DNA of 64,000 nt. Source: Fluviicola sp. Lineage in GTDB: Bacteria; Bacteroidota; Bacteroidia; Flavobacteriales_D; Crocinitomicaceae. Within the stretch, counting starts at the first letter, position 1. Each line of letters begins with the position of its first letter. The notes below the pieces were generated by a model that had not been told where the DNA came from, searched no databases, and saw only the letters and a list, made by a program, of their open reading frames with translations. Below are positions 1 to 64,000 of the stretch, piece by piece. The translations under genes were made by a program, and so were the position numbers. The DNA lies in contig JAJTEO010000002.1 in assembly GCA_021300395.1 (NCBI GenBank), positions 6,768 to 70,767 on the forward strand, read 5' to 3'.

Positions 1-1
1 A

Positions 2-376
2 GAAAAGTTTACAAATCAAACTGAGGCATTAATTATTAGAACATTGCCAAATGATTCTGAAAAACAACATCGAAATTATTCAGAAACAAATCCTCCATAT
101 ATATCCATAAAGTGTATACAATTAATGAATGATTTGGGAGTGAAACATTTATTAATTGACTTGCCTTCAGTTGACCGAGAATCTGATGGTGGAAAATTAG
201 TATTTCATCATGCTTTTTGGCAAGTACCAGAAAATCCTCAATTCGATAAAACGATTACAGAATTTGTTTATGTTAAAAATGAAATTGAAGATGGAAGTTA
301 TATCTTAAATCTACAGACGGCTCCATTTGAAAATGATGCGACACCAAGTAGACCCGTTGTATACAAAATACATTAA
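2..376 (+). CDS. cyclase family protein (kynurenine/aryl-formamidase-like), C-terminal part; 5' end outside window
   Basis: Frame is open from nt 2, with no stop before the listed TTG at 44. LLIDLPSVDRE..HH and DATPSRPV motifs are typical of the putative cyclase family. Confidence 0.55.
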   Translation, partial: EKFTNQTEALIIRTLPNDSEKQHRNYSETNPPYISIKCIQLMNDLGVKHLLIDLPSVDRESDGGKLVFHHAFWQVPENPQFDKTITEFVYVKNEIEDGSYILNLQTAPFENDATPSRPVVYKIH

Positions 377-378
377 AA

Positions 379-413
379 CAGAAAAGGTTAACCGTAATGG
401 TTAACCTTTTCTG
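379..413 (+). terminator. stem-loop terminator after the cyclase-like gene
   Basis: Perfect 15-bp inverted repeat CAGAAAAGGTTAACC/GGTTAACCTTTTCTG with a 5-nt loop, 3 nt after the stop. Confidence 0.6.
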
Positions 414-809
414 CAATTAGTAGTAGTTGTATGTATCTTGAAGAAATTTCTTTCTTTAATTCGTTTTAAAAAACAGGTTACATCTTCCATTTTCTGTAAA
501 CTTAATTACTACCGTGAATTTTTTAAAAGAGGAAAATTAGAACTGTTAAACTCTATAATCAAACTAGAAAATGAAAACCGCCTCTCCAAGCAGTGCTCCT
601 CTTTTATCAAAATGTCAAAGTGAAACTGAAAGATAATAACCTGTGTTTTTCTCCTTATTTCTAAAACAAATATAGGAACTTCATTTTAACCAAATGAAGA
701 GAATGAAGATTTCGGGATATTCATCTTTCAAAACTAAGTTTTGAGTTAATTTTAATATTTCTGAATGAATATTTTTAACATTTTGTTGAATAAAATAACG
801 TTCAAAAAG

Positions 810-837
810 AAAAGCTACCCGGTATTGAGTAGCTTTT
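810..837. terminator. hairpin downstream of the LytTR regulator gene
   Basis: AAAAGCTAC/GTAGCTTTT 9-bp stem flanked by A-run and T-run, about 20 nt beyond the minus-strand stop at 860. Confidence 0.5.
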
Positions 838-859
838 CAAAATTTAATAGAATCTGATT

Positions 860-1606
860 TTACAACAAATTATCTAATATTTTAAAGAATAAATCTCTTT
901 TTGCAGGTGATAATGGAACTTCAGAACCATCTTTCATAACTACAGAACCACCATTCCCTTTGTCATATCGTGCAACGAAATCTAAATTAATTAAATGAGA
1001 TTGCTGTACACGTAAAAAATTATGAGCAGATAATAATGTTTCATAATCTTTCAACGTTTTAGATACCAAAATTTTCTTTCCTTCTGTTAAATAGAAAGAA
1101 GTATAATTTCTATCAGCTTCACAACGAATAATATGGTCTAATTCAACGATATGAACGCTTTCTTGTGTTTTTAAAACCAATCTACGTTTTTGATTTGGTT
1201 GAATGTTTAATTGCAATGCATCGAATTGACTTTCTTCTTTCTTCGTTCCTAATGTTTCCATTGCGTGAACTACAGCAGCTTTCAATTCTTCAGGATCAAC
1301 TGGTTTTAAAATATAATCCAATGCACTAAATTTTATTGCTTTGATTGCAAATTCTTCGTGTGCAGTAACAAAAATAACTTCGAAATTTTTATTTGGAATT
1401 GCTTTTAATAAATCAAATCCCGTTCCATCTGGCATTTTAATATCTAAGAAAACAATATCTGGTTTGTGTTCTTCAATCGCTTTGATTCCAGTTTCAACGC
1501 TTTCTCCAGCTGGAATTGCTTCAATGTCTAAACCAAAAGAATTAATCATTTTAGCGATTAAATCTCTTGTCCTGTTTTCATCATCAATTATAATTGCCTT
1601 CTTCAT
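860..1606 (-). CDS. LytTR-family response regulator
   Basis: Receiver domain (IIIDDE..., DIVFLDIKMPDGTG) plus C-terminal LytTR DNA-binding domain. I prefer the ATG at 1606 (MKKAIIIDD), 4 nt after the upstream kinase stop, over the TTG at 1636. Confidence 0.85.
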   Translation of the reverse strand: MKKAIIIDDENRTRDLIAKMINSFGLDIEAIPAGESVETGIKAIEEHKPDIVFLDIKMPDGTGFDLLKAIPNKNFEVIFVTAHEEFAIKAIKFSALDYILKPVDPEELKAAVVHAMETLGTKKEESQFDALQLNIQPNQKRRLVLKTQESVHIVELDHIIRCEADRNYTSFYLTEGKKILVSKTLKDYETLLSAHNFLRVQQSHLINLDFVARYDKGNGGSVVMKDGSEVPLSPAKRDLFFKILDNLL

Positions 1607-1610
1607 TTTT

Positions 1611-3839
1611 CTAGTTTTTGGGAGGGTTTGTGTCAACCTGATAAGGTAACGAAATTAATATTTTTGTTCCAGTTTGCAACTCTTTATTGTAATCATCAAT
1701 AATTAAATACCCGTCTGTTTTGTATTTCATATTTAAATTATTGATTCTTTCTTTTGTAATATTTAAAGCCATACTTGTATGATCTTTACGTTTTTTATTC
1801 TTTTCGGAATTTGATCGACCTATACCATTGTCCATGATTTCAATATGCAACATGTCTTTTTCTCGTTTGAAGATAATTTTAATGAATCCACCTTCAACTG
1901 TATGTAATTGACCATGTTCAATCGCATTTTCAATAAATGGCTGAGTGATCATCGGAGGAATCATCGCGTGATCCAACATCATATTCTCATCCATTTCAAT
2001 ATCAAATTCAAATCGATCTTCAAAACGTAATTTCTGTGTCTCAAGGTATTTTTGAAGAATTTCCATTTCGGTTGTAATCGGAATAAATTCTTTCGGTGAA
2101 TTTTCAAGAATCAAACGAATCAAACGGGAAAAATTAACCAAAAATTTTGTCGAGTTTTTTGTGTCATTATCATAGATATAACTTTGAATCACTGACATCG
2201 CATTAAAAATAAAATGCGGATTCATTTGTGTACGAAGTAAGGTTTGCGACATTTCAGCTTCTTTTTGTTGCTGACGAATTTTGTTTTGATTTTGACGCGA
2301 AATTATGATTACACCCGCCAAAATAATAATGATGATAAAACCAATAATAATATAGGTTTGAAAGCTATTTCTTAATTCTGTATTCTCTAATTTTGTAGAA
2401 GTAATTACACGTTCTTGGCGCTGACGTTCAATAGAATCGGCTTGCATAGAGATTAAACGCTCTCGTTGTTCAGATCGATATAATTCGCTTAACTCGGCAA
2501 TTTTAGTAGAAGCTTGTAATGAAGTATTGCTATCCACAAAATTCAAATATTTAGTTAAATACCAAAGTGATTCTTTTGATTTTCCAACTTTATCATACAC
2601 CTCAGAAATAATTCTATAAGTTGGATAAATCTGACTCTTTGAACCAAATTGTTGACGGATTTCAATTGATCTATTTAAATAATTTAAAGCTATTTGATAT
2701 TTTTTCTTAATCAAGAAAACCCTTCCAACATTATGATAAACACCAGCAATCTTTTCTCTATTTCCTGTTGATTCATAATAAACCAAAGCTTGATTAAAAT
2801 TACTTGCCGCTAAATCATATTGCTTGAAATCAGAATACACCATCCCAAGATTGTCATGTGCTTCTCCTAAACCGTTGTTGTCCTTTAGTTTCGATAATAA
2901 TTCAATTCCTTTTAAATTGACGTCAATAGCTTTGTTGTATAATTTTCGTTCTTTGTAAACCGTTCCTAAGTTAATCAAACCAAGTGCCATTTGACGTTGA
3001 TCATGAATTTGTCTCGAATACTCGTATGATTTTTTAAAGAAAAATTCGGCATCTTTTAAATTAGCGATTGACTTTTGCGACATCCCTAATTCACGAGAAA
3101 TTCGAGCCATTTTAGGTAAATCATAAGCTTCTGTAGCCAATCTATTTGCAATCAAATTTTTTGCAACACTCAATTCAACTTGACCGAAAAAGTCGTAAAT
3201 CTTTGCTTGCGTATTAAAACTTTCAGCAATTACACTTTTATTAGCTGAACGACGAGCATATTGGATTGAATTATCGGTATAATAAAAAGCAGAATCTTTG
3301 TTATTGTTCTGCATGAAATTATAAGCTATTTTAGAATAAACTTCAGAAATATTGGCGTTATTTCTTGACTTTTTAGCAATGTGTAATGCTTCGTTTAGAT
3401 AAATATTTGCCTTTTCAAAACCGAGTGTTTTACTCTGATAAAGTCCTAAATATTTATAAATTTCAAATTTTACTTCTTTAGAAGATAGTTTTTTCAGAAA
3501 TGGCTCAAGCGCTAAAACATCTTTGTAAAAATTTTCTTGATTTCCCTCTATTTCTTCAATTTGAATGGTGAACAACAAAGCTTTGAATCGCTGAAGATTA
3601 TCTAAATTTCTACTTTTTTGAAGTATCACATGAGATATAGAATCAGCTAGGTATATATTGTGATTTTTATAGAATTCACCTAGATTTAAAAGACGCGTAA
3701 ATTTTCGATTTTCATTTTTCTCTCTACTTAAAGCACTTTTTAAACGTATTTCCTCATTCTTTTGCCCAAAAACAAAAGTTGATTGTAGCACAAGAAATGC
3801 CAATATAGTGCAAAAGTGTTTTAAATTTCTAGTTTTCAT
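1611..3839 (-). CDS. TPR-repeat sensor histidine kinase (LytS/His_kinase type)
   Basis: Signal peptide, long TPR-like region, one TM (IIIGFIIIIILAGVIII), coiled coil, then QMNPHFIFNAMSVIQ H-box and HATPase (ENAIEHG, DNGIG). Operon with the LytTR regulator. Confidence 0.85.
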   Translation of the reverse strand: MKTRNLKHFCTILAFLVLQSTFVFGQKNEEIRLKSALSREKNENRKFTRLLNLGEFYKNHNIYLADSISHVILQKSRNLDNLQRFKALLFTIQIEEIEGNQENFYKDVLALEPFLKKLSSKEVKFEIYKYLGLYQSKTLGFEKANIYLNEALHIAKKSRNNANISEVYSKIAYNFMQNNNKDSAFYYTDNSIQYARRSANKSVIAESFNTQAKIYDFFGQVELSVAKNLIANRLATEAYDLPKMARISRELGMSQKSIANLKDAEFFFKKSYEYSRQIHDQRQMALGLINLGTVYKERKLYNKAIDVNLKGIELLSKLKDNNGLGEAHDNLGMVYSDFKQYDLAASNFNQALVYYESTGNREKIAGVYHNVGRVFLIKKKYQIALNYLNRSIEIRQQFGSKSQIYPTYRIISEVYDKVGKSKESLWYLTKYLNFVDSNTSLQASTKIAELSELYRSEQRERLISMQADSIERQRQERVITSTKLENTELRNSFQTYIIIGFIIIIILAGVIIISRQNQNKIRQQQKEAEMSQTLLRTQMNPHFIFNAMSVIQSYIYDNDTKNSTKFLVNFSRLIRLILENSPKEFIPITTEMEILQKYLETQKLRFEDRFEFDIEMDENMMLDHAMIPPMITQPFIENAIEHGQLHTVEGGFIKIIFKREKDMLHIEIMDNGIGRSNSEKNKKRKDHTSMALNITKERINNLNMKYKTDGYLIIDDYNKELQTGTKILISLPYQVDTNPPKN

Positions 3840-4052
3840 TTGTCTGTGTTAAAGATATCATTTTTAAAATATCTACAAACATTTTTTGTTTCAATTTTAA
3901 CTCAAAATGGCAAAAATCAAAAGCCGTTTCTAACCGTTAGAAACACTTAGACCCCTATTATTAGTGAGTTATTTTTAATTTTTGATCCAATAAATCCCTT
4001 TTAGATGCTTCCTTTATTACCTAATTTCCTGAGAAAAATCGAGATTATTCAC

Positions 4053-4060
4053 TAACTTTG
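4053..4060 (+). promoter_or_regulatory. candidate Bacteroidota -7 promoter box (TAACTTTG) for leuS
   Basis: Matches the TAnnTTTG consensus, 26 nt upstream of the leuS ATG. No clear -33 TTTG at canonical spacing. Confidence 0.35.
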
Positions 4061-4085
4061 CACTTTCAAAAAAAATCGTAGAAAC

Positions 4086-6914
4086 ATGGAGTATAATTTT
4101 AGCGAAATCGAACCAAAATGGAGAAAATTCTGGGCTGAAAATAAAACCTTTAAAGCAGATAATTCATCTGAAAAACCAAAGTTTTATGTATTAGATATGT
4201 TCCCTTATCCTTCTGGTGCAGGTTTACATGTTGGTCACCCACTTGGTTACATCGCTTCTGATATTTATTCACGTTTCAAACGTTTACAAGGTTTTAATGT
4301 ATTGCATCCAATGGGTTACGATTCATTTGGTTTACCTGCTGAACAATATGCAATTCAAACAGGACAACATCCTGTAATTACAACAGAGGAAAATATTGCT
4401 CGATATAGAGATCAATTAGACAAAGTTGGTTTCTCGTTCGATTGGGACAGAGAGGTTCGTACTTCATCTCCTGAATATTACAAATGGACACAATGGATTT
4501 TTATTCAATTATTTGATTGTTGGTACAATAACAAAACGAATAAAGCAGAACGAATTTCAGGTTTAGTTGCTGAATTTGAGGCAAATGGAAATGCATCTGT
4601 TCATGCTTGTTCTGATTACAATGGTACTTTTTCTGCTACTGAATGGAATGCTTTCAACGAACAAGAAAAAGAAGCAATTCTTCAAGAGTACCGTCTGGCT
4701 TATTTAGCTGATTCATGGGTAAACTGGTGTCCTGCTTTGGGAACAGTTTTAGCAAATGATGAAATCGTAAATGGTGTTTCTGAACGTGGTGGTCACCCAG
4801 TTGAACAAAAATTAATGCGTCAATGGTCGATGCGTATCAAAGCGTATGCTGAACGTTTAATTCAAGGTTTAGAAAATGTAGAATGGACAGATTCTATTAA
4901 AGATATTCAACGCAACTGGATTGGGAAATCGATTGGGGCGTCTGTAAAATTTGAAGTGTTGGCTTCGACTCCGCTCAGCCAACAATCAACTTCGCTCAGC
5001 CAACATATCGAAGTTTTCACAACTCGTCCTGATACTATTTTTGGGGTTTCATTTATGGTGTTAGCACCGGAACATCCTTTAGTTGAAGAAATTACAACTG
5101 CTGAATACAAAGATGCTGTTGAAAATTATAAAAAAGCGGCTTCTTTAAAAACAGAACGTGATCGTCAGTCAGATGTGAAAAACATTACGGGACAATTCAC
5201 AGGAGCTTATGCTATTCACCCTTTTACAGGAGATAAAGTTCAAATTTGGATTGGAGATTATGTACTGGCTTCTTATGGAACAGGTGCTGTAATGGCTGTT
5301 CCTTGTGGTGATCAACGTGATTGGGATTTCGCAAAGCATTTCAACTTAGAGATTAAAAATATTTTTGCGGATAAAGATATTTCTGAAGCGGCTTATACTG
5401 AGAAAGATGCTGTAATTGCTAATTCAGATTTCTTAAACGGATTAGAAGCAAAAGTTGCCATGCAAAAAGCAATCGAAGCGATTGAAGCAAAAGAAATTGG
5501 TAAAGGAAAAACGAATTACCGTTTACGTGATGCGGTGTTTTCAAGACAACGTTATTGGGGTGAACCTTTCCCAGTTTATTACAAAAATGGATTGCCTGTG
5601 ATGATTGAAACGCAACATTTACCAATCATTCTTCCTGAAGTAGAAAATTATTTGCCAACTGCAGATGGTCAACCACCGTTAGGGAATGCAAAAACATGGG
5701 CTTGGGATACTACTAAAAACGAAGTAGTTTCCAATGAATTGATTAACAATGAAACGATCTTTCCGTTGGAATTAAACACAATGCCAGGATGGGCGGGAAG
5801 TTCTTGGTATTTCTTACGTTACATGGACGCTCAAAACGAAGCAGAGTTTGTAAGTAAAAAACAAGCAGATTACTGGGGACAAGTAGATTTATACATCGGT
5901 GGTTCTGAACACGGAACAGGTCACTTATTGTATTCTCGTTTCTGGACAAAATTCTTATTTGATCAAGGATTTATCAATTTTGATGAACCATTTAAAAAGA
6001 TGATCAACCAAGGAATGATTTTGGGTAGAAGTAGCTTTGTTTACCGAATCAAAGACACAAATAAATTTATTACAAACTCTTTAAAATCGAATTACGAAAC
6101 GATTCCATTACACGTTGATATTTCAATCGTTGATAATGATAAATTAGATATCGAAGCATTTAAAAATTGGCGTTCTGATTATGCAGATGCTGAATTTATT
6201 TGCGAAGAAGATGGGACATACATTTGCGGTCATGAAGTTGAAAAAATGTCGAAATCGAAATTCAACGTTCAAACGCCTGATGAATTAGTAGAAAAATTCG
6301 GAGCAGATACATTGAGAATGTACGAAATGTTCTTAGGTCCATTGGAGCAAAGTAAACCATGGGATACAAAAGGTATCAATGGCGTTCACAACTTCTTACG
6401 TAAGCTTTGTCGTTTGTTTGAAGGAGAATTAACTTCTGGCGAACCGACAAAAGAATCGTTAAAAACATTACACAGAACCATCAAGAAAATTGGGGATGAT
6501 TTAGAGCGTTTTTCATTCAATACAGGAGTTTCTAACTTCATGATTTGTGTGAATGAATTGACGGATCAAAAATGTAATAATAAAGTTATTTTACAAGAAT
6601 TGGTGATTTTACTTTCTTCTTATGCACCACATTTATGTGAAGAATTATGGGTAAAATTAGGAAACGAAGCAGGAACATTGAGTTATGCTAAATTCCCAAC
6701 ATTTGATGAAAGTGTTTTAGTTGAAGCTAATTTCTCTTACCCTGTTTCATTTAATGGTAAAGTACGTTTCAAAGTGGAATTACCTTTAGCAATGACACCT
6801 CAAGAAGTAGAGAAAGAAGTAATGAGCAAAGAAGAAGCGAAAAAATACCTAGAAGGAAAAGATCCTAAAAAAGTGATCGTTGTTCCAGGTAGAATTGTGA
6901 ATGTTGTTTTGTAG
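4086..6914 (+). CDS. leuS: leucine--tRNA ligase
   Basis: 942 aa with class I HIGH (HVGHPLGY) and KMSKS motifs, FTTRPDTIFG editing-domain entry and full-length LeuS architecture. Confidence 0.97.
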   Translation: MEYNFSEIEPKWRKFWAENKTFKADNSSEKPKFYVLDMFPYPSGAGLHVGHPLGYIASDIYSRFKRLQGFNVLHPMGYDSFGLPAEQYAIQTGQHPVITTEENIARYRDQLDKVGFSFDWDREVRTSSPEYYKWTQWIFIQLFDCWYNNKTNKAERISGLVAEFEANGNASVHACSDYNGTFSATEWNAFNEQEKEAILQEYRLAYLADSWVNWCPALGTVLANDEIVNGVSERGGHPVEQKLMRQWSMRIKAYAERLIQGLENVEWTDSIKDIQRNWIGKSIGASVKFEVLASTPLSQQSTSLSQHIEVFTTRPDTIFGVSFMVLAPEHPLVEEITTAEYKDAVENYKKAASLKTERDRQSDVKNITGQFTGAYAIHPFTGDKVQIWIGDYVLASYGTGAVMAVPCGDQRDWDFAKHFNLEIKNIFADKDISEAAYTEKDAVIANSDFLNGLEAKVAMQKAIEAIEAKEIGKGKTNYRLRDAVFSRQRYWGEPFPVYYKNGLPVMIETQHLPIILPEVENYLPTADGQPPLGNAKTWAWDTTKNEVVSNELINNETIFPLELNTMPGWAGSSWYFLRYMDAQNEAEFVSKKQADYWGQVDLYIGGSEHGTGHLLYSRFWTKFLFDQGFINFDEPFKKMINQGMILGRSSFVYRIKDTNKFITNSLKSNYETIPLHVDISIVDNDKLDIEAFKNWRSDYADAEFICEEDGTYICGHEVEKMSKSKFNVQTPDELVEKFGADTLRMYEMFLGPLEQSKPWDTKGINGVHNFLRKLCRLFEGELTSGEPTKESLKTLHRTIKKIGDDLERFSFNTGVSNFMICVNELTDQKCNNKVILQELVILLSSYAPHLCEELWVKLGNEAGTLSYAKFPTFDESVLVEANFSYPVSFNGKVRFKVELPLAMTPQEVEKEVMSKEEAKKYLEGKDPKKVIVVPGRIVNVVL

Positions 6915-6974
6915 GATATAGATTACAGATTGGCAATTTGCAAATTAGCAGATTTAATAATTCTTTAAATACTA

Positions 6975-7010
6975 AAAAAGCGAATCAAAATTAATTGATT
7001 CGCTTTTTTT
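6975..7010. terminator. bidirectional rho-independent terminator (leuS / MORN-repeat gene)
   Basis: AAAAAGCGAATCAA/TTGATTCGCTTTTT stem flanked by A-run and T-run between convergent genes. Confidence 0.75.
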
Positions 7011-7030
7011 ATGATTAATAATTTTATATC

Positions 7031-8725
7031 CTATTTCGGAGAAAAAGTACCGTCTTTCACTTCCATTCCGTTAGCAAATGTTTTTTCAATCGTTACTTTT
7101 CCTTTTTCGTTGTAAACTAAGAATTTTCCGTGTTTTATACCTCCTTTATAATTGATTTCAGAAGTAATTTTTCCTCTTCGATCATATTGTTTCATTGGTC
7201 CGTCTAATTCTCCTTCTTTATAGTTTGTAACGATTGCAGCCATTTTTCCACCAGGATAATATGCAATCCACTCTCCGTCTTTTTTACCGTTTTTGAAATC
7301 TCCTTCTTCTGTTTTTCTAAAATCTTTTGCTGAATAAGATGCTGAATGTCCATCTTTTACGCTTTCTTTAATTTCACGTCCTTTCATGAAACCGTATTTA
7401 ACTTTAGATTTTTCTTTAACTACTTTATAGGTCACTACATCTTTTGGACTTCCATTTTCGAAGTAATCTACCCATTCTCCTGTTTTGAAGTTGTCTTTAT
7501 AAAAACCAGTTAATTTTGGATGACCAGAAGGATAAAATGATTTCCATACACCATTCATTAATCCTTTTTTAAATGAAACTGAATTCTTCAAAACAGCATT
7601 GTCCCAATAATTCAACCATTCTCCTTCTTCTTTTCCATTTACGTAAACTCCATCCATTAATAAGACTTCATTTTCGTACCATGTTCTCCAACGACCGTTT
7701 TTCTCATCGTTTGCAAAATCACCTTCTTTAAATTTCTTTCCGTTTTGATACCAATACGTCCAATGACCTGTTTTTTTATCATCCGTATATTCAGCAGTAT
7801 AAGAAACTTGATTTCCTGTTGGATACCAATATGTCCATTTACCATTTTGTTTATCTTTCAAGAAAGAACCTTGCATATCCAAAGAGCCAGTATTCGTGTA
7901 CCAAGTCCACTCCCCTGTTTTTTGTCCTTCTAAATATTGTCCTTTTACTTGCAGACGTTTCTTGTCATAGAAGTATTGGTAATCACCATCTAATAATCCA
8001 TTTTTGTAATGTGTGATTTTTTCAGTTTCACCTGTATAATAAGAATAGATCCATTCTCCATCCATTTTACCATTTTTGAAACTTCCTGTTAACAGTTTGT
8101 ATCCGTAAATACTGTTTTCTTCAAAAGGACCATCTTTCAAGCCATCTTTATAAGCATAATATTCTTTTAATGTTCCTGTGTTATGATACACAAACATCTC
8201 ACCTGTTCCATTTGTAATCGTTTGTGTGTGAACAGAATCGTCAATCCAAAATGAGCGAACATAGTTTACACTATCTACTTCTTCTTCGTGAGATTTTTCT
8301 TTTCCATCGATGTAATAATATTTCCAAATACCGAATGGTCTATCGTCTTTAAAACTTCCTTCTTTGGCTAATTTTCCATTTTCATTCCATTCACGAGAGA
8401 TACTGTCTTGCTTATCCATTTTGAAATAGCCTTCTTGTTTTGGTTTTCCATTTGGATAATAAACCATCACTTTTCCATTCAATTTTCCTCTGTAATAATT
8501 TCGTTCTTCTTCTATTGAACCAAACTTGTCAAAGTAAATCCATTTTCCGTGATTGTCTTCCGTTTCTCCTAATTGATCAACATAATATGAACCTGTTGAT
8601 TGAATTTTAGTTTTATTAAAATCCCAATATTGTGATACCCTTTTTGAAAGATTTTCTTTTTTAATTTCTTGTGCAAAAAAGAAAGAAGGTAGAAAAATTA
8701 GTAGAAATAAATTGTACTTAAACAT
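7031..8725 (-). CDS. secreted MORN-repeat-variant (YwqK-like repeat) protein
   Basis: Signal peptide plus about 20 iterations of G-x-W-x-Y/W-Y-x-N-G-x-K repeats. Confidence 0.7.
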   Translation of the reverse strand: MFKYNLFLLIFLPSFFFAQEIKKENLSKRVSQYWDFNKTKIQSTGSYYVDQLGETEDNHGKWIYFDKFGSIEEERNYYRGKLNGKVMVYYPNGKPKQEGYFKMDKQDSISREWNENGKLAKEGSFKDDRPFGIWKYYYIDGKEKSHEEEVDSVNYVRSFWIDDSVHTQTITNGTGEMFVYHNTGTLKEYYAYKDGLKDGPFEENSIYGYKLLTGSFKNGKMDGEWIYSYYTGETEKITHYKNGLLDGDYQYFYDKKRLQVKGQYLEGQKTGEWTWYTNTGSLDMQGSFLKDKQNGKWTYWYPTGNQVSYTAEYTDDKKTGHWTYWYQNGKKFKEGDFANDEKNGRWRTWYENEVLLMDGVYVNGKEEGEWLNYWDNAVLKNSVSFKKGLMNGVWKSFYPSGHPKLTGFYKDNFKTGEWVDYFENGSPKDVVTYKVVKEKSKVKYGFMKGREIKESVKDGHSASYSAKDFRKTEEGDFKNGKKDGEWIAYYPGGKMAAIVTNYKEGELDGPMKQYDRRGKITSEINYKGGIKHGKFLVYNEKGKVTIEKTFANGMEVKDGTFSPK

Positions 8726-8764
8726 ATTTAAAAGTTTATTAAATAACTTAAATTTTGAAATTTG

Positions 8765-9385
8765 TTACATCATTTTTAGGATGCCTCTTACGATCAAGAA
8801 AGCTCCAAACCCTAGAAAAATAATTCCTATGAAATGATTTAATGTGTTTAATCTTTTCTCTGTAACCAATGGTCTCAATTTTTTAGCTCCTAAGATTTTC
8901 AAGAAATCAATTGAAAAATATGTAATTAGAATAATTAGAACAAATGGTAATTGTGATTCTTTTCCATGGATAGTTAAAATACTGAACCAATAGAAGATAA
9001 CCATTGGATTAAAGAAGTTTAAAATAAATCCTTTGAAAAATAATTTCCAATAATTTTGTTGAATGACATTTCCATCTTCATCTAAAACCACTTTTTTCTG
9101 TTTTTTAAAGTAGGAGACAATTCCATACGTTAAAAATAAGATTCCAGCAATTAATTTAGCTTTATCATTGTTTTCACCAGCTTCGGTGATTGAGGCAACT
9201 TTCGAAAAGAAAAAATAGACTAAAGCAATGTAAATTAAGTCACTAAGTAAAACTCCGGCGTCAAATGAGATGGCAGAACGAACACCTTTGCGGATACTAG
9301 TTTCTAATAGCACAAAGAAGACTGGACCAATCATTATGCTTAAAACAAGTCCAGTAATAATTCCTTCTATAACAAATTCAATCAA
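8765..9385 (-). CDS. LysE/RhtB-family amino-acid exporter
   Basis: 206 aa, about 6 TM segments, N-terminal GPVFFVLLETSI motif typical of LysE translocators. Confidence 0.7.
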   Translation of the reverse strand: MIEFVIEGIITGLVLSIMIGPVFFVLLETSIRKGVRSAISFDAGVLLSDLIYIALVYFFFSKVASITEAGENNDKAKLIAGILFLTYGIVSYFKKQKKVVLDEDGNVIQQNYWKLFFKGFILNFFNPMVIFYWFSILTIHGKESQLPFVLIILITYFSIDFLKILGAKKLRPLVTEKRLNTLNHFIGIIFLGFGAFLIVRGILKMM

Positions 9386-9519
9386 TTTTTTTCAGATTGC
9401 GTATTCTACAAATATAGCATTTTCCTTTTTTTATGCAATGATTAAAAGCGTTGATCAACGGATTTGCAAAAAAATAACAGGTTATTTGCTGAAATAATTC
9501 ATTTTTAAAGGAAGTTCAT

Positions 9520-9527
9520 TACATTTG
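9520..9527 (+). promoter_or_regulatory. candidate -7 promoter box (TACATTTG)
   Basis: TAnnTTTG match 60 nt upstream of the 9587 ATG, embedded in a TTCATTA..TAATGAA inverted repeat. Confidence 0.3.
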
Positions 9528-9586
9528 CATTAATGAATGGAAAAATGGATTTTGTTACATTCAAAAACTAATTTATTTTAAAAATT

Positions 9587-9946
9587 ATGAAGATTGCAGC
9601 AGCAAATAAAAAATTAGATGAAATCATTGCGAAAGTTTCAAAAGAAGGTGTTTTAGCAAGTGGTTTAATTGAAGATTTGAAAGAATTAAGAGAGTTTGCT
9701 CTAAAAGAACAAGATCCATTAGTGGTTAAAGTATTACGTTTAACTTATGAATTTTTAAGTGAGCGTGAAGCATTTGATGTAAAAGGTCAATTTGAAGAAG
9801 ACGAAGAAGGAAATGAATATCCTTTGGAAATCGAAGATCAAGAAAACTTATTGTATTTGTTAGATCTTTTGAAAAAAGCAGATCACAAAATTAACCGTGA
9901 GGAAATTAAAGATTACAGATCAGCTTTAAAATTAGAGTTGTATTAA
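9587..9946 (+). CDS. small acidic hypothetical protein
   Basis: 119-aa ORF with coding-like composition, followed by a strong terminator. No motif recognised. Confidence 0.55.
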   Translation: MKIAAANKKLDEIIAKVSKEGVLASGLIEDLKELREFALKEQDPLVVKVLRLTYEFLSEREAFDVKGQFEEDEEGNEYPLEIEDQENLLYLLDLLKKADHKINREEIKDYRSALKLELY

Positions 9947-9964
9947 TCAAAATAAGATTGAAAC

Positions 9965-9996
9965 AAAAAGGGGGAAATTTGATTTCCCCCTTTTTT
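9965..9996. terminator. bidirectional rho-independent terminator
   Basis: GGGGGAAAT/ATTTCCCCC perfect 9-bp stem with 3-nt loop, A-run upstream and T6 downstream, between convergent genes. Confidence 0.8.
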
Positions 9997-10015
9997 GTGT
10001 TCGATTGTTTAGAAA

Positions 10016-10699
10016 TTATTTAATTCCTTTCAATTTCTTATTTACTTCTTCAACTTTCTCTACTTGAGTTTTGATTTCAGTTTTCTTTTTCTCTTGATCA
10101 GCTTTGTTTTGTTCGATTTTTTTCTCAGCTTCTTCAATTTTTTTCTTATAATCTTCGATGTCTTTCTCGTATCCAACTTTATCTTTTTCTAACGATTCTT
10201 GTTCTTTTTGAAATCCTTTTAAGATTTTTTCTTGATCTTTCACTTCTTCAGCTACAAACTCTTTTGCTGAATTAATTCCAAATTCTTTTAATCTCGCAAC
10301 CATAGCTGTATATTGAACTTTATGATCAGAACTAGACATGTAAGCACCCCCTAAATCGAATGCAAAGGCAACTACTACATTCCCGTCTTTCGCACTTACA
10401 ATTTTAGCAAATCCATCAAACATTTTTTCGCCCATTTCTTTTGTTTGAGCCTGCATTGAAGAATATTCACCTTTTGAAGAATTGTATTTTCCTCCCCAAT
10501 CTTTTACCTCATCTTTAATGCGTTTTTCCATGAAATCTTCTGTAACGTGAGGAATTGTAACTAAAATAGCATTCTTGCTACCTGCATTAAATGTGCTGTT
10601 TTTTTCATCAATCTCAATGTTTTGAGAAAATGCAATAATCGAAAATAAGATGGTTGTAATAGATAATAAATACTTTTTCATTGGTAATAAATTTGTCAT
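10016..10699 (-). CDS. secreted hypothetical protein with C-terminal K/E-rich coiled coil
   Basis: Signal peptide (KKYLLSITTILFSIIAFSQN); start may be the ATG at 10681. C-terminal 80 aa are heptad-like and K/E-rich. Confidence 0.6.
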   Translation of the reverse strand: MTNLLPMKKYLLSITTILFSIIAFSQNIEIDEKNSTFNAGSKNAILVTIPHVTEDFMEKRIKDEVKDWGGKYNSSKGEYSSMQAQTKEMGEKMFDGFAKIVSAKDGNVVVAFAFDLGGAYMSSSDHKVQYTAMVARLKEFGINSAKEFVAEEVKDQEKILKGFQKEQESLEKDKVGYEKDIEDYKKKIEEAEKKIEQNKADQEKKKTEIKTQVEKVEEVNKKLKGIK

Positions 10700-10798
10700 T
10701 AATTAGTAATAAGCGTGTTTATAATTTTAAATATAGCTTTTTTTTTCAATTTCGAATACAAAGGCAAATTCTATTCCAATTTTAATTAATTTTAGACC

Positions 10799-11917
10799 AT
10801 GCAATTCAAAGACATCATTGGACAACAAGAATTAAAGCATCATTTTATTCAAAGAATACAAAATGAGAAGATAAGTCATGCCCAATTAATTCTTGGTAAG
10901 CCTGGTTATGGTGCTCTTCCGTTAGCGCTTGGATATGTTCAATATTTGTTTTGCGAAAATAAGTCAGAGACAGATAGTTGTGGGCAATGTTCTTCTTGCA
11001 AAAAAGTACAAGATTTACAGCACCCTGATTTGCATTTTTCTTTTCCTGTAGTTTTAGCAATTGACAAAAAATCAGATGCTTTTTTACCGCAATGGAGAGA
11101 ACAAGTAAAGGAAAATCCCTATTTCAATCTGACGCAATGGATCAAACGAATTGATTCTAAAGAGCGAAAACCAGTTATTGGAACGGATGAAAGTCAAGAA
11201 ATTATCAAGAAATTAAGTCTTAAGTCATACGAAGGCGGATTTAAAGTCATGATCATTTGGATGGCAGAAGAAATGAACCCGGCTTGTTCCAATAAATTAT
11301 TGAAAATTTTAGAAGAACCACCTGCTAAAACCTTGTTTTTATTAGTGTGTGAATCTCCTGAATACATTTTACCAACGATTATTTCAAGAACACAATTGGT
11401 AAAAACTCCAAGAATCAATATGACCGATTTCAGTCATTTCTTGAGAGCAAAACATTCACTAAATTCAAGTTCAGCGGATAGTTTAGCTGCTCGAACTGAT
11501 GGAGATTACATTGAAGCTCTGGAAATGTTAGGTGATCATCAAGAAGAAGATGAAAACCGTGATTTGTTTATCAAATTGATGCGTGTTTGCTATAAAAAAG
11601 ATGTACTTCCGATGATGGATTGGGCGGAAGAAGCAAGTGCACTTTCAAAAGATCGTCAAAAAGTGTTTTTACGTTATGCGTTACACATGTTTAGACAAAG
11701 TATGTTGCGTAATTATACCGAAAATCAATTAACTAGAGTTTCTGAAGAAGAAGATGCCTTTTTGAAAAACTTTGCACGTTTCATTACTGGAAACAATGTC
11801 TTTGATTTCATGGACACTTTTAATGATGCTCATTACCACATTGAACGAAATGCTCATGCAAAAATTCTATTTACGAATTTGTGCTTTAAGGTGATGCGTT
11901 TTATTCATTTTGCTTAG
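10799..11917 (+). CDS. holB: DNA polymerase III subunit delta'
   Basis: N-terminal AAA+-like fold (HAQLILGKPGYGALPLA), Zn module CGQCSSCKK, KLLKILEEPP and SRTQ motifs. Confidence 0.85.
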   Translation: MQFKDIIGQQELKHHFIQRIQNEKISHAQLILGKPGYGALPLALGYVQYLFCENKSETDSCGQCSSCKKVQDLQHPDLHFSFPVVLAIDKKSDAFLPQWREQVKENPYFNLTQWIKRIDSKERKPVIGTDESQEIIKKLSLKSYEGGFKVMIIWMAEEMNPACSNKLLKILEEPPAKTLFLLVCESPEYILPTIISRTQLVKTPRINMTDFSHFLRAKHSLNSSSADSLAARTDGDYIEALEMLGDHQEEDENRDLFIKLMRVCYKKDVLPMMDWAEEASALSKDRQKVFLRYALHMFRQSMLRNYTENQLTRVSEEEDAFLKNFARFITGNNVFDFMDTFNDAHYHIERNAHAKILFTNLCFKVMRFIHFA

Positions 11918-12011
11918 GGGGTAGTTATAAACAACTGCTCGACAAAAATCATGCTTTGGGTTTGAAAGAATCGATAAAATAAAAAAATTATATTCAGAAT
12001 AAATTAAAATC

Positions 12012-12263
12012 ATGGACAACGTATCATCTTTAATAACAATTACATTTGGAATAATAATATTAATTATAAATATCATTTTGGTGATTAATATAATGAAAGC
12101 AGGAAAGTATTCTGAATTAACATATGAATTAATTAGAAGTCATATCAATAAATTAAATGAAAAGGAAAATAGACAAAACAAAGAAGAAATAGAGAAAAAG
12201 AATTTTAATAAGAGTATTCATGATGTTTGGAATGAAATTCAGAACGAAAATGAAAATAAATAA
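12012..12263 (+). CDS. small single-pass membrane protein with K/E/N-rich tail (hypothetical)
   Basis: 83 aa. The hydrophobic segment ITITFGIIILIINIILVINI is followed by a charged tail. First ORF of the AT-rich insert. Confidence 0.4.
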   Translation: MDNVSSLITITFGIIILIINIILVINIMKAGKYSELTYELIRSHINKLNEKENRQNKEEIEKKNFNKSIHDVWNEIQNENENK

Positions 12264-12310
12264 TGTCAATTGATAACAGTTGTTATGCAACAAAACGTTA
12301 TGTATTATAA

Positions 12311-13348
12311 ATGATGAAACCAATTATTCAAGATTTTAATACTTCAGAAAACTCAGTTACTTCTACTCTAAGGACTATTGTTCTTTTCGGAAGAAATGTT
12401 TCTACTTATAAGTTTGCTTTAGCTTCTACACTTCTCAAATTAAAACCTAAAAACTTTATCACTTATGAAGAATTGAGGGATGAATTTTTAAACTCATTAT
12501 TAACCCACTATAAAAAGAATCCTCATCAATATCAAGCAGGTGAAAACAGTCTTACAAGAGCTTTCGACAAATATATGCTCGATGGTAATTGGAACGATTT
12601 ATTGATAAGTGCAGAAAAGAATATATACAATAATGTTTTTGATGCATTCCATAATGTAGGCGGTGGTTCAATTAAAAAAGAACATCTCCTTTTTGAGCAT
12701 TTACCTCATGAGAAAAAACTTGTTTTAACTGATAATATCAATGAATTACTAGAACAACGGAATTATTTAGAAGTATTGAAGAATGAGAATGAAAGTCGTT
12801 GGATGATTGTTGAAGAAGCTTGGAAGAATAATTTGTCTCCAAATTTTTTAGTTTACAATCAATCTACTAATGAATTTATATCCGTTTCATCAACAGATAG
12901 AATTAATCTTCGAAGTGCTGTTTCAGTTCTACTACCATATCAACATGGTTGTTGCTTTTATTGTAAAAAGAAAATCAATCCTTACGCAAATTCAGAAGAT
13001 TCAGATTTTCCTGATGTTGATCACTTCATTGCTCACTCGTATTTTAAACGACCCGAATTAATACATATAAATCCAGATGGTGTTTGGAATCTTGTAATTG
13101 CTTGTAAAGAATGTAATCGAGGTATAGGTGGTAAATTTGATAGAATACCCGATCTATATTATCAAAGTGAAATTATTAATCGAAATCTTCTATTTACTGA
13201 AGAACACCGTCACTCACTAAAAAATTCAATCCTGCTTAGTTTAAATGCCCAAAACCACAATGAAGTTCTAAGAAGAATGTATTCTCTATTTGATAAATTC
13301 AAAATAATTGAAGGCTGGAAACCACTTATAATTTATAACTATGAATAA
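12311..13348 (+). CDS. HNH endonuclease with unassigned ~210-aa N-terminal domain
   Basis: C-terminal HNH signature: CCFYCKKK (CxxC) ... DVDHFIAHS ... WNLVIACKECNRGIGGK. I cannot place the N-terminal part (STYKFALASTLLKL helix) in any family. Confidence 0.8.
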   Translation: MMKPIIQDFNTSENSVTSTLRTIVLFGRNVSTYKFALASTLLKLKPKNFITYEELRDEFLNSLLTHYKKNPHQYQAGENSLTRAFDKYMLDGNWNDLLISAEKNIYNNVFDAFHNVGGGSIKKEHLLFEHLPHEKKLVLTDNINELLEQRNYLEVLKNENESRWMIVEEAWKNNLSPNFLVYNQSTNEFISVSSTDRINLRSAVSVLLPYQHGCCFYCKKKINPYANSEDSDFPDVDHFIAHSYFKRPELIHINPDGVWNLVIACKECNRGIGGKFDRIPDLYYQSEIINRNLLFTEEHRHSLKNSILLSLNAQNHNEVLRRMYSLFDKFKIIEGWKPLIIYNYE

Positions 13349-13709
13349 TCCATTTAAATCAATTCCTGAATCAAGAATATTATCTGAATCAGAAGATTTT
13401 TTAATAATAAAAGACATTTTCCCTGTATCACCGGGACACATACTTATCATATCAAAGCGTGAAGTAACTGACTTTTTTGCATTAACCGATTCGGAAAGAA
13501 ACCAACTAAATAAAAGCATTCTAATCGCAAAATCATTAATTGAATTGGAATATAAACCGAATGGTTATAATATTGGTATGAATTGCGGTGAAGCTGCAGG
13601 ACAAACAGTGTTTCATTTTCATTGTCATGTTATTCCAAGATATATTGGGGATATGGAGAATCCCAGAGGAGGTGTAAGACATTGTGTTGAAGGTAAAGGA
13701 AATTATTAA
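13341..13709 (+). CDS. HIT (histidine triad) family hydrolase
   Basis: PGHILIISKRE, GYNIGMNCGEAAGQTV and the triad HFHCHVIPR. The ATG overlaps the HNH stop by 8 nt (ATGAATAA). Confidence 0.85.
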   Translation: MNNPFKSIPESRILSESEDFLIIKDIFPVSPGHILIISKREVTDFFALTDSERNQLNKSILIAKSLIELEYKPNGYNIGMNCGEAAGQTVFHFHCHVIPRYIGDMENPRGGVRHCVEGKGNY

Positions 13710-13854
13710 TAACAAACCTTAAAAGCATGTAAGAAGAATTATCCGAGTATTAGCTTACATTAAAACCGTTAATTAAACCATCCCATTTCTATTTAAACTC
13801 ATTCTAAATTGACCTTTATGACAATCAAATGACATTTCTTTTTGATCTGTAGAT

Positions 13855-13862
13855 TAAATTTG
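13855..13862 (+). promoter_or_regulatory. candidate -7 promoter box (TAAATTTG) for hemA operon
   Basis: TAnnTTTG match 18 nt upstream of the hemA ATG. Confidence 0.35.
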
Positions 13863-13879
13863 TGTTAAAATAGGATAAA

Positions 13880-15106
13880 ATGCTCAACAACTTTCATAGT
13901 ATTGCGTTTACCCACAGGAACTTAGATGTTTCAGACATTGGTAAACTTCATATCGAAGAAGCAAAACAACAGGAGCGATTATTGGCGTTGAAAGAGGAAT
14001 TACACTTAGATGAACTAATGTTTTTGTCTACTTGTAACCGTGTTGAATTCTTATTTTGTACTACCGAAACAACTAATTTTGACTTTTTAGTTCAATTTTT
14101 TCATACACTTTACCCAGATTTTACAACAGAAACGGTTCATCTTTTTGCTGAAAAATCAGCTGTTTTTGTTGGTATTGAGGCTGTTGAACATTTATTGTGT
14201 GTTGCCTCTTCTATCGATTCAATGGTAATTGGTGAAAGAGAAATCATTACGCAAGTTAGAAATGCGTTCGAGCAATCTAAAAAAATGGGATTGACTGGTG
14301 ATTTCATTCGTTTGGTATTACGTCAAACAATTGAGACTGCTAAAAAAGTGTATACTGAAACAAGTATTGCTACAAAACCAGTATCTGTTGTTTCTTTAGC
14401 TTATCACCGTTTACGTGACATGAATATTCCAATGTCTGCTCGTATTTTGATTATTGGAGCTGGAACGACAAATACCAATATGGGTCGTTTCTTACGTAAA
14501 CATGGATTTAAAAATTTCGTTGTTTTCAATAGAACTTTATCTAAAGCTGAATCATTAGCGAAAGACTTAAAAGGTAATGCATATCCATTAACAGATTTAG
14601 CAACTTATTCAGATGGTTTTGATGTCATCATCACTTGTACAGGTTCTGATACACATATTATTACTCCAGAAATTTATTCTCAATTATTACAAGGAGAAAA
14701 AGATCGTAAAGTTGTTATCGACATCGCTTTACCGCAAGATTTACACCCTTCAATTGTTGAACATGAAGTTGTAACACATATTTCTGTGGAAGCGCTTCAA
14801 AAAATTTCGAATGCGAATTTAAAAGAACGTTCGAAAGAAATTCAACATGTGGAAGAAATCATCAACGAAGCAATTTTTGAATTTAAACACATTCATAAAA
14901 TTCGTTCAGTTGAATTAGCAATGAGAGAAGTTCCTCAAAAAGTGAAAGAAATTAGAGAAACTGCTGTCAACGAAGTTTTCAAAAATGAATATGAATTATT
15001 AGACGATAATTCAAGAGAAATATTGGATAAAATAATCGGCTACATGGAAAAGAAATACATGAGCGGACCAATGATTTTAGCTAAAGAAATACTATTAAAA
15101 AAATAA
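13880..15106 (+). CDS. hemA: glutamyl-tRNA reductase
   Basis: STCNRVEF active-site Cys motif, GEREIITQV, Rossmann IIGAGTTN. Followed by hemC and hemD. Confidence 0.92.
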   Translation: MLNNFHSIAFTHRNLDVSDIGKLHIEEAKQQERLLALKEELHLDELMFLSTCNRVEFLFCTTETTNFDFLVQFFHTLYPDFTTETVHLFAEKSAVFVGIEAVEHLLCVASSIDSMVIGEREIITQVRNAFEQSKKMGLTGDFIRLVLRQTIETAKKVYTETSIATKPVSVVSLAYHRLRDMNIPMSARILIIGAGTTNTNMGRFLRKHGFKNFVVFNRTLSKAESLAKDLKGNAYPLTDLATYSDGFDVIITCTGSDTHIITPEIYSQLLQGEKDRKVVIDIALPQDLHPSIVEHEVVTHISVEALQKISNANLKERSKEIQHVEEIINEAIFEFKHIHKIRSVELAMREVPQKVKEIRETAVNEVFKNEYELLDDNSREILDKIIGYMEKKYMSGPMILAKEILLKK

Positions 15107-15112
15107 AATACT

Positions 15113-16015
15113 ATGCAACACATTGTAATCGGATCAAGAGGAAGTGATTTAGCTTTATGGCAAGCAAATCATGTTAAAAGACAATTGGAAGATTTAGGTT
15201 GCACAGTAGAAATAAAAATTATCATTACACAAGGTGATGCTATTCAAAATTTAAGTTTCGATAAATTAGAAGGAAAAGGATTTTTCACGAAAGAAATCGA
15301 AAAAGAATTATTGGAAAAAACGATTGACCTTGCTGTTCACTCTCATAAAGATTTAGAAACAAATTCTCCTGAAGGATTAATCATTGCATGTGTTTCAGAA
15401 AGAGAAGATCCATCTGATTTATTGTTAATCGCTAAATCAGCAGTTGATACAAATTCTCAATGGAACTTAAAACAAAATGCAATTGTTGGTACTTCTTCAG
15501 CAAGAAGAAAATCACAAGTTGTTCGTTTCAGAGAAGATGTTGAAATCAAAGATTTAAGAGGAAATGTTCCAACTCGTATTCAAAAATTACGTGATGGAAA
15601 CTACGATGCAATTCTTTTAGCGAAAGCTGGTGTTGATCGTTTACAAATTGATTTGTCTGAATTTGAAGTTGTTGTATTAAATCCAAAAGCGTTTGTTCCT
15701 GCTCCAGCTCAAGGAGTTTTAGGTTTACAAATTCGTGAAGAAGATACCGCTTTGTTTGATATTCTTCAAAAAATGAATCATCCTGAAATTCAAGAGCAAA
15801 TTGCTGTTGAACGTAAAGTGTTGAATTTATTAGAGGGTGGATGTCAATTGCCATTAGGTGTTTACTGCGATGAAAATCATACCGTATATGTTTCTCATTC
15901 TGAAGATTGGACAACTGGAGCTGCGTGGTATGAATATCAAGCAGAAGAATTAGAAGGTTTAGCAGAATTAATCGTAGAAGATTTAACTTCACCTTTGGAA
16001 GACGAAGAACTTTAA
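15113..16015 (+). CDS. hemC: hydroxymethylbilane synthase (porphobilinogen deaminase)
   Basis: IGSRGSDLALWQA, GTSSARRKSQ, RGNVPTRIQKL and GGCQLPLG cofactor-Cys motifs. Confidence 0.93.
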   Translation: MQHIVIGSRGSDLALWQANHVKRQLEDLGCTVEIKIIITQGDAIQNLSFDKLEGKGFFTKEIEKELLEKTIDLAVHSHKDLETNSPEGLIIACVSEREDPSDLLLIAKSAVDTNSQWNLKQNAIVGTSSARRKSQVVRFREDVEIKDLRGNVPTRIQKLRDGNYDAILLAKAGVDRLQIDLSEFEVVVLNPKAFVPAPAQGVLGLQIREEDTALFDILQKMNHPEIQEQIAVERKVLNLLEGGCQLPLGVYCDENHTVYVSHSEDWTTGAAWYEYQAEELEGLAELIVEDLTSPLEDEEL

Positions 16016-16026
16016 AACGTAAGTTC

Positions 16027-16689
16027 TTGTCCAAAAAGCTTTTCATATCAAAACCTATTATTGAAGTTCAAGAACTAGTTGAATTTTGCAAGGAAAATGA
16101 TTTTGAATTAGTTGCCCATTCTTTTTTATCGTTCAAAGCGATTCCTTTTGAATTTCCTGTTGAAACAGATGTTGTTTTTTTCGGCAGCAAAAGAGGTGTT
16201 GAATATTTTATTGATCAACAATCAATACCTGAAAATATTGAAATTGCATGTGTCGGAAATGGAACGGCAAATTATTTAAAATCTAAAGGTTATAATCCAT
16301 CTTTTATCGGAGAAAAATCAGGGAAAATTGATTCTGTTGCTGTAGATTTTAAAACTTGGTTAGGTGATAGAAAAGTTGTTTTTGGTCAAGCGAAAGATTC
16401 TAATCGTTCTATTTCTAGTGTTATTAATTCTTCAAATTCAACTGAAATTTCTGTTTACGAAACCATCATCAATTCTGCTACAATTGTAGAAAGTGACATC
16501 TATGTTTTTACGAGTCCTTCCAATTTGGATGGCTTTTTACTTGAGAATTGTATAGCAGAAAATTCAATCATTATCGCTTGGGGTGATACAACTGAAAAAC
16601 ATTTGATTAAAAATGGTTTTATTGTTCACCATAAATTAAAAAATTCATCTATTTCGGAATTACTTGAAATCTTACATTGTTTAAGATAA
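16027..16689 (+). CDS. hemD: uroporphyrinogen-III synthase
   Basis: 220 aa, position after hemC, HEM4-like pattern (VFTSPSN, CVGNGTA). TTG start as listed; no nearby ATG. Confidence 0.7.
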   Translation: MSKKLFISKPIIEVQELVEFCKENDFELVAHSFLSFKAIPFEFPVETDVVFFGSKRGVEYFIDQQSIPENIEIACVGNGTANYLKSKGYNPSFIGEKSGKIDSVAVDFKTWLGDRKVVFGQAKDSNRSISSVINSSNSTEISVYETIINSATIVESDIYVFTSPSNLDGFLLENCIAENSIIIAWGDTTEKHLIKNGFIVHHKLKNSSISELLEILHCLR

Positions 16690-16764
16690 AACATCGTTTT
16701 GTAAAATTTTAATAAACACGTAATTCTACTTATTTTCTATAATTATTGGCGTAATCAAACTTTA

Positions 16765-16800
16765 TAATTTTGTAATAATGTGGATTTTATGTTAAATTTG
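16765..16800 (+). promoter_or_regulatory. two candidate -7 boxes (TAATTTTG at 16765, TAAATTTG at 16793) upstream of the adhesin gene
   Basis: Both match TAnnTTTG. The second is 22 nt upstream of the ATG at 16823. Confidence 0.35.
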
Positions 16801-16822
16801 AGCAACTTAAAAAACACTGTTT

Positions 16823-19800
16823 ATGAAAAAAGGATTACTGAAATGGTCTTTTTTGGTTTTTTCAATGCTTGTAAGTTTTGCATATAATGCGCAAAATTTT
16901 GTCTTGACAATGCCAAATACCGACACAACCAATTGCAATGGTATTGCAAAAATCGACACCACTATTTTTCAATCAACTAACTGGTACTGGACAAATAGTT
17001 CTTCAAACGTTCTTCAACAAGGAGGAAATCAATTAAACAATTTATGTGCTGGAACTTATATGTTAAAGTATAATGATTCAACTAACACGTTGAATACATA
17101 TACATTTAATATCGTTTTTTCTGCAAATAACCAAAACAATTGTGCCTCATTAAACGGTACTTTCATAGTAAAGGCACACAACCCAAACCAAAGTGCAAAC
17201 TGTAATGGTGGTGCAGCAATTAATGCTTACGGTGGTACTGCACCTTACAATTTCCAATGGTCTAATACTGCTGGTGGAGCAACAATATCAACAAATGATT
17301 CGATTTTTGATGTTTGTTCTGGTAACTACTTCGTGAAAATTACAGATGCAAATAACTGTTTCAAAGATATTTCAATGTTTGTGCCTCAAGATACAAGCAC
17401 TTCTACAAACAACTGTTCTTCTTTGAATGGTAACTTCACTGTTAAACCACACAACCCAAACCAAAGTGCAAACTGTAACGGTGGAGCAACTATTAATGCT
17501 TACGGAGGAACTGCACCTTATTCTTTCCAATGGTCTAATACACAAGCAGGAGGAAATGTTATTACTACGAACGATTCTTTATTCAATGTTTGTTCTGGTA
17601 CTTACTTCGTGAAAATTACAGATGCAAATAACTGTTTCAAAGATATTTCTATGTTTGTGCCTCAAGATACAAGTTCATCTACAAACAACTGTTCTTCTTT
17701 GAATGGTAACTTCACTGTTAAACCGCATAACCCAAACCAAAGTGCAAACTGCAACGGTGGAGCAACTATTAATGCTTACGGAGGAACTGCACCTTATTCT
17801 TTCCAATGGTCTAATACGCAAGCAGGAGGAAATGTTATTACTACAAACGATTCATTATTCAATGTATGTTCCGGTACTTACTTCGTGAAAATTACAGATG
17901 CAAATAACTGTTTTAGAGATATTTCAATGTTTGTGCCGCAAGATTCTAGTTCAAACCAAAATAATAATTGCGCTAACTTTAGTGCTTATATCAGCAATTT
18001 AATAGCATGTACTGATTCAACAGATTGTAACGGTACAATTGATGTGACAGCAAATGGTGGACAAGCTCCATATAACTATTCTTGGTCTACTGCTTCTTTT
18101 GGAAATGTTCCTCAAGCACTTAACGTTTGTGCAGGTAATTATAATATAACAGTTACTGATTCAAATGGATGTTATGTTAACTTAAACGCATTTGTTCCTT
18201 ACGCAGATTCTACTTCAAATAACAATTGTGTTACATTGAATGGAAATTATGTTGTTAAACCACATAATCCAAATCAAAGTGCAAACTGTAACGGTGGGGC
18301 AACTATTAATGCTTACGGTGGAACTGCACCATATTCTTTCCAATGGTCAAACACTCAAGCAGGAGGAAATGTTATTACTACAAATGATTCATTGTTAAAT
18401 GTTTGTTCAGGAACATACTTCGTGAAAATTACGGATGCAAATAACTGTTTCAAAGATATTTCAATGTTTATTCCACAAGATACAAGTACAACAAATAATA
18501 ATCCATGTTCTAATTTTACAGCTAACTTAAATGTTATTCCTGTAACGGATTCTGTTAACTGTAATGGTGGATTAAATGTTGTTACAAATGGAGGATCTAT
18601 GCCTTTCAATTTTACTTGGACGAATGCAACTTCAAATGGACCACAAGTAAATAATTTATGTTCTGGAAATTATTCGGTTACTGTTGTTGATGCAAATAAC
18701 TGCACATTAACTTTAACAGCATTTGTACCATTTAATAACTCAAACAATAATCCATGCGCTAACTTTAATGCGAATGTGAATACAGTTGTTCCTGCTTCAG
18801 ATTCTGTAAACTGTAATGGGATGGTTAACATTCTTACAAATGGAGGTTTAACACCTTACACGTTTAATTGGTCACAATCATCTACTTTAAATTCGCCTCA
18901 AGCAAACAATTTATGTCCTGGAAACTACACTGTGATCGTTACTGATGCAAATAATTGTAATGATACATTAAATGTTGTTGTTCAATATAGCGATTCAACA
19001 GTTGTTAATCCTTGTTCTAATTTTACTGCTAATTTACAAATCTTCCCAACTACAGATTCTACAAGTTGTAATGGTGGATTAAATGTATTCACTAATGGTG
19101 GAGTGGCTCCATTTAATTTCTCATGGTCAAATGCAGGTGTTAATACTCCAAATGCAAATAACTTATGTATTGGTAATTACACTGTAACAGTTGTAGACGC
19201 GAATGCTTGTACAGTTACATTAAATGGATATGTTCCATTCTCAATGAACCCATGTGCTAACTCTACGTTACAAGTTGCTTTAACTTCAACGAATGTTACA
19301 GCAAATCCTTGTAATGGTTCAATAACATCAACTGTTAACGGAGGAATTGGACAGTATTACTATTTATGGAATACAGGTGCTACTTCAACTTCTTTAAATT
19401 CAGTTTGTCAAGGAATGTACTCTTTAACTGTTAAGGACAGTTTAGGTTGTCAAAGAGCTACTTCTATTTATGTTGGTCAAGCTATTGATTCTACTATGGC
19501 TTTGAATGCATATGTAATACCAACTGGAATTACTCAAGCAGGAATTTGTGATGGTAGTGCATCAGTGGTTGCTTTTGGTGGTGTTACTCCATATTCATAC
19601 GCATTTGATAATGGAACTTCAAATCAAACAGCAACTGGTTTATGTTCAGGATTACAAAATGTAACTGTAACAGATGCTGCTGGTTCTTCAATTACATTAA
19701 ACTTTATTATCTCATCACCACAGAATGTAATTGTAAACACTACATACCAAGATTCAACAGTTGTAGATAGTTTATATAACCCAGCAGTTTCAAACTGTAC

Positions 19801-20299
19801 AATCGATTATTCTACAATTGATTCAGTATTTATCTCTAACATTTCATTTATTACTGCTGATTCTGCTGTAGTAACATGGACTGTTAATTATGGAGGTACA
19901 TCTTCTGTTAATTTAACAAACTACTATGTGATTTTAAGCAATGCAGCTGGTGTATATAACTTTGTTATACAATTATATTGTCCGACAAAATCAATTGGCC
20001 AATTCTTAACTGCTTCTTCTCAATATTATATTGATAAATCAGCGTTAGGTATCACTTCAATTGATAAAGATGCATTTGCTTTAGTTTATCCAAATCCATT
20101 CAATGATAATTTATCGATAGCTTTAAATAGCAATCTAGAAAATACAATCACTATTTCTGATGTGCTTGGAAAAGTAGTTTATTCTACTAATATTAATGCG
20201 AAGAATATTGCAATTGATACAAGAGCATTTTCAAATGGAAATTATATTTTAACAATCGAAAATAAAGAAGGTAGATTTAACTATAAACTAATTAAATAA
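16823..20299 (+). CDS. T9SS-secreted cell-surface protein with SprB-type repeats (adhesin-like)
   Basis: Signal peptide, at least 12 modules with C-N-G...G-G-x-x-P-Y-x-F-x-W-S (SprB repeat signature), and a C-terminal Por_Secre_tail-like domain (LVYPNPFNDNLSI...ILTIEN). Confidence 0.85.
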   Translation: MKKGLLKWSFLVFSMLVSFAYNAQNFVLTMPNTDTTNCNGIAKIDTTIFQSTNWYWTNSSSNVLQQGGNQLNNLCAGTYMLKYNDSTNTLNTYTFNIVFSANNQNNCASLNGTFIVKAHNPNQSANCNGGAAINAYGGTAPYNFQWSNTAGGATISTNDSIFDVCSGNYFVKITDANNCFKDISMFVPQDTSTSTNNCSSLNGNFTVKPHNPNQSANCNGGATINAYGGTAPYSFQWSNTQAGGNVITTNDSLFNVCSGTYFVKITDANNCFKDISMFVPQDTSSSTNNCSSLNGNFTVKPHNPNQSANCNGGATINAYGGTAPYSFQWSNTQAGGNVITTNDSLFNVCSGTYFVKITDANNCFRDISMFVPQDSSSNQNNNCANFSAYISNLIACTDSTDCNGTIDVTANGGQAPYNYSWSTASFGNVPQALNVCAGNYNITVTDSNGCYVNLNAFVPYADSTSNNNCVTLNGNYVVKPHNPNQSANCNGGATINAYGGTAPYSFQWSNTQAGGNVITTNDSLLNVCSGTYFVKITDANNCFKDISMFIPQDTSTTNNNPCSNFTANLNVIPVTDSVNCNGGLNVVTNGGSMPFNFTWTNATSNGPQVNNLCSGNYSVTVVDANNCTLTLTAFVPFNNSNNNPCANFNANVNTVVPASDSVNCNGMVNILTNGGLTPYTFNWSQSSTLNSPQANNLCPGNYTVIVTDANNCNDTLNVVVQYSDSTVVNPCSNFTANLQIFPTTDSTSCNGGLNVFTNGGVAPFNFSWSNAGVNTPNANNLCIGNYTVTVVDANACTVTLNGYVPFSMNPCANSTLQVALTSTNVTANPCNGSITSTVNGGIGQYYYLWNTGATSTSLNSVCQGMYSLTVKDSLGCQRATSIYVGQAIDSTMALNAYVIPTGITQAGICDGSASVVAFGGVTPYSYAFDNGTSNQTATGLCSGLQNVTVTDAAGSSITLNFIISSPQNVIVNTTYQDSTVVDSLYNPAVSNCTIDYSTIDSVFISNISFITADSAVVTWTVNYGGTSSVNLTNYYVILSNAAGVYNFVIQLYCPTKSIGQFLTASSQYYIDKSALGITSIDKDAFALVYPNPFNDNLSIALNSNLENTITISDVLGKVVYSTNINAKNIAIDTRAFSNGNYILTIENKEGRFNYKLIK
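17135..17959 (+). repeat. three tandem near-identical coding repeats (273/276/276 bp) inside the adhesin gene
   Basis: Units start at 17135, 17408 and 17684. Units 2 and 3 differ in only a few nt (aa: ...CFKDISMFVPQDTSSST vs ...CFRDISMFVPQDSSSNQ). The duplicated out-of-frame ORFs 17427..17612 and 17703..17888 confirm the 276-bp period. Confidence 0.95.
18221..18496 (+). repeat. fourth, dispersed copy of the 276-bp adhesin repeat
   Basis: Encodes NNCVTLNGNYVVKPHNPNQSANCNGGATINAYGGTAPYSFQWSNTQAGGNVITTNDSLLNVCSGTYFVKITDANNCFKDISMF, nearly identical to units 2 and 3. Confidence 0.9.
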
Positions 20300-20324
20300 T
20301 CACTCTTTAATTCAAAATTTAGAA

Positions 20325-20356
20325 GAGGAAATCATTTATGGTTTCCTCTTTTTTTT
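20325..20356 (+). terminator. rho-independent terminator of the adhesin gene
   Basis: GAGGAAATCA/TGGTTTCCTC stem (one G-U pair), 4-nt loop, T8 tail. Confidence 0.8.
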
Positions 20357-20398
20357 ATCCAATAATAAAGTATTGAAGAGATTGATTACATTTGTAGT

Positions 20399-20761
20399 AT
20401 GGATTATGCAATTGAATTACGATTTCAGAAACTGAAAAAGAAATTAGAAGATCAATTTGAGATGGGAATGGACGTTCAAGCCATCTTATTTTTAATTGGT
20501 GTTGATGAATTAGGTCATGGACACAAAAATTTCTCAAAAAATGAGAAACAAGATTTAATGCATATTGCCATTTGTACTTTGTTAGAGCCATATGGTTACT
20601 ATTCTTTTGAAGGAAGAGACAAAGAAGATTGGCCACATTTTAAATTAGAAAAAGAGTTACCTCATCTTTCACATTTAGAACAACAACACTTATTAAAAGA
20701 AGCAATGTTGGATTATTTTGTAAAGACTGGTTACGAATTTGAAAGCGTAGAATCGCTATAA
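20399..20761 (+). CDS. conserved hypothetical protein
   Basis: 120-aa ORF directly upstream of rseP. No motif recognised; start uncertain. Confidence 0.5.
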   Translation: MDYAIELRFQKLKKKLEDQFEMGMDVQAILFLIGVDELGHGHKNFSKNEKQDLMHIAICTLLEPYGYYSFEGRDKEDWPHFKLEKELPHLSHLEQQHLLKEAMLDYFVKTGYEFESVESL

Positions 20762-20783
20762 AACATTAAATTTTACGAAAAAT

Positions 20784-22133
20784 ATGGATATTTTAATCAA
20801 AGCAGCACAACTAGTACTTTCCTTATCAATCTTAGTAGTGTTACACGAATTTGGACATTACATTCCTGCAAAATTATTTAAAACACGTGTAGAGAAGTTT
20901 TACCTATTCTTTAATCCTTGGTTTTCTTTATTCAAGAAAAAAGTAGGAGATACAGAATGGGGAATTGGTTGGTTGCCATTAGGAGGTTATGTTAAAATAG
21001 CTGGAATGGTTGATGAATCAATGGATAAAGAACAATTGGCTTTACCTGCTCAACCATGGGAGTTTCGTTCTAAACCAGCTTGGCAACGTTTAATCATCAT
21101 GATTGGTGGTGTAACTGTAAACTTGATATTAGGAATGTTGATTTACATCTGTGTTGTTTTCGGTTACGGTGAAGACAAACTTAACCCAACAGATTTAAAA
21201 GCGGGTGTTTCAGTTCATCCTTATTTAAAAAAATATGGTATTGAATCAGGAGATAATATTATTGCAATCAATGGCGAGAAATTAGAAAATATCTTAGAAT
21301 CGAATACAATCATCATGTTACGTGATGGGCGTAAATTAGATGTTGTAAAAGCAGACGGCACTAAAAAAGTGATTGTTTTACCAGCAAATGTTGATCAAGA
21401 ATTATTTCAAAAAGGTGCAATGCCTGCTTTTGGTCCAAGAAGTTTAGGTGTTCAAATTGGTGAATTAGATACAAAATCTCCTGCTGATTCTGTTGGATTA
21501 TTAAAGAATGATAAAATCGTAGGTGTAAATGGAAATGAGATTACTTATTTCGATAATTTCCAAAAAGTTTTATACCATTCAAAAGGAAAAGAGATCATCT
21601 TGCAAGTAAGAAGAGGAACAGAATTATTAGCAAAAAATATCAAAATTCCAGCTTCAGGTAAATATGAAGGAAAAATCGGTTTTTCGAACAAAGCAGGAAC
21701 TATTTTAGATGAAAAGAAAATCAAGCACATTGATTATTCATTTGGAGAAAGTATCAGCCGTGGTTTAGCAAAAGGTAAAAACACGTTGACGGATTATGTA
21801 GCTCAATTTAAATTTGTTTTCACTAAAAAAGGAGCAGGATCTGTTGGTGGTTTTGCAGCAATTGGAAATATGTTTCCTGCACAATGGGATTGGCAAATTT
21901 TCTGGTTGAATACTGCATTTATTTCAATCGTATTAGCATTTATGAATATTCTACCTATTCCTGCATTAGATGGTGGGCATGTTGTATTTTTATTATATGA
22001 AATTATAACTGGAAAGGAAGCACCTCAAAAAGTATTAGAATATGCTCAAATAGTAGGATTTGTTCTATTGATGGGTCTTCTATTATATGCAAATGGTAAT
22101 GATATTTATAAATGGCTTACTGGAGCTTTTTAA
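20784..22133 (+). CDS. rseP: RIP metalloprotease RseP (site-2 protease)
   Basis: HEFGHY zinc motif in TM1, PDZ region, C-terminal NILPIPALDGGH motif. Confidence 0.92.
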   Translation: MDILIKAAQLVLSLSILVVLHEFGHYIPAKLFKTRVEKFYLFFNPWFSLFKKKVGDTEWGIGWLPLGGYVKIAGMVDESMDKEQLALPAQPWEFRSKPAWQRLIIMIGGVTVNLILGMLIYICVVFGYGEDKLNPTDLKAGVSVHPYLKKYGIESGDNIIAINGEKLENILESNTIIMLRDGRKLDVVKADGTKKVIVLPANVDQELFQKGAMPAFGPRSLGVQIGELDTKSPADSVGLLKNDKIVGVNGNEITYFDNFQKVLYHSKGKEIILQVRRGTELLAKNIKIPASGKYEGKIGFSNKAGTILDEKKIKHIDYSFGESISRGLAKGKNTLTDYVAQFKFVFTKKGAGSVGGFAAIGNMFPAQWDWQIFWLNTAFISIVLAFMNILPIPALDGGHVVFLLYEIITGKEAPQKVLEYAQIVGFVLLMGLLLYANGNDIYKWLTGAF

Positions 22134-22232
22134 AATGAATATCAACCTTTAAACACGATTAATTTGCCTCATTTATAAATTATCAGAAATTGTGGCACAT
22201 TATTTAGACATTTAGTAAAAAAATTAAAAATT

Positions 22233-22895
22233 ATGACAAAAATTAGCACACTTTTCACATTACTTTTAGTTGCAATTTCATCTTTTGGACAATTGAAAGA
22301 AGGACACATTAGTTTTAAAATTGATGTAACAGCAGACAAACCAGAAATGCAAATGCAAGTTGGAATGATGCAAGGATCTTCTTTAGATATTTATTTTAAA
22401 GAAAAAGTAACACGTTCAGAATTCACAATGGGAACGATGATGAAAATGGTTACAATAACAAATCCTGAAAAAGATGCTATGTTGTTGTTAATGTCAGGAA
22501 TGTTAGGTACTAAAGCTATTAAATCGACTATTACCGATGCAAAAAAACAAACTGAAAGTACACCAGATGTAAACGTAAAATTAGAAGAAGAGACTAAAGA
22601 AATTTTGGGATACAAATGTAAAAAAGCAATTGTAACTGATGGAGAAGGGAACGAATCTATCTATTGGTACACAACTGAATTGAACGTAGACAAAAACGGT
22701 CAAAACATGTTAAACGATAAGATTCCAGGTGTTGCTTTAGAATATGAAATTAACCAACAAGGAATGAAAATGTTAATGACAGCGACTTCTATTGACAAAA
22801 AATTAGACAAGAAATCGAAAGATTTATTTGAAATGACAATTCCAGAAGGATATACTGAAGTTTCAGCAGAAGATTTACAGAAAATGGGTAAATAA
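22233..22895 (+). CDS. secreted hypothetical protein
   Basis: Signal peptide (TLFTLLLVAISSFGQ). Met-rich beta-type protein with no catalytic motif. Confidence 0.55.
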   Translation: MTKISTLFTLLLVAISSFGQLKEGHISFKIDVTADKPEMQMQVGMMQGSSLDIYFKEKVTRSEFTMGTMMKMVTITNPEKDAMLLLMSGMLGTKAIKSTITDAKKQTESTPDVNVKLEEETKEILGYKCKKAIVTDGEGNESIYWYTTELNVDKNGQNMLNDKIPGVALEYEINQQGMKMLMTATSIDKKLDKKSKDLFEMTIPEGYTEVSAEDLQKMGK

Positions 22896-22919
22896 TCTAA
22901 ACGACTTTTAAAAATTTCT

Positions 22920-22950
22920 AAACGCTTTAGTTTCCTAAAGCGTTTTTTTT
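22920..22950. terminator. bidirectional terminator
   Basis: AAACGCTTTAG/CTAAAGCGTTT 11-bp stem, 4-nt loop, T-run. Sits between convergent genes and abuts the minus-strand stop. Confidence 0.75.
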
Positions 22951-23446
22951 ATGCATTTTTTCGCTTCTTAATCCGTCGAATACTTTGATGTTTATATTCG
23001 TTTGAAACAACACTTATATTTCCATCTGTTTCTAAAATAACACTGTTAACCTCTTCAATAGAATCACTTCCATGTTCTCTGATGGCTTGTAACAATTCTT
23101 CATTTGTAATATCATTTTTACGACAATTTTCTTTTTGAATTTTTCCTTTGTAAACTAAAATAACTGGTTCACCTTCTATGAATTTTTTTACACCTGGAAA
23201 CGTATATTTCAATTTTTTAAATATAAAATTGATCAAGAATAACACACTCGCTGCTAACAATCCGCCACCTAAAGAAGTATCGGAGCCTACCATCGCATTT
23301 TGAACAGCATTACTGATTAACAAAACAAAAATCAAATCCGTTATGGATAACTGTGCTAATTCTGTTTTCCCTAGAAGTCTCAGGGCGATTATTATAAAAA
23401 GGTATACGCAACTTGTACTGATGATGATATGTATATAATTTTCCAT
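22949..23446 (-). CDS. DUF421/YetF-like membrane protein
   Basis: N-terminal TM helices with the ELAQLSITDLIFVLLISNAVQNAM motif and a C-terminal soluble domain (ETDGNISV). Confidence 0.7.
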   Translation of the reverse strand: MENYIHIIISTSCVYLFIIIALRLLGKTELAQLSITDLIFVLLISNAVQNAMVGSDTSLGGGLLAASVLFLINFIFKKLKYTFPGVKKFIEGEPVILVYKGKIQKENCRKNDITNEELLQAIREHGSDSIEEVNSVILETDGNISVVSNEYKHQSIRRIKKRKNA

Positions 23447-23613
23447 TTTCCGAATGATATGATTTTAAAGATAATACAAATTGAACGGTGATAATCTGCT
23501 ATTCATTCGATTTAACAATAAATATTCACAAGTGATCACAAATAGTGACTTCAATAGGTAGGATAAAATCAACTTTTTTACTAAATTAAAGTAGAATTTA
23601 ATCAAAACCATCC

Positions 23614-24136
23614 ATGGAAATCGCACAAATACATCAGAAGATTTATGAAATCAGAACTTCGACTATCGCTCAGTTTAAAAGGGCAAAAAGTTATGCTAGA
23701 TTATGACTTAGCTGAAATATATGAAGTTGAAAATAAACGTCTTAAAGAGTCTGTAAAGAGAAATATTGAAAGATTTCCTTTAGATTATATGTTTGTCCTT
23801 ACAAAAGAAGAATTTGATTCTTTAAGGTCGCAAATTGCAACCTTAAAGAAAGGTAGAGGTGCTCATAGTAAATATTTACCTTTTGCTTTTACCGAACAAG
23901 GAGTTGCTATGTTATCAAGTATATTAAATAGTCCTAAAGCAATTGAAACAAATATTCTTATAATAAAATCATTAGTATACGTTAGGAGCTTAAATATTAG
24001 TCATAAAGATTTAGATGTAAAAATTAAAGAATTAGGATTTACCGTTATTCGATTTTCGGAAGGGAAAGTATTGCAGAATATCGGAGAGGTTTATCAGCAA
24101 ATTTATAGGGTGGTTGAGGTTTTGAGAGGAGATTAA
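23614..24136 (+). pseudogene. decayed ORF6N (KilA-N-like) gene fused to a DUF559/Vsr-like endonuclease 3' fragment
   Basis: ATG at 23614 encodes MEIAQIHQKIYEIR, then a 25-nt insertion (23656..23680) shifts the frame before GQKVMLDYDLAEIYEVENKRLKESVKRNIERFP. The C-terminus GFTVIRFSEGKVLQNIGEVYQQI is a DUF559 tail. Confidence 0.6.
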
Positions 24137-24231
24137 AAGGTATATAAAATTCTATATTGGTCCTCCCCCTACCCCCTCCAAAGGGGGGAAACGTAGATAT
24201 CCAAAATTATAAGTTTTAATGGATGTGAACT

Positions 24232-24256
24232 TCCTCCCCCTTAGGAGGGGGGAGGA
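24232..24256. repeat. G/C-rich hairpin (TCCTCCCCC-N7-GGGGGAGGA)
   Basis: 9-bp perfect inverted repeat. A related C5..G6 palindrome lies at 24172..24188. Both stand out in AT-rich surroundings. Confidence 0.7.
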
Positions 24257-24290
24257 TAATTCAAAACTCAAAATCAATAATCTAAAATTA

Positions 24291-26903
24291 TCAATGCGCC
24301 TCCAACCAATTCTTCGCCAATTCCATCTCTACTTCCATTGGAACAGCTAATTGAACCGCATTTTCCATCGCGTTTTTCACTAATGACTTCATTTGCTCAA
24401 TTTCATTAACGTGTACGTCGAAAACTAACTCATCGTGCACTTGAAGAATCATTTTAGACCTCAAATTGGTTTTTTTCATCTCTTGGTATACTGCAACCAT
24501 TGCCATTTTGATGATGTCTGCTGCTGAACCTTGAATAGGTGCATTAATCGAATTTCGTTCTGCAAAACCTCTTACGATGGCATTCGACGAATTAATATCC
24601 GGTAAGTAACGACGACGTTTCATAATCGTTTCTACATAGCCATTTTCTCTTGCTTTGGCTACGGTTTCGTCCATATAAGTTTTGATCGTTCCGTATTGTG
24701 CGTAGTAACTATCTATGATTTCTTTCGCTTCTGTTCTTGAAATATTTAAAGTCTGTGATAAACCAAAAGCTGACTGTCCGTAAATGATTCCGAAGTTCAC
24801 AGCTTTGGCTGCACTACGTTGATCACGAGTTACTTCTTCAGGTGAAATATGGAATACTTTGGCTGCAGTAGCCGTGTGAATATCATGACCACTTCTAAAA
24901 GCTTCTACCATGTTTGGATCATTACTCAAAGCAGCGATGATACGTAACTCAATTTGAGAGTAATCCACCGACATCAATAAGAAATCTTCTCCTCGGGCAA
25001 CAAAAGCTTTACGAATTTCTTTTCCGTTTTCTGAACGGATCGGAATGTTTTGTAAGTTAGGATTATTTGAACTTAAACGTCCTGTAGCAGTAACCGTTTG
25101 CATGAAACTCGTGTGGATACGCCCGTCTACTTTATCGCATAACGTTGGAAGTGGATCAACATACGTACTTTTTAATTTACGCAATTGTCTATATTCCAAA
25201 ATCATAGGAATGATTGGGTGATCTTTTTCGTGTTTGATTAATACATCTTCACCAGTCGCATATTGACCTGTTTTTGTCTTTTTCGCTTTTGAAGAGATTT
25301 TCATTTTTTCAAACAAAACTTCTCCCAATTGCTTCGGAGAATCGATGTTGAAATCTACTTCCGCTATACCTTTGATCGATTGTTCTAATTCGGCAGTATG
25401 TTTTTCTAAGTAAATTGAAAATTCGTGTAAACCAACTGAATCAATGGCAATTCCATTTTTCTCCATTTCGTTTAAGACATATACCAACGGCATTTCCATT
25501 TCGTAGAACAAATGTTTCAAATGTTCTTTTTGGATTTCTGGTTCGAAAATTTGTTTTAACTGAAACGTAATATCAGCATCTTCACAAGCATAATCTGAAA
25601 CTTCTTCTGGTTTCAAATCTTGCATGTTACCTTGATTTTTTCCTTTCTTCCCGATTAAATCTGTAATTGAAATCGGTTTGTAAGAAAGGTAAAATTCTGA
25701 CAAGAAATCCATGCTTTGTTTCGCCTCTGGATTGATCAAATAATGCGCAATCATCGTATCGAAAATCGGCGCAGCAATCTCAATTCCGTAGCGACCTAAA
25801 ACTTGTAAATCGTATTTTATATTGTGTGCTATTTTTTCAATTGTCGTTGATTCAAAAAATGGTCTGAACTCTTCTACAATCGATTTGGCATCTTCAAAAT
25901 TATTAGGAACGGCAACATAAAATCCTTCTCTCGCTTTGCATGAAAATGACATTCCAACTAAATCAGCGTGTAATGAATTGATTGAATTGGTTTCCGTATC
26001 AAAGCAAACTTGCGGCTGTTTCAACAAGATTTCTAATAATTCTTTGCGCTCTTCTGGTTGTGTGATTAAATGGTAACTTGGTTTCTCCGTTGCAATTGTT
26101 TTATAATCAGCTGTTTCAACAGGATTTTGCTCTACTACTAAACTTTGTGTTCCAAACAAGTCCATTTGACCTTTATCATCTACAGAAGCAGTCACTACGA
26201 TGTCCTCACCGATTACTCTACGAGCGATATTTCTAAATTCTAATTCTGTAAAAATCTCTTTTATTTTCTCAGCATCCGGCGGACAAATAATTAATTCATC
26301 TTCTATGAAATCAACTTCCACATCGATGATAATCGTAGCCAACATTTTAGAAACGATACCTTGTTCAGCGAAATTGATAACGTTTTCCTTTTGTTTTCCT
26401 TTTAATTCATCGGCGTTGGCGATCAAATTTTCAACCGAACCATATTTTTGAATTAATATTTTCGAAGTTTTTTCTCCAATTCCAGGGATTCCAGGGATAT
26501 TATCCGCAGCATCACCCCATATTTTAGCCAATGTCCCAATTACATCATCTGCCTCAAAACCTTCAACTTGAACAATCGGAATATTGAAAGCTTGAATGAT
26601 CGTTTTAATCGGCTCAATCATCGAACGAATATCTTCCGGCATCTCTTCACGGTGCGCTTTATACGCCTCAAAATCTTCCTGACGATGCGTTGCACCACCC
26701 GGAGGATCGAAAACAACTGCAATGTGCGTTGGTTCTTCCGTTTTAATAATATCGATTAACGCATTGGTAAAACCAAACGCCGCCGAAGTGTTTTGTCCTT
26801 TGGAATTGATACGAGGATTTTTAGCAAAAGCGAAGTAAGCTCTGTAAATCAAGGCATAAGCATCAAGCAAAAATAACTTCTTATCGTGTTTTGGAGTTAA
26901 CAT
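24291..26903 (-). CDS. polA: DNA polymerase I (with internal deletion in the 5'-nuclease domain)
   Basis: 5'-nuclease N-terminus ([25 protein letters not shown]), 3'-5' exo (FDTETNS), pol motifs ([29 protein letters not shown]). TLAK runs directly into [11 protein letters not shown]. Confidence 0.93.
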   Translation of the reverse strand: [870 protein letters not shown]

Positions 26904-26975
26904 ACATTTTCAATTTTATGAAGAGGAACAAAAATAGCAATAAGAAATTAGATTTACAGATATTAGAAGTTAGAC

Positions 26976-27005
26976 TTAAAGAAGAAAGAGTTAAAGAAGA
27001 AAGAG
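26976..27005. repeat. 15-bp perfect tandem duplication (TTAAAGAAGAAAGAG x2) in the polA-LysR spacer
   Basis: Read directly: 26976..26990 is identical to 26991..27005. Confidence 0.9.
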
Positions 27006-27064
27006 TTATGAACGTATTAAAATAAGTCTTAAAATCTTGAATCTTATCGTCTTGAGTCTAGCAT

Positions 27065-27988
27065 CTAATACCCCTCATACCATCCAAATTTTTCCTTAAT
27101 GATTCTATTTTTCTCTTGATTAATATATTCAAGATAAGAAGCAGCTACAGCTGATAATTTTTTATCTTTTAGCCAAATGATATTCCAATTGGACTCGATT
27201 GGAAAACCTTTAACAGGAATAATTTGTAATTCTTTATTTTGCAATTCGTTTTTCAGACCAATAATTGGCATTATTGAAGCACCTAATCCTGCAATTACTG
27301 CTTGCTTAACAGCTTCATTTGAAGTTAATTCCATTTTTTTAACAACAGGTAAATTATGTTGGTTGATATAGCGCTCCAAAACTATACGAGTTCCTGAACC
27401 TTTTTCACGGTATATCATCGGTATTTTCTCAAAAAACGAACTTGAATACTGTTGTTTTTTATAAGTTGTTTCAGTATTATCTAAAACATATAATTGGTTC
27501 TTTAAAAGTTCAATGTGATTTGTTTGAATAGTTTCAGGAAGTACACTTACCAATGCAAAATCAACTTCGTTTTTTTCTAAACTTTCTAGTACACCCGACT
27601 TATTGGTAACATCCATTTGAAGTTCAATTCCAGGATATAATTTTAGAAAGTCAGCTAAAAAATAGGGCATAACGTATTTAGCAGTTGAAACAATTGAAAT
27701 TTTTAATTTCCCTGTCAATTTACCCTTATAAGCTAATTTTTTATAATTCAATGTGTTGACTTCATTGATAATTTTTTCAGCGGCTAGTGCTACTTCTTTT
27801 CCAAAATCTGTAATATAAATTTTACGTCCAACAACTTCTGTTAAGGGAATATCGAATTGATTTTGAAAATTTTTTAATTGAATTGATACCGCTGGTTGAG
27901 TTAAATGTAACTCTTCTGAAGCCTTCGTAACACTTTCTGTTTGAACGATTTTTAAGAAAATCTGAAGTTGATTTAATGTATAATTCAT
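27065..27988 (-). CDS. LysR-family transcriptional regulator
   Basis: N-terminal wHTH (LNQLQIFLKIVQTESVTKASEELHLTQPAVSIQLKNF) plus LysR substrate-binding domain. Divergent from the SbtA-like permease. Confidence 0.9.
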   Translation of the reverse strand: MNYTLNQLQIFLKIVQTESVTKASEELHLTQPAVSIQLKNFQNQFDIPLTEVVGRKIYITDFGKEVALAAEKIINEVNTLNYKKLAYKGKLTGKLKISIVSTAKYVMPYFLADFLKLYPGIELQMDVTNKSGVLESLEKNEVDFALVSVLPETIQTNHIELLKNQLYVLDNTETTYKKQQYSSSFFEKIPMIYREKGSGTRIVLERYINQHNLPVVKKMELTSNEAVKQAVIAGLGASIMPIIGLKNELQNKELQIIPVKGFPIESNWNIIWLKDKKLSAVAASYLEYINQEKNRIIKEKFGWYEGY

Positions 27989-28076
27989 AAAATATATTTA
28001 TGTAAAGTATAACAAATATAAATAAAAATATATAAATAATTAGTCGGTAATTTGTTTGAACAAATAATTGTATAAA

Positions 28077-29039
28077 ATGAATTTTACCTTATTAATAGAA
28101 AATTTAACAAATCCTGCATTATTATTTTTCTTACTGGGAGTTATTGCAGTAAGATTAAAAAGCGATTTAGAAATTCCTCCGAATTCAAGTAAATTTATTT
28201 CGCTTTACTTACTTTTTTCGATTGGATTTAAAGGTGGGCAAGAATTAGCTCATTCAGAATTTTCTTCTGAAATCATTTGGGCCATCATTTTTGGAATAAT
28301 AGTTTCAGTATTAATTCCTTTTTACACTTTCTTTATTCTGAAACGAAGATTGTCAACAGAAAATTCTGGAGCAATTGCTGCAGCTTATGGTTCTATTAGT
28401 GCAGTAACTTTTGTAACAGCTGTTTCTTTTTTAGAAACATTCAATATTCAATTTAGCGGTTATTTAGTCGCTGTTATGGCTTTGATGGAAGCCCCTGCGA
28501 TAATTATAGGTTTTTTACTTATCAAATCATATTCAAAAACAAAACAAACAACCTCAAGTTTTAAAGAAATCATTAAACATGCTTTAACAAATGGAAGTGT
28601 CTTATTAATTGTTGGTAGTTTAATTATCGGTTTACTAGCAAGTGATAAGCAGGCTCTAGGTATCAAACCTTTTACAACAGATTTATTTAAAGGATTCTTA
28701 GCCATTTTCTTATTAGACATGGGAATTATTAGCGGTCGTAAACTGAATGATTTCTTCAAAAGTGGTTGGTTTACCTTAGCATTTGCGATTGTTATTCCAT
28801 TGGTTAATGGAACAATCGTAGCGATCTTAAGTCAAATTGTAACACATGATATTGGAAATCGATTTATGTTAGCAACATTGGCTGCAAGCGCCTCCTATAT
28901 TGCTGTTCCTGCCGCCATGAAAATAGCTGTTCCAAAAGCCAATCCAGGTTTGTATTTACCAATGGCATTAGCTGTTACTTTTCCCATAAATATTACAATA
29001 GGCTTGCCATTGTATTTTTCAGTAGTAAAAATGTTTTAA
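28077..29039 (+). CDS. sodium-dependent bicarbonate transporter (SbtA)-family permease
   Basis: About 10 TM. NPALLFFLLGV N-terminus, FKGGQEL and ASASYIAVPAA motifs characteristic of the Sbt_1/DUF897 family. ATG at 28077 preferred over the TTG at 28068. Confidence 0.7.
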   Translation: MNFTLLIENLTNPALLFFLLGVIAVRLKSDLEIPPNSSKFISLYLLFSIGFKGGQELAHSEFSSEIIWAIIFGIIVSVLIPFYTFFILKRRLSTENSGAIAAAYGSISAVTFVTAVSFLETFNIQFSGYLVAVMALMEAPAIIIGFLLIKSYSKTKQTTSSFKEIIKHALTNGSVLLIVGSLIIGLLASDKQALGIKPFTTDLFKGFLAIFLLDMGIISGRKLNDFFKSGWFTLAFAIVIPLVNGTIVAILSQIVTHDIGNRFMLATLAASASYIAVPAAMKIAVPKANPGLYLPMALAVTFPINITIGLPLYFSVVKMF

Positions 29040-29057
29040 ATATTAAATCTAGAAATC

Positions 29058-29312
29058 ATGAAAACAAAAAATTCAAAAATTAAAGCCCTTCTGTTATTGC
29101 TTAGTTTAATCTCAGGTATCCTTTTCATTTTAAGCATTGTACTTCAAACTTCATTAATTGAAATGGAACATTATCTAATTGATTTTGCTACCAAACACTA
29201 TTTTATATTGGGTATAGCAAGTTTCTTCATATTCACAATCAGCTTTGCATTATTTAGAGCATTTGATATTCAAATAACAAAAAGGGAAATGAGAAAAAAT
29301 AATCGTAACTAA
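29058..29312 (+). CDS. small two-TM membrane protein (hypothetical)
   Basis: 84 aa with two hydrophobic helices and a basic tail. Confidence 0.45.
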   Translation: MKTKNSKIKALLLLLSLISGILFILSIVLQTSLIEMEHYLIDFATKHYFILGIASFFIFTISFALFRAFDIQITKREMRKNNRN

Positions 29313-29322
29313 TTCAAAGAAT

Positions 29323-29634
29323 ATGGTAAATATAATAATCTATTTAAAAGAAAAATACGATGCAAAAGAATTAGTAAGAACGCTATTAAAAGAAAAATTA
29401 ATTGCTTCTGCATCTATTGATTTGAATAACGTATCTCACACGTTGGAAAAAAATGAAATTATAGAAAATGTCTTCAATATTATTACTGCACAATCAAAAT
29501 CTTTGCTATTCAATGAAATAGTAAATTTTATTGAAAAAAGATTTGAAGAAAAAATACCTATTAATTCGATTCCAATTATTGGTTCAAATAGTGTTTTCAA
29601 TGAAATCATCTTTAATAAAACACTAAAAGTTTAA
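29323..29634 (+). CDS. CutA1-like / PII-fold small protein
   Basis: 103 aa. AKELVRTLLKEKLIASASI ... IPINSIPIIGSNSVFNEII aligns by eye with CutA (A..L...L.EKLAAC....P.....LPV..G...YL.W). Confidence 0.5.
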   Translation: MVNIIIYLKEKYDAKELVRTLLKEKLIASASIDLNNVSHTLEKNEIIENVFNIITAQSKSLLFNEIVNFIEKRFEEKIPINSIPIIGSNSVFNEIIFNKTLKV

Positions 29635-29652
29635 TTATTAATATTTTAAGTT

Positions 29653-29817
29653 ATGAAAATATATATTTTAATAGGAATGATTATATTAATGTTAGGATTA
29701 ATAACTTCCACATTTTTTATCAATGATTTGATATTGAATAAATTAATGGTTTCACTGTCATTTATAGTTGGCCTACTAATATTTAAATTACTTGGCGCAA
29801 CAAAATATACATCGTAA
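29653..29817 (+). CDS. possible 54-aa two-TM peptide (below ORF-track cutoff)
   Basis: ATG at 29653 to TAA at 29815, translating MKIYILIGMIILMLGLITSTFFINDLILNKLMVSLSFIVGLLIFKLLGATKYTS. The stop abuts the next ATG. Confidence 0.3.
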   Translation: MKIYILIGMIILMLGLITSTFFINDLILNKLMVSLSFIVGLLIFKLLGATKYTS

Positions 29818-30654
29818 ATGTTTACGAATAGAGTTTTAGCTATAGCAACAATGCATCAAAAGGAAGATGCTATTCAACCTATTTTAGAATTGAATATAGG
29901 TTGTAAATGCATTCTTCCTTCAAATTTTAATTCTGATGAATTAGGAACATTTTCTGGAGAAATTGAGCGTTTTAATGATCCAATTGAAACGGCCAGAAAA
30001 AAATGTAACTTAGCTATGGAATTAACTAATACTGACATAGCAATAGCAAGTGAAGGTTCATTTGGACCTCATCCCTCTTATTTTTTTTCGTATGCAGATG
30101 ATGAATTTTTAGTTTTAATCGATAAAAAAAATGAGTTAGAAATCGTTGTTAGAGAACTTAGTTTGGAGACTAATTTTAATGCAGATTATGTTACTGATGA
30201 AAAAGAATTGATGGCATTTGCCTTAAAGGTAAAATTTCCTTCACATGGTTTAATTCTTAGAAAATCTGCTGATGAACCAATTGATATATATAAAGGAATT
30301 ACTGATTGGCATGATTTGATTTTGAAATTCAATTTATTAAAAGAAAAATATTCAAAAGTCTATGTGGAAACTGATATGCGTGCGATGTACAATCCAACAC
30401 GTATGGAAGTTATTCGCAAACTAACGTTGAAATTAGTTGACAAAATAAACTCAATATGTCCAAATTGTTCTACTCCTGGGTTTGGAATAACGGAGGTAAA
30501 AGAAGGTTTACCCTGCTCATATTGCAAATTTCCAACTCGTTCTATAAAAAGTCATATTTATTCTTGTGAAAAATGTGACTTCACAGAAGAGAAACAATTT
30601 CCGAATGGGAAAAAATTTGAAGACCCAATGTATTGTGATATATGTAATCCTTAA
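29818..30654 (+). CDS. conserved hypothetical protein with C-terminal double zinc ribbon
   Basis: 278 aa with four CxxC pairs in the last 70 aa (CPNC, CSYC, CEKC, CDIC). N-terminal domain (ATMHQKE, ASEGSFGPHP, ETDMRAMYNPTRM) unassigned. Confidence 0.6.
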   Translation: MFTNRVLAIATMHQKEDAIQPILELNIGCKCILPSNFNSDELGTFSGEIERFNDPIETARKKCNLAMELTNTDIAIASEGSFGPHPSYFFSYADDEFLVLIDKKNELEIVVRELSLETNFNADYVTDEKELMAFALKVKFPSHGLILRKSADEPIDIYKGITDWHDLILKFNLLKEKYSKVYVETDMRAMYNPTRMEVIRKLTLKLVDKINSICPNCSTPGFGITEVKEGLPCSYCKFPTRSIKSHIYSCEKCDFTEEKQFPNGKKFEDPMYCDICNP

Positions 30655-30666
30655 AAATACTTTAAA

Positions 30667-31929
30667 ATGAAACTTTGGTACCCATATACACAAATGAAAA
30701 ATTTAAATCCTTATCCAGAAGTGATAAAAGGAAAAGGAGCATTATTACATTTAAATGATGGTCGAATCTTGGTGGATGGTGTTTCTTCTTGGTGGTCTTC
30801 TATTCATGGATACAATAATGAAGAGTTGAATAAAACTTTAGTTGAACAAACTCAAAAAATTTCTCATGTTATGCTTGGTGGTTTAACGCATAAACCAGCA
30901 AAAGAATTAGCTGAAAAATTAGTAGAAATAACCCCGAAAGGTTTAAATCATGTTTTCTTTTCTGATAGTGGTTCTGTTGGTGTTGAAGTAGCATTAAAGA
31001 TGTCGATACAATATTGGTCAAACAAAAATAAATCTAAAAAAAATAAATTTATATCCCTTACAAATAGCTATCATGGAGATACATTCAAAGCAATGGAAGT
31101 AAGTGATGATTCTGATTTTATACAAGCTTTTTCAGGAATTTTAAATAAAGGTTATTTTATAAACGCTCCAATAGATGGGTTCTTACAAAAAGATATTGAA
31201 AATGATTGTAAAGTTTTAGAACAAATACTCATCTATAATCACAAAAATATTGCGGCATTTATTCTTGAACCAATTGTTCAATGTGCAGGTGGTTTTAAAA
31301 TCTACTCTCCTAACTTTCTTAAAGAAGTTCGTAAATTATGTAATCAATATGATGTTTTATTGATTTTTGATGAAGTTGCAACAGGATTTGGGAGAACTGG
31401 AAAATTATTTGCATCTGAACATTCAAATGTAACTCCTGATATTTTAATTTTAGGAAAAGCGTTAACAGCTGGTTATTTAGGTCATGCTGCAACACTTGCT
31501 ACAACAAAAGTTTTTAATTGTTTTTTAGGTAAAAATTATGAAAATGCTTTCATGCATGGGCCAACATTTATGGGGAATCCATTAGCGTGTTCAATTGCGT
31601 TAAAAAGTATAGAAATATTTGAAAGAGAGGAATATTTGAAAAAAATTCAACAAATAGAAGCAATAATTACAGATGAATTTTCTAAAATATCCTCTCCTTT
31701 TATTATTGAAAAAAGAATAATCGGCGCTATTGGTGCAATCGAATTATACGATAAAAAATACATCGATGGTTTTAAAGAATTTGCATTACAAAACAATGTA
31801 TGGCTCAGACCTATTGGTAATATTATTTATCTAATGCCTCCCTACATCATTAAGAAAAAAGAACTTAAAAAAATTCTTAAAGTAATTAATAATTGGTTTA
31901 TTCTAATTCATTTAAAACATGATAACTAA
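30667..31929 (+). CDS. bioA: adenosylmethionine--8-amino-7-oxononanoate transaminase
   Basis: WWSSIHGYNN, FDEVATGFGRTGKLFA and PLP-lysine LGKALTAGY motifs. Confidence 0.88.
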   Translation: MKLWYPYTQMKNLNPYPEVIKGKGALLHLNDGRILVDGVSSWWSSIHGYNNEELNKTLVEQTQKISHVMLGGLTHKPAKELAEKLVEITPKGLNHVFFSDSGSVGVEVALKMSIQYWSNKNKSKKNKFISLTNSYHGDTFKAMEVSDDSDFIQAFSGILNKGYFINAPIDGFLQKDIENDCKVLEQILIYNHKNIAAFILEPIVQCAGGFKIYSPNFLKEVRKLCNQYDVLLIFDEVATGFGRTGKLFASEHSNVTPDILILGKALTAGYLGHAATLATTKVFNCFLGKNYENAFMHGPTFMGNPLACSIALKSIEIFEREEYLKKIQQIEAIITDEFSKISSPFIIEKRIIGAIGAIELYDKKYIDGFKEFALQNNVWLRPIGNIIYLMPPYIIKKKELKKILKVINNWFILIHLKHDN

Positions 31930-32875
31930 AAATATTAACAAGGCTATTACTGAATTAATTCAAGATAATGTCGTTGCTATTCCAACTGAAACAGTCTATG
32001 GTTTAGCTGGAAATGCCTTTAGCGAATTAGCAGTAAATAAAATTTTTTCACTCAAAAAAAGACCTTTACACAATCCGTTAATAGTGCATATTTCGTCAAT
32101 TAACGAATTGGAGACTATTGCGATAAATATTCCAGATAAAGCGAAGAAATTGGCTAAGAAATTTTGGCCAGGATCATTAACATTGATTTTAGATAAACAC
32201 CCCGATGTTCCTTATATAGTGACAGCTGGAAATGAAAAAGTTGCCGTTAGAGTTCCGAATCATCCATTAACGCTTGAATTATTAAATCAATTAAGATTCC
32301 CATTGGCTGCTCCAAGTGCAAATCCTTTTGGGTCAATTAGTCCAACTTCTGCTCAACATGTCCTTGATTATTTTAGTGATCAATTAGAAGTGATATTAGA
32401 TGGAGGCCCTTGTGAAAATGGGATAGAATCTACAATTGTTGGTTTTGAAAATAATGAGCCTATTGTTTATCGTTTGGGGGCTTTAACGATCGAAGAAATA
32501 GAAAATGAAGTGGGTCCAGTTAAATTCCATGTAAAAAATAATCAAACACCGATAGCTCCTGGAATGTTATCAAGACACTATGCACCAAAAACAGAAACAT
32601 TTTTAACGAATAATATCAAATCATTCATAAAGACGTTTCCGAATAAAAAAATTGGTGTTTTAGTCTTTTCTAAATCAATCGATGATTCTCAAATAATTCA
32701 CACAGAAATTTTATCCAATCAAGGAAAATTAGAAGAAGCAGCTAAAAATTTATACGCAGCATTACATCGTTTGGATGAAAAAAATCTTGATATCATCATT
32801 GCTGAAATTATGCCTGACTTGGGTTTAGGGAAAGCTATGAATGATCGATTACAGCGAGCAATTAAAAAAAATTAA
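31919..32875 (+). CDS. tsaC: L-threonylcarbamoyladenylate synthase (Sua5/YwlC type)
   Basis: IPTETVYGLAGNA, KKRPLHNPLIVH, SANPFG plus a Sua5 C-terminal domain. Overlaps bioA by 11 nt. Confidence 0.88.
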   Translation: MITKNINKAITELIQDNVVAIPTETVYGLAGNAFSELAVNKIFSLKKRPLHNPLIVHISSINELETIAINIPDKAKKLAKKFWPGSLTLILDKHPDVPYIVTAGNEKVAVRVPNHPLTLELLNQLRFPLAAPSANPFGSISPTSAQHVLDYFSDQLEVILDGGPCENGIESTIVGFENNEPIVYRLGALTIEEIENEVGPVKFHVKNNQTPIAPGMLSRHYAPKTETFLTNNIKSFIKTFPNKKIGVLVFSKSIDDSQIIHTEILSNQGKLEEAAKNLYAALHRLDEKNLDIIIAEIMPDLGLGKAMNDRLQRAIKKN

Positions 32876-34228
32876 ATGAAAACATTAATAAAACAAGCAT
32901 TTGTTGTGAATGAAAGCAACATTTCAATCAAAGATCTATTAATTTCAAATCAAAGAATTGAAAAAATAGCGGATTCAATTACACTAAATAAAGACGAAAG
33001 ACATATTGAGATAGATGCAACTGGACTTTATTTATTTCCTGGAATGATTGATGATCAAGTCCATTTTAGAGATCCTGGTTTAACACATAAAGCAACTATC
33101 TACTCTGAATCAAGAGCAGCAGTTGCTGGGGGAATAACTTCTTTCATGGATATGCCAAATACAATTCCAAACACATTGACGTTAGAATTATTGGAAGAAA
33201 AATACAAATTAGCGAGCACTACTTCCTTAGCAAATTATTCATTTTTCATGGGGATCAATAAAAACAACCTGGAAGAAGCTTTAAAAGTTGATAATGAACA
33301 AGTATGCGGAATTACAGATGACGGTTTGTATTTTGATGCTGAAGATGGAATATTAGCCAATTATCCTGAATTTTTAGAAAAGTTATTTGCTGAATCAAAT
33401 ACACTAATTGCTTTGCATAGTGAAGATGATTCAATCATAAAAAAGAATACGAATCATTACAAATCATTATATCAAGATGAAATACCTTTTAGATTTCATG
33501 CAGAAATACGAAGCAATGAAGCATGTGTAACGGCTACAAAAAGAGTAATTGAAATAGCCAATAAACATTCGAATCGTTTACATTTTTTCCACATTTCTAC
33601 CTTAGATGAAGCAAATTTATTTGATAATAAATTACCTCTTCGTGAAAAACGAATAACTGCAGAAGCTTGTGTTCATCATTTATGGTTCAATGAAAAAGAT
33701 TATGATCGATTGGGAGCAAATATTAAATGGAATCCATCTATTAAATCTAAAGAAGACCAAGAAGGATTAATTAAAGCCTTAATCGATAATCGTATAGATA
33801 TCATAGCAACAGATCATGCTCCACATACAATCGCTGAAAAAAGCGTTAATTATTTCCATGCTCACTCTGGTGGGCCATTAGTTCAACACGCCTTGCCTGC
33901 ATTATTTGAATTGTATCATTTAGGTAAAATTTCATTAGAAAAAATTGCTGAAAAAACAGCCCATCACGTTGCTGAAATTTACCGTATTAAAGATCGAGGT
34001 TACATTAGAGAGGGTTATTTTGCAGATTTAGTCCTTGTGAATTTAAACCAACCGTGGGAGATAACTAAATCTTCTCTTTTATATAAATGCAATTGGTCAC
34101 CTTTCGAAAACGAACGATTTAGAAGTAAAATAAATAAAACTTTTGTGAATGGTGAATTAGTTTACGATGAAGGAGTTTTAAAAAATGCTTCAAATGGCAT
34201 GAGATTGACTTTTGAGAAAGAAAGATAA
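32876..34228 (+). CDS. pyrC: dihydroorotase (amidohydrolase superfamily)
   Basis: DDQVHFRDPG metal motif and ATDHAPH. 450-aa long-form DHOase/allantoinase-like architecture. Confidence 0.75.
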   Translation: MKTLIKQAFVVNESNISIKDLLISNQRIEKIADSITLNKDERHIEIDATGLYLFPGMIDDQVHFRDPGLTHKATIYSESRAAVAGGITSFMDMPNTIPNTLTLELLEEKYKLASTTSLANYSFFMGINKNNLEEALKVDNEQVCGITDDGLYFDAEDGILANYPEFLEKLFAESNTLIALHSEDDSIIKKNTNHYKSLYQDEIPFRFHAEIRSNEACVTATKRVIEIANKHSNRLHFFHISTLDEANLFDNKLPLREKRITAEACVHHLWFNEKDYDRLGANIKWNPSIKSKEDQEGLIKALIDNRIDIIATDHAPHTIAEKSVNYFHAHSGGPLVQHALPALFELYHLGKISLEKIAEKTAHHVAEIYRIKDRGYIREGYFADLVLVNLNQPWEITKSSLLYKCNWSPFENERFRSKINKTFVNGELVYDEGVLKNASNGMRLTFEKER

Positions 34229-34253
34229 ACTATTTTATTATTATTTTTAGAAA

Positions 34254-34748
34254 ATGGAATTACAAAAAGTTCAAATTTTTGAAAGTGCTATCATAGTAAT
34301 AATATACGTGATATTGTATTTTGTTATAAAAAACATCATCAATAATTCACTGAAAAACACTCCTTTACAAAGAGATCGAAGAAAGATGATCATTAAAGTA
34401 TTGCACTTATTCATTACAATAACTGCATGTGTTTTTCTAGCAGCAATTTGGGGATTTAAACAAAAAGAAATTGCTGCATTTGCAAGTACAATTTTAACTG
34501 CATTAGGAATCGCTTTTTTTGCTCAATGGTCATTACTTTCCAATATTACTTCGAGCATTATTCTCTTTTTTAATCACCCATTAAAATTAGGAGATCATTT
34601 AAAAGTGTTGGATAAAGATTATCCTTTTGAAGGTGAAATCACTGAATTAACATACTTTTTTGTTCATTTAAAAAGTCCAGATGGTCAAATAATTACCATT
34701 CCAAATTCAATGGTATTACAAAAATCTATTTCTATCTCTGAAAAATAA
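34254..34748 (+). CDS. small mechanosensitive (MscS-like) channel family protein
   Basis: Three TM helices, then an MscS beta-domain pattern (PLKLGDHLKV...GEITELTYFFVHLKSPDGQIITIPNS). Confidence 0.6.
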   Translation: MELQKVQIFESAIIVIIYVILYFVIKNIINNSLKNTPLQRDRRKMIIKVLHLFITITACVFLAAIWGFKQKEIAAFASTILTALGIAFFAQWSLLSNITSSIILFFNHPLKLGDHLKVLDKDYPFEGEITELTYFFVHLKSPDGQIITIPNSMVLQKSISISEK

Positions 34749-34757
34749 AATTTAGTT

Positions 34758-35483
34758 GTGAAAATCATTTATACTATAATTCTTATTCTATTGATTAATC
34801 AATCTTTTCTGTTTTCTCAAAAGCAGGATGTTGGAAGTTGGAACATATTAAACGTAAAATATAAAGTAAACGAAAAGTGGAGTTTAATGGGTGAATCACA
34901 AATTCGATCGCTCAAATTATATACTCATTTTCATTACTATGAATATAAAGTTTTCGTGAATTATTATTTAAATAAAAATGTAAAGTTTGCTTTAGGTGCA
35001 GGTAGCTACCAAACCTATAAAGAAGGTGGAAATTTTATATTACCTAAAAATAATAATGAATTTCGATTATCCCCTCAACTTATTCTTTTACAATCAATTG
35101 GAAAATTAAAAATTGAACAGCGTTACCGATTTGAAAGTAGATTCAGTACCAAAGGATACCGTAATAGGTACCGTTATCGAATAGGTGTTTTCTATCCTTT
35201 TGGAAAAGAAAAAGAAGCAGGGTATAAACCTTTTCAATTAAGCGCTAGTAACGAATTATTTTTTACAGATAAAGAGCCTTATTTTGAAAGAAATAGATTG
35301 CTTTTTAACTTCAATTTTAAACCATCAAAATCCTCCACAATACAAGTTGGATATATGCATCAATTTGATTACAAAATCAATGATGAAACTGGTAAAGATT
35401 TTATAGTACTTGGTTTTTATTATGAGATTTATAGAAAATCCTCTACAAATAAAGAAGTTGAAAGTGAAATAAAGGATAATTAA
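34758..35483 (+). CDS. DUF2490-like outer-membrane beta-barrel protein
   Basis: GTG start, signal peptide, alternating beta-strand pattern with repeated Y/F-R motifs (RYRFESRF, RNRYRYRIGVFYPF). Confidence 0.55.
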   Translation: MKIIYTIILILLINQSFLFSQKQDVGSWNILNVKYKVNEKWSLMGESQIRSLKLYTHFHYYEYKVFVNYYLNKNVKFALGAGSYQTYKEGGNFILPKNNNEFRLSPQLILLQSIGKLKIEQRYRFESRFSTKGYRNRYRYRIGVFYPFGKEKEAGYKPFQLSASNELFFTDKEPYFERNRLLFNFNFKPSKSSTIQVGYMHQFDYKINDETGKDFIVLGFYYEIYRKSSTNKEVESEIKDN

Positions 35484-35573
35484 TATTACAATCTGAGTTA
35501 AATGTTATTATACCACAAAAGTGGTATTGTTTAGAATCAATCTAGATAATAGTTTTGCTAAAAATTAATTATC

Positions 35574-37772
35574 ATGAAAAAAATTCAGTTTTTTATAATT
35601 TCAATCATACTTTTAAATTCACAACATATAATTAGCCAAGAAGCTGACACTTCAAAACACACACACTTAAATGAAGTAATAATAAAAGAAACTCTGAACT
35701 CTGAAAGTATTGGTAGAATGCCAATTATGAAAAACAATGTTATTTATGCCGGTAAAAAAACAGAGGTAATACTTTTAGATAAAACAGCTGCAGATTTATC
35801 TATAAATAACGCTCGTCAAGTGTTTGCAAAAGTTCCTGGGATGAGTGTTTGGGAAAATGATGGTTCTGGAATTCAAATTGGAATTGCTTCAAGAGGTTTA
35901 AGTCCAAATAGATCATGGGAGTTTAATATCCGTCAAAATGGTTATGATATTAGTTCAGAAGTTTTTGGTTATCCTGAAACTTATTATACACCACCTTTAG
36001 AGGCCTTATCTAGAATAGAAGTAATAAGAGGTGCAGCATCTTTACAATTTGGTCCTCAATTTGGCGGTTTAGTTAATTACCAAATTAAAAAAGGAGATCC
36101 AAATAAACTATTTTCTATTGAAAGTCAACAAACAGCTGGTTCATATGGGTTGTTCAATAGTTTCAATGCAATCGGTGGAACGTATAAAAAACTTTCGTAC
36201 TACAGTTATTTTCATAAAAGAACTGCTCAGGGTTGGAGAGATAATAGTTACTATGATATTTATTCAGGTTATATTTCTGTGAATTACCAAGTATCTAAAA
36301 AAATCGGTATCTCAGCTGAATACTCTAAAATGGATTACCAAAGTCAGCAAGCTGGTGGACTGACAGATGCTCAATTAAAAGAAAATCCTAGACAATCATT
36401 AAGATCTAGAAATTGGTTCAGCGCACCTTATAATGTTGCTTCAGTTACTTTAAAATATGATGTTACAGACAATATAAATATTCAAATAAAATCTTTTTAC
36501 TCATTTGCAGAAAGAAACAGTGTAGGTTTTGTAAAATCAATTACAACAAAGGATTCCATAAACCCAACAACACTTCAATACAATGCAAGACAAGTAGATA
36601 GAGATGAATATCAAAATTTTGGTACAGAAATTCGAACTTCTTTCAAATATAAATTATTGGGTAAAGAATCTATTTTAGCTGGTGGAATTCGCATTTACAA
36701 TGGAAATACAAACCGTAATCAATTAGGAACTGGAACAACTGGTGTTGATTTTGATTTAACATTGACAAAACCTGATTATGGCCGTTCATTGGATTTTTCA
36801 ACAATCAACTATGCTGCATTTGCTGAAAATGTTTTCCAAATTGGAAATAGAGTAAAAGTTATACCTGGAATTAGATTAGAATATATTGAAAATACAAGTA
36901 AAGGTTATATTAATACAACTCAAGCAGGAGTTCTTGCTTCAAATAAAAGAGAAAGACAAATTTTACTGTATGGAGTAGGAAGTGAATTTAAAACATCGGA
37001 AAAAACTATGATTTACGGTAATTATTCATTAGCATACAGACCCGTAACTTTTTCTGAATTAACGCCTTCTGCTACAACCGAAATCATAGATCCAAATTTA
37101 AAAGATGCCAATGGATTTAATGCAGATTTAGGTTTTAGAGGAACATTAAAAGACTTCTTATCTTTTGATTTAGGTGTTTTTTACCTAAACTATAACAACC
37201 GAATTGGTGTAATTACTCAAAATGGCCTTCCTTTTAAAACAAATATTGGAACTTCAGTAAGTCAGGGAATCGAATCATACATAGAGTTGAATCTTACTAA
37301 TTTACTTTTCAAAAATGATAAATATGGTTCATTCACTGTATTTTCTTCTAACTCATTTATTGATGCAACCTATACAAGATGGGATAACCCAGTAATTGCT
37401 AACGACCCTTTAAAATCGATAGAAAACAAACGTGTTGAAAATGCTCCAAATTTTATTCATAGATTGGGTGCATCTTACTCATTAAAAGGACTTCAACTTT
37501 CTATCCAATATTCTGAAGTAAGTGATGTTTTTACAGATGCTATTAATACTGAATTACCAAATGCAACTGCTACAATTGGTAAAATTGCTGGATATAAAAT
37601 CATGGATTTAACGGCATCATATAAGTTTAAAGAACACTATAATTTCAAGTTTAGTTTAAATAATTTAACAAATGAAATCTATGCTACAAGAAGATCAACT
37701 GGTTATCCTGGTCCTGGAATTTTACCAGGAAATGGAAGAACGTTTTCTTTGAGTTTAGGAGTTAATTTTTAA
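35574..37772 (+). CDS. TonB-dependent receptor (siderophore/iron type)
   Basis: Signal peptide, plug domain (VEVIRGAASLQFGPQFGG), 22-strand barrel length, terminal aromatic residue (F). Confidence 0.88.
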   Translation: MKKIQFFIISIILLNSQHIISQEADTSKHTHLNEVIIKETLNSESIGRMPIMKNNVIYAGKKTEVILLDKTAADLSINNARQVFAKVPGMSVWENDGSGIQIGIASRGLSPNRSWEFNIRQNGYDISSEVFGYPETYYTPPLEALSRIEVIRGAASLQFGPQFGGLVNYQIKKGDPNKLFSIESQQTAGSYGLFNSFNAIGGTYKKLSYYSYFHKRTAQGWRDNSYYDIYSGYISVNYQVSKKIGISAEYSKMDYQSQQAGGLTDAQLKENPRQSLRSRNWFSAPYNVASVTLKYDVTDNINIQIKSFYSFAERNSVGFVKSITTKDSINPTTLQYNARQVDRDEYQNFGTEIRTSFKYKLLGKESILAGGIRIYNGNTNRNQLGTGTTGVDFDLTLTKPDYGRSLDFSTINYAAFAENVFQIGNRVKVIPGIRLEYIENTSKGYINTTQAGVLASNKRERQILLYGVGSEFKTSEKTMIYGNYSLAYRPVTFSELTPSATTEIIDPNLKDANGFNADLGFRGTLKDFLSFDLGVFYLNYNNRIGVITQNGLPFKTNIGTSVSQGIESYIELNLTNLLFKNDKYGSFTVFSSNSFIDATYTRWDNPVIANDPLKSIENKRVENAPNFIHRLGASYSLKGLQLSIQYSEVSDVFTDAINTELPNATATIGKIAGYKIMDLTASYKFKEHYNFKFSLNNLTNEIYATRRSTGYPGPGILPGNGRTFSLSLGVNF

Positions 37773-37816
37773 AATGAAATAATATATAAGCCATATAAAC
37801 ATATGGTCCAAAACAC

Positions 37817-37847
37817 AAAAAGCTGTCTTTTTCGGACAGCTTTTTTT
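37817..37847. terminator. bidirectional terminator
   Basis: AGCTGTC/GACAGCT stem with A-run and T-run flanks between convergent genes. Confidence 0.75.
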
Positions 37848-37864
37848 ATAATATAAAAAAATTT

Positions 37865-38332
37865 TTATTCAAATTCAATCAATACAGCTCCTTTTTCAAC
37901 TACTTGACCGCTTTCAATTAATATTGCTTTTACAATACCAACTCCTTCCGCTTTTAAAACATTTTCCATTTTCATAGCTTCTAAAGAAAGAATTTCGTCG
38001 CCAACATTCAATTCATCACCTACTTTTACAGCAATGTTTACAATACGTCCAGGCATTGGCGCTTGTAATTCTTTTAATTTTCTCACTTTTGGAACATCTA
38101 ATCCTAAAGCAGCGATCAATTCATCTAATTCACCTTTTTTCTTAACTTCAAAAACTCTATGATTGATTTTTATTTTTAATCGGTGATCTTCTGTTTTTTC
38201 TTCTAAAATTTCACCGTAAAAATCTTTACCATTGAAAGTTAAAGTAAAAAAGCGTTCGTCATCCCATTTAACAACTGAACCTCCATTGCTCACAGTATCT
38301 TTACCGTCGATATTCCAAACTTGATTTGTCAT
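37865..38332 (-). CDS. biotin carboxyl carrier (biotin/lipoyl attachment domain) protein
   Basis: C-terminal biotinyl domain with the EAMKMEN biotinylation motif. Confidence 0.8.
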   Translation of the reverse strand: MTNQVWNIDGKDTVSNGGSVVKWDDERFFTLTFNGKDFYGEILEEKTEDHRLKIKINHRVFEVKKKGELDELIAALGLDVPKVRKLKELQAPMPGRIVNIAVKVGDELNVGDEILSLEAMKMENVLKAEGVGIVKAILIESGQVVEKGAVLIEFE

Positions 38333-38594
38333 AGTTTCAAAATTTGTACAAAAATAATATAATCAGCGTTGATAAAATGTAAAATAGATTGAAATTGATA
38401 AAATGTTTGTCCTAATTGATGTTTAAATCTTTTAATTTAAGCTAAAAGTCATCTTGTTTTTTTGATTCACTTCCTTTCAGCTTTCATTTTCTTCCATAAA
38501 TCCTAAAATTTCAGCTTTTTAAATGATTATTCACAAACTAATCAAAAAAATTTATCAGCTTTGTGTTACGTCTATAAATTAGCAGTTATATAAA

Positions 38595-41237
38595 ATGAAA
38601 AAATTCTCAGTATTAGTTGCCGGTATCGTTTTGGTTTCTTGTGGAGTTAAAAACAATAAAACAGAAATGAAAGATTCTCCTGTAGAATCTACTTCTTTCG
38701 AAACTAAGCAAAACAAAACAGAATCAATAAAAGAAACACCTACAAAAAGGTCTATTTATTGGGGTTCAGAAACCGTTTATAATGATCTTGTCCACACAAA
38801 ATTAGAAGTGAGTTTTGATTGGTCAAAATCTAGAATGAATGGACTTGCTACTATTACGTTAAAACCTCATTTTTATGCAACTGATAGCTTAACGCTTGAC
38901 GCTAAAGGAATGGACATTTTAGAAGTTGCATTAAATAACAAAACGCTTACTTACAATTACGATAGTTCTTTTTTAAGAATAAAACTGGATCGGGTTTACA
39001 CTAAAAATGAAAACTATACTTTAAAAATTAAATATGTTGCAAAACCAGATGAAAGAACAACTGGTGGAAGTCAAGCTATTACTTCTGATAAAGGATTATA
39101 CTTCATTAATCCTAAAGGAAGCGATAAGTCTAAAATGCCTCAAATTTGGACACAAGGTGAAACGGAAGCAAGTTCTGTTTGGTTTCCAACGATTGATTCC
39201 CCTAATATGAAATCTACGCAAGAAACTTTCATTACTGTTGATAATAAATATGTAACCCTTTCAAATGGAAAATTGGTTAGTTCAAAAGTTAATCCTGATG
39301 GAACTAGAACTGATTATTGGAAACAAGATTTACAACATGCCCCGTATTTATTCATGATGGGAGTTGGAGAATTTAAAGTGGTTAAAGACTTCTATACTCG
39401 ACCAGATGGAACGAAAATGGAAGTAAACTATTACGTTGAACCGCAATGGGAAAAACACGCAAAAGCAATTTTTGGTGAAACACCTGCTATGATTGGATTC
39501 TTTTCAAAATTATTAGGCGTTGAATATCCTTGGGATAAATACCATCAAATTGTCGTTAGAGATTATGTTTCTGGTGCAATGGAAAATACTGGTGCTGTTG
39601 TTTTTGGTGATTATGTGTATAAATCTAATCGTGAATTATTAGATGAAAATGATCAATCAACTATTGCGCATGAATTATTTCATCATTGGTTTGGGGATTT
39701 AGTAACATGTGAATCTTGGTCTAATTTGACTTTAAATGAATCATTTGCAAACTATTCTCAATACTTATGGGATGAACACCGATATGGATTAGATGAGGCT
39801 GCTTACAATGCTGAAATTGAAGCAGATGGTTATTATCAATCAGCTCAACAAAATGGATATCATAATTTAGTTTGGTTTGATTACGACAATCGTGAACAAA
39901 TGTTTGATGGACACTCTTATAATAAAGGTGGAAGAATTTTACACATGCTTCGATCTTACTTAGGCGATGAAGCTTTCTTCAAAGCAATCAACAACTATTT
40001 GACAAATAATAAATACAAATCAGCAGAATTTCATCAGTTAAGAATGGCTTTTGAAGATGTTTCTGGTGAAGATTTAAACTGGTTTTTCAATCAATGGTAT
40101 TTAGGTTCAGCTCATCCTGTTTTAGATGTTAAACAAACGAAAGATGAAGTAAAACAAACTGTTACAATTAGCATTGACCAAAAACAAAATTTAGAAATGG
40201 CCTCTATTTTTAAATTACCATTGGAAATAGCTGTTTTCGATTCTAAAGGAAAACATTCACATAAAGTGATTGCTGATAATTTACACAATGAATTTACTTT
40301 TAGTTATGAAGGTGATTTAAAATGTGTAATCACGGATGATCAACAAATGTTGTTAGCAAAAGTAAGAGAAGAGAAACCAGCCTATCAATATGTTTATCAA
40401 TACTATAATGGTAAAACTTACAAAGCAAGAAAAGACGCTTTACAGTTTGGAGTAAAAGGAAGTGATTCTACTTCTCAACAGTTGGTTTTAGATGCCATGA
40501 ATGATCCTTTTTGGTACATCAGATCATTAGCAATAGAAAAAGCGAATAAATTAAAAGAAGAAAACAAACTAAAAGGAATTGAAATGTTAAAAGGATTGGC
40601 TAAAAATGATCCAAACTCTCAAGTTCGTTCAAGTGCCCTTTCTTTTTTAGCTAAAAACTTAGAGGATAAAGAATTAGAAACATTATTAACTGCTTGTCTT
40701 CAAACAGAACAATCATATTCAGTTATCTCAACTATATTAAGAGATTTAGGTCAGAAAAATCCAACTTTAGCTATGGAAAAAGCAAAAGTTTTCGAATCTG
40801 AAAATTCTTCAAAAATGTTGGCTGGTATTGGTCAATTATATCAAAGTCATGCACCATTAACTGTTTATCCATTCTTTGAAAATTCTTTAAAAGGAAATAC
40901 ACTACAAGGGTTTGACCAATTAAGCATGATGAATTCATTAACTGTTTTTATGGTGAGACAAAACAATTTAGAAGCTTTAGAAAAATCAGTTCCTGTTTAT
41001 TCTTATTTATCTGAAAATGGTGGGACTTATACTAAAATGTTCTTACCTCAAAACATTAAATATTTACAAGGTTTTATAACTCAAAAAACAGATGAATTGA
41101 ATCAAGAAGCAGAAGCACATGATAAAAACAACAATGCTGCATATGCCAATCAAACGAGACAACAAATAAAAAAATACAAAGATATCAGCTCTCAACTTTC
41201 TAGTTTAGAAGCACCAACTACTGAGATGAAACATTAA
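38595..41237 (+). CDS. pepN: M1-family aminopeptidase N with C-terminal HEAT-like repeats (lipoprotein)
   Basis: GAMEN exopeptidase motif and HELFHHWFGDLVT-x18-NESFANY zinc site. Lipobox-like LVSCG. Confidence 0.9.
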   Translation: MKKFSVLVAGIVLVSCGVKNNKTEMKDSPVESTSFETKQNKTESIKETPTKRSIYWGSETVYNDLVHTKLEVSFDWSKSRMNGLATITLKPHFYATDSLTLDAKGMDILEVALNNKTLTYNYDSSFLRIKLDRVYTKNENYTLKIKYVAKPDERTTGGSQAITSDKGLYFINPKGSDKSKMPQIWTQGETEASSVWFPTIDSPNMKSTQETFITVDNKYVTLSNGKLVSSKVNPDGTRTDYWKQDLQHAPYLFMMGVGEFKVVKDFYTRPDGTKMEVNYYVEPQWEKHAKAIFGETPAMIGFFSKLLGVEYPWDKYHQIVVRDYVSGAMENTGAVVFGDYVYKSNRELLDENDQSTIAHELFHHWFGDLVTCESWSNLTLNESFANYSQYLWDEHRYGLDEAAYNAEIEADGYYQSAQQNGYHNLVWFDYDNREQMFDGHSYNKGGRILHMLRSYLGDEAFFKAINNYLTNNKYKSAEFHQLRMAFEDVSGEDLNWFFNQWYLGSAHPVLDVKQTKDEVKQTVTISIDQKQNLEMASIFKLPLEIAVFDSKGKHSHKVIADNLHNEFTFSYEGDLKCVITDDQQMLLAKVREEKPAYQYVYQYYNGKTYKARKDALQFGVKGSDSTSQQLVLDAMNDPFWYIRSLAIEKANKLKEENKLKGIEMLKGLAKNDPNSQVRSSALSFLAKNLEDKELETLLTACLQTEQSYSVISTILRDLGQKNPTLAMEKAKVFESENSSKMLAGIGQLYQSHAPLTVYPFFENSLKGNTLQGFDQLSMMNSLTVFMVRQNNLEALEKSVPVYSYLSENGGTYTKMFLPQNIKYLQGFITQKTDELNQEAEAHDKNNNAAYANQTRQQIKKYKDISSQLSSLEAPTTEMKH

Positions 41238-41256
41238 TTCATCGCAATTGTTTTTA

Positions 41257-41286
41257 AACGCTCCTTATAAAAGGGGCGTTTTTTTT
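41257..41286 (+). terminator. rho-independent terminator of pepN
   Basis: AACGCTCCTT/AAGGGGCGTT stem, 4-nt loop, T8. Confidence 0.8.
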
Positions 41287-41365
41287 GAGACAATTTTAGT
41301 GTTTAATAAAAATTTAATGTATTAAATAAAGGTGTGTTTTTTATCTTCACTCAAAATTTGCTATT

Positions 41366-42979
41366 ATGATTCCTGAAGAAATAATTGAAACGCCTGTTTC
41401 CTTAAACATGTCACCATACTCAGGTGCTTGGACAAAAGAACAAGCTGCTCATTTGTTACGTAGAACTATGTTTGGTGCTACCTACCAACAAATTCAATCG
41501 TGTGTAACAGATGGTATGAATGCTTCTGTTACTAATTTGCTTTCTGTTCCTGTTATCAATCCTCCTTTGACGACATCTGCAAATGAAGGTATATCTGCAT
41601 TCAATACAACTTGGGTAAATAGTGTTTATCCTTCAGGAGATACCCTACCTACAGAAAATGCTCGTGTATATTCATTGGCAAGTTGGACAATGGAAAAAAT
41701 AAATAAAGAAGGTTTTTCAATTGCTGAAAAGATGTGTTTGTTTTGGCATAATCATTTTGCAGCAGAAGCAACTTTTGATTCAAGAGCAACCTACAATTAT
41801 CATAACTTAATTAGAACACATGCTTTGGGTAATTTCAAACAATTAATTAAGGAAATTACTGTTGATCCTTGCATTTTGTTTTTCTTAAATGGTGTGAGTA
41901 ATCAATCATTTAGTCCGAATGAAAATTATGCGAGAGAATTACTTGAATTATATACAATTGGAAAAGGTCCTTTAATTTCAACTGGAGATTATACCAACTA
42001 TAAAGAACAAGATGTATCAGCTGGTTCTAAAATTTTAACTGGTTGGACTGTTGATGGAATGAAAAGCACAACTTTAACAAGTCCTTTTGCTGTTTTTAAT
42101 CCTGCTTATCACGATATTTCTAATAAAACATTATCCTCTCATTTTAATAACACCGTTGTTTCAGATGGTGGAGATATAGAATATCAAAATTATATAGATA
42201 TCATTTTTCAACAGCCTGAAGTTGCACATTTTATATGTAGAAAAATCTACCGTTATTTTGTTAATTATGATTTAACAACTGATGTTGAAACAAATGTTAT
42301 TCCTATTTTAGCTCAAACATTAATTGATAATAATTACTCGATTTTGAGTGTTATGCAACAACTATTAACGAGTGAACATTTTTATGATATTTCTCTAAAA
42401 GGTACTATTATTAAAAACCCTTGTGAATTGTTGTTTTCAATGCTTAATACTTCTCAATCATCCCCAAATTATGATTTAGCAACGAATTATGAAATGTATT
42501 TAAATATTTATTCATTTTCTGGAAATTTAGGACAATCTTATTTATCTCCTCCTAATGTTGGTGGTTGGACTTCATATTATCAACTTCCTTCTTACAGTAG
42601 GCTATGGATCAATTCAACTTATTTAAAACAACGATTTGATGTTGGTGCTTATGTTTCTTTATATACAGGAATTCAAGTAAATGGAAATTATTTTAAAATT
42701 AATGCACTTCAATTATTGAATGGCTTATCTAATCCTGCTAGTGCTCAAAGCGTAATAAATGATTTATGTTTAGTCTTTTTTCCAAAAGCAATTGATACAC
42801 TTACGAAAACAACGTTGAAAACAATCATGTTAAATGGTTTACCTGATTTCGAGTGGTCTGATCAATACATTGCATATTCTAATGATACAAGTAATAGTTC
42901 TCTTTCTAATCCTATTAAAACAAGAATAGAAACTGTTTTATATAGAATTTTTCAAATGCCAGAATTTCAAACTATTTAA
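41366..42979 (+). CDS. DUF1800 family protein
   Basis: Typical HLLRRTMFG, FWHNHFA, ARELLELYTIG motifs. Paired with DUF1501 downstream, as is usual for this family. Confidence 0.8.
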   Translation: MIPEEIIETPVSLNMSPYSGAWTKEQAAHLLRRTMFGATYQQIQSCVTDGMNASVTNLLSVPVINPPLTTSANEGISAFNTTWVNSVYPSGDTLPTENARVYSLASWTMEKINKEGFSIAEKMCLFWHNHFAAEATFDSRATYNYHNLIRTHALGNFKQLIKEITVDPCILFFLNGVSNQSFSPNENYARELLELYTIGKGPLISTGDYTNYKEQDVSAGSKILTGWTVDGMKSTTLTSPFAVFNPAYHDISNKTLSSHFNNTVVSDGGDIEYQNYIDIIFQQPEVAHFICRKIYRYFVNYDLTTDVETNVIPILAQTLIDNNYSILSVMQQLLTSEHFYDISLKGTIIKNPCELLFSMLNTSQSSPNYDLATNYEMYLNIYSFSGNLGQSYLSPPNVGGWTSYYQLPSYSRLWINSTYLKQRFDVGAYVSLYTGIQVNGNYFKINALQLLNGLSNPASAQSVINDLCLVFFPKAIDTLTKTTLKTIMLNGLPDFEWSDQYIAYSNDTSNSSLSNPIKTRIETVLYRIFQMPEFQTI

Positions 42980-42991
42980 ATAAACGAAAAG

Positions 42992-44545
42992 ATGAAAAGA
43001 AGAGATTTTGTTAAAAATGTATCACTTGCTTCTGTTGCTACACCGTTTATGTTAAAAGGTTTGCAATTTCAAACGATAGCAAAAGAATTATTCGAAACAC
43101 CTAAAAGTACTGAAGATAGAGTTTTAGTAATTGTTAGATTAAGTGGTGGAAATGATGGTTTAAATACCGTTATTCCATTAGATCAATATGATAATTTAAT
43201 GATTCAACGACCAAATATAATTATTCCTGAAAGCTCCATTTTAACATTAAATACTAATAATGGTTTACATCCTGTTATGACAGGTATGAAAAACATGTTT
43301 GACCAAGGAAAATTAAGTATTATTCAAAATGTTGGTTACCCAGAACAAAATAGATCTCATTTTAGATCTATGGATATTTGGGATTCTGGATTAATAACAG
43401 CAAATGCTAGTACTGGATGGGTTGGAAGAAATTTTGATGCCTTATATCCAAATTTCCCAACTGATTATCCAAATTCTACATATACTGATCCTTTCGCTAT
43501 TAGTATGGGTTATCAAGTCGCTGCCAATTGTCAAGGATTAATGGGTAATTTCTCTCATACCGTTGAAGATCCAACAGCTGCATATAACGTTGCTTCATCT
43601 AATGTTGTAAATGATGGAACTTATTTTGGAAGTCACATGGAATTTTTAGCTACTATTATTGATCAAACAAATTCATATGGTGCTAAAATTCAAGCTGCAG
43701 CTAATGCTGGAAATTCGCTTTCAACGTTATACGATCCAAATAATCCTTTAGCTGTTCAATTAAAAAATGTAGCTAAAATGATTTCTGGTGGATTAAATTC
43801 AAAAGTGTATGTTTTAAACATCGATGGTTTTGATACACATGATTCACAAGTCTTATCAACTGATGTAACTGCTGGAAAACATTCTGATCTTGTCAAAAAA
43901 TTATCTGACGCTATTTCAGCTTTTCAGGATGATTTGAATTTATTAGGACTTGAACAACGTGTTGCAGGTATGACTTACTCAGAGTTTGGTAGACAAATTG
44001 CTTCAAATGCAAGTTATGGAACAGATCATGGTGATGCTGCTCCATTATTTTTATTTGGTTCATGCCTCAATAGTCAAATTGTAGGTCCAAATCCGGTCAT
44101 AGGTTCTCAAGTTGTAGATCAATTAGGTATTCCAATGCAAATTGATTTTAGAGACGTCTATGCATCTATTTTGAAAGATTGGTTTCATGTTGATTCAACT
44201 CAAATTCAAACATTATTTGAACACCAAGTTACTTTCTATAATTTATTAGGTGCATGTAATGTTGGTTTAGAAGAAAATACATTATCTAAAGATATTGCTA
44301 TTCTTTACCCAAACCCTGTTTATGAAACGGCTACTTTAAAATTCAATAGTGAAAATGAATGGGTAAAAGTGGATGTAATTGATTTCTCAGGAAAAACGAT
44401 TGATAATCCTATAGATTCTATTATTGAACCAGGTACACACTCAATAATGTTAAATTTAGGACATCTTCAAACGGGAGAATATATTATTTCTATTCAGAAA
44501 CAATCTGGAAACCAAAGTATAAAAATGATAAAAGTGAAAAATTAG
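42992..44545 (+). CDS. DUF1501 (sulfatase-like) protein with Tat signal and T9SS C-terminal domain
   Basis: MKRRDFVKNVSLAS twin-arginine motif, DUF1501 core (GGNDGLNTVIP, GFDTH, GTDHG), last ~85 aa Por_Secre_tail-like (ILYPNPVYETATLKF...IKVKN). Confidence 0.8.
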   Translation: MKRRDFVKNVSLASVATPFMLKGLQFQTIAKELFETPKSTEDRVLVIVRLSGGNDGLNTVIPLDQYDNLMIQRPNIIIPESSILTLNTNNGLHPVMTGMKNMFDQGKLSIIQNVGYPEQNRSHFRSMDIWDSGLITANASTGWVGRNFDALYPNFPTDYPNSTYTDPFAISMGYQVAANCQGLMGNFSHTVEDPTAAYNVASSNVVNDGTYFGSHMEFLATIIDQTNSYGAKIQAAANAGNSLSTLYDPNNPLAVQLKNVAKMISGGLNSKVYVLNIDGFDTHDSQVLSTDVTAGKHSDLVKKLSDAISAFQDDLNLLGLEQRVAGMTYSEFGRQIASNASYGTDHGDAAPLFLFGSCLNSQIVGPNPVIGSQVVDQLGIPMQIDFRDVYASILKDWFHVDSTQIQTLFEHQVTFYNLLGACNVGLEENTLSKDIAILYPNPVYETATLKFNSENEWVKVDVIDFSGKTIDNPIDSIIEPGTHSIMLNLGHLQTGEYIISIQKQSGNQSIKMIKVKN

Positions 44546-44569
44546 TTCTCTTAGCGTTTTATGAAATAA

Positions 44570-44599
44570 AAAAGGTGTTGAAATTCAACACCTTTTTTT
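44570..44599. terminator. bidirectional terminator
   Basis: GGTGTTGAA/TTCAACACC stem with A-run and T-run flanks between convergent genes. Confidence 0.8.
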
Positions 44600-44601
44600 A
44601 A

Positions 44602-45357
44602 TTATATTAAGTTTAATCGACTATTCAAATCATCTCTGTATGAACCTCCAATTGGAACACTTTTCTTATTGTTTTCTAACGTTAAATTAGGGAATTCAAT
44701 CGTTGCTATTTTATCTAAACGAACAATAAATGAACGGTGAACACGAACAAATTCCTCTGTCCCCATTTTTGTTTCAATATCTTTCATTGTTGAATGAACT
44801 GTATATCTTGTATCAGTAGTGTTAATTACCACATAATCTTTCAATGCTTCAATGAAATAAATATCCTTGCAATTTATCTTTACTAATTTACTATTTGACT
44901 TAACAAAAATAAATTCTTTAGATGGTTCTTTATTATCTACAATAGAATATAAATATTCTATCTCTTTTAGCTGTTCTTTTTCTTTTTTATGCTTGTAAAT
45001 TGCCATTTCAATAGAAGTGTGTAAATCTATTTCTTTAAATGGTTTAATAATATAACCATATGGCTCTATTACTTTTGCTTTTGATAAAGTAGATTCATCA
45101 GCATAAGCCGTCAAAAATATAACAGGAATAAATAAGTCTTTTTTAATTAATTCAGCCGCTTCAATTCCATTCATATCACCTTTTAACATTATATCCATTA
45201 ATACAATGTCAGGATGTTCTGAATGAGCTAATTCAATAGCTTTTTCACCAGTAGCAGCTGCTCCAACAACATTGTAACCAAGTTTTTTTAAACTGTGTTG
45301 AATATCTTTTGAAACGATAGACTCGTCTTCAACAACTAAGACGTTAATTTTTGACAT
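44602..45357 (-). CDS. LytTR-family response regulator
   Basis: Receiver (VLVVEDE, DIVLMDIMLKGDMNG) plus LytTR domain. The ATG at 45357 (MSKINVLVV) lies 7 nt after the kinase stop. Confidence 0.85.
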   Translation of the reverse strand: MSKINVLVVEDESIVSKDIQHSLKKLGYNVVGAAATGEKAIELAHSEHPDIVLMDIMLKGDMNGIEAAELIKKDLFIPVIFLTAYADESTLSKAKVIEPYGYIIKPFKEIDLHTSIEMAIYKHKKEKEQLKEIEYLYSIVDNKEPSKEFIFVKSNSKLVKINCKDIYFIEALKDYVVINTTDTRYTVHSTMKDIETKMGTEEFVRVHRSFIVRLDKIATIEFPNLTLENNKKSVPIGGSYRDDLNSRLNLI

Positions 45358-45364
45358 AATAGTG

Positions 45365-47743
45365 TTATTGTTTAGCTTTTTCAAAGGTAATTAAAAATTT
45401 TGTACCATTTGATTTAAAAATTTCAATATTCCCATTTAATTGTTCTGTAAGTGAAACAACTAATTGTAACCCTAAAGACTCTAAATTTTCTATATTAAAA
45501 TCTTCAGGTAAACCAATTCCATTGTCTTCAACAATCAAATGAATAACATTTTCAATTTCTTCTAATTTTATTTTAATTTCTCCTTTTCGATCATTTGGAA
45601 AAGCATATTTGATTGTATTTGTAATTAACTCATTAACCATTAATCCACATGGAATGGCTTGATCTAAAATTAAATCAACAGAAGATAAATCAGTTGAGAA
45701 TGAAATTAAATCTTCATTTATTCTAAAAGATGCTAATAAATTACTTGAAATATTTTGAATGTAATTTGAAAAATTAATAGATGAAAAATTAGTTGTTTTA
45801 TACAAACTTTCATGTATCATAGCCATCGAACGAATTCGATTTCTACTATCTTGAAGTATATCTAAAATCTTTGGATCATGAACAAATGAACTTTGTAAAT
45901 TTAAAATACTCGAAATAATTTGAAGATTATTTTTTACACGATGATGAATTTCTTTTAATAAAATTTCTTTCTCTTGTAACGAAGAAACAATTGCTTTCTC
46001 ATTTTTTTTCTTGTTTGAAATATCATGAGCAACTAACGAAATTTCATATACATTTCCTTCTGTATCAAAAATTGGATTAATAAATAACTCTAACCATTTT
46101 TTCTTACCTTCATAAATATACTTTGCTTCTATACGTTCTGATAATCCGTTTTTTACTTTATTTAATAAGATTTGAAAATATCTTAATTCTTTTGGATTAA
46201 ATAATTTATTAAAGATTAACTGAAAGTTTTGACCGGAATGTAATACATCTCCTGTTAAATGATTAAAATAGGTTTCACTGTGTTTATTAAACGAAGAAAT
46301 TTTATTCTCCATATTAAATATCAATAACAAGGTATTAGACGAACTATCAAAAATTGCTTTATTCCTTAAATATTGATCTTGTAACAGTTTTTCAGTTCTA
46401 ATTCTTTCTGCTATTTCTGCTTTTAATAACTTGTTACCTTCTTCTGCTATCTCAGCTCTCAAAATGGCTTTTGACGCATTTTCTACTTTCGTAATATCAA
46501 TAACTGTCCCTTCAATATGCTGATTGATTTTATCATAATACCAATTAAAAATCAATGTTTTCTTTTTACCTGATTTTAATGTGAATTCAAATTTTTCGTT
46601 TCGTAAAGTTTCATGCTCTTCTAAGTACAAGAATAATCTATTCCATGATTCTTGATCTGAAGCATTAAAAAATTGCTCATCTCTTTGAAAATCATTTTCA
46701 AAAATCATATGAAATGCTTCGTTGCAATCTAATAGATAAGATTCGTTATTTAATGTAAATACACCCGCTTGATTTTTGTAATATAAATTACGATACTTTT
46801 TTTCTCTATTACTTAATTCTAATTGATGTTGTACACTTTCAGAAATATCTTCTAAGCGACACAACCAATATTTTCCGCTTTTTAAAACTAGCAAACCTGT
46901 TTTTAATTCAAACGTTTTTGTTTTGCTATCTATAATTAATTCAACTTGTTTTCTAAAAACTTCTTCACCTTCAATTTTACTAATTACTGTTAACTCATCT
47001 TGTGTGAAAAACTGAATAAACTTTCTGTTTCTTTCTGTTTCATCTTTGTTCTCAATTTGAAAAAAGACATTTGTTTTTTGATTGTAATCAATGATATCAA
47101 TTACATTGTTATTTTTAATTTTAAATAAAATAAACCCAGAACCTGGTTTGTTTACAATCTTTTTTAAATAATCTGAATAATCTTGTACATTGTTAATTAA
47201 CCGTACTCGAGAAACCAAAACTAAAAAAATAGTCGCTGAAAAAACAAATAAAATGATCGTAACATTACCTAATGTTAATTCAGGTTTGTCTACTAATGAG
47301 TAACCATAAATTATAAAAACGTACGTAAATAAAATATAGATAAAGGTTAAATTCAATCGTTGAATCACATGTGCGATTATGGCAAATAAAATAAAAAAGT
47401 AAAAAAAGTGTGTTTGAGAAAATCTGAAATGAACCAAATCTTCAACTGCAAAATAAGTAGCTATAAGAAAATGTGCGTGGAAGAAATACAATAAATAATT
47501 TTTTATGGCTTTTATCTTCCAACAAATCAAAATAAATAGTGGGAAAAAAATCGAAAAGGATAAACAGATATTAAAGTAAACTTTAGGTAAATCTGAGTTA
47601 TACGAAAAAAGACAAAAAATAGGAGAAACGATAAATGCACCGATGCTATATAAAATTGTCAACCGGCGAAAATCATTTTCTTTTTCGTAATAATTAAAAA
47701 ATTGTTTTTCGGCAACTTTTAAGAGTTTAAATCGTTCCAACAT
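45365..47743 (-). CDS. multi-TM PAS sensor histidine kinase (HisKA_2 type)
   Basis: About 6 N-terminal TM helices, PAS-like repeats, H-box EIHHRVKNNLQIISSILNLQ, HATPase (NELITNTIKYAF, DNGIGLP). Confidence 0.85.
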   Translation of the reverse strand: MLERFKLLKVAEKQFFNYYEKENDFRRLTILYSIGAFIVSPIFCLFSYNSDLPKVYFNICLSFSIFFPLFILICWKIKAIKNYLLYFFHAHFLIATYFAVEDLVHFRFSQTHFFYFFILFAIIAHVIQRLNLTFIYILFTYVFIIYGYSLVDKPELTLGNVTIILFVFSATIFLVLVSRVRLINNVQDYSDYLKKIVNKPGSGFILFKIKNNNVIDIIDYNQKTNVFFQIENKDETERNRKFIQFFTQDELTVISKIEGEEVFRKQVELIIDSKTKTFELKTGLLVLKSGKYWLCRLEDISESVQHQLELSNREKKYRNLYYKNQAGVFTLNNESYLLDCNEAFHMIFENDFQRDEQFFNASDQESWNRLFLYLEEHETLRNEKFEFTLKSGKKKTLIFNWYYDKINQHIEGTVIDITKVENASKAILRAEIAEEGNKLLKAEIAERIRTEKLLQDQYLRNKAIFDSSSNTLLLIFNMENKISSFNKHSETYFNHLTGDVLHSGQNFQLIFNKLFNPKELRYFQILLNKVKNGLSERIEAKYIYEGKKKWLELFINPIFDTEGNVYEISLVAHDISNKKKNEKAIVSSLQEKEILLKEIHHRVKNNLQIISSILNLQSSFVHDPKILDILQDSRNRIRSMAMIHESLYKTTNFSSINFSNYIQNISSNLLASFRINEDLISFSTDLSSVDLILDQAIPCGLMVNELITNTIKYAFPNDRKGEIKIKLEEIENVIHLIVEDNGIGLPEDFNIENLESLGLQLVVSLTEQLNGNIEIFKSNGTKFLITFEKAKQ

Positions 47744-48441
47744 TCTTATTTATATTTTTATATATAATTAAATATCAATTACTTAATTGTATATTTTAAG
47801 TTCATTTCAACCATTCTAACTGAATGTACATTTTTAATTTCAAAAAACCTATTTTCTCTTAGTCTCTTCTTTTGAATATAAATAAAATAAAGAATTTTTT
47901 AAATAAAGAAAACTTATTCTATTTATTAGTGATGTTCATATGTTTAAAAAAAGCTTAACTTTTAATTGCTAATCTGACTTATCAAAAATATATGGGTTAT
48001 TATTAACAAACTTAAGTTATTTAATGTTATAGTTTTTGAAGCATTTACAACGTTATTAACAAAAAAGACTTAAAATGATTTTGTGTATTACTTTTTTATG
48101 AATTCAATATAAATTCTGTGTTAAAAACGTTGGTAATTTCTCCAAAACTTTGTCAAACTTTTAGTCTTTAATTCAACTATTCTTTTGTTTGTAATTATAA
48201 ATTTAATATCCAAAACAATTCTTTTAGAACTTATAAACACCTATTAACAATTGAGTTTCATTTTGTGTTTGAATTTTAATTTATTAAACTACTCATTTTC
48301 AATTGTTCTTAATTTCATAATTTTCCATAATGTTTACAATTAACACCAATTGTTAATAGTGAACAAAACAATTCGTTTTTGTCATTATTTTCTTATTTCA
48401 GATAATAAATCATTCATTAACTTTACAAAAAATTCAAGTTT

Positions 48442-48882
48442 ATGAGCAAAATTATCATTCCAATAGGTGCAGATCACGCAGGATTTGAACTAAAAGAAGT
48501 ATTAAAATCTTATTTATCTGAAAAAGGATACGAAGTTAAAGATTTTGGTTGTCATTCTACAGAAAGTATCGATTATCCTGATTATGCTCATCCAGTAGCG
48601 AATTTGATAGAGGAAAATGAAGGAATGAAAGGAATTCTTATCTGTGGTTCTGGTAATGGTATAAACATGACTGCAAATAAACATCAAGGTATTAGAGCTG
48701 CTTTATGTTGGAAAAATGAAATAGCTGAATTGGCTAGACAACATAACAATGCAAATATTTTAGTTTTACCTGCACGTTTTATTTCTGAAGAGGAAGCAAA
48801 ACAAATGGTAGAAACTTTTTTCACAACAGAATTTGAAGGAGGAAGACATCAAAATAGAGTGAATAAAATTGCTTGTGTTTAA
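48442..48882 (+). CDS. rpiB: ribose 5-phosphate isomerase B
   Basis: IGADHAGFELK, ILICGSGNGINMTANK, RHQNRV motifs. Confidence 0.92.
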   Translation: MSKIIIPIGADHAGFELKEVLKSYLSEKGYEVKDFGCHSTESIDYPDYAHPVANLIEENEGMKGILICGSGNGINMTANKHQGIRAALCWKNEIAELARQHNNANILVLPARFISEEEAKQMVETFFTTEFEGGRHQNRVNKIACV

Positions 48883-48913
48883 TTAGATTCAAGACTTAAA
48901 GATTCAAGATAGT

Positions 48914-48951
48914 AAGACTTATATTCGTTATGGATGTAAGTCTTTTTTTTT
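48914..48951 (+). terminator. rho-independent terminator of rpiB
   Basis: AAGACTTA/TAAGTCTT stem, 15-nt loop, T9 tail. Confidence 0.6.
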
Positions 48952-48971
48952 CAGTCTTGAATCTTATTATC

Positions 48972-50201
48972 TCATTTCTCCTTCAACAAAGATTCAATCA
49001 ATAAATTAGTTTTTTCTACGTATTCTGTATAATATTCACCTGTACCTGGTCCGTTGAATCCTGTATGTACACGTTTTACAACACCATCTTTACCTATATA
49101 TATAGAAGTAGGGAAAGAGATTACTTCGTTTAACATAGAGAATTGAGAAGAAGCAAGACCTTTGTTTGCATTACCACCTACTAAAAATGTAAAATCTAAA
49201 TTAAAACGATCTTTTAAAAGCTTGATTTTATTTGCGTAATCTTCAAATGAATTTCCAACTTCATAACCAACAGAAATTATTTCTAATCCTTGTGAATGGT
49301 ATTTCTCATATAATTGTTTATAGTATCTCGTTTCGTCCATACAATTTGGACACCATGTTCCCATGATTTGAATGATCGTTACTTTATTTTTAAATTGTTC
49401 ATTCGGAAAATGAAATTCATTCCCATTTAAATCTTTTAATGAAAATTGGAAAACAGCCTCTTTTTTCACTTTTGTTAGTTCATCTGGATCAGCTAATTGA
49501 AATGTATCGTTTTTACTTCCCTCCCATTTTCCTTCAAAATGTTTACCACTTAAAAAACGTCCTTTTAATGAATCATTTTCATAGTTAGCAACCAATAAAA
49601 AAGCATGTGAACCATCAAAACAGGATAAATAGAATTTAGAACCATATTGATTTCCTTCTAAATAGCGATAATCACCAGTTTCTGTTAAGAATGTTCCAGC
49701 AATCGATTGATTGTTTTGAGAAAAGATTCCTATTGCAGGTGAAGCATCATTTGTGTTAGGATCAAAAATAACTTTCCATTTTCCATCTATTTTTGAAGTT
49801 GTTAAATCGTTAGAATAATTACTAAATCTATTTTTATAATTATATGTTGCTTGAAAAGGTATTTTGTAATTTTCGGATTTATTATAGTTCACCCAATAAC
49901 CATTTAATTGAGTTTTACTATTTTTTTTGAATACAATTTTTGAGTTAAATGTTGGAAAGCTAACAATTAGACTATCTTCTTTTTTTTCAGGTTTAGACAA
50001 TGTTATTTTCTCAGAAGCGTTACATATTATAAATTGATAGTCCTTTTTAATTTTTTTAATAATTAATTTAAAAGGCAATTCATCTTTTTGGTTAAGAAGT
50101 AGTTTAGCGCTCCAATTCCCTGCTTTTATATGATCGTTTTGTTGCGTGAACGAAACTAGAGCAAATAAGAGTATAAATGAATAAGTGAATATTAATTTCA
50201 T
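48972..50201 (-). CDS. TlpA-family thiol:disulfide oxidoreductase with N-terminal beta domain
   Basis: Signal peptide. C-terminal thioredoxin fold with WCPNC active site. Confidence 0.8.
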   Translation of the reverse strand: MKLIFTYSFILLFALVSFTQQNDHIKAGNWSAKLLLNQKDELPFKLIIKKIKKDYQFIICNASEKITLSKPEKKEDSLIVSFPTFNSKIVFKKNSKTQLNGYWVNYNKSENYKIPFQATYNYKNRFSNYSNDLTTSKIDGKWKVIFDPNTNDASPAIGIFSQNNQSIAGTFLTETGDYRYLEGNQYGSKFYLSCFDGSHAFLLVANYENDSLKGRFLSGKHFEGKWEGSKNDTFQLADPDELTKVKKEAVFQFSLKDLNGNEFHFPNEQFKNKVTIIQIMGTWCPNCMDETRYYKQLYEKYHSQGLEIISVGYEVGNSFEDYANKIKLLKDRFNLDFTFLVGGNANKGLASSQFSMLNEVISFPTSIYIGKDGVVKRVHTGFNGPGTGEYYTEYVEKTNLLIESLLKEK

Positions 50202-50301
50202 TATTAACTTTGTTTAGTAGTAAACGAATTTAATTCTTTTTACGGAAATCAATGCAACTATAAATGAATAAATATCGTCTTCCTAAATAGTAGATTGTGC
50301 A

Positions 50302-50841
50302 ATGGATGAAATTACCTTAGTAAAAGAATGCGTAAAAGGAAATGCTAAAGCACAGTTTTTGTTGTTTGATAAATTTTCGAAAAAGATGATGGCTGTATGC
50401 CTTCGTTATTCAAAAAATCAGGAAGAATCAGAAGATGTTTTACAAGAAGGTTTTGTAAAAGTGTTTTCTAAACTGAAAGATTTTAATCACACTGGCTCTT
50501 TAGAAGGATGGATTAGAAGAATAATGGTGAATACTGCTTTAGATCAAATTCGAAAAAACACTAAATTTCAAAATGATGTTCAATTAGAATCTGTTGATTA
50601 TCATTTGGGTGAATCAGACAATCAAATATTAGGAGAGTTGATGGCGGAAGATTTATTAAAATTAATAAGTAACATGCCAGATGGATATAAAGTTGTTTTT
50701 AACATGTTTGCGATTGAAGGATACAGCCATCAAGAAATAGCAACGACACTTGGGATTACAGAAAGTACTTCTAAGTCTCAATACATGCGTGCTAAGGGGT
50801 ATTTAAGATCGAAATTAGAAATTACAGGTGATGGGAGATAA
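50302..50841 (+). CDS. ECF-type RNA polymerase sigma-70 factor
   Basis: Region 2 (SEDVLQEGFVKVF, GWIRRIMVNTALD) and region 4 HTH (GYSHQEIATTLGITESTSKSQ). Confidence 0.9.
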   Translation: MDEITLVKECVKGNAKAQFLLFDKFSKKMMAVCLRYSKNQEESEDVLQEGFVKVFSKLKDFNHTGSLEGWIRRIMVNTALDQIRKNTKFQNDVQLESVDYHLGESDNQILGELMAEDLLKLISNMPDGYKVVFNMFAIEGYSHQEIATTLGITESTSKSQYMRAKGYLRSKLEITGDGR

Positions 50842-51679
50842 AGACATATTTAAAGATATTTTTTCTGAAAAACTGAAAGATTTAGAGCTTCCAGTGAATG
50901 AAAAATTATGGAATTCTATTTCGAATCAAATCGTCTCTGCGCCTGTTGTGTCAAGTATTTCTTTATTATCTAAAATTATAATTGGTTCTTCTATTTCTGC
51001 AGCTGCTATCGTTGGCGGTTATTATCTTAATTCAACTTCTGAAAACAACGAAAAACAAATTAAATCGCAAATATCAGTTAATAAAAATGAATTAAGAGAA
51101 GTAAAAGAGGTTAAAGAAACTATTTCAGCTATTAAACAACCTTCCGTTTCAATTAATAAAGAAGAAAAAAGTATCGCTTCTGAAACGATTATTGTGGATG
51201 ATAATTTGGTTGATATTCCAGTAAATAACAATCTTTTTATCTCTCCAAATACCGTTACTATTAATCAATCTACCGTAGTTGCTAATCAAAATAAAAATGA
51301 TCAACCGATTAATAATACAGTAGCACAATCTCCAACAGAAATACCAAAAGCAACTGTTGTTCCTTCTGAAAATAAAAATATTTCTACTGAAGAAAATTCT
51401 GTTTATAAATTAGATTTAAAAAATGTTTTTACTCCAAATGGTGATGGTGTAAATGATTATTTAGAAATTGAAACAGAAGGATTATTTGATTTTTCGGTTG
51501 TTATTTTAGATAAGAATAATCAAAAAGTTTATACGTCAAATGACCCTCATTTCAAATGGGATGGTACAAATATGAGTGGTGAATTTGTTCCTGAAGGGAG
51601 TTACATTTATTTTGTGACTGCTAAAACAGAAAGCAATAAGCCAATTTCTAAGTATAGTTCTTTAACTATAAAAAGATAG
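50831..51679 (+). CDS. membrane-anchored protein with T9SS type-B (gliding-motility CHU_C) C-terminal domain; anti-sigma-like position
   Basis: Overlaps the sigma gene stop. About 45 aa cytoplasmic, one TM (IIIGSSISAAAIVGGYYL), S/N/V-rich linker, C-terminal VFTPNGDGVNDYL...GSYIYFV domain. Confidence 0.7.
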   Translation: MGDKDIFKDIFSEKLKDLELPVNEKLWNSISNQIVSAPVVSSISLLSKIIIGSSISAAAIVGGYYLNSTSENNEKQIKSQISVNKNELREVKEVKETISAIKQPSVSINKEEKSIASETIIVDDNLVDIPVNNNLFISPNTVTINQSTVVANQNKNDQPINNTVAQSPTEIPKATVVPSENKNISTEENSVYKLDLKNVFTPNGDGVNDYLEIETEGLFDFSVVILDKNNQKVYTSNDPHFKWDGTNMSGEFVPEGSYIYFVTAKTESNKPISKYSSLTIKR

Positions 51680-51745
51680 GAACTATTATTACTTCCCCAT
51701 CCTTAATAGGGTAATCAAAAATCGCAATTAAATATTATAGATAAT

Positions 51746-51775
51746 AAAAAAGCCCTGCATTTGCAGAGCTTTTTT
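51746..51775. terminator. bidirectional terminator (shared by the 50831 gene and tRNA-Cys)
   Basis: AGCCCTGCA/TGCAGAGCT stem (one mismatch) flanked by A5 and T5. Confidence 0.65.
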
Positions 51776-51776
51776 G

Positions 51777-51847
51777 AGGTTTCGAGCGGATTCGAACCGC
51801 TGTAGACGGTTTTGCAGACCGCTGCCTAGCCGCTCGGCCACAAAACC
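51777..51847 (-). tRNA. tRNA-Cys (GCA)
   Basis: The reverse complement GGTTTTGTGGCCGAGCGGCTAGGCAGCGGTCTGCAAAACCGTCTACAGCGGTTCGAATCCGCTCGAAACCT folds as a cloverleaf. It has a 7-bp acceptor stem, anticodon loop CUGCAAA and GGTTCGAATCC T-arm. Confidence 0.9.
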
Positions 51848-51888
51848 ATTTAGACGAAGCAAAATTAATAAAAAATTTTAATAAACAA

Positions 51889-52242
51889 TTAATCTTCTAT
51901 TATTATTGCAACGTTTTGTACATCTCCATTGATTGGAGGACATATTTTTATGATCTTAACTTTAAGTGTTGTAACGTTATCTATTTCATTTTGAATACGA
52001 TTGTATATACGTTGACCAACATGTTCAATTAATTTTGAACGAATAGCCATTTCTTCTGTTACAATTCGATTAATATCACAATAATCGATTGTTTGAATTA
52101 ACTCATCAGAAATAGCTGCTTCTGTAAAGTCAGTTGTCAACGATATATCAACGGTATAATGTCCACCGATTTTACCTTCTTCCGGTAAACATCCGTGAAA
52201 AGCATATAATTTGATTCCGTTAACTTCTATGGTGTGTTTCAT
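51889..52242 (-). CDS. folB: dihydroneopterin aldolase
   Basis: 117 aa. GIKLYAFHGCLPEE...IDYCDI pattern of the FolB family. Confidence 0.8.
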   Translation of the reverse strand: MKHTIEVNGIKLYAFHGCLPEEGKIGGHYTVDISLTTDFTEAAISDELIQTIDYCDINRIVTEEMAIRSKLIEHVGQRIYNRIQNEIDNVTTLKVKIIKICPPINGDVQNVAIIIED

Positions 52243-52278
52243 TTTTTAGACCATTAGATATTAGAAACGCTTCGCTTT

Positions 52279-52317
52279 AGAAGTTAGAATTTAAACATAA
52301 TCTAATTTCTAACTTCT
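52279..52317 (-). terminator. hairpin after gltX (no U-run)
   Basis: AGAAGTTAGAA/TTCTAACTTCT 11-bp inverted repeat with 17-nt loop in the gltX-folB spacer. Confidence 0.35.
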
Positions 52318-52331
52318 AAAAGTCTAACATC

Positions 52332-53846
52332 TTATTTATTAATTTGCTCAAAACCAATATTCATTCTTTCAACACATTCAGCTTTACCTAAAAATGCGCA
52401 GATTTCGAACATGCTTGGCCCCATTCCTGTTCCTGTAATTAACAAACGGAAATTTGGTAAAACTGCTCCAATTCCTAATCCTTTAGATTCTAAAAATGAT
52501 TTGAATGCTGTTTCAATGTTTTCAGCTGTAAAATCTGAAATTGCTTCCAATTGAGTAAACCATTCTTTTAATATAGTAGAAGTATCTTCTTTCCATTTTT
52601 TATCGATCGTTTGTTGATCGTATGAAGTAGGTTTATTTAATAAGTAAGCACCTTCAATTAAGATATCTTTTAAGAATGTAGCTCTTTCTTTCATTAAGCG
52701 ACAAACGTTAGTTAAAACATCTTTATCGTAAGTTTCTGTTAATTCTTGCGATAACATGTCTGCTAACACAGAATCATCAGTTGCTCTTAAATAGGTTTGT
52801 TGGAACCATTTTGTTTTCTCAGCATCAAATTTTGCTCCTGATTTAGAAACTCTTTCTAAGCTAAATGCTTCAACTAATTCTTCTAATGAAAAGATTTCTT
52901 TATTATTTCCTGGATTCCATCCTAACAATGCTAACATGTTAACGAATGCTTCTGGGAAATAACCATTTTCTCTATAACCTGAATAAACTTCTCCTTCTGC
53001 AGTTGTCCAGTTTGTTGGGAAAACAGGGAAACCTAAACGGTCACCATCTCTTTTAGATAATTTACCATTTCCATCAGGTTTTAATAATAAAGGTAAGTGT
53101 GCAAATTCTGGTGCTTCCCATCCAAATGCTTCATATAATAAAACGTGTAATGGTGCTGATGGTAACCATTCTTCTCCTCTAATTACATGAGAAATTTTCA
53201 TTAAATGATCATCTACAATGTTTGCTAAATGATACGTTGGCATTCCATCACTTTTGAAAAGCACTTTATCGTCTAAGTTATTTGTATTTACAACAACCCA
53301 TCCACGAATGTTATCTTCAAAACGAATATCTCTATTACGTGGCATTTTCATACGAATAACATATGGTTCACCTGCGTCTAATAAACGTTTAACTTCGTCT
53401 GCAGGTAATGTCAATGAATTTCTCAAAGATGTTCTAGTAACAACATTGTATTGCCAGCTAGCCATTCCCATCGCTTTTGCTTGCTCTCTAACTTTTTCTA
53501 ATTCTTCAGCTGTATCAAACGCATAATAAGCTGATTCATTTGCAATTAACTGTTCTGCATAAGGTTTGTACATGTCTTTTCGTTCAGATTGAACATAAGG
53601 ACCATATTCTCCACCTAAACCAGGACCTTCTGTTGGCATAATTCCACACCACTCTAAAGCATCCATGATGTATTGTTGAGTTCCAGGAACAAAACGAGTT
53701 TGATCTGTATCCTCAATACGGATGATAAAAGTTCCGTTATGTTTTTTAGCAAAAAGGTAATTGTATAAAGCAGTTCTTACTCCACCCATATGTAATGGGC
53801 CAGTTGGAGATGGTGCAAAACGAACACGAACAGGTTTTTGAGACAT
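52332..53846 (-). CDS. gltX: glutamate--tRNA ligase
   Basis: RFAPSPTGPLHMGGVRTALYN (HIGH-type) and KLSKR (KMSKS) motifs, 504 aa. Confidence 0.95.
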   Translation of the reverse strand: MSQKPVRVRFAPSPTGPLHMGGVRTALYNYLFAKKHNGTFIIRIEDTDQTRFVPGTQQYIMDALEWCGIMPTEGPGLGGEYGPYVQSERKDMYKPYAEQLIANESAYYAFDTAEELEKVREQAKAMGMASWQYNVVTRTSLRNSLTLPADEVKRLLDAGEPYVIRMKMPRNRDIRFEDNIRGWVVVNTNNLDDKVLFKSDGMPTYHLANIVDDHLMKISHVIRGEEWLPSAPLHVLLYEAFGWEAPEFAHLPLLLKPDGNGKLSKRDGDRLGFPVFPTNWTTAEGEVYSGYRENGYFPEAFVNMLALLGWNPGNNKEIFSLEELVEAFSLERVSKSGAKFDAEKTKWFQQTYLRATDDSVLADMLSQELTETYDKDVLTNVCRLMKERATFLKDILIEGAYLLNKPTSYDQQTIDKKWKEDTSTILKEWFTQLEAISDFTAENIETAFKSFLESKGLGIGAVLPNFRLLITGTGMGPSMFEICAFLGKAECVERMNIGFEQINK

Positions 53847-54052
53847 AATTTAATTTTTTTGCAAAGATAATTAATTTAACCACAGATGTACACATTGAAT
53901 TTATGGTCATTTGATCAATTAATTTGTCGCCAGCATTTGTTGTAATCTCTTTTTAACAAATTTTTCATTTCATAAATGAAACTTAAGCAATCGTTATCAT
54001 AATATTGTTTTATTTTTATACGTTTTTCCATTATCAATGAGATAAAATTACT

Positions 54053-57000
54053 ATGAGTGCTTTTGATAGATTATTAAGTCAGATTGATGCGTTCATTCGC
54101 AAGTATTATAAAAATGAGATGATTAAAGGTTTATTCCTTTTTGCTGGAATATTTCTATTCTCTTTTTTATTCACGACTATTTTAGAATTCTTTGGGAGAT
54201 TTAATTCAATCGTTCGTGGAATTCTTTTCTTTGGCTTTATTTTCACGAATATTTATGTCTTAATTAGATATATTTTCATACCTGTTTCTAAATTGTTTTC
54301 ATTTGGAAAGCAAATCAATCGTTATCAAGCATCTCAAATCATCGGTAACTTCTTTCCTTCTATTTCAGATCGTTTATTAAATACCTTGCAGTTAAATGAT
54401 AATTTAGAACAAAACGAAGGTAATTTTGAATTAATTAGAGCAAGTGTTTCACAACGTTCAGCATCATTAACGGTTGTTCCTTTCACAACAGCTATTGATA
54501 TCAAAGAGAATCGTAAATATTTGAAATATATCATTCCTTTATTTTTAGTCTTTCTTTCCATTGCTGTTTTCGTTCCGCATTTATTTCAACAGAGTACAGA
54601 ACGTGTTGTGAATTATTCCAAAGAATTTAAGCCCGTTTCGCCTTTTCAATTTAATTTATTAAATAAGAATCTACAAATAGAAGAAGGTGACGATTTAGAG
54701 GTTAATTTATCGCTTTCTGGAAGCCAATTTCCAGATAAAATATACATTGTTAGTACTCAAGGTAAGTTTTTAATGGAAAAGACTTCTAAAATTGATGCAA
54801 ATGCTATTCTTAAAAAGATTAAATCGAATGATCAATTTTACTTTGAAGCCAATTCTTTTCAAAGTGAAGTATATGCTGTAAATGTGATTAAAAAATCTAC
54901 CATTGGTAAATTAGAAGCCCGTCTAATCTATCCTTCTTATTTAGGGAAAGAACCAGAAACGATTTCTAATTCTGGAGATTTATCTATTCCTGAAGGAACG
55001 TTGATTGAATGGAATGTGATTACTAAGAATACTAATAATGTAAAGTTTAGCATTAATAATCTTGAGAAAAATTTTAATTCTGAATCGTTTAGAATCAATC
55101 ATAAATTCAAAAATGATGCTCGAATCAAAATAGAAATGGTTAATTCTCAAAGCAAAAAAGTTGATTCATCTGGCTTTTATATTTCGGTTGCAAAAGATGC
55201 CTTCCCTTCTATTCATGTTGAAGAAGTAAAAGATTCTGTTTCTGATGCTATTCGTTTTTTCTCTGGATCAATTGCTGATGATTATGGGTTTTCTTCTCTT
55301 AAATTTGTTTATACAATCATTAGTGAAAATGGTAAACGTAAAACTCAAACGTTACCAGTTACTAAAGTTCTTGGTACAGAAATGCCTTTTAATTTTGCTG
55401 TCGATTTCAAACACGAGAATGTTAAATTAAAAGATAAAATTGAATATTATTTTATCGTTGGTGACAATGATGGAGTTAATGGAACCAAATTTTCCAAATC
55501 TCAAATGTTTGAATATAAATTACCTTCTCTTGAAGAATTGAATGATAAACGAGATGAGGATCAACAAGAATCAAAAGAAAATTTAAAAGATATTCTTACC
55601 AAAGCGAATGATTTTCAAAAGAAAGTTGATCACTTGAAGAAGGATGTTTTAAACTCTAAATCAAATGATTTTAATAAATTAAATCAAGTCCAGCAGTTAC
55701 AGCAAGAGCAAGAAATTATTCAAAAATCTTTAGAACAAATGTTGAATCAAATTCAAGAAAGTTCTCAGGAAAAAAACCAATTATCAGAAATAGATAAAGA
55801 TTTGTTAGAGAAACAAGCTTTGATAGAAGAGCTTCTTAAAGAAGTTATGGATGATGAACTTATGGTTCTTCTGAAAAAGCTTGAAGACTTGATGAAAAAC
55901 GATTCTAAGGATAAAATTGAAGATAAGTTAGAAGATGTTCAGCAATCTTCAGAAGATATGAAAAAGCAATTGGATCGTTCTTTAGAAATGCTTAAAAAAT
56001 TACAAGTGAACGAGAAAATAGATGATATTGAAAAAGAGTTAAAAGAACTAGCTAAAGATCAAGAAGAGTTAAAAGAACAGACTGAGAATGATAAATTATC
56101 TTCTGAAATGGCAAAAGAAAAACAGGATGATTTAAACAAAAAGTTTGATGAACTGAAACAAGATTTAGAGCAACTCAAAAAGTTAAATGAAGAGTTAAAT
56201 AAACCTATGAATTTAGGTGATCAGGAAGAAATGAAAAAAGAAATTTCTGAAGAAATGAAAAATGCTTCAGAAAACATTCAAAAGAAAAAGGGTAAAAAAG
56301 CTTCTGAGAATCAAAAAAATGCTGCTGATGAAATGAAAAAGATGGCTGATGAGCTTGATCAAATTCAACAAGAAGAAAACAAACAGCAGCAAGAAGAAGA
56401 TATCAATACATTAAGAATTATTTTAAAGAATTTAATGACTTTGAGTTTTACGCAAGAAGATGTTATGTATAAGTTTTCAAAAGTAAAAGACAACGACCCT
56501 AGTTATCGTAAGTATGGTCGAGTTCAACGTTCGATTATAGACGACACAAAAATGGTTAAGGATAGTTTATATGCTTTAGCAAAACGACAACCTAAAATTG
56601 CTTCTTTCGTTGATAAAGAATTAAATGATATTACTAAGAATTTCAAACTTTCTTTAGAAGATATTGATGAACATAGAAAGCGTAATTTAAACTTACATCA
56701 ACAGTCTGTAATGACTTCATTTAATAATTTAGCTCTATTGTTAAATGAATCATTAGAAAGTATGCAACAACAAATGCAAATGCAATCTAAAGGTGGTGGG
56801 TCTTGTGATAAACCTGGTAAAGGGAAAGGTAAACCTAAACCTGGTGATTCAATGGGTGACATGAAGGAAATGTTGAAGAAGCAATTAGAACAAATGCAGA
56901 AAGGTCCTAATCCTGGTGGTGAGAAATCGGGTGATAAACCTGGCTCTAAACCTGGACAAAGTGGTAATATGGGTATGCCTGGTTTAGGTAATAAACAAAT

Positions 57001-57409
57001 TGCTAAAATGGCTGCTGAGCAAACTGCTATTCGTCAACGATTGGAACAATTAAAGAATGAGTTAAATAAAGATGGTAAAGGTTCAGGTAATAAATTAAAT
57101 CCTTTAATTAATGAATTAGAGAAACAAGAAAAGGATTTAATCAATAAGAATTTCACGCCTGATATGGTTAAACGACAAAAAGATATTTTAACACGTTTAT
57201 TAGAATCTGAGAAAGCATTGATGGAGAGAGGTTTTGAAGAAAAAAGAGAATCAAAAGATGGAAAAAATTTAAATTATGGTAACCAAATTCGATTTGATGA
57301 GTATACAAATCAAAAGCTCAAGCAAATTGAATTATTACGTTCTGTTGATCCTGTTTTTCGTAAGTATTATAAGGACAAAGCAAATGAATATTTCAATCGA
57401 GCAAATTGA
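54053..57409 (+). CDS. large membrane-anchored coiled-coil protein (hypothetical)
   Basis: 3-4 N-terminal TM helices, beta-rich middle, ~450-aa E/K/Q coiled coil, G/P/K low-complexity patch (GGGSCDKPGKGKGKPKPG...GDKPGSKPGQSG). Confidence 0.7.
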   Translation: MSAFDRLLSQIDAFIRKYYKNEMIKGLFLFAGIFLFSFLFTTILEFFGRFNSIVRGILFFGFIFTNIYVLIRYIFIPVSKLFSFGKQINRYQASQIIGNFFPSISDRLLNTLQLNDNLEQNEGNFELIRASVSQRSASLTVVPFTTAIDIKENRKYLKYIIPLFLVFLSIAVFVPHLFQQSTERVVNYSKEFKPVSPFQFNLLNKNLQIEEGDDLEVNLSLSGSQFPDKIYIVSTQGKFLMEKTSKIDANAILKKIKSNDQFYFEANSFQSEVYAVNVIKKSTIGKLEARLIYPSYLGKEPETISNSGDLSIPEGTLIEWNVITKNTNNVKFSINNLEKNFNSESFRINHKFKNDARIKIEMVNSQSKKVDSSGFYISVAKDAFPSIHVEEVKDSVSDAIRFFSGSIADDYGFSSLKFVYTIISENGKRKTQTLPVTKVLGTEMPFNFAVDFKHENVKLKDKIEYYFIVGDNDGVNGTKFSKSQMFEYKLPSLEELNDKRDEDQQESKENLKDILTKANDFQKKVDHLKKDVLNSKSNDFNKLNQVQQLQQEQEIIQKSLEQMLNQIQESSQEKNQLSEIDKDLLEKQALIEELLKEVMDDELMVLLKKLEDLMKNDSKDKIEDKLEDVQQSSEDMKKQLDRSLEMLKKLQVNEKIDDIEKELKELAKDQEELKEQTENDKLSSEMAKEKQDDLNKKFDELKQDLEQLKKLNEELNKPMNLGDQEEMKKEISEEMKNASENIQKKKGKKASENQKNAADEMKKMADELDQIQQEENKQQQEEDINTLRIILKNLMTLSFTQEDVMYKFSKVKDNDPSYRKYGRVQRSIIDDTKMVKDSLYALAKRQPKIASFVDKELNDITKNFKLSLEDIDEHRKRNLNLHQQSVMTSFNNLALLLNESLESMQQQMQMQSKGGGSCDKPGKGKGKPKPGDSMGDMKEMLKKQLEQMQKGPNPGGEKSGDKPGSKPGQSGNMGMPGLGNKQIAKMAAEQTAIRQRLEQLKNELNKDGKGSGNKLNPLINELEKQEKDLINKNFTPDMVKRQKDILTRLLESEKALMERGFEEKRESKDGKNLNYGNQIRFDEYTNQKLKQIELLRSVDPVFRKYYKDKANEYFNRAN

Positions 57410-57430
57410 TTTTGAATATATAAATTTTGT

Positions 57431-57844
57431 ATGAGAGAAGGTTTTACTATAGTTGATAAGATTTCAATACCGTCAGATTATGCTGCAGTCCGTAAAGTTG
57501 AGTCATTGATTGATAAAGTTTGTGGAGATTTAGGTGTTCAAGAAGATTTTTATGGTAATGTTCTTATTGCTGTAACGGAAGCTGTTAATAATGCAATTCA
57601 ACATGGAAATACATTTAAAAATGATTTAGAAGTTCATGTTTCTATTGCTGATAAATCAGATGAATTTTGTTTTTCAATTAAAGACCAAGGACGTGGTTTT
57701 GATTTTAATCATCTACCCGACCCTACTTCTCCTGAGAATATTGAAAAAGAAAATGGTAGAGGTATCTTTCTTATGAAGAACCTTGCTGATGATGTTGAAT
57801 TTGAAGATAATGGTGCTAAAGTAAATATATATTTTACTAAATAA
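57431..57844 (+). CDS. ATP-binding protein, anti-sigma-factor-type serine kinase fold (HATPase_c_2)
   Basis: N-box VTEAVNNAIQHGN, G-box DQGRGF...ENGRGIFLM. 137 aa. Confidence 0.75.
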   Translation: MREGFTIVDKISIPSDYAAVRKVESLIDKVCGDLGVQEDFYGNVLIAVTEAVNNAIQHGNTFKNDLEVHVSIADKSDEFCFSIKDQGRGFDFNHLPDPTSPENIEKENGRGIFLMKNLADDVEFEDNGAKVNIYFTK

Positions 57845-57845
57845 T

Positions 57846-58271
57846 ATGGTAAATCTTTTTTTTGAAGATGTTGAAATTCTGGGTTTAGATCCAGAATTTT
57901 TTATTTCATGGCTATCTGATTGCTGTGATACTGAAGGTAAATCTTTAGAAGAAGTTAATTTGATTTTTTGTTCTGATGAGTATTTACTTCAGAAAAATAT
58001 TGAGTTTCTTCAACATGATTATTATACTGATATTATCACGTTTGATTATTGTCAAGGGGATTTGATTATGGGTGATCTATTTATTTCTAAAGATCGTGTT
58101 ATTGATAATGCACAAACTAATGGAGTTTCTTTTGAGAATGAATTAAATCGTGTTATTGTTCATGGTGTTTTACATTTGTGTGGATATAAAGATAAGTCTG
58201 TTGACGAAGAGAAATTAATGCGTTCGAAAGAAGATTTTTATTTGGATAGAATTGTTCCACGTGAAACTTAA
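57846..58271 (+). CDS. ybeY: rRNA maturation RNase YbeY
   Basis: HGVLHLCGYKD zinc motif, 141 aa. Confidence 0.9.
   Translation: MVNLFFEDVEILGLDPEFFISWLSDCCDTEGKSLEEVNLIFCSDEYLLQKNIEFLQHDYYTDIITFDYCQGDLIMGDLFISKDRVIDNAQTNGVSFENELNRVIVHGVLHLCGYKDKSVDEEKLMRSKEDFYLDRIVPRET
58253..58268. other. parS site 1 (TGTTCCACGTGAAACT), inside the 3' end of ybeY
   Basis: 15/16 match to the canonical chromosomal parS TGTTNCACGTGAAACA. Confidence 0.8.
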
Positions 58272-58301
58272 TTTTTATATGAATTTTAATCGTTGTAATT
58301 T

Positions 58302-58317
58302 TGTTCCACGTGGAACA
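58302..58317. other. parS site 2 (TGTTCCACGTGGAACA), ybeY-mnmG spacer
   Basis: Perfect 16-bp palindrome, the symmetric form of the parS consensus. Confidence 0.85.
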
Positions 58318-58325
58318 CGAAAATT

Positions 58326-60197
58326 ATGTTGAAAGAATACGATGTTATAGTTGTTGGTGGTGGTCATGCTGGTTGTGAAGCTGCAAATGCTGCTGCCAAA
58401 TTGGGTAGTTCGGTTTTGTTGGTTACAATGAATATGAATACCATTGCTCAAATGAGTTGTAATCCTGCTATGGGTGGGGTTGCTAAAGGTCAAATTATTC
58501 GTGAAATTGATGCACTTGGTGGTGGTTCTGGAATTGTTACTGATAAAAGTGCAATTCAATTTCGAATGTTGAATTCTTCTAAAGGTCCGGCTATGTGGTC
58601 TCCTCGAGCGCAAAGCGATCGAATGAAATTTGCTGAAGAATGGCGTTTGTTGCTTGAGCGTAATCCGAATGTAGATTTTTGGCAGGATATGTGTTCTGGA
58701 TTGATCATTGAAGACAATATTGTAAAAGGTGTTCGTACTTCTCTTGGTATTGATATTTTTTCAAAAACTGTTGTTTTGACGAATGGCACTTTTTTGAATG
58801 GTTTGATTCACTTGGGTGAAAAGCAATTTGGTGGTGGTCGTGCTGCTGAAAGAGCGTCAACTGGAATTACAGAGGATTTGGTTGCAATTGGTTTTGAAGC
58901 CGGACGTATGAAAACGGGTACACCTCCAAGAGTTGATGGTAGATCTTTGGATTATTCTAAAATGGAAATTCAACCTGGTGATGAAAATCCAGCTAAATTT
59001 AGTTTTAGTGATACGTTACCATTAAGCGAACAGCGACCTTGTTATATTACATATACAAATAGTGTTACTCATGAAATGTTGAAGACTGGTTTTGATCGTT
59101 CTCCAATGTTTAATGGTTCTATTAAAAGTACTGGTCCACGTTATTGCCCTAGCATCGAAGATAAAATAAATCGTTTTGCTGATAAAGATCGTCATCAGAT
59201 TTTTGTTGAACCTGAAGGTTGGGATACATGTGAAATATATGTGAATGGTTTTAGTACTTCTTTACCTGAAGAAATTCAGTTGGCAGCATTAAAAACAATT
59301 CCTGGTTTTGAAAATGTAAAAATGTTTCGTCCAGGCTATGCAATTGAATATGATTACTTCCCTCCTACTCAGTTAAAACATACTTTAGAAACGAAGTTAG
59401 TGAAAGGTTTATATTTTGCTGGTCAGATTAATGGAACTACTGGTTATGAAGAAGCAGCTTGTCAAGGTTTAATGGCTGGTATAAATGCTCATCGTAAAGT
59501 TAATAATCAAGAAGATTTTATTTTATCTAGAAGTGAAGCTTATATAGGAGTTTTAATTGATGATTTAATTACGAAAGGAACTGAAGAGCCTTATAGAATG
59601 TTTACAAGTCGTGCAGAGTATAGAATTTTACTTCGTCATGATAATGCTGATATTCGTTTAACACCTTTAGCTCATGCTATCGGTATGGTTACTGATGGTG
59701 AATTAAAAAGAGTTCAAGATAAGTTAGAAGGTGTTCAAGCCCTTAAGAAGTCTTTACAAAAAGAAGGTGTTTCTCAAGAGGTAGCTAATCCTATTTTACT
59801 TTCTAAAGAAAGCTCACCAATTACTCAACAAGTTAAATTATCATCTTTAATTACACGTCCACATATAACTATTGAGGATGTATTATCGATGAGTTCAGTT
59901 TCTAAACTTTTAGCTGAACAATTGTTAGAGATTAACTCTGAAATAGTATCTCAAACTGAAATACTTCTTAAGTATGAAGGTTATATTTCTCGTGAAGAAG
60001 ATTTGGCTTTAAAGATGAGTCGTATGGATGAGCGTAAGATTCCAGATGGAGTTGATTATATGGTCATACCTAGTTTAAGTATAGAGGCTCGTCAAAAGTT
60101 AACTAAATTACAACCTGCTACTGTTGGTCAAGCATCTAGAGTTAGTGGTGTTTCTCCAAGTGATATTGCTGTTTTGCTAATTCATATAGGAAGATAA
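58326..60197 (+). CDS. mnmG: tRNA uridine-5-carboxymethylaminomethyl(34) synthesis enzyme MnmG (GidA)
   Basis: FAD motif [26 protein letters not shown], full-length 623 aa. Confidence 0.96.
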
Positions 60198-60207
60198 TAT
60201 ATATTAT

Positions 60208-60223
60208 TGTTTCACGTGAAACT
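60208..60223. other. parS site 3 (TGTTTCACGTGAAACT)
   Basis: 15/16 match to the parS consensus, 11 nt after the mnmG stop. Confidence 0.8.
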
Positions 60224-60224
60224 C

Positions 60225-60257
60225 AAAATCCGATCTGTTTTAGGTCGGATTTTTTTG
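60225..60257 (+). terminator. rho-independent terminator of mnmG
   Basis: AAAATCCGATC/GGTCGGATTTT stem (one G-U pair), 7-nt loop, T7. Confidence 0.75.
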
Positions 60258-60454
60258 TTAACTTATTTCTTAATCCTTATAGATTATTTATTTCTTTAAT
60301 TTAGATCTTCTCTCTGTTTTTCTATTTATTATTAATGATGATGAATTTTATGATTATCTATATTCATTATTCTAAACAATAATTTTTTCATTTCACATTT
60401 CTATTATTTTTGTATTCTTATTACATTTCTAGATTTTACTTGAAAATCTCTTTT

Positions 60455-60470
60455 TGTTTCACGTGAAACT
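60455..60470. other. parS site 4 (TGTTTCACGTGAAACT)
   Basis: Identical 16-mer to site 3. The flanks are also shared (TTGTTTCACGTGAAACTCAAA). Confidence 0.8.
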
Positions 60471-60603
60471 CAAATTGAGCGTTTTTTAAGATTGAAAATT
60501 GATTTTAATGCGTTTTAAGACATCTTTTTTCTGTTTAGTATAGAAATATATTGCCAGTTATTAGATAATCGATTTAAAAAGACGTGTTTTTCGACTTTTT
60601 TAC

Positions 60604-60637
60604 AAAAAAAATGGCCGATTTATTAAAAACCGACCAT
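60604..60637 (-). terminator. rho-independent terminator of ispG
   Basis: On the minus strand, AUGGUCGG/UCGGCCAU 8-bp stem (two G-U pairs) followed by U7-8. Confidence 0.65.
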
Positions 60638-60657
60638 TTTATATAAAATTTATTTAT

Positions 60658-62567
60658 TTAGTTTGTTGGTTCAATCCAATCACCATTTTCTTTGATCAAA
60701 TTAATTAATGCATCGACTGCTTCATTTTCAGAAACATTTTTTTGCATTACGTTTTTCTCTTTGTATAAATTAATTTTTCCTGGACCTGTTCCAACATATC
60801 CATAATCTGCATCTGCCATTTCACCTGGACCGTTAACGATACAACCCATGATTCCGATTTTGATTCCTTTTAAGTGAGAAGTTCGTTCTCTAATTTTTTG
60901 AGTTGTTTCTTGAAGATCAAAAAGAGTTCTACCACATGATGGACAAGAAATATATTCAGTTTTAGAAATTCTGGTTCTTGTTGCTTGTAAGATTCCAAAG
61001 GCAGTTGAATTGATAAATGAATCTGATTGATTAGAAGTAATCCAAATACCATCTCCAAATCCATCGATTAAACTTGCTCCGAATTCTGCCGATATTGCTA
61101 ATTGAAACATTTCTGAATCACTTTCATTTTTTTCAATGTGAAGTATAACTGGATTATTTATATCTAATTTCGATAAATTAATTCTAAAATTGCGAAATAA
61201 TTGTGTTTTGTTTGAATATTCAGTTTCTAATACAATGATAGCTTTTGAATATTTTTTAAGAATTTCTAAGTTCTTTTCTTCTGCTTTTGTTCTAACAAAA
61301 AATGTTTTATCAGAATCATTCATTGAATTTAATTGATCGAATTCTAAAATTGGATATACATTGTTTGAACTTGAATAATTCTTTTTCCAATTTTCAAAAT
61401 CTGCTATTATTTTCAAAGAGCCTGGTAATTCAAAAGATGGATTTTGATTTCCAATATATGCAAAATCAACTGCTTGATCCGTAAAGTTGTATTTGTCTAG
61501 ACTAACGGAATAATTATATCCAAAAGCAAATAAATTAGCAGGTTTTAAGTCTGTTTTTTTGCTTAAATCTGCAATTACTACGGGCACATGATGTCCACCA
61601 ACATGTTCATTTTCAATTGATTTTCTTTTAGAATATTCGAAAGGACTGTATGTTAATTCTTCTAATTGAATACCAGACAAATCAAATTCATTTGAATGAT
61701 TCAAATATTTTTCAATCAATTTTTTTGCAACTGGAATTTCAAATTCAGGTTCTTCAGTTAATGATACTCTAATGGTGTCACCCAAACCATCTTCTAATAA
61801 TGTTCCAATTCCAACAGCTGATTTAATTCTACCGTCTTCTCCATCTCCAGCTTCTGTTACACCTAAATGCAGAGGATAATTCATTCCTTCAGCTTTCATT
61901 TGAGCAACCAAAAGTCGGTAAGCCTGAACCATCACCAAAGTATTACTAGCTTTCATAGAAATCACAAACTCATGGTAATCATTTTTACGACAAATTCGAA
62001 TGAATTCCATCGCTGATTCAACCATTCCTTCAGGAGTATCTCCGAAACGACTTAAAATTCTATCAGATAATGAACCATGGTTTGTTTACAGATTTTAATT
62101 AAAGGTGTAAATTTTGATTCAATTCTTTCTAATTCAGCATGATAAGTAGCATCAGTATATTCGATTTCCTCAAATTTCTTTTTATCGGCATAATTTCCAG
62201 GGTTAATTCTAACCTTTTCAATTAATCGAGCAGCAATTTCAGCAGCATTTGGGGTAAAATGGATATCAGCGACCAAAGGAGTTGTGTAATTCTTATCGTT
62301 TAAGATTTTTTTGATTACTCCTAAATTCTCCGCTTCATTTTTACTTGGAGCCGTAATTCTAATCAATTCACATCCTGCCTCAATTAATCTAATAGATTGG
62401 TTAACAGAGCCTTCTGTATCCATAGTGTCAATCGTTGTCATTGATTGAACTCTAATTGGTTGTTCACCACCTAGTTTTAGTGAACCAATTGAAATTTCTT
62501 TTGTTGGAAATCGTTTACGGATTAATAGATTTTCACAGTAAGTATGAGGATTCAAATTATTGCTCAT
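60658..62567 (-). pseudogene. ispG: 4-hydroxy-3-methylbut-2-enyl diphosphate synthase (IspG/GcpE), reading frame broken near 62082..62090
   Basis: The N-terminal ORF (62052..62567: IRVQSMT, ADIHF, RINPGN) ends ...LIKICKQTMVHYLIEF*. The conserved continuation TNHGSLSDRILSRFGDTPEGMVESAMEF is in another frame, open only from 62084. The expected ~9-10 aa (..A-x-R-I-G-V) between ICK and NHGSL are absent. Confidence 0.8.
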
Positions 62568-62712
62568 TTGCCTAAATTAAAGGGTTTTATTTATTTTCTA
62601 AAATAGTAAACAAAAGTAATTAATAAAAAGTTTATACTGTTAATAATCTATAATACTGTTTTGGAAATCGGAGAATCGATCAACTTTGTTAAATTTTTAC
62701 AAATTTATGTCG

Positions 62713-62720
62713 TAACTTTG
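62713..62720 (+). promoter_or_regulatory. candidate -7 promoter box (TAACTTTG) for the desaturase gene
   Basis: TAnnTTTG match 66 nt upstream of the ATG at 62787. A TTTG lies 24 nt further upstream. Confidence 0.3.
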
Positions 62721-62786
62721 TAAATCTAGTAGGAAAAAGTTTTCTACTGGTTACTATGTTTTTAGTAGAGTTATTAATTATTTTTT

Positions 62787-63902
62787 ATGAATATACCAGT
62801 TATAAAGTTTGCAAAAGACCACAATGAAGAATTTTACAAGGTTTTGAAACAACGTGTAAATGAGTATTTTAAATCAACAGGAAAAACGAGACACGGAAAT
62901 TTTGGGATGGTTTTAAAAACTATTTTCATGATCTCGTTATATTTTACACCTTTTATTTCGCTTTTAACAGTTGATTTTATAAAAGAATCTGCTGGTTTAA
63001 CAGTTTTAATGTGGGTTATTATGGGCCTTGGAATGGCAGGAATTGGATTAAGTATCATGCACGATGCAAATCACAATGCCTATTCTAAAAATATGGTTGT
63101 CAATAATGCATTAGGTCATATTATTTGTTTCATAGGTGGTATCAATGTGAATTGGAAAATTCAACACAATGTATTACACCATACTTATACGAATGTTACA
63201 GGTATGGATGAAGATATCGATCCAGGAATTTTAATGCGTTTTACTCCACACGCTAAACGTTATAAAGCACATAAATTTCAACATTTATATGCTTGGTTTT
63301 TCTATGGTTTGATGACATTGTCTTGGGCAACTAACAAAGATTGGAAACAATTATTTAGATACAAGAAAATGGAGTTATTAGAAACTCAAGGTGTTAAATT
63401 TGTTCCTACTTTGATTTTTCTAATTGTAACAAAATTAGCATATTATGCTTTATTCATTGGTTTACCATTAATGTTTTCACCTCTTTCATGGTGGGCTACA
63501 ATTTTGTCTTATTTATTAATGCAATTTATTTGTGGATTAATTTTAGGTTTAATCTTTCAACCAGCACACGTTGTACCTTCATCAAACTATCCAATGCCTG
63601 ATGAGTCTGGTAACATTGAAGCGGATTGGGCAGTAAATCAATTATACAATACTGCTAACTTTGCTCCAGGAGCTCGTTTACTTTCATGGTACGTTGGTGG
63701 ATTGAATTACCAAGTTGAACACCATTTATTTCCAAATATCTGTCATGTTCATTACCGTAAACTTTCTAAAATTGTAAAGGAAACGGCAGAAGAGTTTAAA
63801 TTACCATACAATTCTGAAAAAACATTCATGGGTGCGATCGTTAAACATGGTAAAATGTTATATGATTTAGGTCATTACGATAATGCTCCAGCATTACATT
63901 AA
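62787..63902 (+). CDS. membrane fatty-acid desaturase (three His-box type)
   Basis: His boxes HDANHNAY, HNVLHHTYTN, QVEHHLFP. 4 TM helices and no fused cytochrome b5. Confidence 0.85.
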   Translation: MNIPVIKFAKDHNEEFYKVLKQRVNEYFKSTGKTRHGNFGMVLKTIFMISLYFTPFISLLTVDFIKESAGLTVLMWVIMGLGMAGIGLSIMHDANHNAYSKNMVVNNALGHIICFIGGINVNWKIQHNVLHHTYTNVTGMDEDIDPGILMRFTPHAKRYKAHKFQHLYAWFFYGLMTLSWATNKDWKQLFRYKKMELLETQGVKFVPTLIFLIVTKLAYYALFIGLPLMFSPLSWWATILSYLLMQFICGLILGLIFQPAHVVPSSNYPMPDESGNIEADWAVNQLYNTANFAPGARLLSWYVGGLNYQVEHHLFPNICHVHYRKLSKIVKETAEEFKLPYNSEKTFMGAIVKHGKMLYDLGHYDNAPALH

Positions 63903-63908
63903 TAAGAA

Positions 63909-64000
63909 ATGAATCTTGAATTTATTCGAGAATATTGTTTAAGTAAGCATCAAGCGGAAGAATCATTTCCGTTTGATGCTTCTATTTTAGCTTTTAAAAT
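63909..64000 (+). CDS. MmcQ/YjbR-like protein, N-terminal fragment (runs off window)
   Basis: MNLEFIREYCLSKHQAEESFPFDASILAFK resembles the YjbR N-terminus (..L..YCL..PG.EE..PF....). Only 30 codons are visible. Confidence 0.4.
   Translation, partial: MNLEFIREYCLSKHQAEESFPFDASILAFK

Follow-up and report, generated by a model that had tools for sequence, protein, structure and literature searches.

A candidate HNH-HIT defence module with an exchangeable enzyme partner on putative integron-type cassettes in Fluviicola

Introduction

Integron cassettes serve as reservoirs of defence systems, and Sirona and Nemetona are HNH-related systems of integrons. Complete integrons have rarely been reported in Bacteroidota. 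The insertion of cassettes outside att sites is possible as well. HNH nucleases also occur in restriction: fusions of a winged-helix (wH) domain with an HNH domain act as type IV enzymes, and MutT-like enzymes adjoin homologues of SauUSI. The HIT protein ThsC was proposed as the off-switch of the Thoeris signal, where degradation of a nucleotide signal is only hypothesized.

Here we describe a locus from Fluviicola sp., located in a stretch of 64,000 nucleotides (referred to as the window), which encodes an HNH protein together with a HIT enzyme. According to our preferred reading, the strain-specific segment 11925-13768, which begins 8 nt downstream of holB and lies outside any integron, consists of two integron-type gene cassettes, and the pair of proteins forms a small defence module that resembles restriction systems and whose nucleotide-processing accessory can be exchanged. 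We assign a probability of roughly 0.55 to both parts taken jointly. No name for a pair of HNH with a HIT, methyltransferase (MTase) or MazG protein was found in the literature; the sequences of Sirona and Nemetona were outside this comparison. The papers on integron defence that were screened for HNH and HIT make no mention of an HNH-HIT pair.

Organization of the holB-hemA interval

The locus is flanked on the left by the conserved gene holB, encoding the delta' subunit of DNA polymerase III (10799..11917, + strand; Pfam DNA_pol3_delta2 PF13177, 3e-43), and on the right by the conserved gene hemA, encoding glutamyl-tRNA reductase (13880..15106, + strand; Pfam GlutR_N, 4e-34). The coordinates given in the initial annotation for the three open reading frames in between were confirmed, all of them on the + strand: ORF1 (12012..12263, 83 aa), ORF2 (12311..13348, 345 aa) and ORF3 (13341..13709, 122 aa). 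The genes near ORF3 are holB, ORF1, ORF2 and hemA.

In a contig of a sister strain (L081) the flanks are 97-98% identical (100% for the holB protein and 99% for hemA), yet a different nuclease gene is found at exactly the same spot, with the same breakpoints as the window segment. This 406-aa gene comprises four DUF4379 repeats and a GIY-YIG-like T5orf172 domain and matches the PHROG 'endonuclease' (2e-39). Both alleles at this site encode nucleases, of the HNH type in the window and of the T5orf172/GIY-YIG-like type in the sister strain. The horizontal acquisition suggested earlier is supported by the different cassette in the sister strain, and the comparison shows the holB-hemA interval, flanked by two core genes, to be a hotspot of cassette exchange. 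In the other relatives of holB the HNH-HIT pair is absent from the matching position. Since hemA does not lie within 6 kb downstream of holB in relatives at 75% identity or less, only the sister strain is informative about presence or absence.

The GC content of positions 11918-13879 is 0.285, which is the 14th percentile of segments of the same size (mean 0.305, sd 0.024). ORF2 (0.298) and ORF3 (0.317) compare with 0.342 for holB and 0.323 for hemA, and only ORF1 (0.21) is markedly AT-rich. The insert had been described as clearly more A/T-rich than both flanks; the windowed calculation puts it less than 1 sd from the mean, and a compositional shift was therefore dropped as evidence for acquisition. 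Scans of the insert for sigma-70 promoters and intrinsic terminators gave counts at chance level, with Bacteroidota promoters lying outside the models of the scan. A generic repeat finder detected no meaningful direct or inverted repeats flanking the insert. The recombination sites were recognized only through a comparison of junctions across loci.

The protein encoded by ORF1 has a single hydrophobic segment, near the N-terminus, and a tail rich in K, E and N. Its 14 homologues (12 full-length with 83 aa, two shorter fragments) are 82-100% identical, and all named sources are Fluviicola MAGs. In four other loci with visible downstream genes, ORF1 is followed by HigB/HTH toxin-antitoxin genes instead, and it is absent from all 80 loci of the HNH family that were compared. 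The insert had been taken for a three-gene module. ORF1 and ORF2 plus ORF3, however, belong to separate homology tracts; ORF1 is a lineage-restricted, separate unit outside the HNH-HIT module.

Cassette boundaries and recombination sites

Cassette 1 (11925..12297, + strand) starts at G|TTATAAAC and ends with CAAAACG|TT, both motifs being read directly. Its nucleotide homology to seven other loci (L175-L181) amounts to 82-87% and covers only positions 11924-12268. Cassette 2 (12298..13768, + strand, 1471 bp) contains the two genes ORF2 and ORF3, starts at G|TTATGTATT and ends with AAAACCG|TTAATT. It is 84% identical to loci L001 and L002 at the nucleotide level over 12291-13733 only, and the flanks are unrelated. 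With the first junction at G|TTATAAAC, the second at CAAAACG|TTATG and the third at AAAACCG|TTAATT, the cassettes begin at G|TT.

An attC-like site was observed at the end of each cassette. The site at the junction of cassettes 1 and 2 (12269..12305, + strand) is truncated: the inner stem is deleted, while the ATAAC and AAACGTTAT boxes are retained. It scores 13.5 bits with model R1 (E 0.097) and is the best non-training match of this model within 11500-14200. The site of cassette 2 (13715..13776, + strand) is an imperfect palindrome with AAC...GTT boxes; its score of 59.4 bits is not independent of R1, for which it served as a training sequence. The 5' box of this site is partly decayed (AACCTTAAA vs AACCATAAC in L001), and the inverse core is decayed. 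The 3' box is complementary to the 5' start of the same cassette in L001 (AACCATAAC / GTTATGGTT) and in L006 (TAGCTACAAC / GTTGTAGCTA), and the pair of cassette start and inverse core in L004, L172 and L173 is GTTGTAGC / GCTACAAC.

An alignment of eight sites resulted in 72.7% paired cells in the stem, compared to 25-40% with the partner slid. The pairing score was reached by none of 500 shuffles, and nine pairs had changed on both sides. A scan of 245 kb with R1 yielded 24 matches at E<0.05, all on the cassette strand and 15 of them non-training; in L006 (8 sites) and L172 they alternate with ORFs. The same model gave no match in 677 kb of control loci. The sites thus share with integron cassettes the imperfect palindrome, the RYYYAAC / GTTRRRY boxes on the outside and a stem on the inside whose conservation is structural and not one of sequence, as found by R1 and covariation, together with the G|TT boundary and a 5' start complementary to the cassette's own inverse core. 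The initial annotation had missed this type of carrier.

A tyrosine recombinase or integrase was not found within the window. In L172 and L006, IntI/Xer-like integrases head the cassette arrays. The integrase of these related arrays is closest to VchIntIA (138 bits vs 83 for XerD). Residues 182-248 of IntI4 have no aligned counterpart, i.e. the IntI-specific insertion is missing, and the score with TIGR02249 is 209, below the cut-off of 265. A complete integron, comprising an IntI with the integron-specific additional domain, an attI site and a Pc promoter, was not found. Because the related-array integrases lack the insertion and stay below the NCBIfam cut-offs, we use the label 'integron' by resemblance. 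As the attC-like site in the window is partly decayed and no integrase is nearby, the cassette may be fixed here, and perhaps it is not expressed.

Sharp boundaries without a recombinase in the window, and a nuclease encoded by either allele, could also indicate a selfish homing-type nuclease, with ORF2 cutting empty sites so that its cassette spreads, and ORF3 carried along as a passenger. This is most improbable: the attC-type boundaries with a G|TT crossover explain the mobility via an integrase, and a conserved enzyme partner that is repeatedly exchanged would be unexpected for a homing endonuclease. Furthermore, 50,697 phage records contained no match to the ORF2 family at E 1e-8 and only HNH-domain matches at 1e-3.

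The HNH protein ORF2

ORF2 comprises a family-specific domain (residues 1 to ~205), an HNH domain (~206-290) and a C-terminal helical tail. Although the single sequence scores only 16.8 bits with the Pfam HNH model (cut-off 21.4), the HNH signature noted earlier is confirmed by several comparisons. ORF2 matches PADLOC PtuB (5e-7), the family profile matches the Cas9 HNH domain (E 0.011), and a Foldseek search of the predicted structure against BFVD returned phage HNH proteins (target-normalized TM 0.44-0.52, rmsd 1.3-3 Å). Across 34 family sequences Cys215, Asp237-His238, Trp259-Asn260 and Cys268-Asn269 are invariant, and Cys218 and Cys265 are present in at least 90%. ORF2 thereby shows the D-H pair, conserved Asn, metal ligand and CxxC...CxxC motif of the HNH / His-Me finger superfamily, whose core is of the beta-beta-alpha-metal type. 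We read the cysteines 215, 218, 265 and 268 as a zinc site. An intact HNH nuclease domain is thus predicted C-terminal to the family-specific domain.

As had been stated for the first ~210 residues, the N-terminal domain could not be assigned to any family. Residues 1-205 gave no significant match in Pfam, NCBIfam or PADLOC, nor in the PDB with phmmer or hmmsearch. The predicted structures are confident (pLDDT 85.7 for full ORF2 and 89.5 for the N-terminal domain), and Foldseek found no significant relative of this domain with the full model in the PDB and BFVD, nor with the separate domain model in the PDB (best E 0.48). The only Foldseek matches are non-significant ones to winged-helix proteins and ScoMcrA (E 0.5-9); the domain is possibly winged-helix-like, with a weak resemblance. 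PHROG phrog_338 ('HNH endonuclease') alone aligns across residues 15-270 (E 1e-12). In line with the initial remark that no named defence system with an HNH plus HIT pair was known, neither the protein in its full length nor the pair is covered by a model of Pfam, NCBIfam, PADLOC or PHROGs.

Species-representative genomes contain at least 551 loci of the ORF2 family, which is spread over Bacteroidota, Proteobacteria, Bacillota, Actinomycetota, Cyanobacteria and others. A blastn search of E. coli genomes with the Kluyvera homologue gave no match. In an exhaustive HMMER search the N-terminal domain was found only in the ~340-aa architecture (235 representative clusters), and shuffling of this domain onto other effectors was rejected on these grounds. 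The single long match (P0094, 446 aa), a candidate natural fusion of HNH and partner, is extended only at its N-terminus, ahead of the family sequence that is conserved, and was read as a mis-called start.

The HIT enzyme and its exchange with other partners

The start codon of ORF3 overlaps the stop codon of ORF2 in ATGAATAA, as first described, and the two genes overlap by 8 nt. The assignment of ORF3 as a HIT hydrolase was equally correct: ORF3 matches PF01230 at 1e-22 (81 bits, cut-off 21.5), with the HxHxHxx motif (x hydrophobic) of the superfamily on a HIT fold. The His triad HFHCHVI and the following tail IPR..GD...PRGG.R.....K..Y are kept in 17 HNH-linked HIT proteins from several phyla. 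All three HIT-centred look-ups (5 loci) place the HIT gene directly after an ORF2-family gene. Since it has this position and the conserved tail, ORF3 is, on sequence grounds, a member of a dedicated HIT subfamily. Conservation is higher for the HIT partner than for the HNH protein.

The HNH-HIT pairing recurs in other genomes and unrelated contexts, as expected. The HIT enzyme, however, is not the defining partner that it was taken for. In 80 loci of the ORF2 family, the immediate neighbours are a SAM methyltransferase in 55, a HIT protein in 13 and a MazG-like NTP pyrophosphohydrolase in 4; about 9 loci, two of them at contig ends, contain no recognized partner, and neither does an Exiguobacterium plasmid with an ORF2-family gene. 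All three types of partner are directly adjacent to the HNH gene, often overlapping with it, and the orientation is sometimes convergent or divergent. On the HNH tree the partner types are interleaved, i.e. they were switched repeatedly.

The commonest partner has the fold of a class I SAM methyltransferase and matches the MTase part of PADLOC mad2 as well as, weakly, one type II MTase model. Together with the frequent carriage of restriction-modification (R-M) systems by mobile elements, this would fit classical R-M, in which the partner modifies the host DNA and HNH cuts unmodified DNA. However, the MTase has only ~200 aa, matches small-molecule families (Methyltransf_25/11, TehB, TPMT, BioC, UbiG) and contains neither a DPPY/NPPY or, more generally, (D/N/S)PP(Y/F) motif nor a target-recognition domain. 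As the partner in the window is a HIT enzyme and some loci have no recognized partner, classical R-M is highly improbable.

HIT enzymes include aprataxin, and the genes on either side of the pair, holB and hemA, are core genes that share its strand. It might thus serve in housekeeping or DNA repair, with an HNH nickase and an aprataxin-like HIT protein that cleans 5'-adenylated DNA ends, and have no role in conflict. We consider this very unlikely. The ORF3 subfamily consists of the HIT domain only and has no aprataxin zinc finger, and an MTase or MazG-like enzyme can take the place of HIT. Moreover, one strain has the pair and another has a replacement for it, other relatives lack it next to holB, and elsewhere it turns up in unrelated surroundings, on plasmids and within arrays of cassettes.

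A toxin-antitoxin (TA) or addiction module that stabilizes the array or a mobile element is another, rather unlikely explanation. Here ORF2 would be a toxic nuclease that its partner neutralizes enzymatically as in type VII, by adenylylation or deadenylylation through HIT and by methylation through the MTase. Type VII antitoxins are enzymes, and the partner of ORF2, when present, always is one; ORF2 and ORF3 are tightly coupled and overlapping, HIT is the better conserved of the two, and TA genes such as HigB/HTH occur in cassette arrays and adjoining cassettes. The loci without a recognized partner, including the Exiguobacterium plasmid, in contrast, argue against an obligatory antidote. The convergent or divergent partner genes also disagree with this explanation, and it is difficult to see how a MazG-like NTP pyrophosphohydrolase could act as an antitoxin by modifying a protein.

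The defence-island-like surroundings that had been anticipated were found for some loci of the ORF2 family. Their contexts include type I R-M, the restriction enzyme BPTD_3080 accompanied by its MTase, type IV enzymes of the SRA-HNH kind together with NUDIX (adjoining the ORF2-family genes in L003 and L014), SLFN/NERD helicase, HigB, integrases and plasmids. A PADLOC census of 119 neighbour proteins (pseudo-alignment) lists families and is not a measure of enrichment. Recurring across phyla next to defence genes, the HNH-HIT pair is a credible candidate for an anti-virus or anti-plasmid module.

Proposed mechanism

Based on the gene arrangement and the domain assignments we propose the following mode of action. 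Cassette 2 would be a self-contained two-gene conflict module with ORF2 as the effector. The N-terminal domain of ~205 residues most likely binds or senses a nucleic-acid target, and the C-terminal HNH domain would cut the invader's DNA. Since the N-terminal domain has no significant relative in structure or sequence, its role as a 'sensor' is one that we infer. ORF2 would work as a stand-alone nuclease of the restriction type (type IV-like) and would not be constitutively toxic. ORF3, translated from the overlapping start, would act as a HIT nucleotide hydrolase or transferase in an accessory slot that is held elsewhere by the small-molecule-type SAM methyltransferase or the MazG-like enzyme. 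The common task of the three partner types would be the processing of a nucleotide. The accessory could clear up modified or aberrant nucleotides that restriction sets free, or it could remove a nucleotide ligand whose presence would activate the nuclease; in both cases the host would be spared. Earlier suggestions for the HIT enzyme were that it may act on ligase-AMP and so block ligation, degrade a messenger or serve as an antidote.

A more specific reading, which we regard as doubtful, is that the ORF2 family comprises nucleotide-gated or modified-nucleotide-linked nucleases, and that enzymes of three unrelated folds (HIT, MazG-like and TehB/TPMT-like) interchangeably destroy or mask one ligand or modified DNA bound by the N-terminal domain. 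The target of this domain may then be a small nucleotide acting as ligand, or DNA in which the base or the backbone is modified. HINT-type HIT enzymes desulfurize nucleoside 5'-phosphorothioates and TPMT/TehB-type enzymes methylate thiols; one version may accordingly be a system linked to phosphorothioates or thio-nucleotides. If true, nucleotide gating would represent a new kind of defence module with an enzymatic off-switch or pool sanitizer.

Should the restriction-like module that we favour defend against phages or plasmids, a widespread system of only ~1.4 kb would join the catalogue, and the sensor domain of ORF2 would be a new fold. The swapping of HIT, MazG-like enzyme and methyltransferase is a natural experiment on the nucleotide chemistry that accompanies restriction. 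A further outcome is the occurrence of cassette arrays of the integron type in Bacteroidota of freshwater and marine origin. Together with the hotspot, these arrays bear on the movement of defence genes in this phylum, for which integrons are considered rare.

Comparison with known systems

With integron cassettes for phage defence (BRiCs and those of sedentary chromosomal integrons) and with cassettes located outside integrons (SALIN/CALIN, attG insertions), the present locus shares compact, promoterless units of one or two genes, a folded imperfect palindrome at the end with AAC...GTT boxes, and exchange at G|TT. The presence of one cassette in different arrays, adjoining TA cassettes and a possible chromosomal insertion at non-att sites are further common features. 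The host, a member of the Bacteroidota, is different, however, as are the odd spacers between boxes and stem, with a conserved AAAAC before GTT. The integrases of the related arrays differ in being co-oriented with the cassettes and in lacking the IntI-specific insertion.

Septu PtuB, NsnC and PDC-M01B are the best PADLOC matches of ORF2 (5e-7 to 1e-3), but they match only residues ~180-278, i.e. the HNH domain. Neither a PtuA-type ATPase nor any other component of these systems is encoded next to ORF2. Septu (PtuAB) would call for a PtuA AAA/ABC ATPase beside PtuB, whereas no ATPase is present within the cassette or recurs in the neighbourhood. Thoeris type II combines ThsA (SIR2/SLOG), ThsB (TIR) and the HIT protein ThsC. 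ORF3 matches the PADLOC ThsC2 HIT model (3e-10), whereas genes for ThsA or ThsB (TIR, SIR2) are missing; only the HIT component corresponds. Type II R-M is characterized by an adjacent DNA MTase with motif IV and a target-recognition domain, and the window cassette contains no DNA MTase.

The modification-dependent, single-chain type IV HNH enzymes (SRA-HNH, PUA/EVE-HNH, wH-HNH, ScoMcrA) have in common with ORF2 a non-catalytic N-terminal domain in front of a C-terminal HNH domain with CxxC...CxxC. In both, a cognate DNA methyltransferase is missing, some loci lie in defence islands, and nucleotide pyrophosphohydrolases are found as neighbours (NUDIX in L003 and L014, MutT-like enzymes next to SauUSI homologues). 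The N-terminal domain of ORF2, in contrast, contains none of the recognized readers of modified bases or backbones (SRA, PUA/EVE/YTH, DpnI-type wH, SBD, DUF3427) and matches no known one by sequence or fold; it was never recombined with other nucleases. Finally, a dedicated, translationally coupled partner is the rule and not the exception in the ORF2 family.

Two units between holB and hemA

Between holB (10799–11917) and hemA (13880–15106), both identified by Pfam matches, lie three ORFs, all on the plus strand like their neighbors. ORF1 (12012–12263, 83 aa), ORF2 (12311–13348, 345 aa) and ORF3 (13341–13709, 122 aa) were found as placed by the initial annotation. The assignment of ORF3 as a HIT protein was confirmed (Pfam, 1e-22), and its start indeed overlaps the ORF2 stop, within ATGAATAA. 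ORF2 is correctly assigned as an HNH protein, but its signature is weaker than the "clean" one described, with a single-sequence Pfam score of 16.8 against a threshold of 21.4. It is matched by the PADLOC PtuB model and other HNH models, its family profile matches Cas9 HNH domains with an E-value of 0.011, and phage HNH proteins are Foldseek matches of the ORF2 model. Residues C215, D237-H238, N260, C268 and N269 are invariant in the family; C218 and C265 are present in at least 90% of the sequences. The supposed A/T shift of the insert was not borne out: its GC content of 0.285 falls at the 14th percentile of equally sized windows (0.305 ± 0.024), and only ORF1 is conspicuously low (0.21).

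The insert had been described as a three-gene unit. Nucleotide homology instead divides it into two units, ORF1 and ORF2 plus ORF3. The closest HNH-HIT loci (L001 and L002) share 84% nucleotide identity with the insert, restricted to positions 12291–13733, i.e. ORF2 and ORF3 with about 20 nt on either side. The six loci L001–L006 all lie in different contexts. A counterpart of ORF1 is absent from all 80 HNH loci surveyed for neighboring genes. ORF1 homologues occur in related genomes with 82–100% identity, over the full 83 aa in 12 out of 14 cases, and the DNA common to these loci and the window is limited to 11924–12268. In four of the loci with visible downstream genes (L175–L178), a HigB/HTH toxin-antitoxin pair directly follows the ORF1 homologue. 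There the homologue (at 5001–5252 or 3095–3346; 82–87% nucleotide identity for the ORF1 cassette in related genomes) is situated in a hypervariable region adjoining mutS2, and its upstream neighbors differ between L175, L176/L177 and L178. Database entries 100% identical to ORF1 and to ORF3 carry the name Fluviicola sp., which identifies the source as a MAG of that genus.

Insertion polymorphism

Acquisition between core genes, as originally claimed, was corroborated by synteny. The sister-strain metagenome contig Ga0315909_10000271 (L081) matches window positions 4799–11926 and 13763–17677 with 97–98% identity. In this contig the two flanks are separated by 1.39 kb of unrelated DNA (L081:7129–8518), which takes the place of 11927–13762. 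The encoded protein of 406 aa combines four DUF4379 repeats, which are treble-clef zinc fingers, with a GIY-YIG-like T5orf172/MUG113 domain. This protein matches a PHROG annotated as endonuclease (2e-39), and its gene is another candidate conflict cassette. The best match in L081 to R1, our covariance model of attC-like sites, is weak and ends at the right-hand junction. The holB-hemA site is thus a swap point for inserted DNA. A homing nuclease might be considered for an HNH gene at such a site, and is very improbable. In more distant holB relatives (≤75% identity) hemA was not found downstream of holB.

Further downstream, positions 16823–20299 encode a predicted surface protein of 1158 aa with repeated Cys/Asn-rich modules of about 90 aa. 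Several overlapping repeat matches within this gene were observed in the sister-strain alignment at 17.1–18.9 kb, so the strains may differ in the number or register of the repeats.

Cassette boundaries and attC-like sites

A comparison of junctions across loci revealed that the units begin at G|TT. The motif (C)AAAAC(C)G lies before every one of them, and at the other end comes an imperfect palindrome with a 5' box that is reverse-complementary to the first bases of the same unit. Such complementary pairs are, for example, AACCATAAC / GTTATGGTT in L001, TAGCTACAAC / GTTGTAGCTA in L006, and GCTACAAC / GTTGTAGC in L004, L172 and L173 alike. Judged by sequence, this combination is the signature of an integron cassette.

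Eight attC-like sites, i.e. cassette-end recombination hairpins, could be aligned with a conserved two-helix structure. In this alignment 72.7% of the cells are paired, compared to 25–40% in slid controls, and nine pairs have changed on both sides. The covariation score was reached by none of 500 shuffles. R1 was built from these eight sites. At a cut-off of E<0.05, the window together with 20 Bacteroidota loci yielded 24 sites, all on the cassette strand and 15 of them outside the training set; in the other loci (677 kb) there was no match at E≤1. The site following ORF3 (13715–13776) scores 59 bits. With filters switched off, the next-best match in the window is the ORF1/ORF2 junction (12269–12305), where the outer boxes are kept and the stem is gone.

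In L006 eight R1 sites alternate with ORFs across 9 kb, and in L172 an integrase gene is followed by four. The arrays of both contigs start with a tyrosine recombinase, for which the closest solved structure is the Vibrio integron integrase VchIntIA (138 bits vs. 83 for XerD). The recombinase does not contain the IntI-specific insertion and scores below the NCBIfam cut-offs. No integrase was found in the 64-kb window. Because of the junction and attC-like evidence and the window being devoid of an integrase, we conclude that it contains two integron-type cassettes located outside an integron (11925–12297 with ORF1 and 12298–13768 with ORF2 and ORF3). For classical integrons, cassette insertion outside the integron has been demonstrated experimentally.

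Integron-like arrays were observed in several Bacteroidota MAGs (L006:1–10000, L172:1000–6500, L002:3600–8850 and L173/L174:3800–6000). These include Saprospiraceae and marine or freshwater contigs. ORFs and attC-like sites alternate on a single strand, headed by a co-oriented tyrosine recombinase in L172, L006 and possibly L002. Arrays with such a recombinase may represent a distinct class of integron-like element. Complete integrons have been reported as rare in Bacteroidetes, which are nonetheless named among the integron host phyla.

The ORF2 family and its N-terminal domain

A protein search yielded 412 full-length homologues of ORF2, and genomes representing species of many phyla contain at least 551 loci of the family. 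No member was found among 50,697 phage records; six weak loci were found in IMG/VR. Conservation covers the protein from end to end. The N-terminal 205 residues are rich in invariant polar and aromatic residues (R21, N29, Y33-K34-F35, Q73, R163-W164 and R197). AlphaFold modeled ORF2 with a pLDDT of 85.7 for the full protein and 89.5 for the N-terminal domain.

In agreement with the initial annotation, the first ~210 residues could not be assigned to a family in Pfam, NCBIfam, PADLOC, PDB or BFVD. A Foldseek search of PDB and BFVD returned no significant structural neighbor of the N-terminal domain, the weak matches being mainly winged-helix proteins and ScoMcrA. An exhaustive HMMER search with residues 1–205 retrieved 235 representative clusters, all with the ~340-aa architecture or fragments thereof. 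The fold is private to the ORF2 family. Since only this architecture was found, a shuffled reader module is ruled out.

The partner slot

We classified the gene immediately adjoining the HNH gene in the 80 loci. The proposed HNH-HIT pairing is real, with a HIT gene in 13 loci (downstream in seven, directly upstream in five, divergent in one), but a class I SAM methyltransferase of ~200 aa is commoner (55/80, usually overlapping; on the opposite strand in six). This methyltransferase matches small-molecule methyltransferase families and does not have the DNA-methyltransferase motif IV; classical restriction-modification, which the frequent pairing of nuclease and methyltransferase might bring to mind, is a highly doubtful explanation. 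Four loci contain a MazG-like PRA-PH protein of ~108 aa, one of them together with HIT. Nine have no recognised partner, two of these at contig ends. A toxin-antitoxin or addiction module, in which the partner would restrain ORF2, could be read from the overlapping genes and is unlikely beside such partnerless loci.

When the HNH proteins are arranged on a neighbor-joining tree, loci with a HIT partner occupy five or more separate positions and those with a MazG-like partner three, intermixed with the methyltransferase loci. Three enzyme folds thus fill the partner slot interchangeably. The HIT proteins form a dedicated subfamily with the tail H.H.H.IPR..GD...PRGG.R.....K..Y conserved across phyla, and all three members used as starting points for look-up sit directly after an ORF2-family gene. 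Within Bacteroidota (L169–L172), HIT is 59–69% identical to ORF3, compared to 31–57% for HNH and ORF2. The far higher conservation of HIT suggests that the nuclease is changing more rapidly or that HNH clades have re-assorted their partners.

Genomic contexts

Several ORF2-family loci lie in defence-type neighborhoods. On a Bacillus cereus megaplasmid the HNH gene is accompanied by genes for an NTP pyrophosphohydrolase, another HNH protein and a helicase of UvrD type; on an Exiguobacterium plasmid it adjoins a type I R-M system. The HNH-HIT pair of a Hymenobacter plasmid is flanked by a BPTD_3080 restriction enzyme with its methyltransferase on one side and by a NUDIX gene and a DEAD-box helicase on the other. 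SRA-HNH type IV enzymes and NUDIX genes adjoin the family in L003 and L014, the latter also carrying a SLFN/NERD helicase. A DNA repair function of the pair is improbable.

Pairs of a type IV-like nuclease or helicase with a NUDIX or (d)NTP pyrophosphohydrolase directly adjoin ORF2-family genes at L003:7472–8723, L014:4560–5986 and L169:7873–10993 (SRA-HNH with NUDIX twice, NUDIX with DEAD-box helicase once). Such neighbors echo the family's own pairing of a nuclease with a nucleotide hydrolase.

In 14 loci, of which some nine are enterobacterial, a tyrosine integrase gene recurs in the vicinity of the HNH gene. One recurrent context is common to thirteen Enterobacteriaceae loci (L024, L038, L044, L045, L049, L050, L054, L057, L059, L062, L066, L078 and L080). 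It comprises the HNH-methyltransferase pair of Kluyvera, Citrobacter, Yokenella and Phytobacter with an integrase nearby, mostly upstream (about nine loci), and a zinc-type alcohol dehydrogenase gene downstream; some loci show a tRNA-like stretch upstream. This context looks like a small integrative island. In Flavobacterium ovatum (L170) the HNH-HIT pair is cargo of an integrase/Rep element, with integrase, HTH_17 and Rep genes upstream. The stretch downstream of the pair (L170:5400–5500) resembles the 3' end of a tRNA gene, which suggests a tRNA-integrated mobilisable element.

Proposed function and relation to known systems

By comparative sequence analysis, the ORF2-ORF3 pair is a mobile two-gene unit with intact nuclease motifs. 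Its mobility and motifs, the private fold, partner exchange, partnerless loci and defence contexts together argue for a restriction-like module with an optional safeguard. We propose that ORF2 would act as a restriction-like effector without constitutive toxicity, with its target presumably selected by the N-terminal domain. The partner would be an optional safeguard acting on nucleotides; known relatives of the three partner folds act on small molecules, those of HIT and MazG-like proteins on nucleotides. It could either sanitise the nucleotide pool, as proposed for MutT-like genes adjoining type IV enzymes, or quench a ligand, as proposed for the HIT protein ThsC of Thoeris. We give this package as a whole a probability of roughly 0.55, with most of the uncertainty in its mechanistic half.

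In Pfam (2025), NCBIfam (2026), PADLOC v2 and PHROGs, neither the N-terminal domain nor the pair is described beyond the label "HNH endonuclease", and the literature searched contained no named system corresponding to the pair. Defence systems are known to be stored in integron cassettes. The module is best filed with HNH-effector defence modules and with the defence cargo of integron cassettes, among which its private putative sensor fold and the three-way exchange of partners are unusual.

Follow-up and report, generated by a model that had tools for sequence, protein, structure and literature searches.

We identified four 16-bp sites within 2.2 kb around the mnmG (gidA) gene that are very probably the chromosomal parS sites, i.e. 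the centromere, of this Crocinitomicaceae bacterium. The assembly, a Flavobacteriales MAG, is fragmented (2.52 Mb in 173 contigs, 83% complete), and thus further parS sites could sit in unassembled DNA. The window, by which we mean the whole analyzed stretch of 64,000 nucleotides, contains the following features at this locus.

57846 to 58271, plus strand: ybeY (endoribonuclease; Pfam YbeY, E 1.4e-25), whose 3' end carries site 1
58253 to 58268, unstranded: parS site 1, TGTTCCACGTGAAACT, embedded in the final five sense codons (V-P-R-E-T) before the ybeY stop
58302 to 58317, unstranded: parS site 2, TGTTCCACGTGGAACA, perfectly palindromic over its 16 bp, with 8 nt from its end to the mnmG ATG (58326)
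58326 to 60197, plus strand: mnmG (gidA; Pfam GIDA, E 1.9e-163), bracketed by parS sites
60208 to 60223, unstranded: parS site 3, TGTTTCACGTGAAACT, 10 nt past the mnmG stop (60197) and immediately 5' of the mnmG terminator hairpin
60225 to 60253, plus strand: intrinsic terminator of mnmG, a 13-pair stem followed by a T-run, kept in G004 and G007
60254 to 60454, unstranded: spacer between sites 3 and 4, 17% GC, fast-evolving filler (41% identity between this genome, G000, and G007)
60455 to 60470, unstranded: parS site 4, TGTTTCACGTGAAACT, which duplicates site 3 and lies in a 32-nt block showing no change among same-genus relatives

The four 16-mers had been proposed as parS sites in a first-pass annotation of the window, and a sequence scan found all of them at the positions given there. 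Each site has one mismatch to the parS consensus, always at the outermost or a near-outermost position, and retains an intact CACGTG core. This hexamer occurs five times in the window, and four of these occurrences are the parS sites. Allowing up to three mismatches, we obtained ten matches in the window, compared with a mean of 2.8 in dinucleotide shuffles (none of the 100 shuffles reached ten); the remaining matches all lack the core. The scan of the whole draft genome (2.52 Mb, 83% complete) with at most one mismatch and an intact core retrieved only these four sites, hence the 16-mer is not a generic repeat scattered over the chromosome. A single further one-mismatch site genome-wide, at C28:694, has a broken core (CAAGTG). 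Under an independent-base model, 0.25 sites with at most one mismatch are expected by chance per 2.52-Mb genome, and the probability of four sites in 2.2 kb is about 1e-13 after correction for the number of windows.

The cognate partner proteins are also encoded in the genome. A single canonical parA-parB operon was found on contig C169, in which the gene for ParA (270 aa) overlaps that for ParB (304 aa), so the absence of parB, which would have spoken against the original annotation, does not apply. The ParB protein possesses the ParB_N domain with the GERRxR CTP-binding motif (SGERRFRA), the HTH_ParB domain, and a C-terminal dimerisation domain, and its closest solved structures are those from Myxococcus (7bnk), Bacillus (6sdk), Caulobacter (6t1f), and Thermus (1vz0), with E-values from 1e-43 to 1e-49. 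In contrast to the classical arrangement, the parAB operon does not adjoin the parS sites: it lies on another contig here, and 0.8-1.9 Mb from parS in the two complete relatives, G017 and G020.

Conservation of the cluster was assessed in 80 Bacteroidota loci containing mnmG, in 31 genomes from the order, and, for the tail of ybeY, in 15 loci of the family. A parS site adjoins mnmG in 70 of the 80 Bacteroidota loci, being present on both sides in 50 loci, only upstream in 18, and only downstream in two, while ten loci have none. The density of parS adjoining mnmG is 2.63 and 1.35 sites per kb versus 0.006 per kb elsewhere in these loci, which corresponds to a 200-400 times difference. The commonest position over all 80 loci is 22-50 bp upstream of mnmG, and sites located 0-80 bp past the mnmG stop are common across Flavobacteriales. 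At the level of the order, parS sites were detected in 30 of 31 genomes, typically about 1.9 kb apart and on one contig. Since the mnmG-adjacent position is common to most of Bacteroidia, the parS assignment is right and the element itself is a textbook one: the cluster at mnmG is a real but ordinary centromere.

At a finer scale, the four-site layout of G007 is identical to that of the genome studied here, and the fused (G)TTGTAATTT context at site 2 is kept in Crocinitomicaceae loci. The reading frame of ybeY at site 1 ends in ..IVPRET*, and the same overlap between the ybeY tail and a parS site was found in 12 of the 15 family loci, where the YbeY tail reads (I/F/Y)V(P/S)RET; the alternation between P and S matches the C/T alternative at the single degenerate position of parS. 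Between this genome and G007 the sites show 90-94% identity (94% for the site-4 block) versus 41% for the spacer. Judging from this difference and from the ybeY-tail overlap, selection appears to act on the sites and not on their surroundings. The copy number and spacing of parS vary freely among relatives, from one to eight copies.

We considered whether these palindromes could instead be mainly transcriptional operators for mnmG (and for the 3' end of the ybeY transcript), bound by ParB as a local repressor or by another CACGTG-specific regulator, with no role as a centromere. The first two bases of site 2 are the last two of TAATTTTG (58296-58303), which fits the Bacteroidota -7 box TAnnTTTG and which we predict to be the -7 promoter box of mnmG; the overlap with this box only 8 nt from the mnmG ATG would suit an operator, as would the close placement of the sites at the two ends of a single gene throughout the class. 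A scan for sigma-70-type promoters gave no enrichment over shuffles, the sigma-70 model being one that does not cover Bacteroidota promoters. However, all four 16-mers are a single mismatch away from a consensus shared across phyla, the only ParB-family protein of the genome shares an operon with ParA, and the locus tracks the replication origin (see below). Moreover, sites 3 and 4 come after the stop codon of mnmG, an implausible place for an operator, and free variation in copy number and spacing is typical of centromere arrays. We therefore regard a purely regulatory role as very unlikely. As a secondary effect of centromere function, ParB occupancy of site 2 may nevertheless modulate transcription of mnmG, given the overlap of this site with the predicted -7 box and the mnmG leader.

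The original annotation also placed the window close to the replication origin. Because the assembly is fragmented, this was deduced from relatives and not read off the genome. In G017 and G020, whose complete chromosomes are of 4.37-4.38 Mb, synteny is kept with positions 44-60 kb of the window. The GC-skew sign change and cumulative minimum lie at about 2.740 Mb in G017, with parS at 2.721 Mb, and at about 0.875 Mb in G020, with parS at 0.934 Mb. The syntenic mnmG/parS block is 21 kb (G017) and 68 kb (G020) from the rpiB-upstream spacer and the skew minimum, or 0.5-1.6% of the chromosome, so that in neither relative does GC skew put the locus far from the origin, and mnmG is oriented away from the inferred origin as judged against these minima. 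The dnaA gene is 1.6-2.2 Mb away from the parS cluster and origin in both relatives; dnaA and parAB together are found 0.8-2.2 Mb from the origin there, and on other contigs in the genome studied here. The corresponding spacer in the window has the following location.

47744 to 48441, unstranded: probable oriC, a 698-bp spacer of 19% GC flanked by a divergent PAS kinase gene and by rpiB, with site 1 about 10 kb downstream

This rpiB-upstream spacer is the probable replication origin of the genome, as suggested by its composition and by its counterparts in relatives. It contains two perfect and four one-mismatch TTATTAACA boxes at positions 48000-48359, no other part of the genome has a denser TATTAACA(A) cluster, and among 700-bp stretches of the genome it ranks second in AT content. 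The distance between the syntenic spacer and the cumulative GC-skew minimum is about 3 kb in G017 and about 9 kb in G020, and all three rpiB-upstream spacers have conserved non-coding blocks in common. Clusters of E. coli-type DnaA boxes (TTATCCACA, at most one mismatch, at least four per 600 bp) were absent from this genome and, in G017 and G020, from 900 kb surrounding the skew minima, and therefore the oriC assignment rests on the variant box. A conserved TGTGTATTAC block was also considered as a DnaA box; its copy near dnaA sits within the first dnaA codons, which makes it uninformative in this respect. The Blattabacterium genome, according to the genome paper, has neither dnaA nor gidA and so provides no guide here.

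It is conceivable that the sites are real parS but not origin-proximal in this organism, and that ParB has another function there, for instance in organising the nucleoid at a locus away from the origin. The location of dnaA and parAB on other contigs would be compatible with such a case, and the cumulative GC skew of the contig itself, a noisy signal, has its minimum near 8-10 kb of the window and not at 48 kb, i.e. away from the candidate oriC. On the other hand, the syntenic block falls within 21-68 kb of the skew minimum in both complete relatives while dnaA is 1.6-2.2 Mb off, and the oriC-like spacer 10 kb upstream of the sites is conserved with these relatives, making a non-origin location highly improbable. 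The origin-proximal position of the parS cluster is thus supported indirectly, by synteny and by the oriC-like spacer.

Downstream of mnmG, sites 3 and 4 share a 21-nt sequence comprising the core and its flanks (TTGTTTCACGTGAAACTCAAA). As described earlier, they enclose about 230 bp of AT-rich non-coding DNA; the exact length is 231 bp, with 19.9% GC versus 30.5% in the whole window. No ORF, Rfam family, or transposase was detected in the spacer between them, and the mnmG-ispG intergenic region gave no Rfam match at E-values up to 1. A structured RNA in this region was considered and rejected, as there was no Rfam match and the conserved 137-nt block after site 4 showed no better fold than shuffled sequences (z-scores of -0.64 and +0.55). 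Sites 3 and 4 are invariant in both same-genus relatives, G004 and G007. The proposal that they arose by local amplification holds as far as the duplication is concerned, but the event does not appear recent: it is shared within the genus, is old, and has been kept under selection. The idea that the sites are a dispersed repeat or what is left of a mobile element or plasmid partition cassette, with the site 3/4 repeats produced by insertion of the 231-bp segment, draws on the 21-nt direct repeats bracketing AT-rich non-coding DNA, but is hardly credible, since the genome holds no further copy, the flanks are core housekeeping genes with synteny kept across the order, both repeats persist in G004 and even in the divergent G007, where the DNA between them is down to 41% identity, and the spacer has no ORF, Rfam family, or transposase.

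The background statement that parS sites load SMC could not be transferred to this lineage. In this genome and in G007, G017, and G020, we found no SMC_hinge domain, no TIGR02168 match above 30 bits, no SMC_N frame of SMC size, and no ScpA; likewise, neither MukB nor MksE (DUF4194) turned up in this genome or in these three relatives, which are 99% complete. The SMC_hinge model alone had missed the Caulobacter control, hence a full-length SMC model with a phylum-wide positive control was used, and it detected full-length SMC in 103 of the 120 genomes that represent the phylum but in only 20 of 99 in the class. Our result agrees with an earlier study, according to which Bacteroidetes have no known condensin homologue (PMC10197239). 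With no homologue of SMC-ScpAB, MukBEF, or MksBEF found, SMC loading is not to be assumed, and a loading role of the kind known from Bacillus and Caulobacter is probably absent here. We also examined the notion that the location of parS at mnmG resulted from the loss of SMC and discarded it: 15 of the 20 SMC-positive Bacteroidia genomes also have parS close to mnmG (within about 350 bp in 14 of them, and about 1.7 kb upstream in G150).

By analogy with established ParABS biology, ParB dimers would nucleate at each parS site, bind CTP, close as clamps, and slide onto the few kilobases around ybeY-mnmG. Nucleoid-bound ParA-ATP would then pull the duplicated ParB-parS complexes apart soon after the nearby origin fires, probably at the rpiB-upstream spacer about 10 kb away. 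Having several parS sites in 2.2 kb would make local loading faster and provide redundancy. A bolder possibility, which we consider doubtful, is that in the condensin-less majority of Bacteroidia the pair of parS sites at the two ends of mnmG does more than mark the centromere, that it serves as the loading site of an as-yet-unrecognised arm-aligning machine, and that ParB couples mnmG expression to the cycle of replication and segregation. The coupling is suggested by the overlap of the start-proximal site with the -7 box and by the first site being written into the stop region of ybeY; as for the machine, PMC10197239 describes a secondary diagonal in Hi-C maps of Bacteroides, which has no known SMC.

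For this uncultured member of Crocinitomicaceae, the cluster fixes the position of the centromere and, in combination with the TTATTAACA-rich spacer, that of the probable replication origin; dnaA cannot serve to mark the origin in this group. The locus is also a Flavobacteriales instance of a pattern seen throughout the class, in which parS sits close against mnmG, the origin is remote from dnaA, and condensins of known type are missing. Because of this pattern, Bacteroidia are well suited to studies of the role of ParB-parS where there is no SMC to load.

Among known systems, the Spo0J(ParB)-parS system of Bacillus subtilis (consensus TGTTNCACGTGAAACA) has the same 16-bp palindrome and the same ParB architecture (ParB_N with GERRxR, HTH, and C-terminal dimerisation; PDB 6sdk, E 3e-47) with a ParA partner. 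In both organisms the sites lie in and between near-origin genes, one of them being intragenic (in spo0J there and in ybeY here). In B. subtilis, however, they are spread over the origin-proximal domain, whereas in our genome all of them fall in 2.2 kb, parAB is unlinked from parS, and no SMC-ScpAB was found. The parS1-parS4 sites of Pseudomonas aeruginosa (PMC4368675) likewise form a tight four-site cluster near the origin in the gidA neighbourhood, and one site suffices there, suggesting redundancy (PMC4368675). In that bacterium gidA-gidB-parA-parB and dnaA are close to oriC, and both SMC and MksBEF are present; in contrast, dnaA and parAB are located elsewhere in our genome and no condensin was found.

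The closest parallel is in the same phylum. In Bacteroides caecimuris and Muribaculum intestinale, according to Lamy-Besnier et al. 2023 (PMC10197239), parS clusters mark the origin defined by Hi-C and GC skew, this origin is away from dnaA, and there is no known condensin. Those species belong to Bacteroidales and ours to Flavobacteriales, and the mnmG-flanking layout, the ybeY-embedded site, and the promoter overlap seen here are not described in the available part of that report. Finally, the origin of Escherichia coli is also linked to mnmG (gidA) and not to dnaA. E. coli, however, lacks a chromosomal ParABS/parS system, relies on MukBEF, and has its oriC directly next to gidA, whereas the candidate oriC described here is about 10 kb upstream, beside rpiB.

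Four parS 16-mers (ParB/Spo0J binding sites) lie at the ybeY-mnmG locus, and a check against the sequence reproduced exactly the coordinates given for all four in the first-pass annotation. The features of this region are as follows:

58253-58268, parS site 1, TGTTCCACGTGAAACT
58302-58317, parS site 2, TGTTCCACGTGGAACA, a perfect palindrome
60208-60223, parS site 3, TGTTTCACGTGAAACT
60225-60253, mnmG terminator hairpin, directly 3' of site 3
60455-60470, parS site 4, TGTTTCACGTGAAACT, the same 16-mer as site 3
60471-60607, non-coding block of 137 nt, bounded by site 4 and by the ispG terminator (60608-60640)
60658-62567, minus strand, ispG (GcpE), broken into ORFs of 171 aa and 455 aa that differ in frame, through a frameshift or an error of assembly

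Site 1 supplies the terminal sense codons of ybeY (..IVPRET), the stop of which occupies 58269-58271. The mnmG ATG begins 8 nt beyond the end of site 2, and the start of site 3 follows the mnmG stop by 10 nt. Sites 3 and 4 have 21 nt in common (TTGTTTCACGTGAAACTCAAA) and enclose 231 bp of DNA with 19.9% GC, as against 30.5% for the whole window. Of the five occurrences of the core CACGTG in the 64-kb window, four belong to sites 1-4.

The source genome, a Crocinitomicaceae MAG, is a draft assembly of 2.52 Mb in 173 contigs (83% complete, 31% GC), and the window is located on contig C86. In a scan of all contigs of this 83%-complete draft, the only sites with at most one mismatch to TGTTNCACGTGAAACA and an intact CACGTG core were sites 1-4; thus the 16-mer is not scattered as a dispersed repeat. 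A lone one-mismatch site with a broken core (C28:694-709, TGTTACAAGTGAAACA) is compatible with chance, the base frequencies of the genome predicting 0.25 such sites per genome. The corrected probability of four sites within 2.2 kb is about 1e-13. Sites 1-4 are a standard chromosomal parS cluster.

A ParB protein is encoded in this genome. The single ParB_N match belongs to a cognate parA-parB operon on contig C169, in which the two reading frames overlap by a few codons. ParA (270 aa) has an AAA_31/CbiA domain, and ParB (304 aa) is composed of ParB_N (motif SGERRFRA), HTH_ParB and ParB_C. The nearest solved structures to ParB are the chromosomal ParB/Spo0J proteins of Myxococcus, Bacillus, Caulobacter, Thermus and Helicobacter (E 1e-41 to 1e-49).

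The closest MnmG proteins, at 74-82% identity, are encoded in MAGs of Crocinitomicaceae, Fluviicola and Brumimicrobium (order Flavobacteriales), and in five relatives parS sites flank or adjoin the MnmG gene. Consensus-like parS sites were identified in 30 of 31 genomes of the order, usually as a handful of sites that share a contig and are spaced by about 1.9 kb. Among 80 mnmG-centred loci of Bacteroidota, parS sites were found on both sides of the gene in 50, only upstream in 18, only downstream in two, and not at all in ten (Saprospiraceae, Dyadobacter, Arcicella, and some unclassified MAGs). In the zones next to mnmG, parS reaches 2.63 sites per kb upstream and 1.35 downstream, against 0.006 per kb over the other 496 kb of these loci. 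No explicit description of this mnmG-flanking layout was found in the literature searched. One other Bacteroidia genome, G209, carries seven parS copies at almost exactly 99-bp spacing in a tandem-repeat style array (G209:C24:13202-13810) and further copies on three more contigs, 12 sites in all, the usual number being 2-4.

The four-site layout is identical in the same-genus relative G007, and the site 3/4 pair is also present in another, G004. Between the source genome and G007, the more distant of the two, site 3 with its terminator is 90% identical and the site 4 block 94%, versus 41% for the spacer between them, which points to selection on the parS sites themselves. The duplicated site 3/4 module noted in the first-pass annotation is therefore an event that is old within the genus and of which both copies have been maintained; in other lineages the amplified side is upstream, with up to six or eight parS copies. 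The 137-nt block beyond site 4 is 77% identical between the same two genomes (adjacent spacer, 41%); it matched nothing in Rfam, and neither strand gave a significant RNA fold. Site 1 has a double use, as the coding end of ybeY and as a parS site: the YbeY C-terminus (I/F/Y)V(P/S)RET is encoded by a parS 16-mer in 12 of 15 family loci, with Pro or Ser according to whether the sole degenerate parS position is C or T.

Since dnaA (contig C168) and parAB (C169) are not on the window contig, the origin position was taken from two complete single-contig relatives, G017 and G020. Skew was sampled at 220-kb steps, and cumulative minima were obtained from contiguous 440-460 kb stretches.

Chromosomal landmarks in G017 and G020, respectively
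Chromosome size: 4.366 Mb; 4.383 Mb
dnaA: 0.5 kb; 3,133 kb
parB: 810 kb; 2,262 kb
mnmG/parS: 2,720-2,721 kb; 934-936 kb
Skew turns from negative to positive: 2.64-2.86 Mb; ~0.7-0.88 Mb
Skew turns back (terminus): ~0.7-0.9 Mb; ~2.9-3.1 Mb
Cumulative skew minimum: ~2.740 Mb; ~0.875 Mb

Synteny with both relatives covers the genes at 44-60 kb of the window (LytTR regulator, rpiB, ECF sigma, gltX, DUF4175, HATPase, ybeY, mnmG), and mnmG is directed away from the skew minimum in each of them. The skew minima and this synteny place the parS cluster 21 kb (G017) and 68 kb (G020) from the inferred origin, in agreement with the origin-proximal location claimed in the first-pass annotation, and dnaA 1.6-2.2 Mb from it. 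In G020, dnaA is close to the skew terminus. The parAB genes are far from parS in both relatives, and near the terminus in G017. A caveat is that, for C86 alone, the cumulative skew minimum falls near 8-10 kb of the window.

The spacer upstream of rpiB is ~3 kb from the skew minimum in G017 and ~9 kb in G020. Its counterpart in the window is the probable oriC:

47744-48441, 698-bp spacer of 19% GC, bounded by a divergent PAS kinase gene and by rpiB

This candidate shares the non-coding blocks TTATTAACAATTG, TGTGTATTAC and TTATTAG-G-TGTT with the spacers of both relatives. Its 360 bp at 48000-48359 hold TTATTAACA boxes, two perfect and four with a single mismatch. The candidate also has the densest TATTAACA(A) cluster of the genome, and it is the second most AT-rich 700-bp stretch in the genome. 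A further caveat is that canonical TTATCCACA clusters were not found.

At 58296-58303, TAATTTTG is fused to site 2, overlapping its first two bases. It fits TAnnTTTG, the -7 promoter box of Bacteroidota, and predicts an mnmG transcript start inside site 2. Since (G)TTGTAATTT-parS is a repeated arrangement among Crocinitomicaceae loci, ParB occupancy may also affect mnmG transcription.

The background that parS loads SMC, invoked in the first-pass annotation, is not transferable to this lineage. Searches with SMC_hinge, a full-length SMC model, SMC_N, ScpA, MukB and DUF4194 (MksE/JetB) found no condensin in the source genome, G007, G017 or G020, the latter three being 99% complete; the best SMC_N frames (~550 and 387 aa) match RecN and RecF in length. 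The full-length SMC model proved sensitive: 103 of 120 genomes sampled across the phylum gave an SMC of ~1,180 aa, with scores of 860-1,157 bits, against only 20 of 99 high-quality genomes within the class. A link between parS at mnmG and SMC loss was ruled out: 15 of the 20 SMC-positive genomes have parS near mnmG, within ~350 bp in 14 and ~1.7 kb upstream in G150.

These results agree with Lamy-Besnier et al. (2023, PMC10197239), who found no known condensin in two Bacteroidetes, both of them Bacteroidales, mapped parS clusters to the origin defined by Hi-C and GC skew, and remarked that dnaA does not have to mark that origin. From general ParABS biology, ParB would nucleate at the four sites, close into CTP clamps and spread over the ybeY-mnmG region; shortly after the nearby origin fires, ParA would then move the duplicated complexes apart. 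Several parS sites would provide redundancy, and sites 1-4 can be likened in this respect to the multiple sites parS1-4 of P. aeruginosa (PMC4368675).
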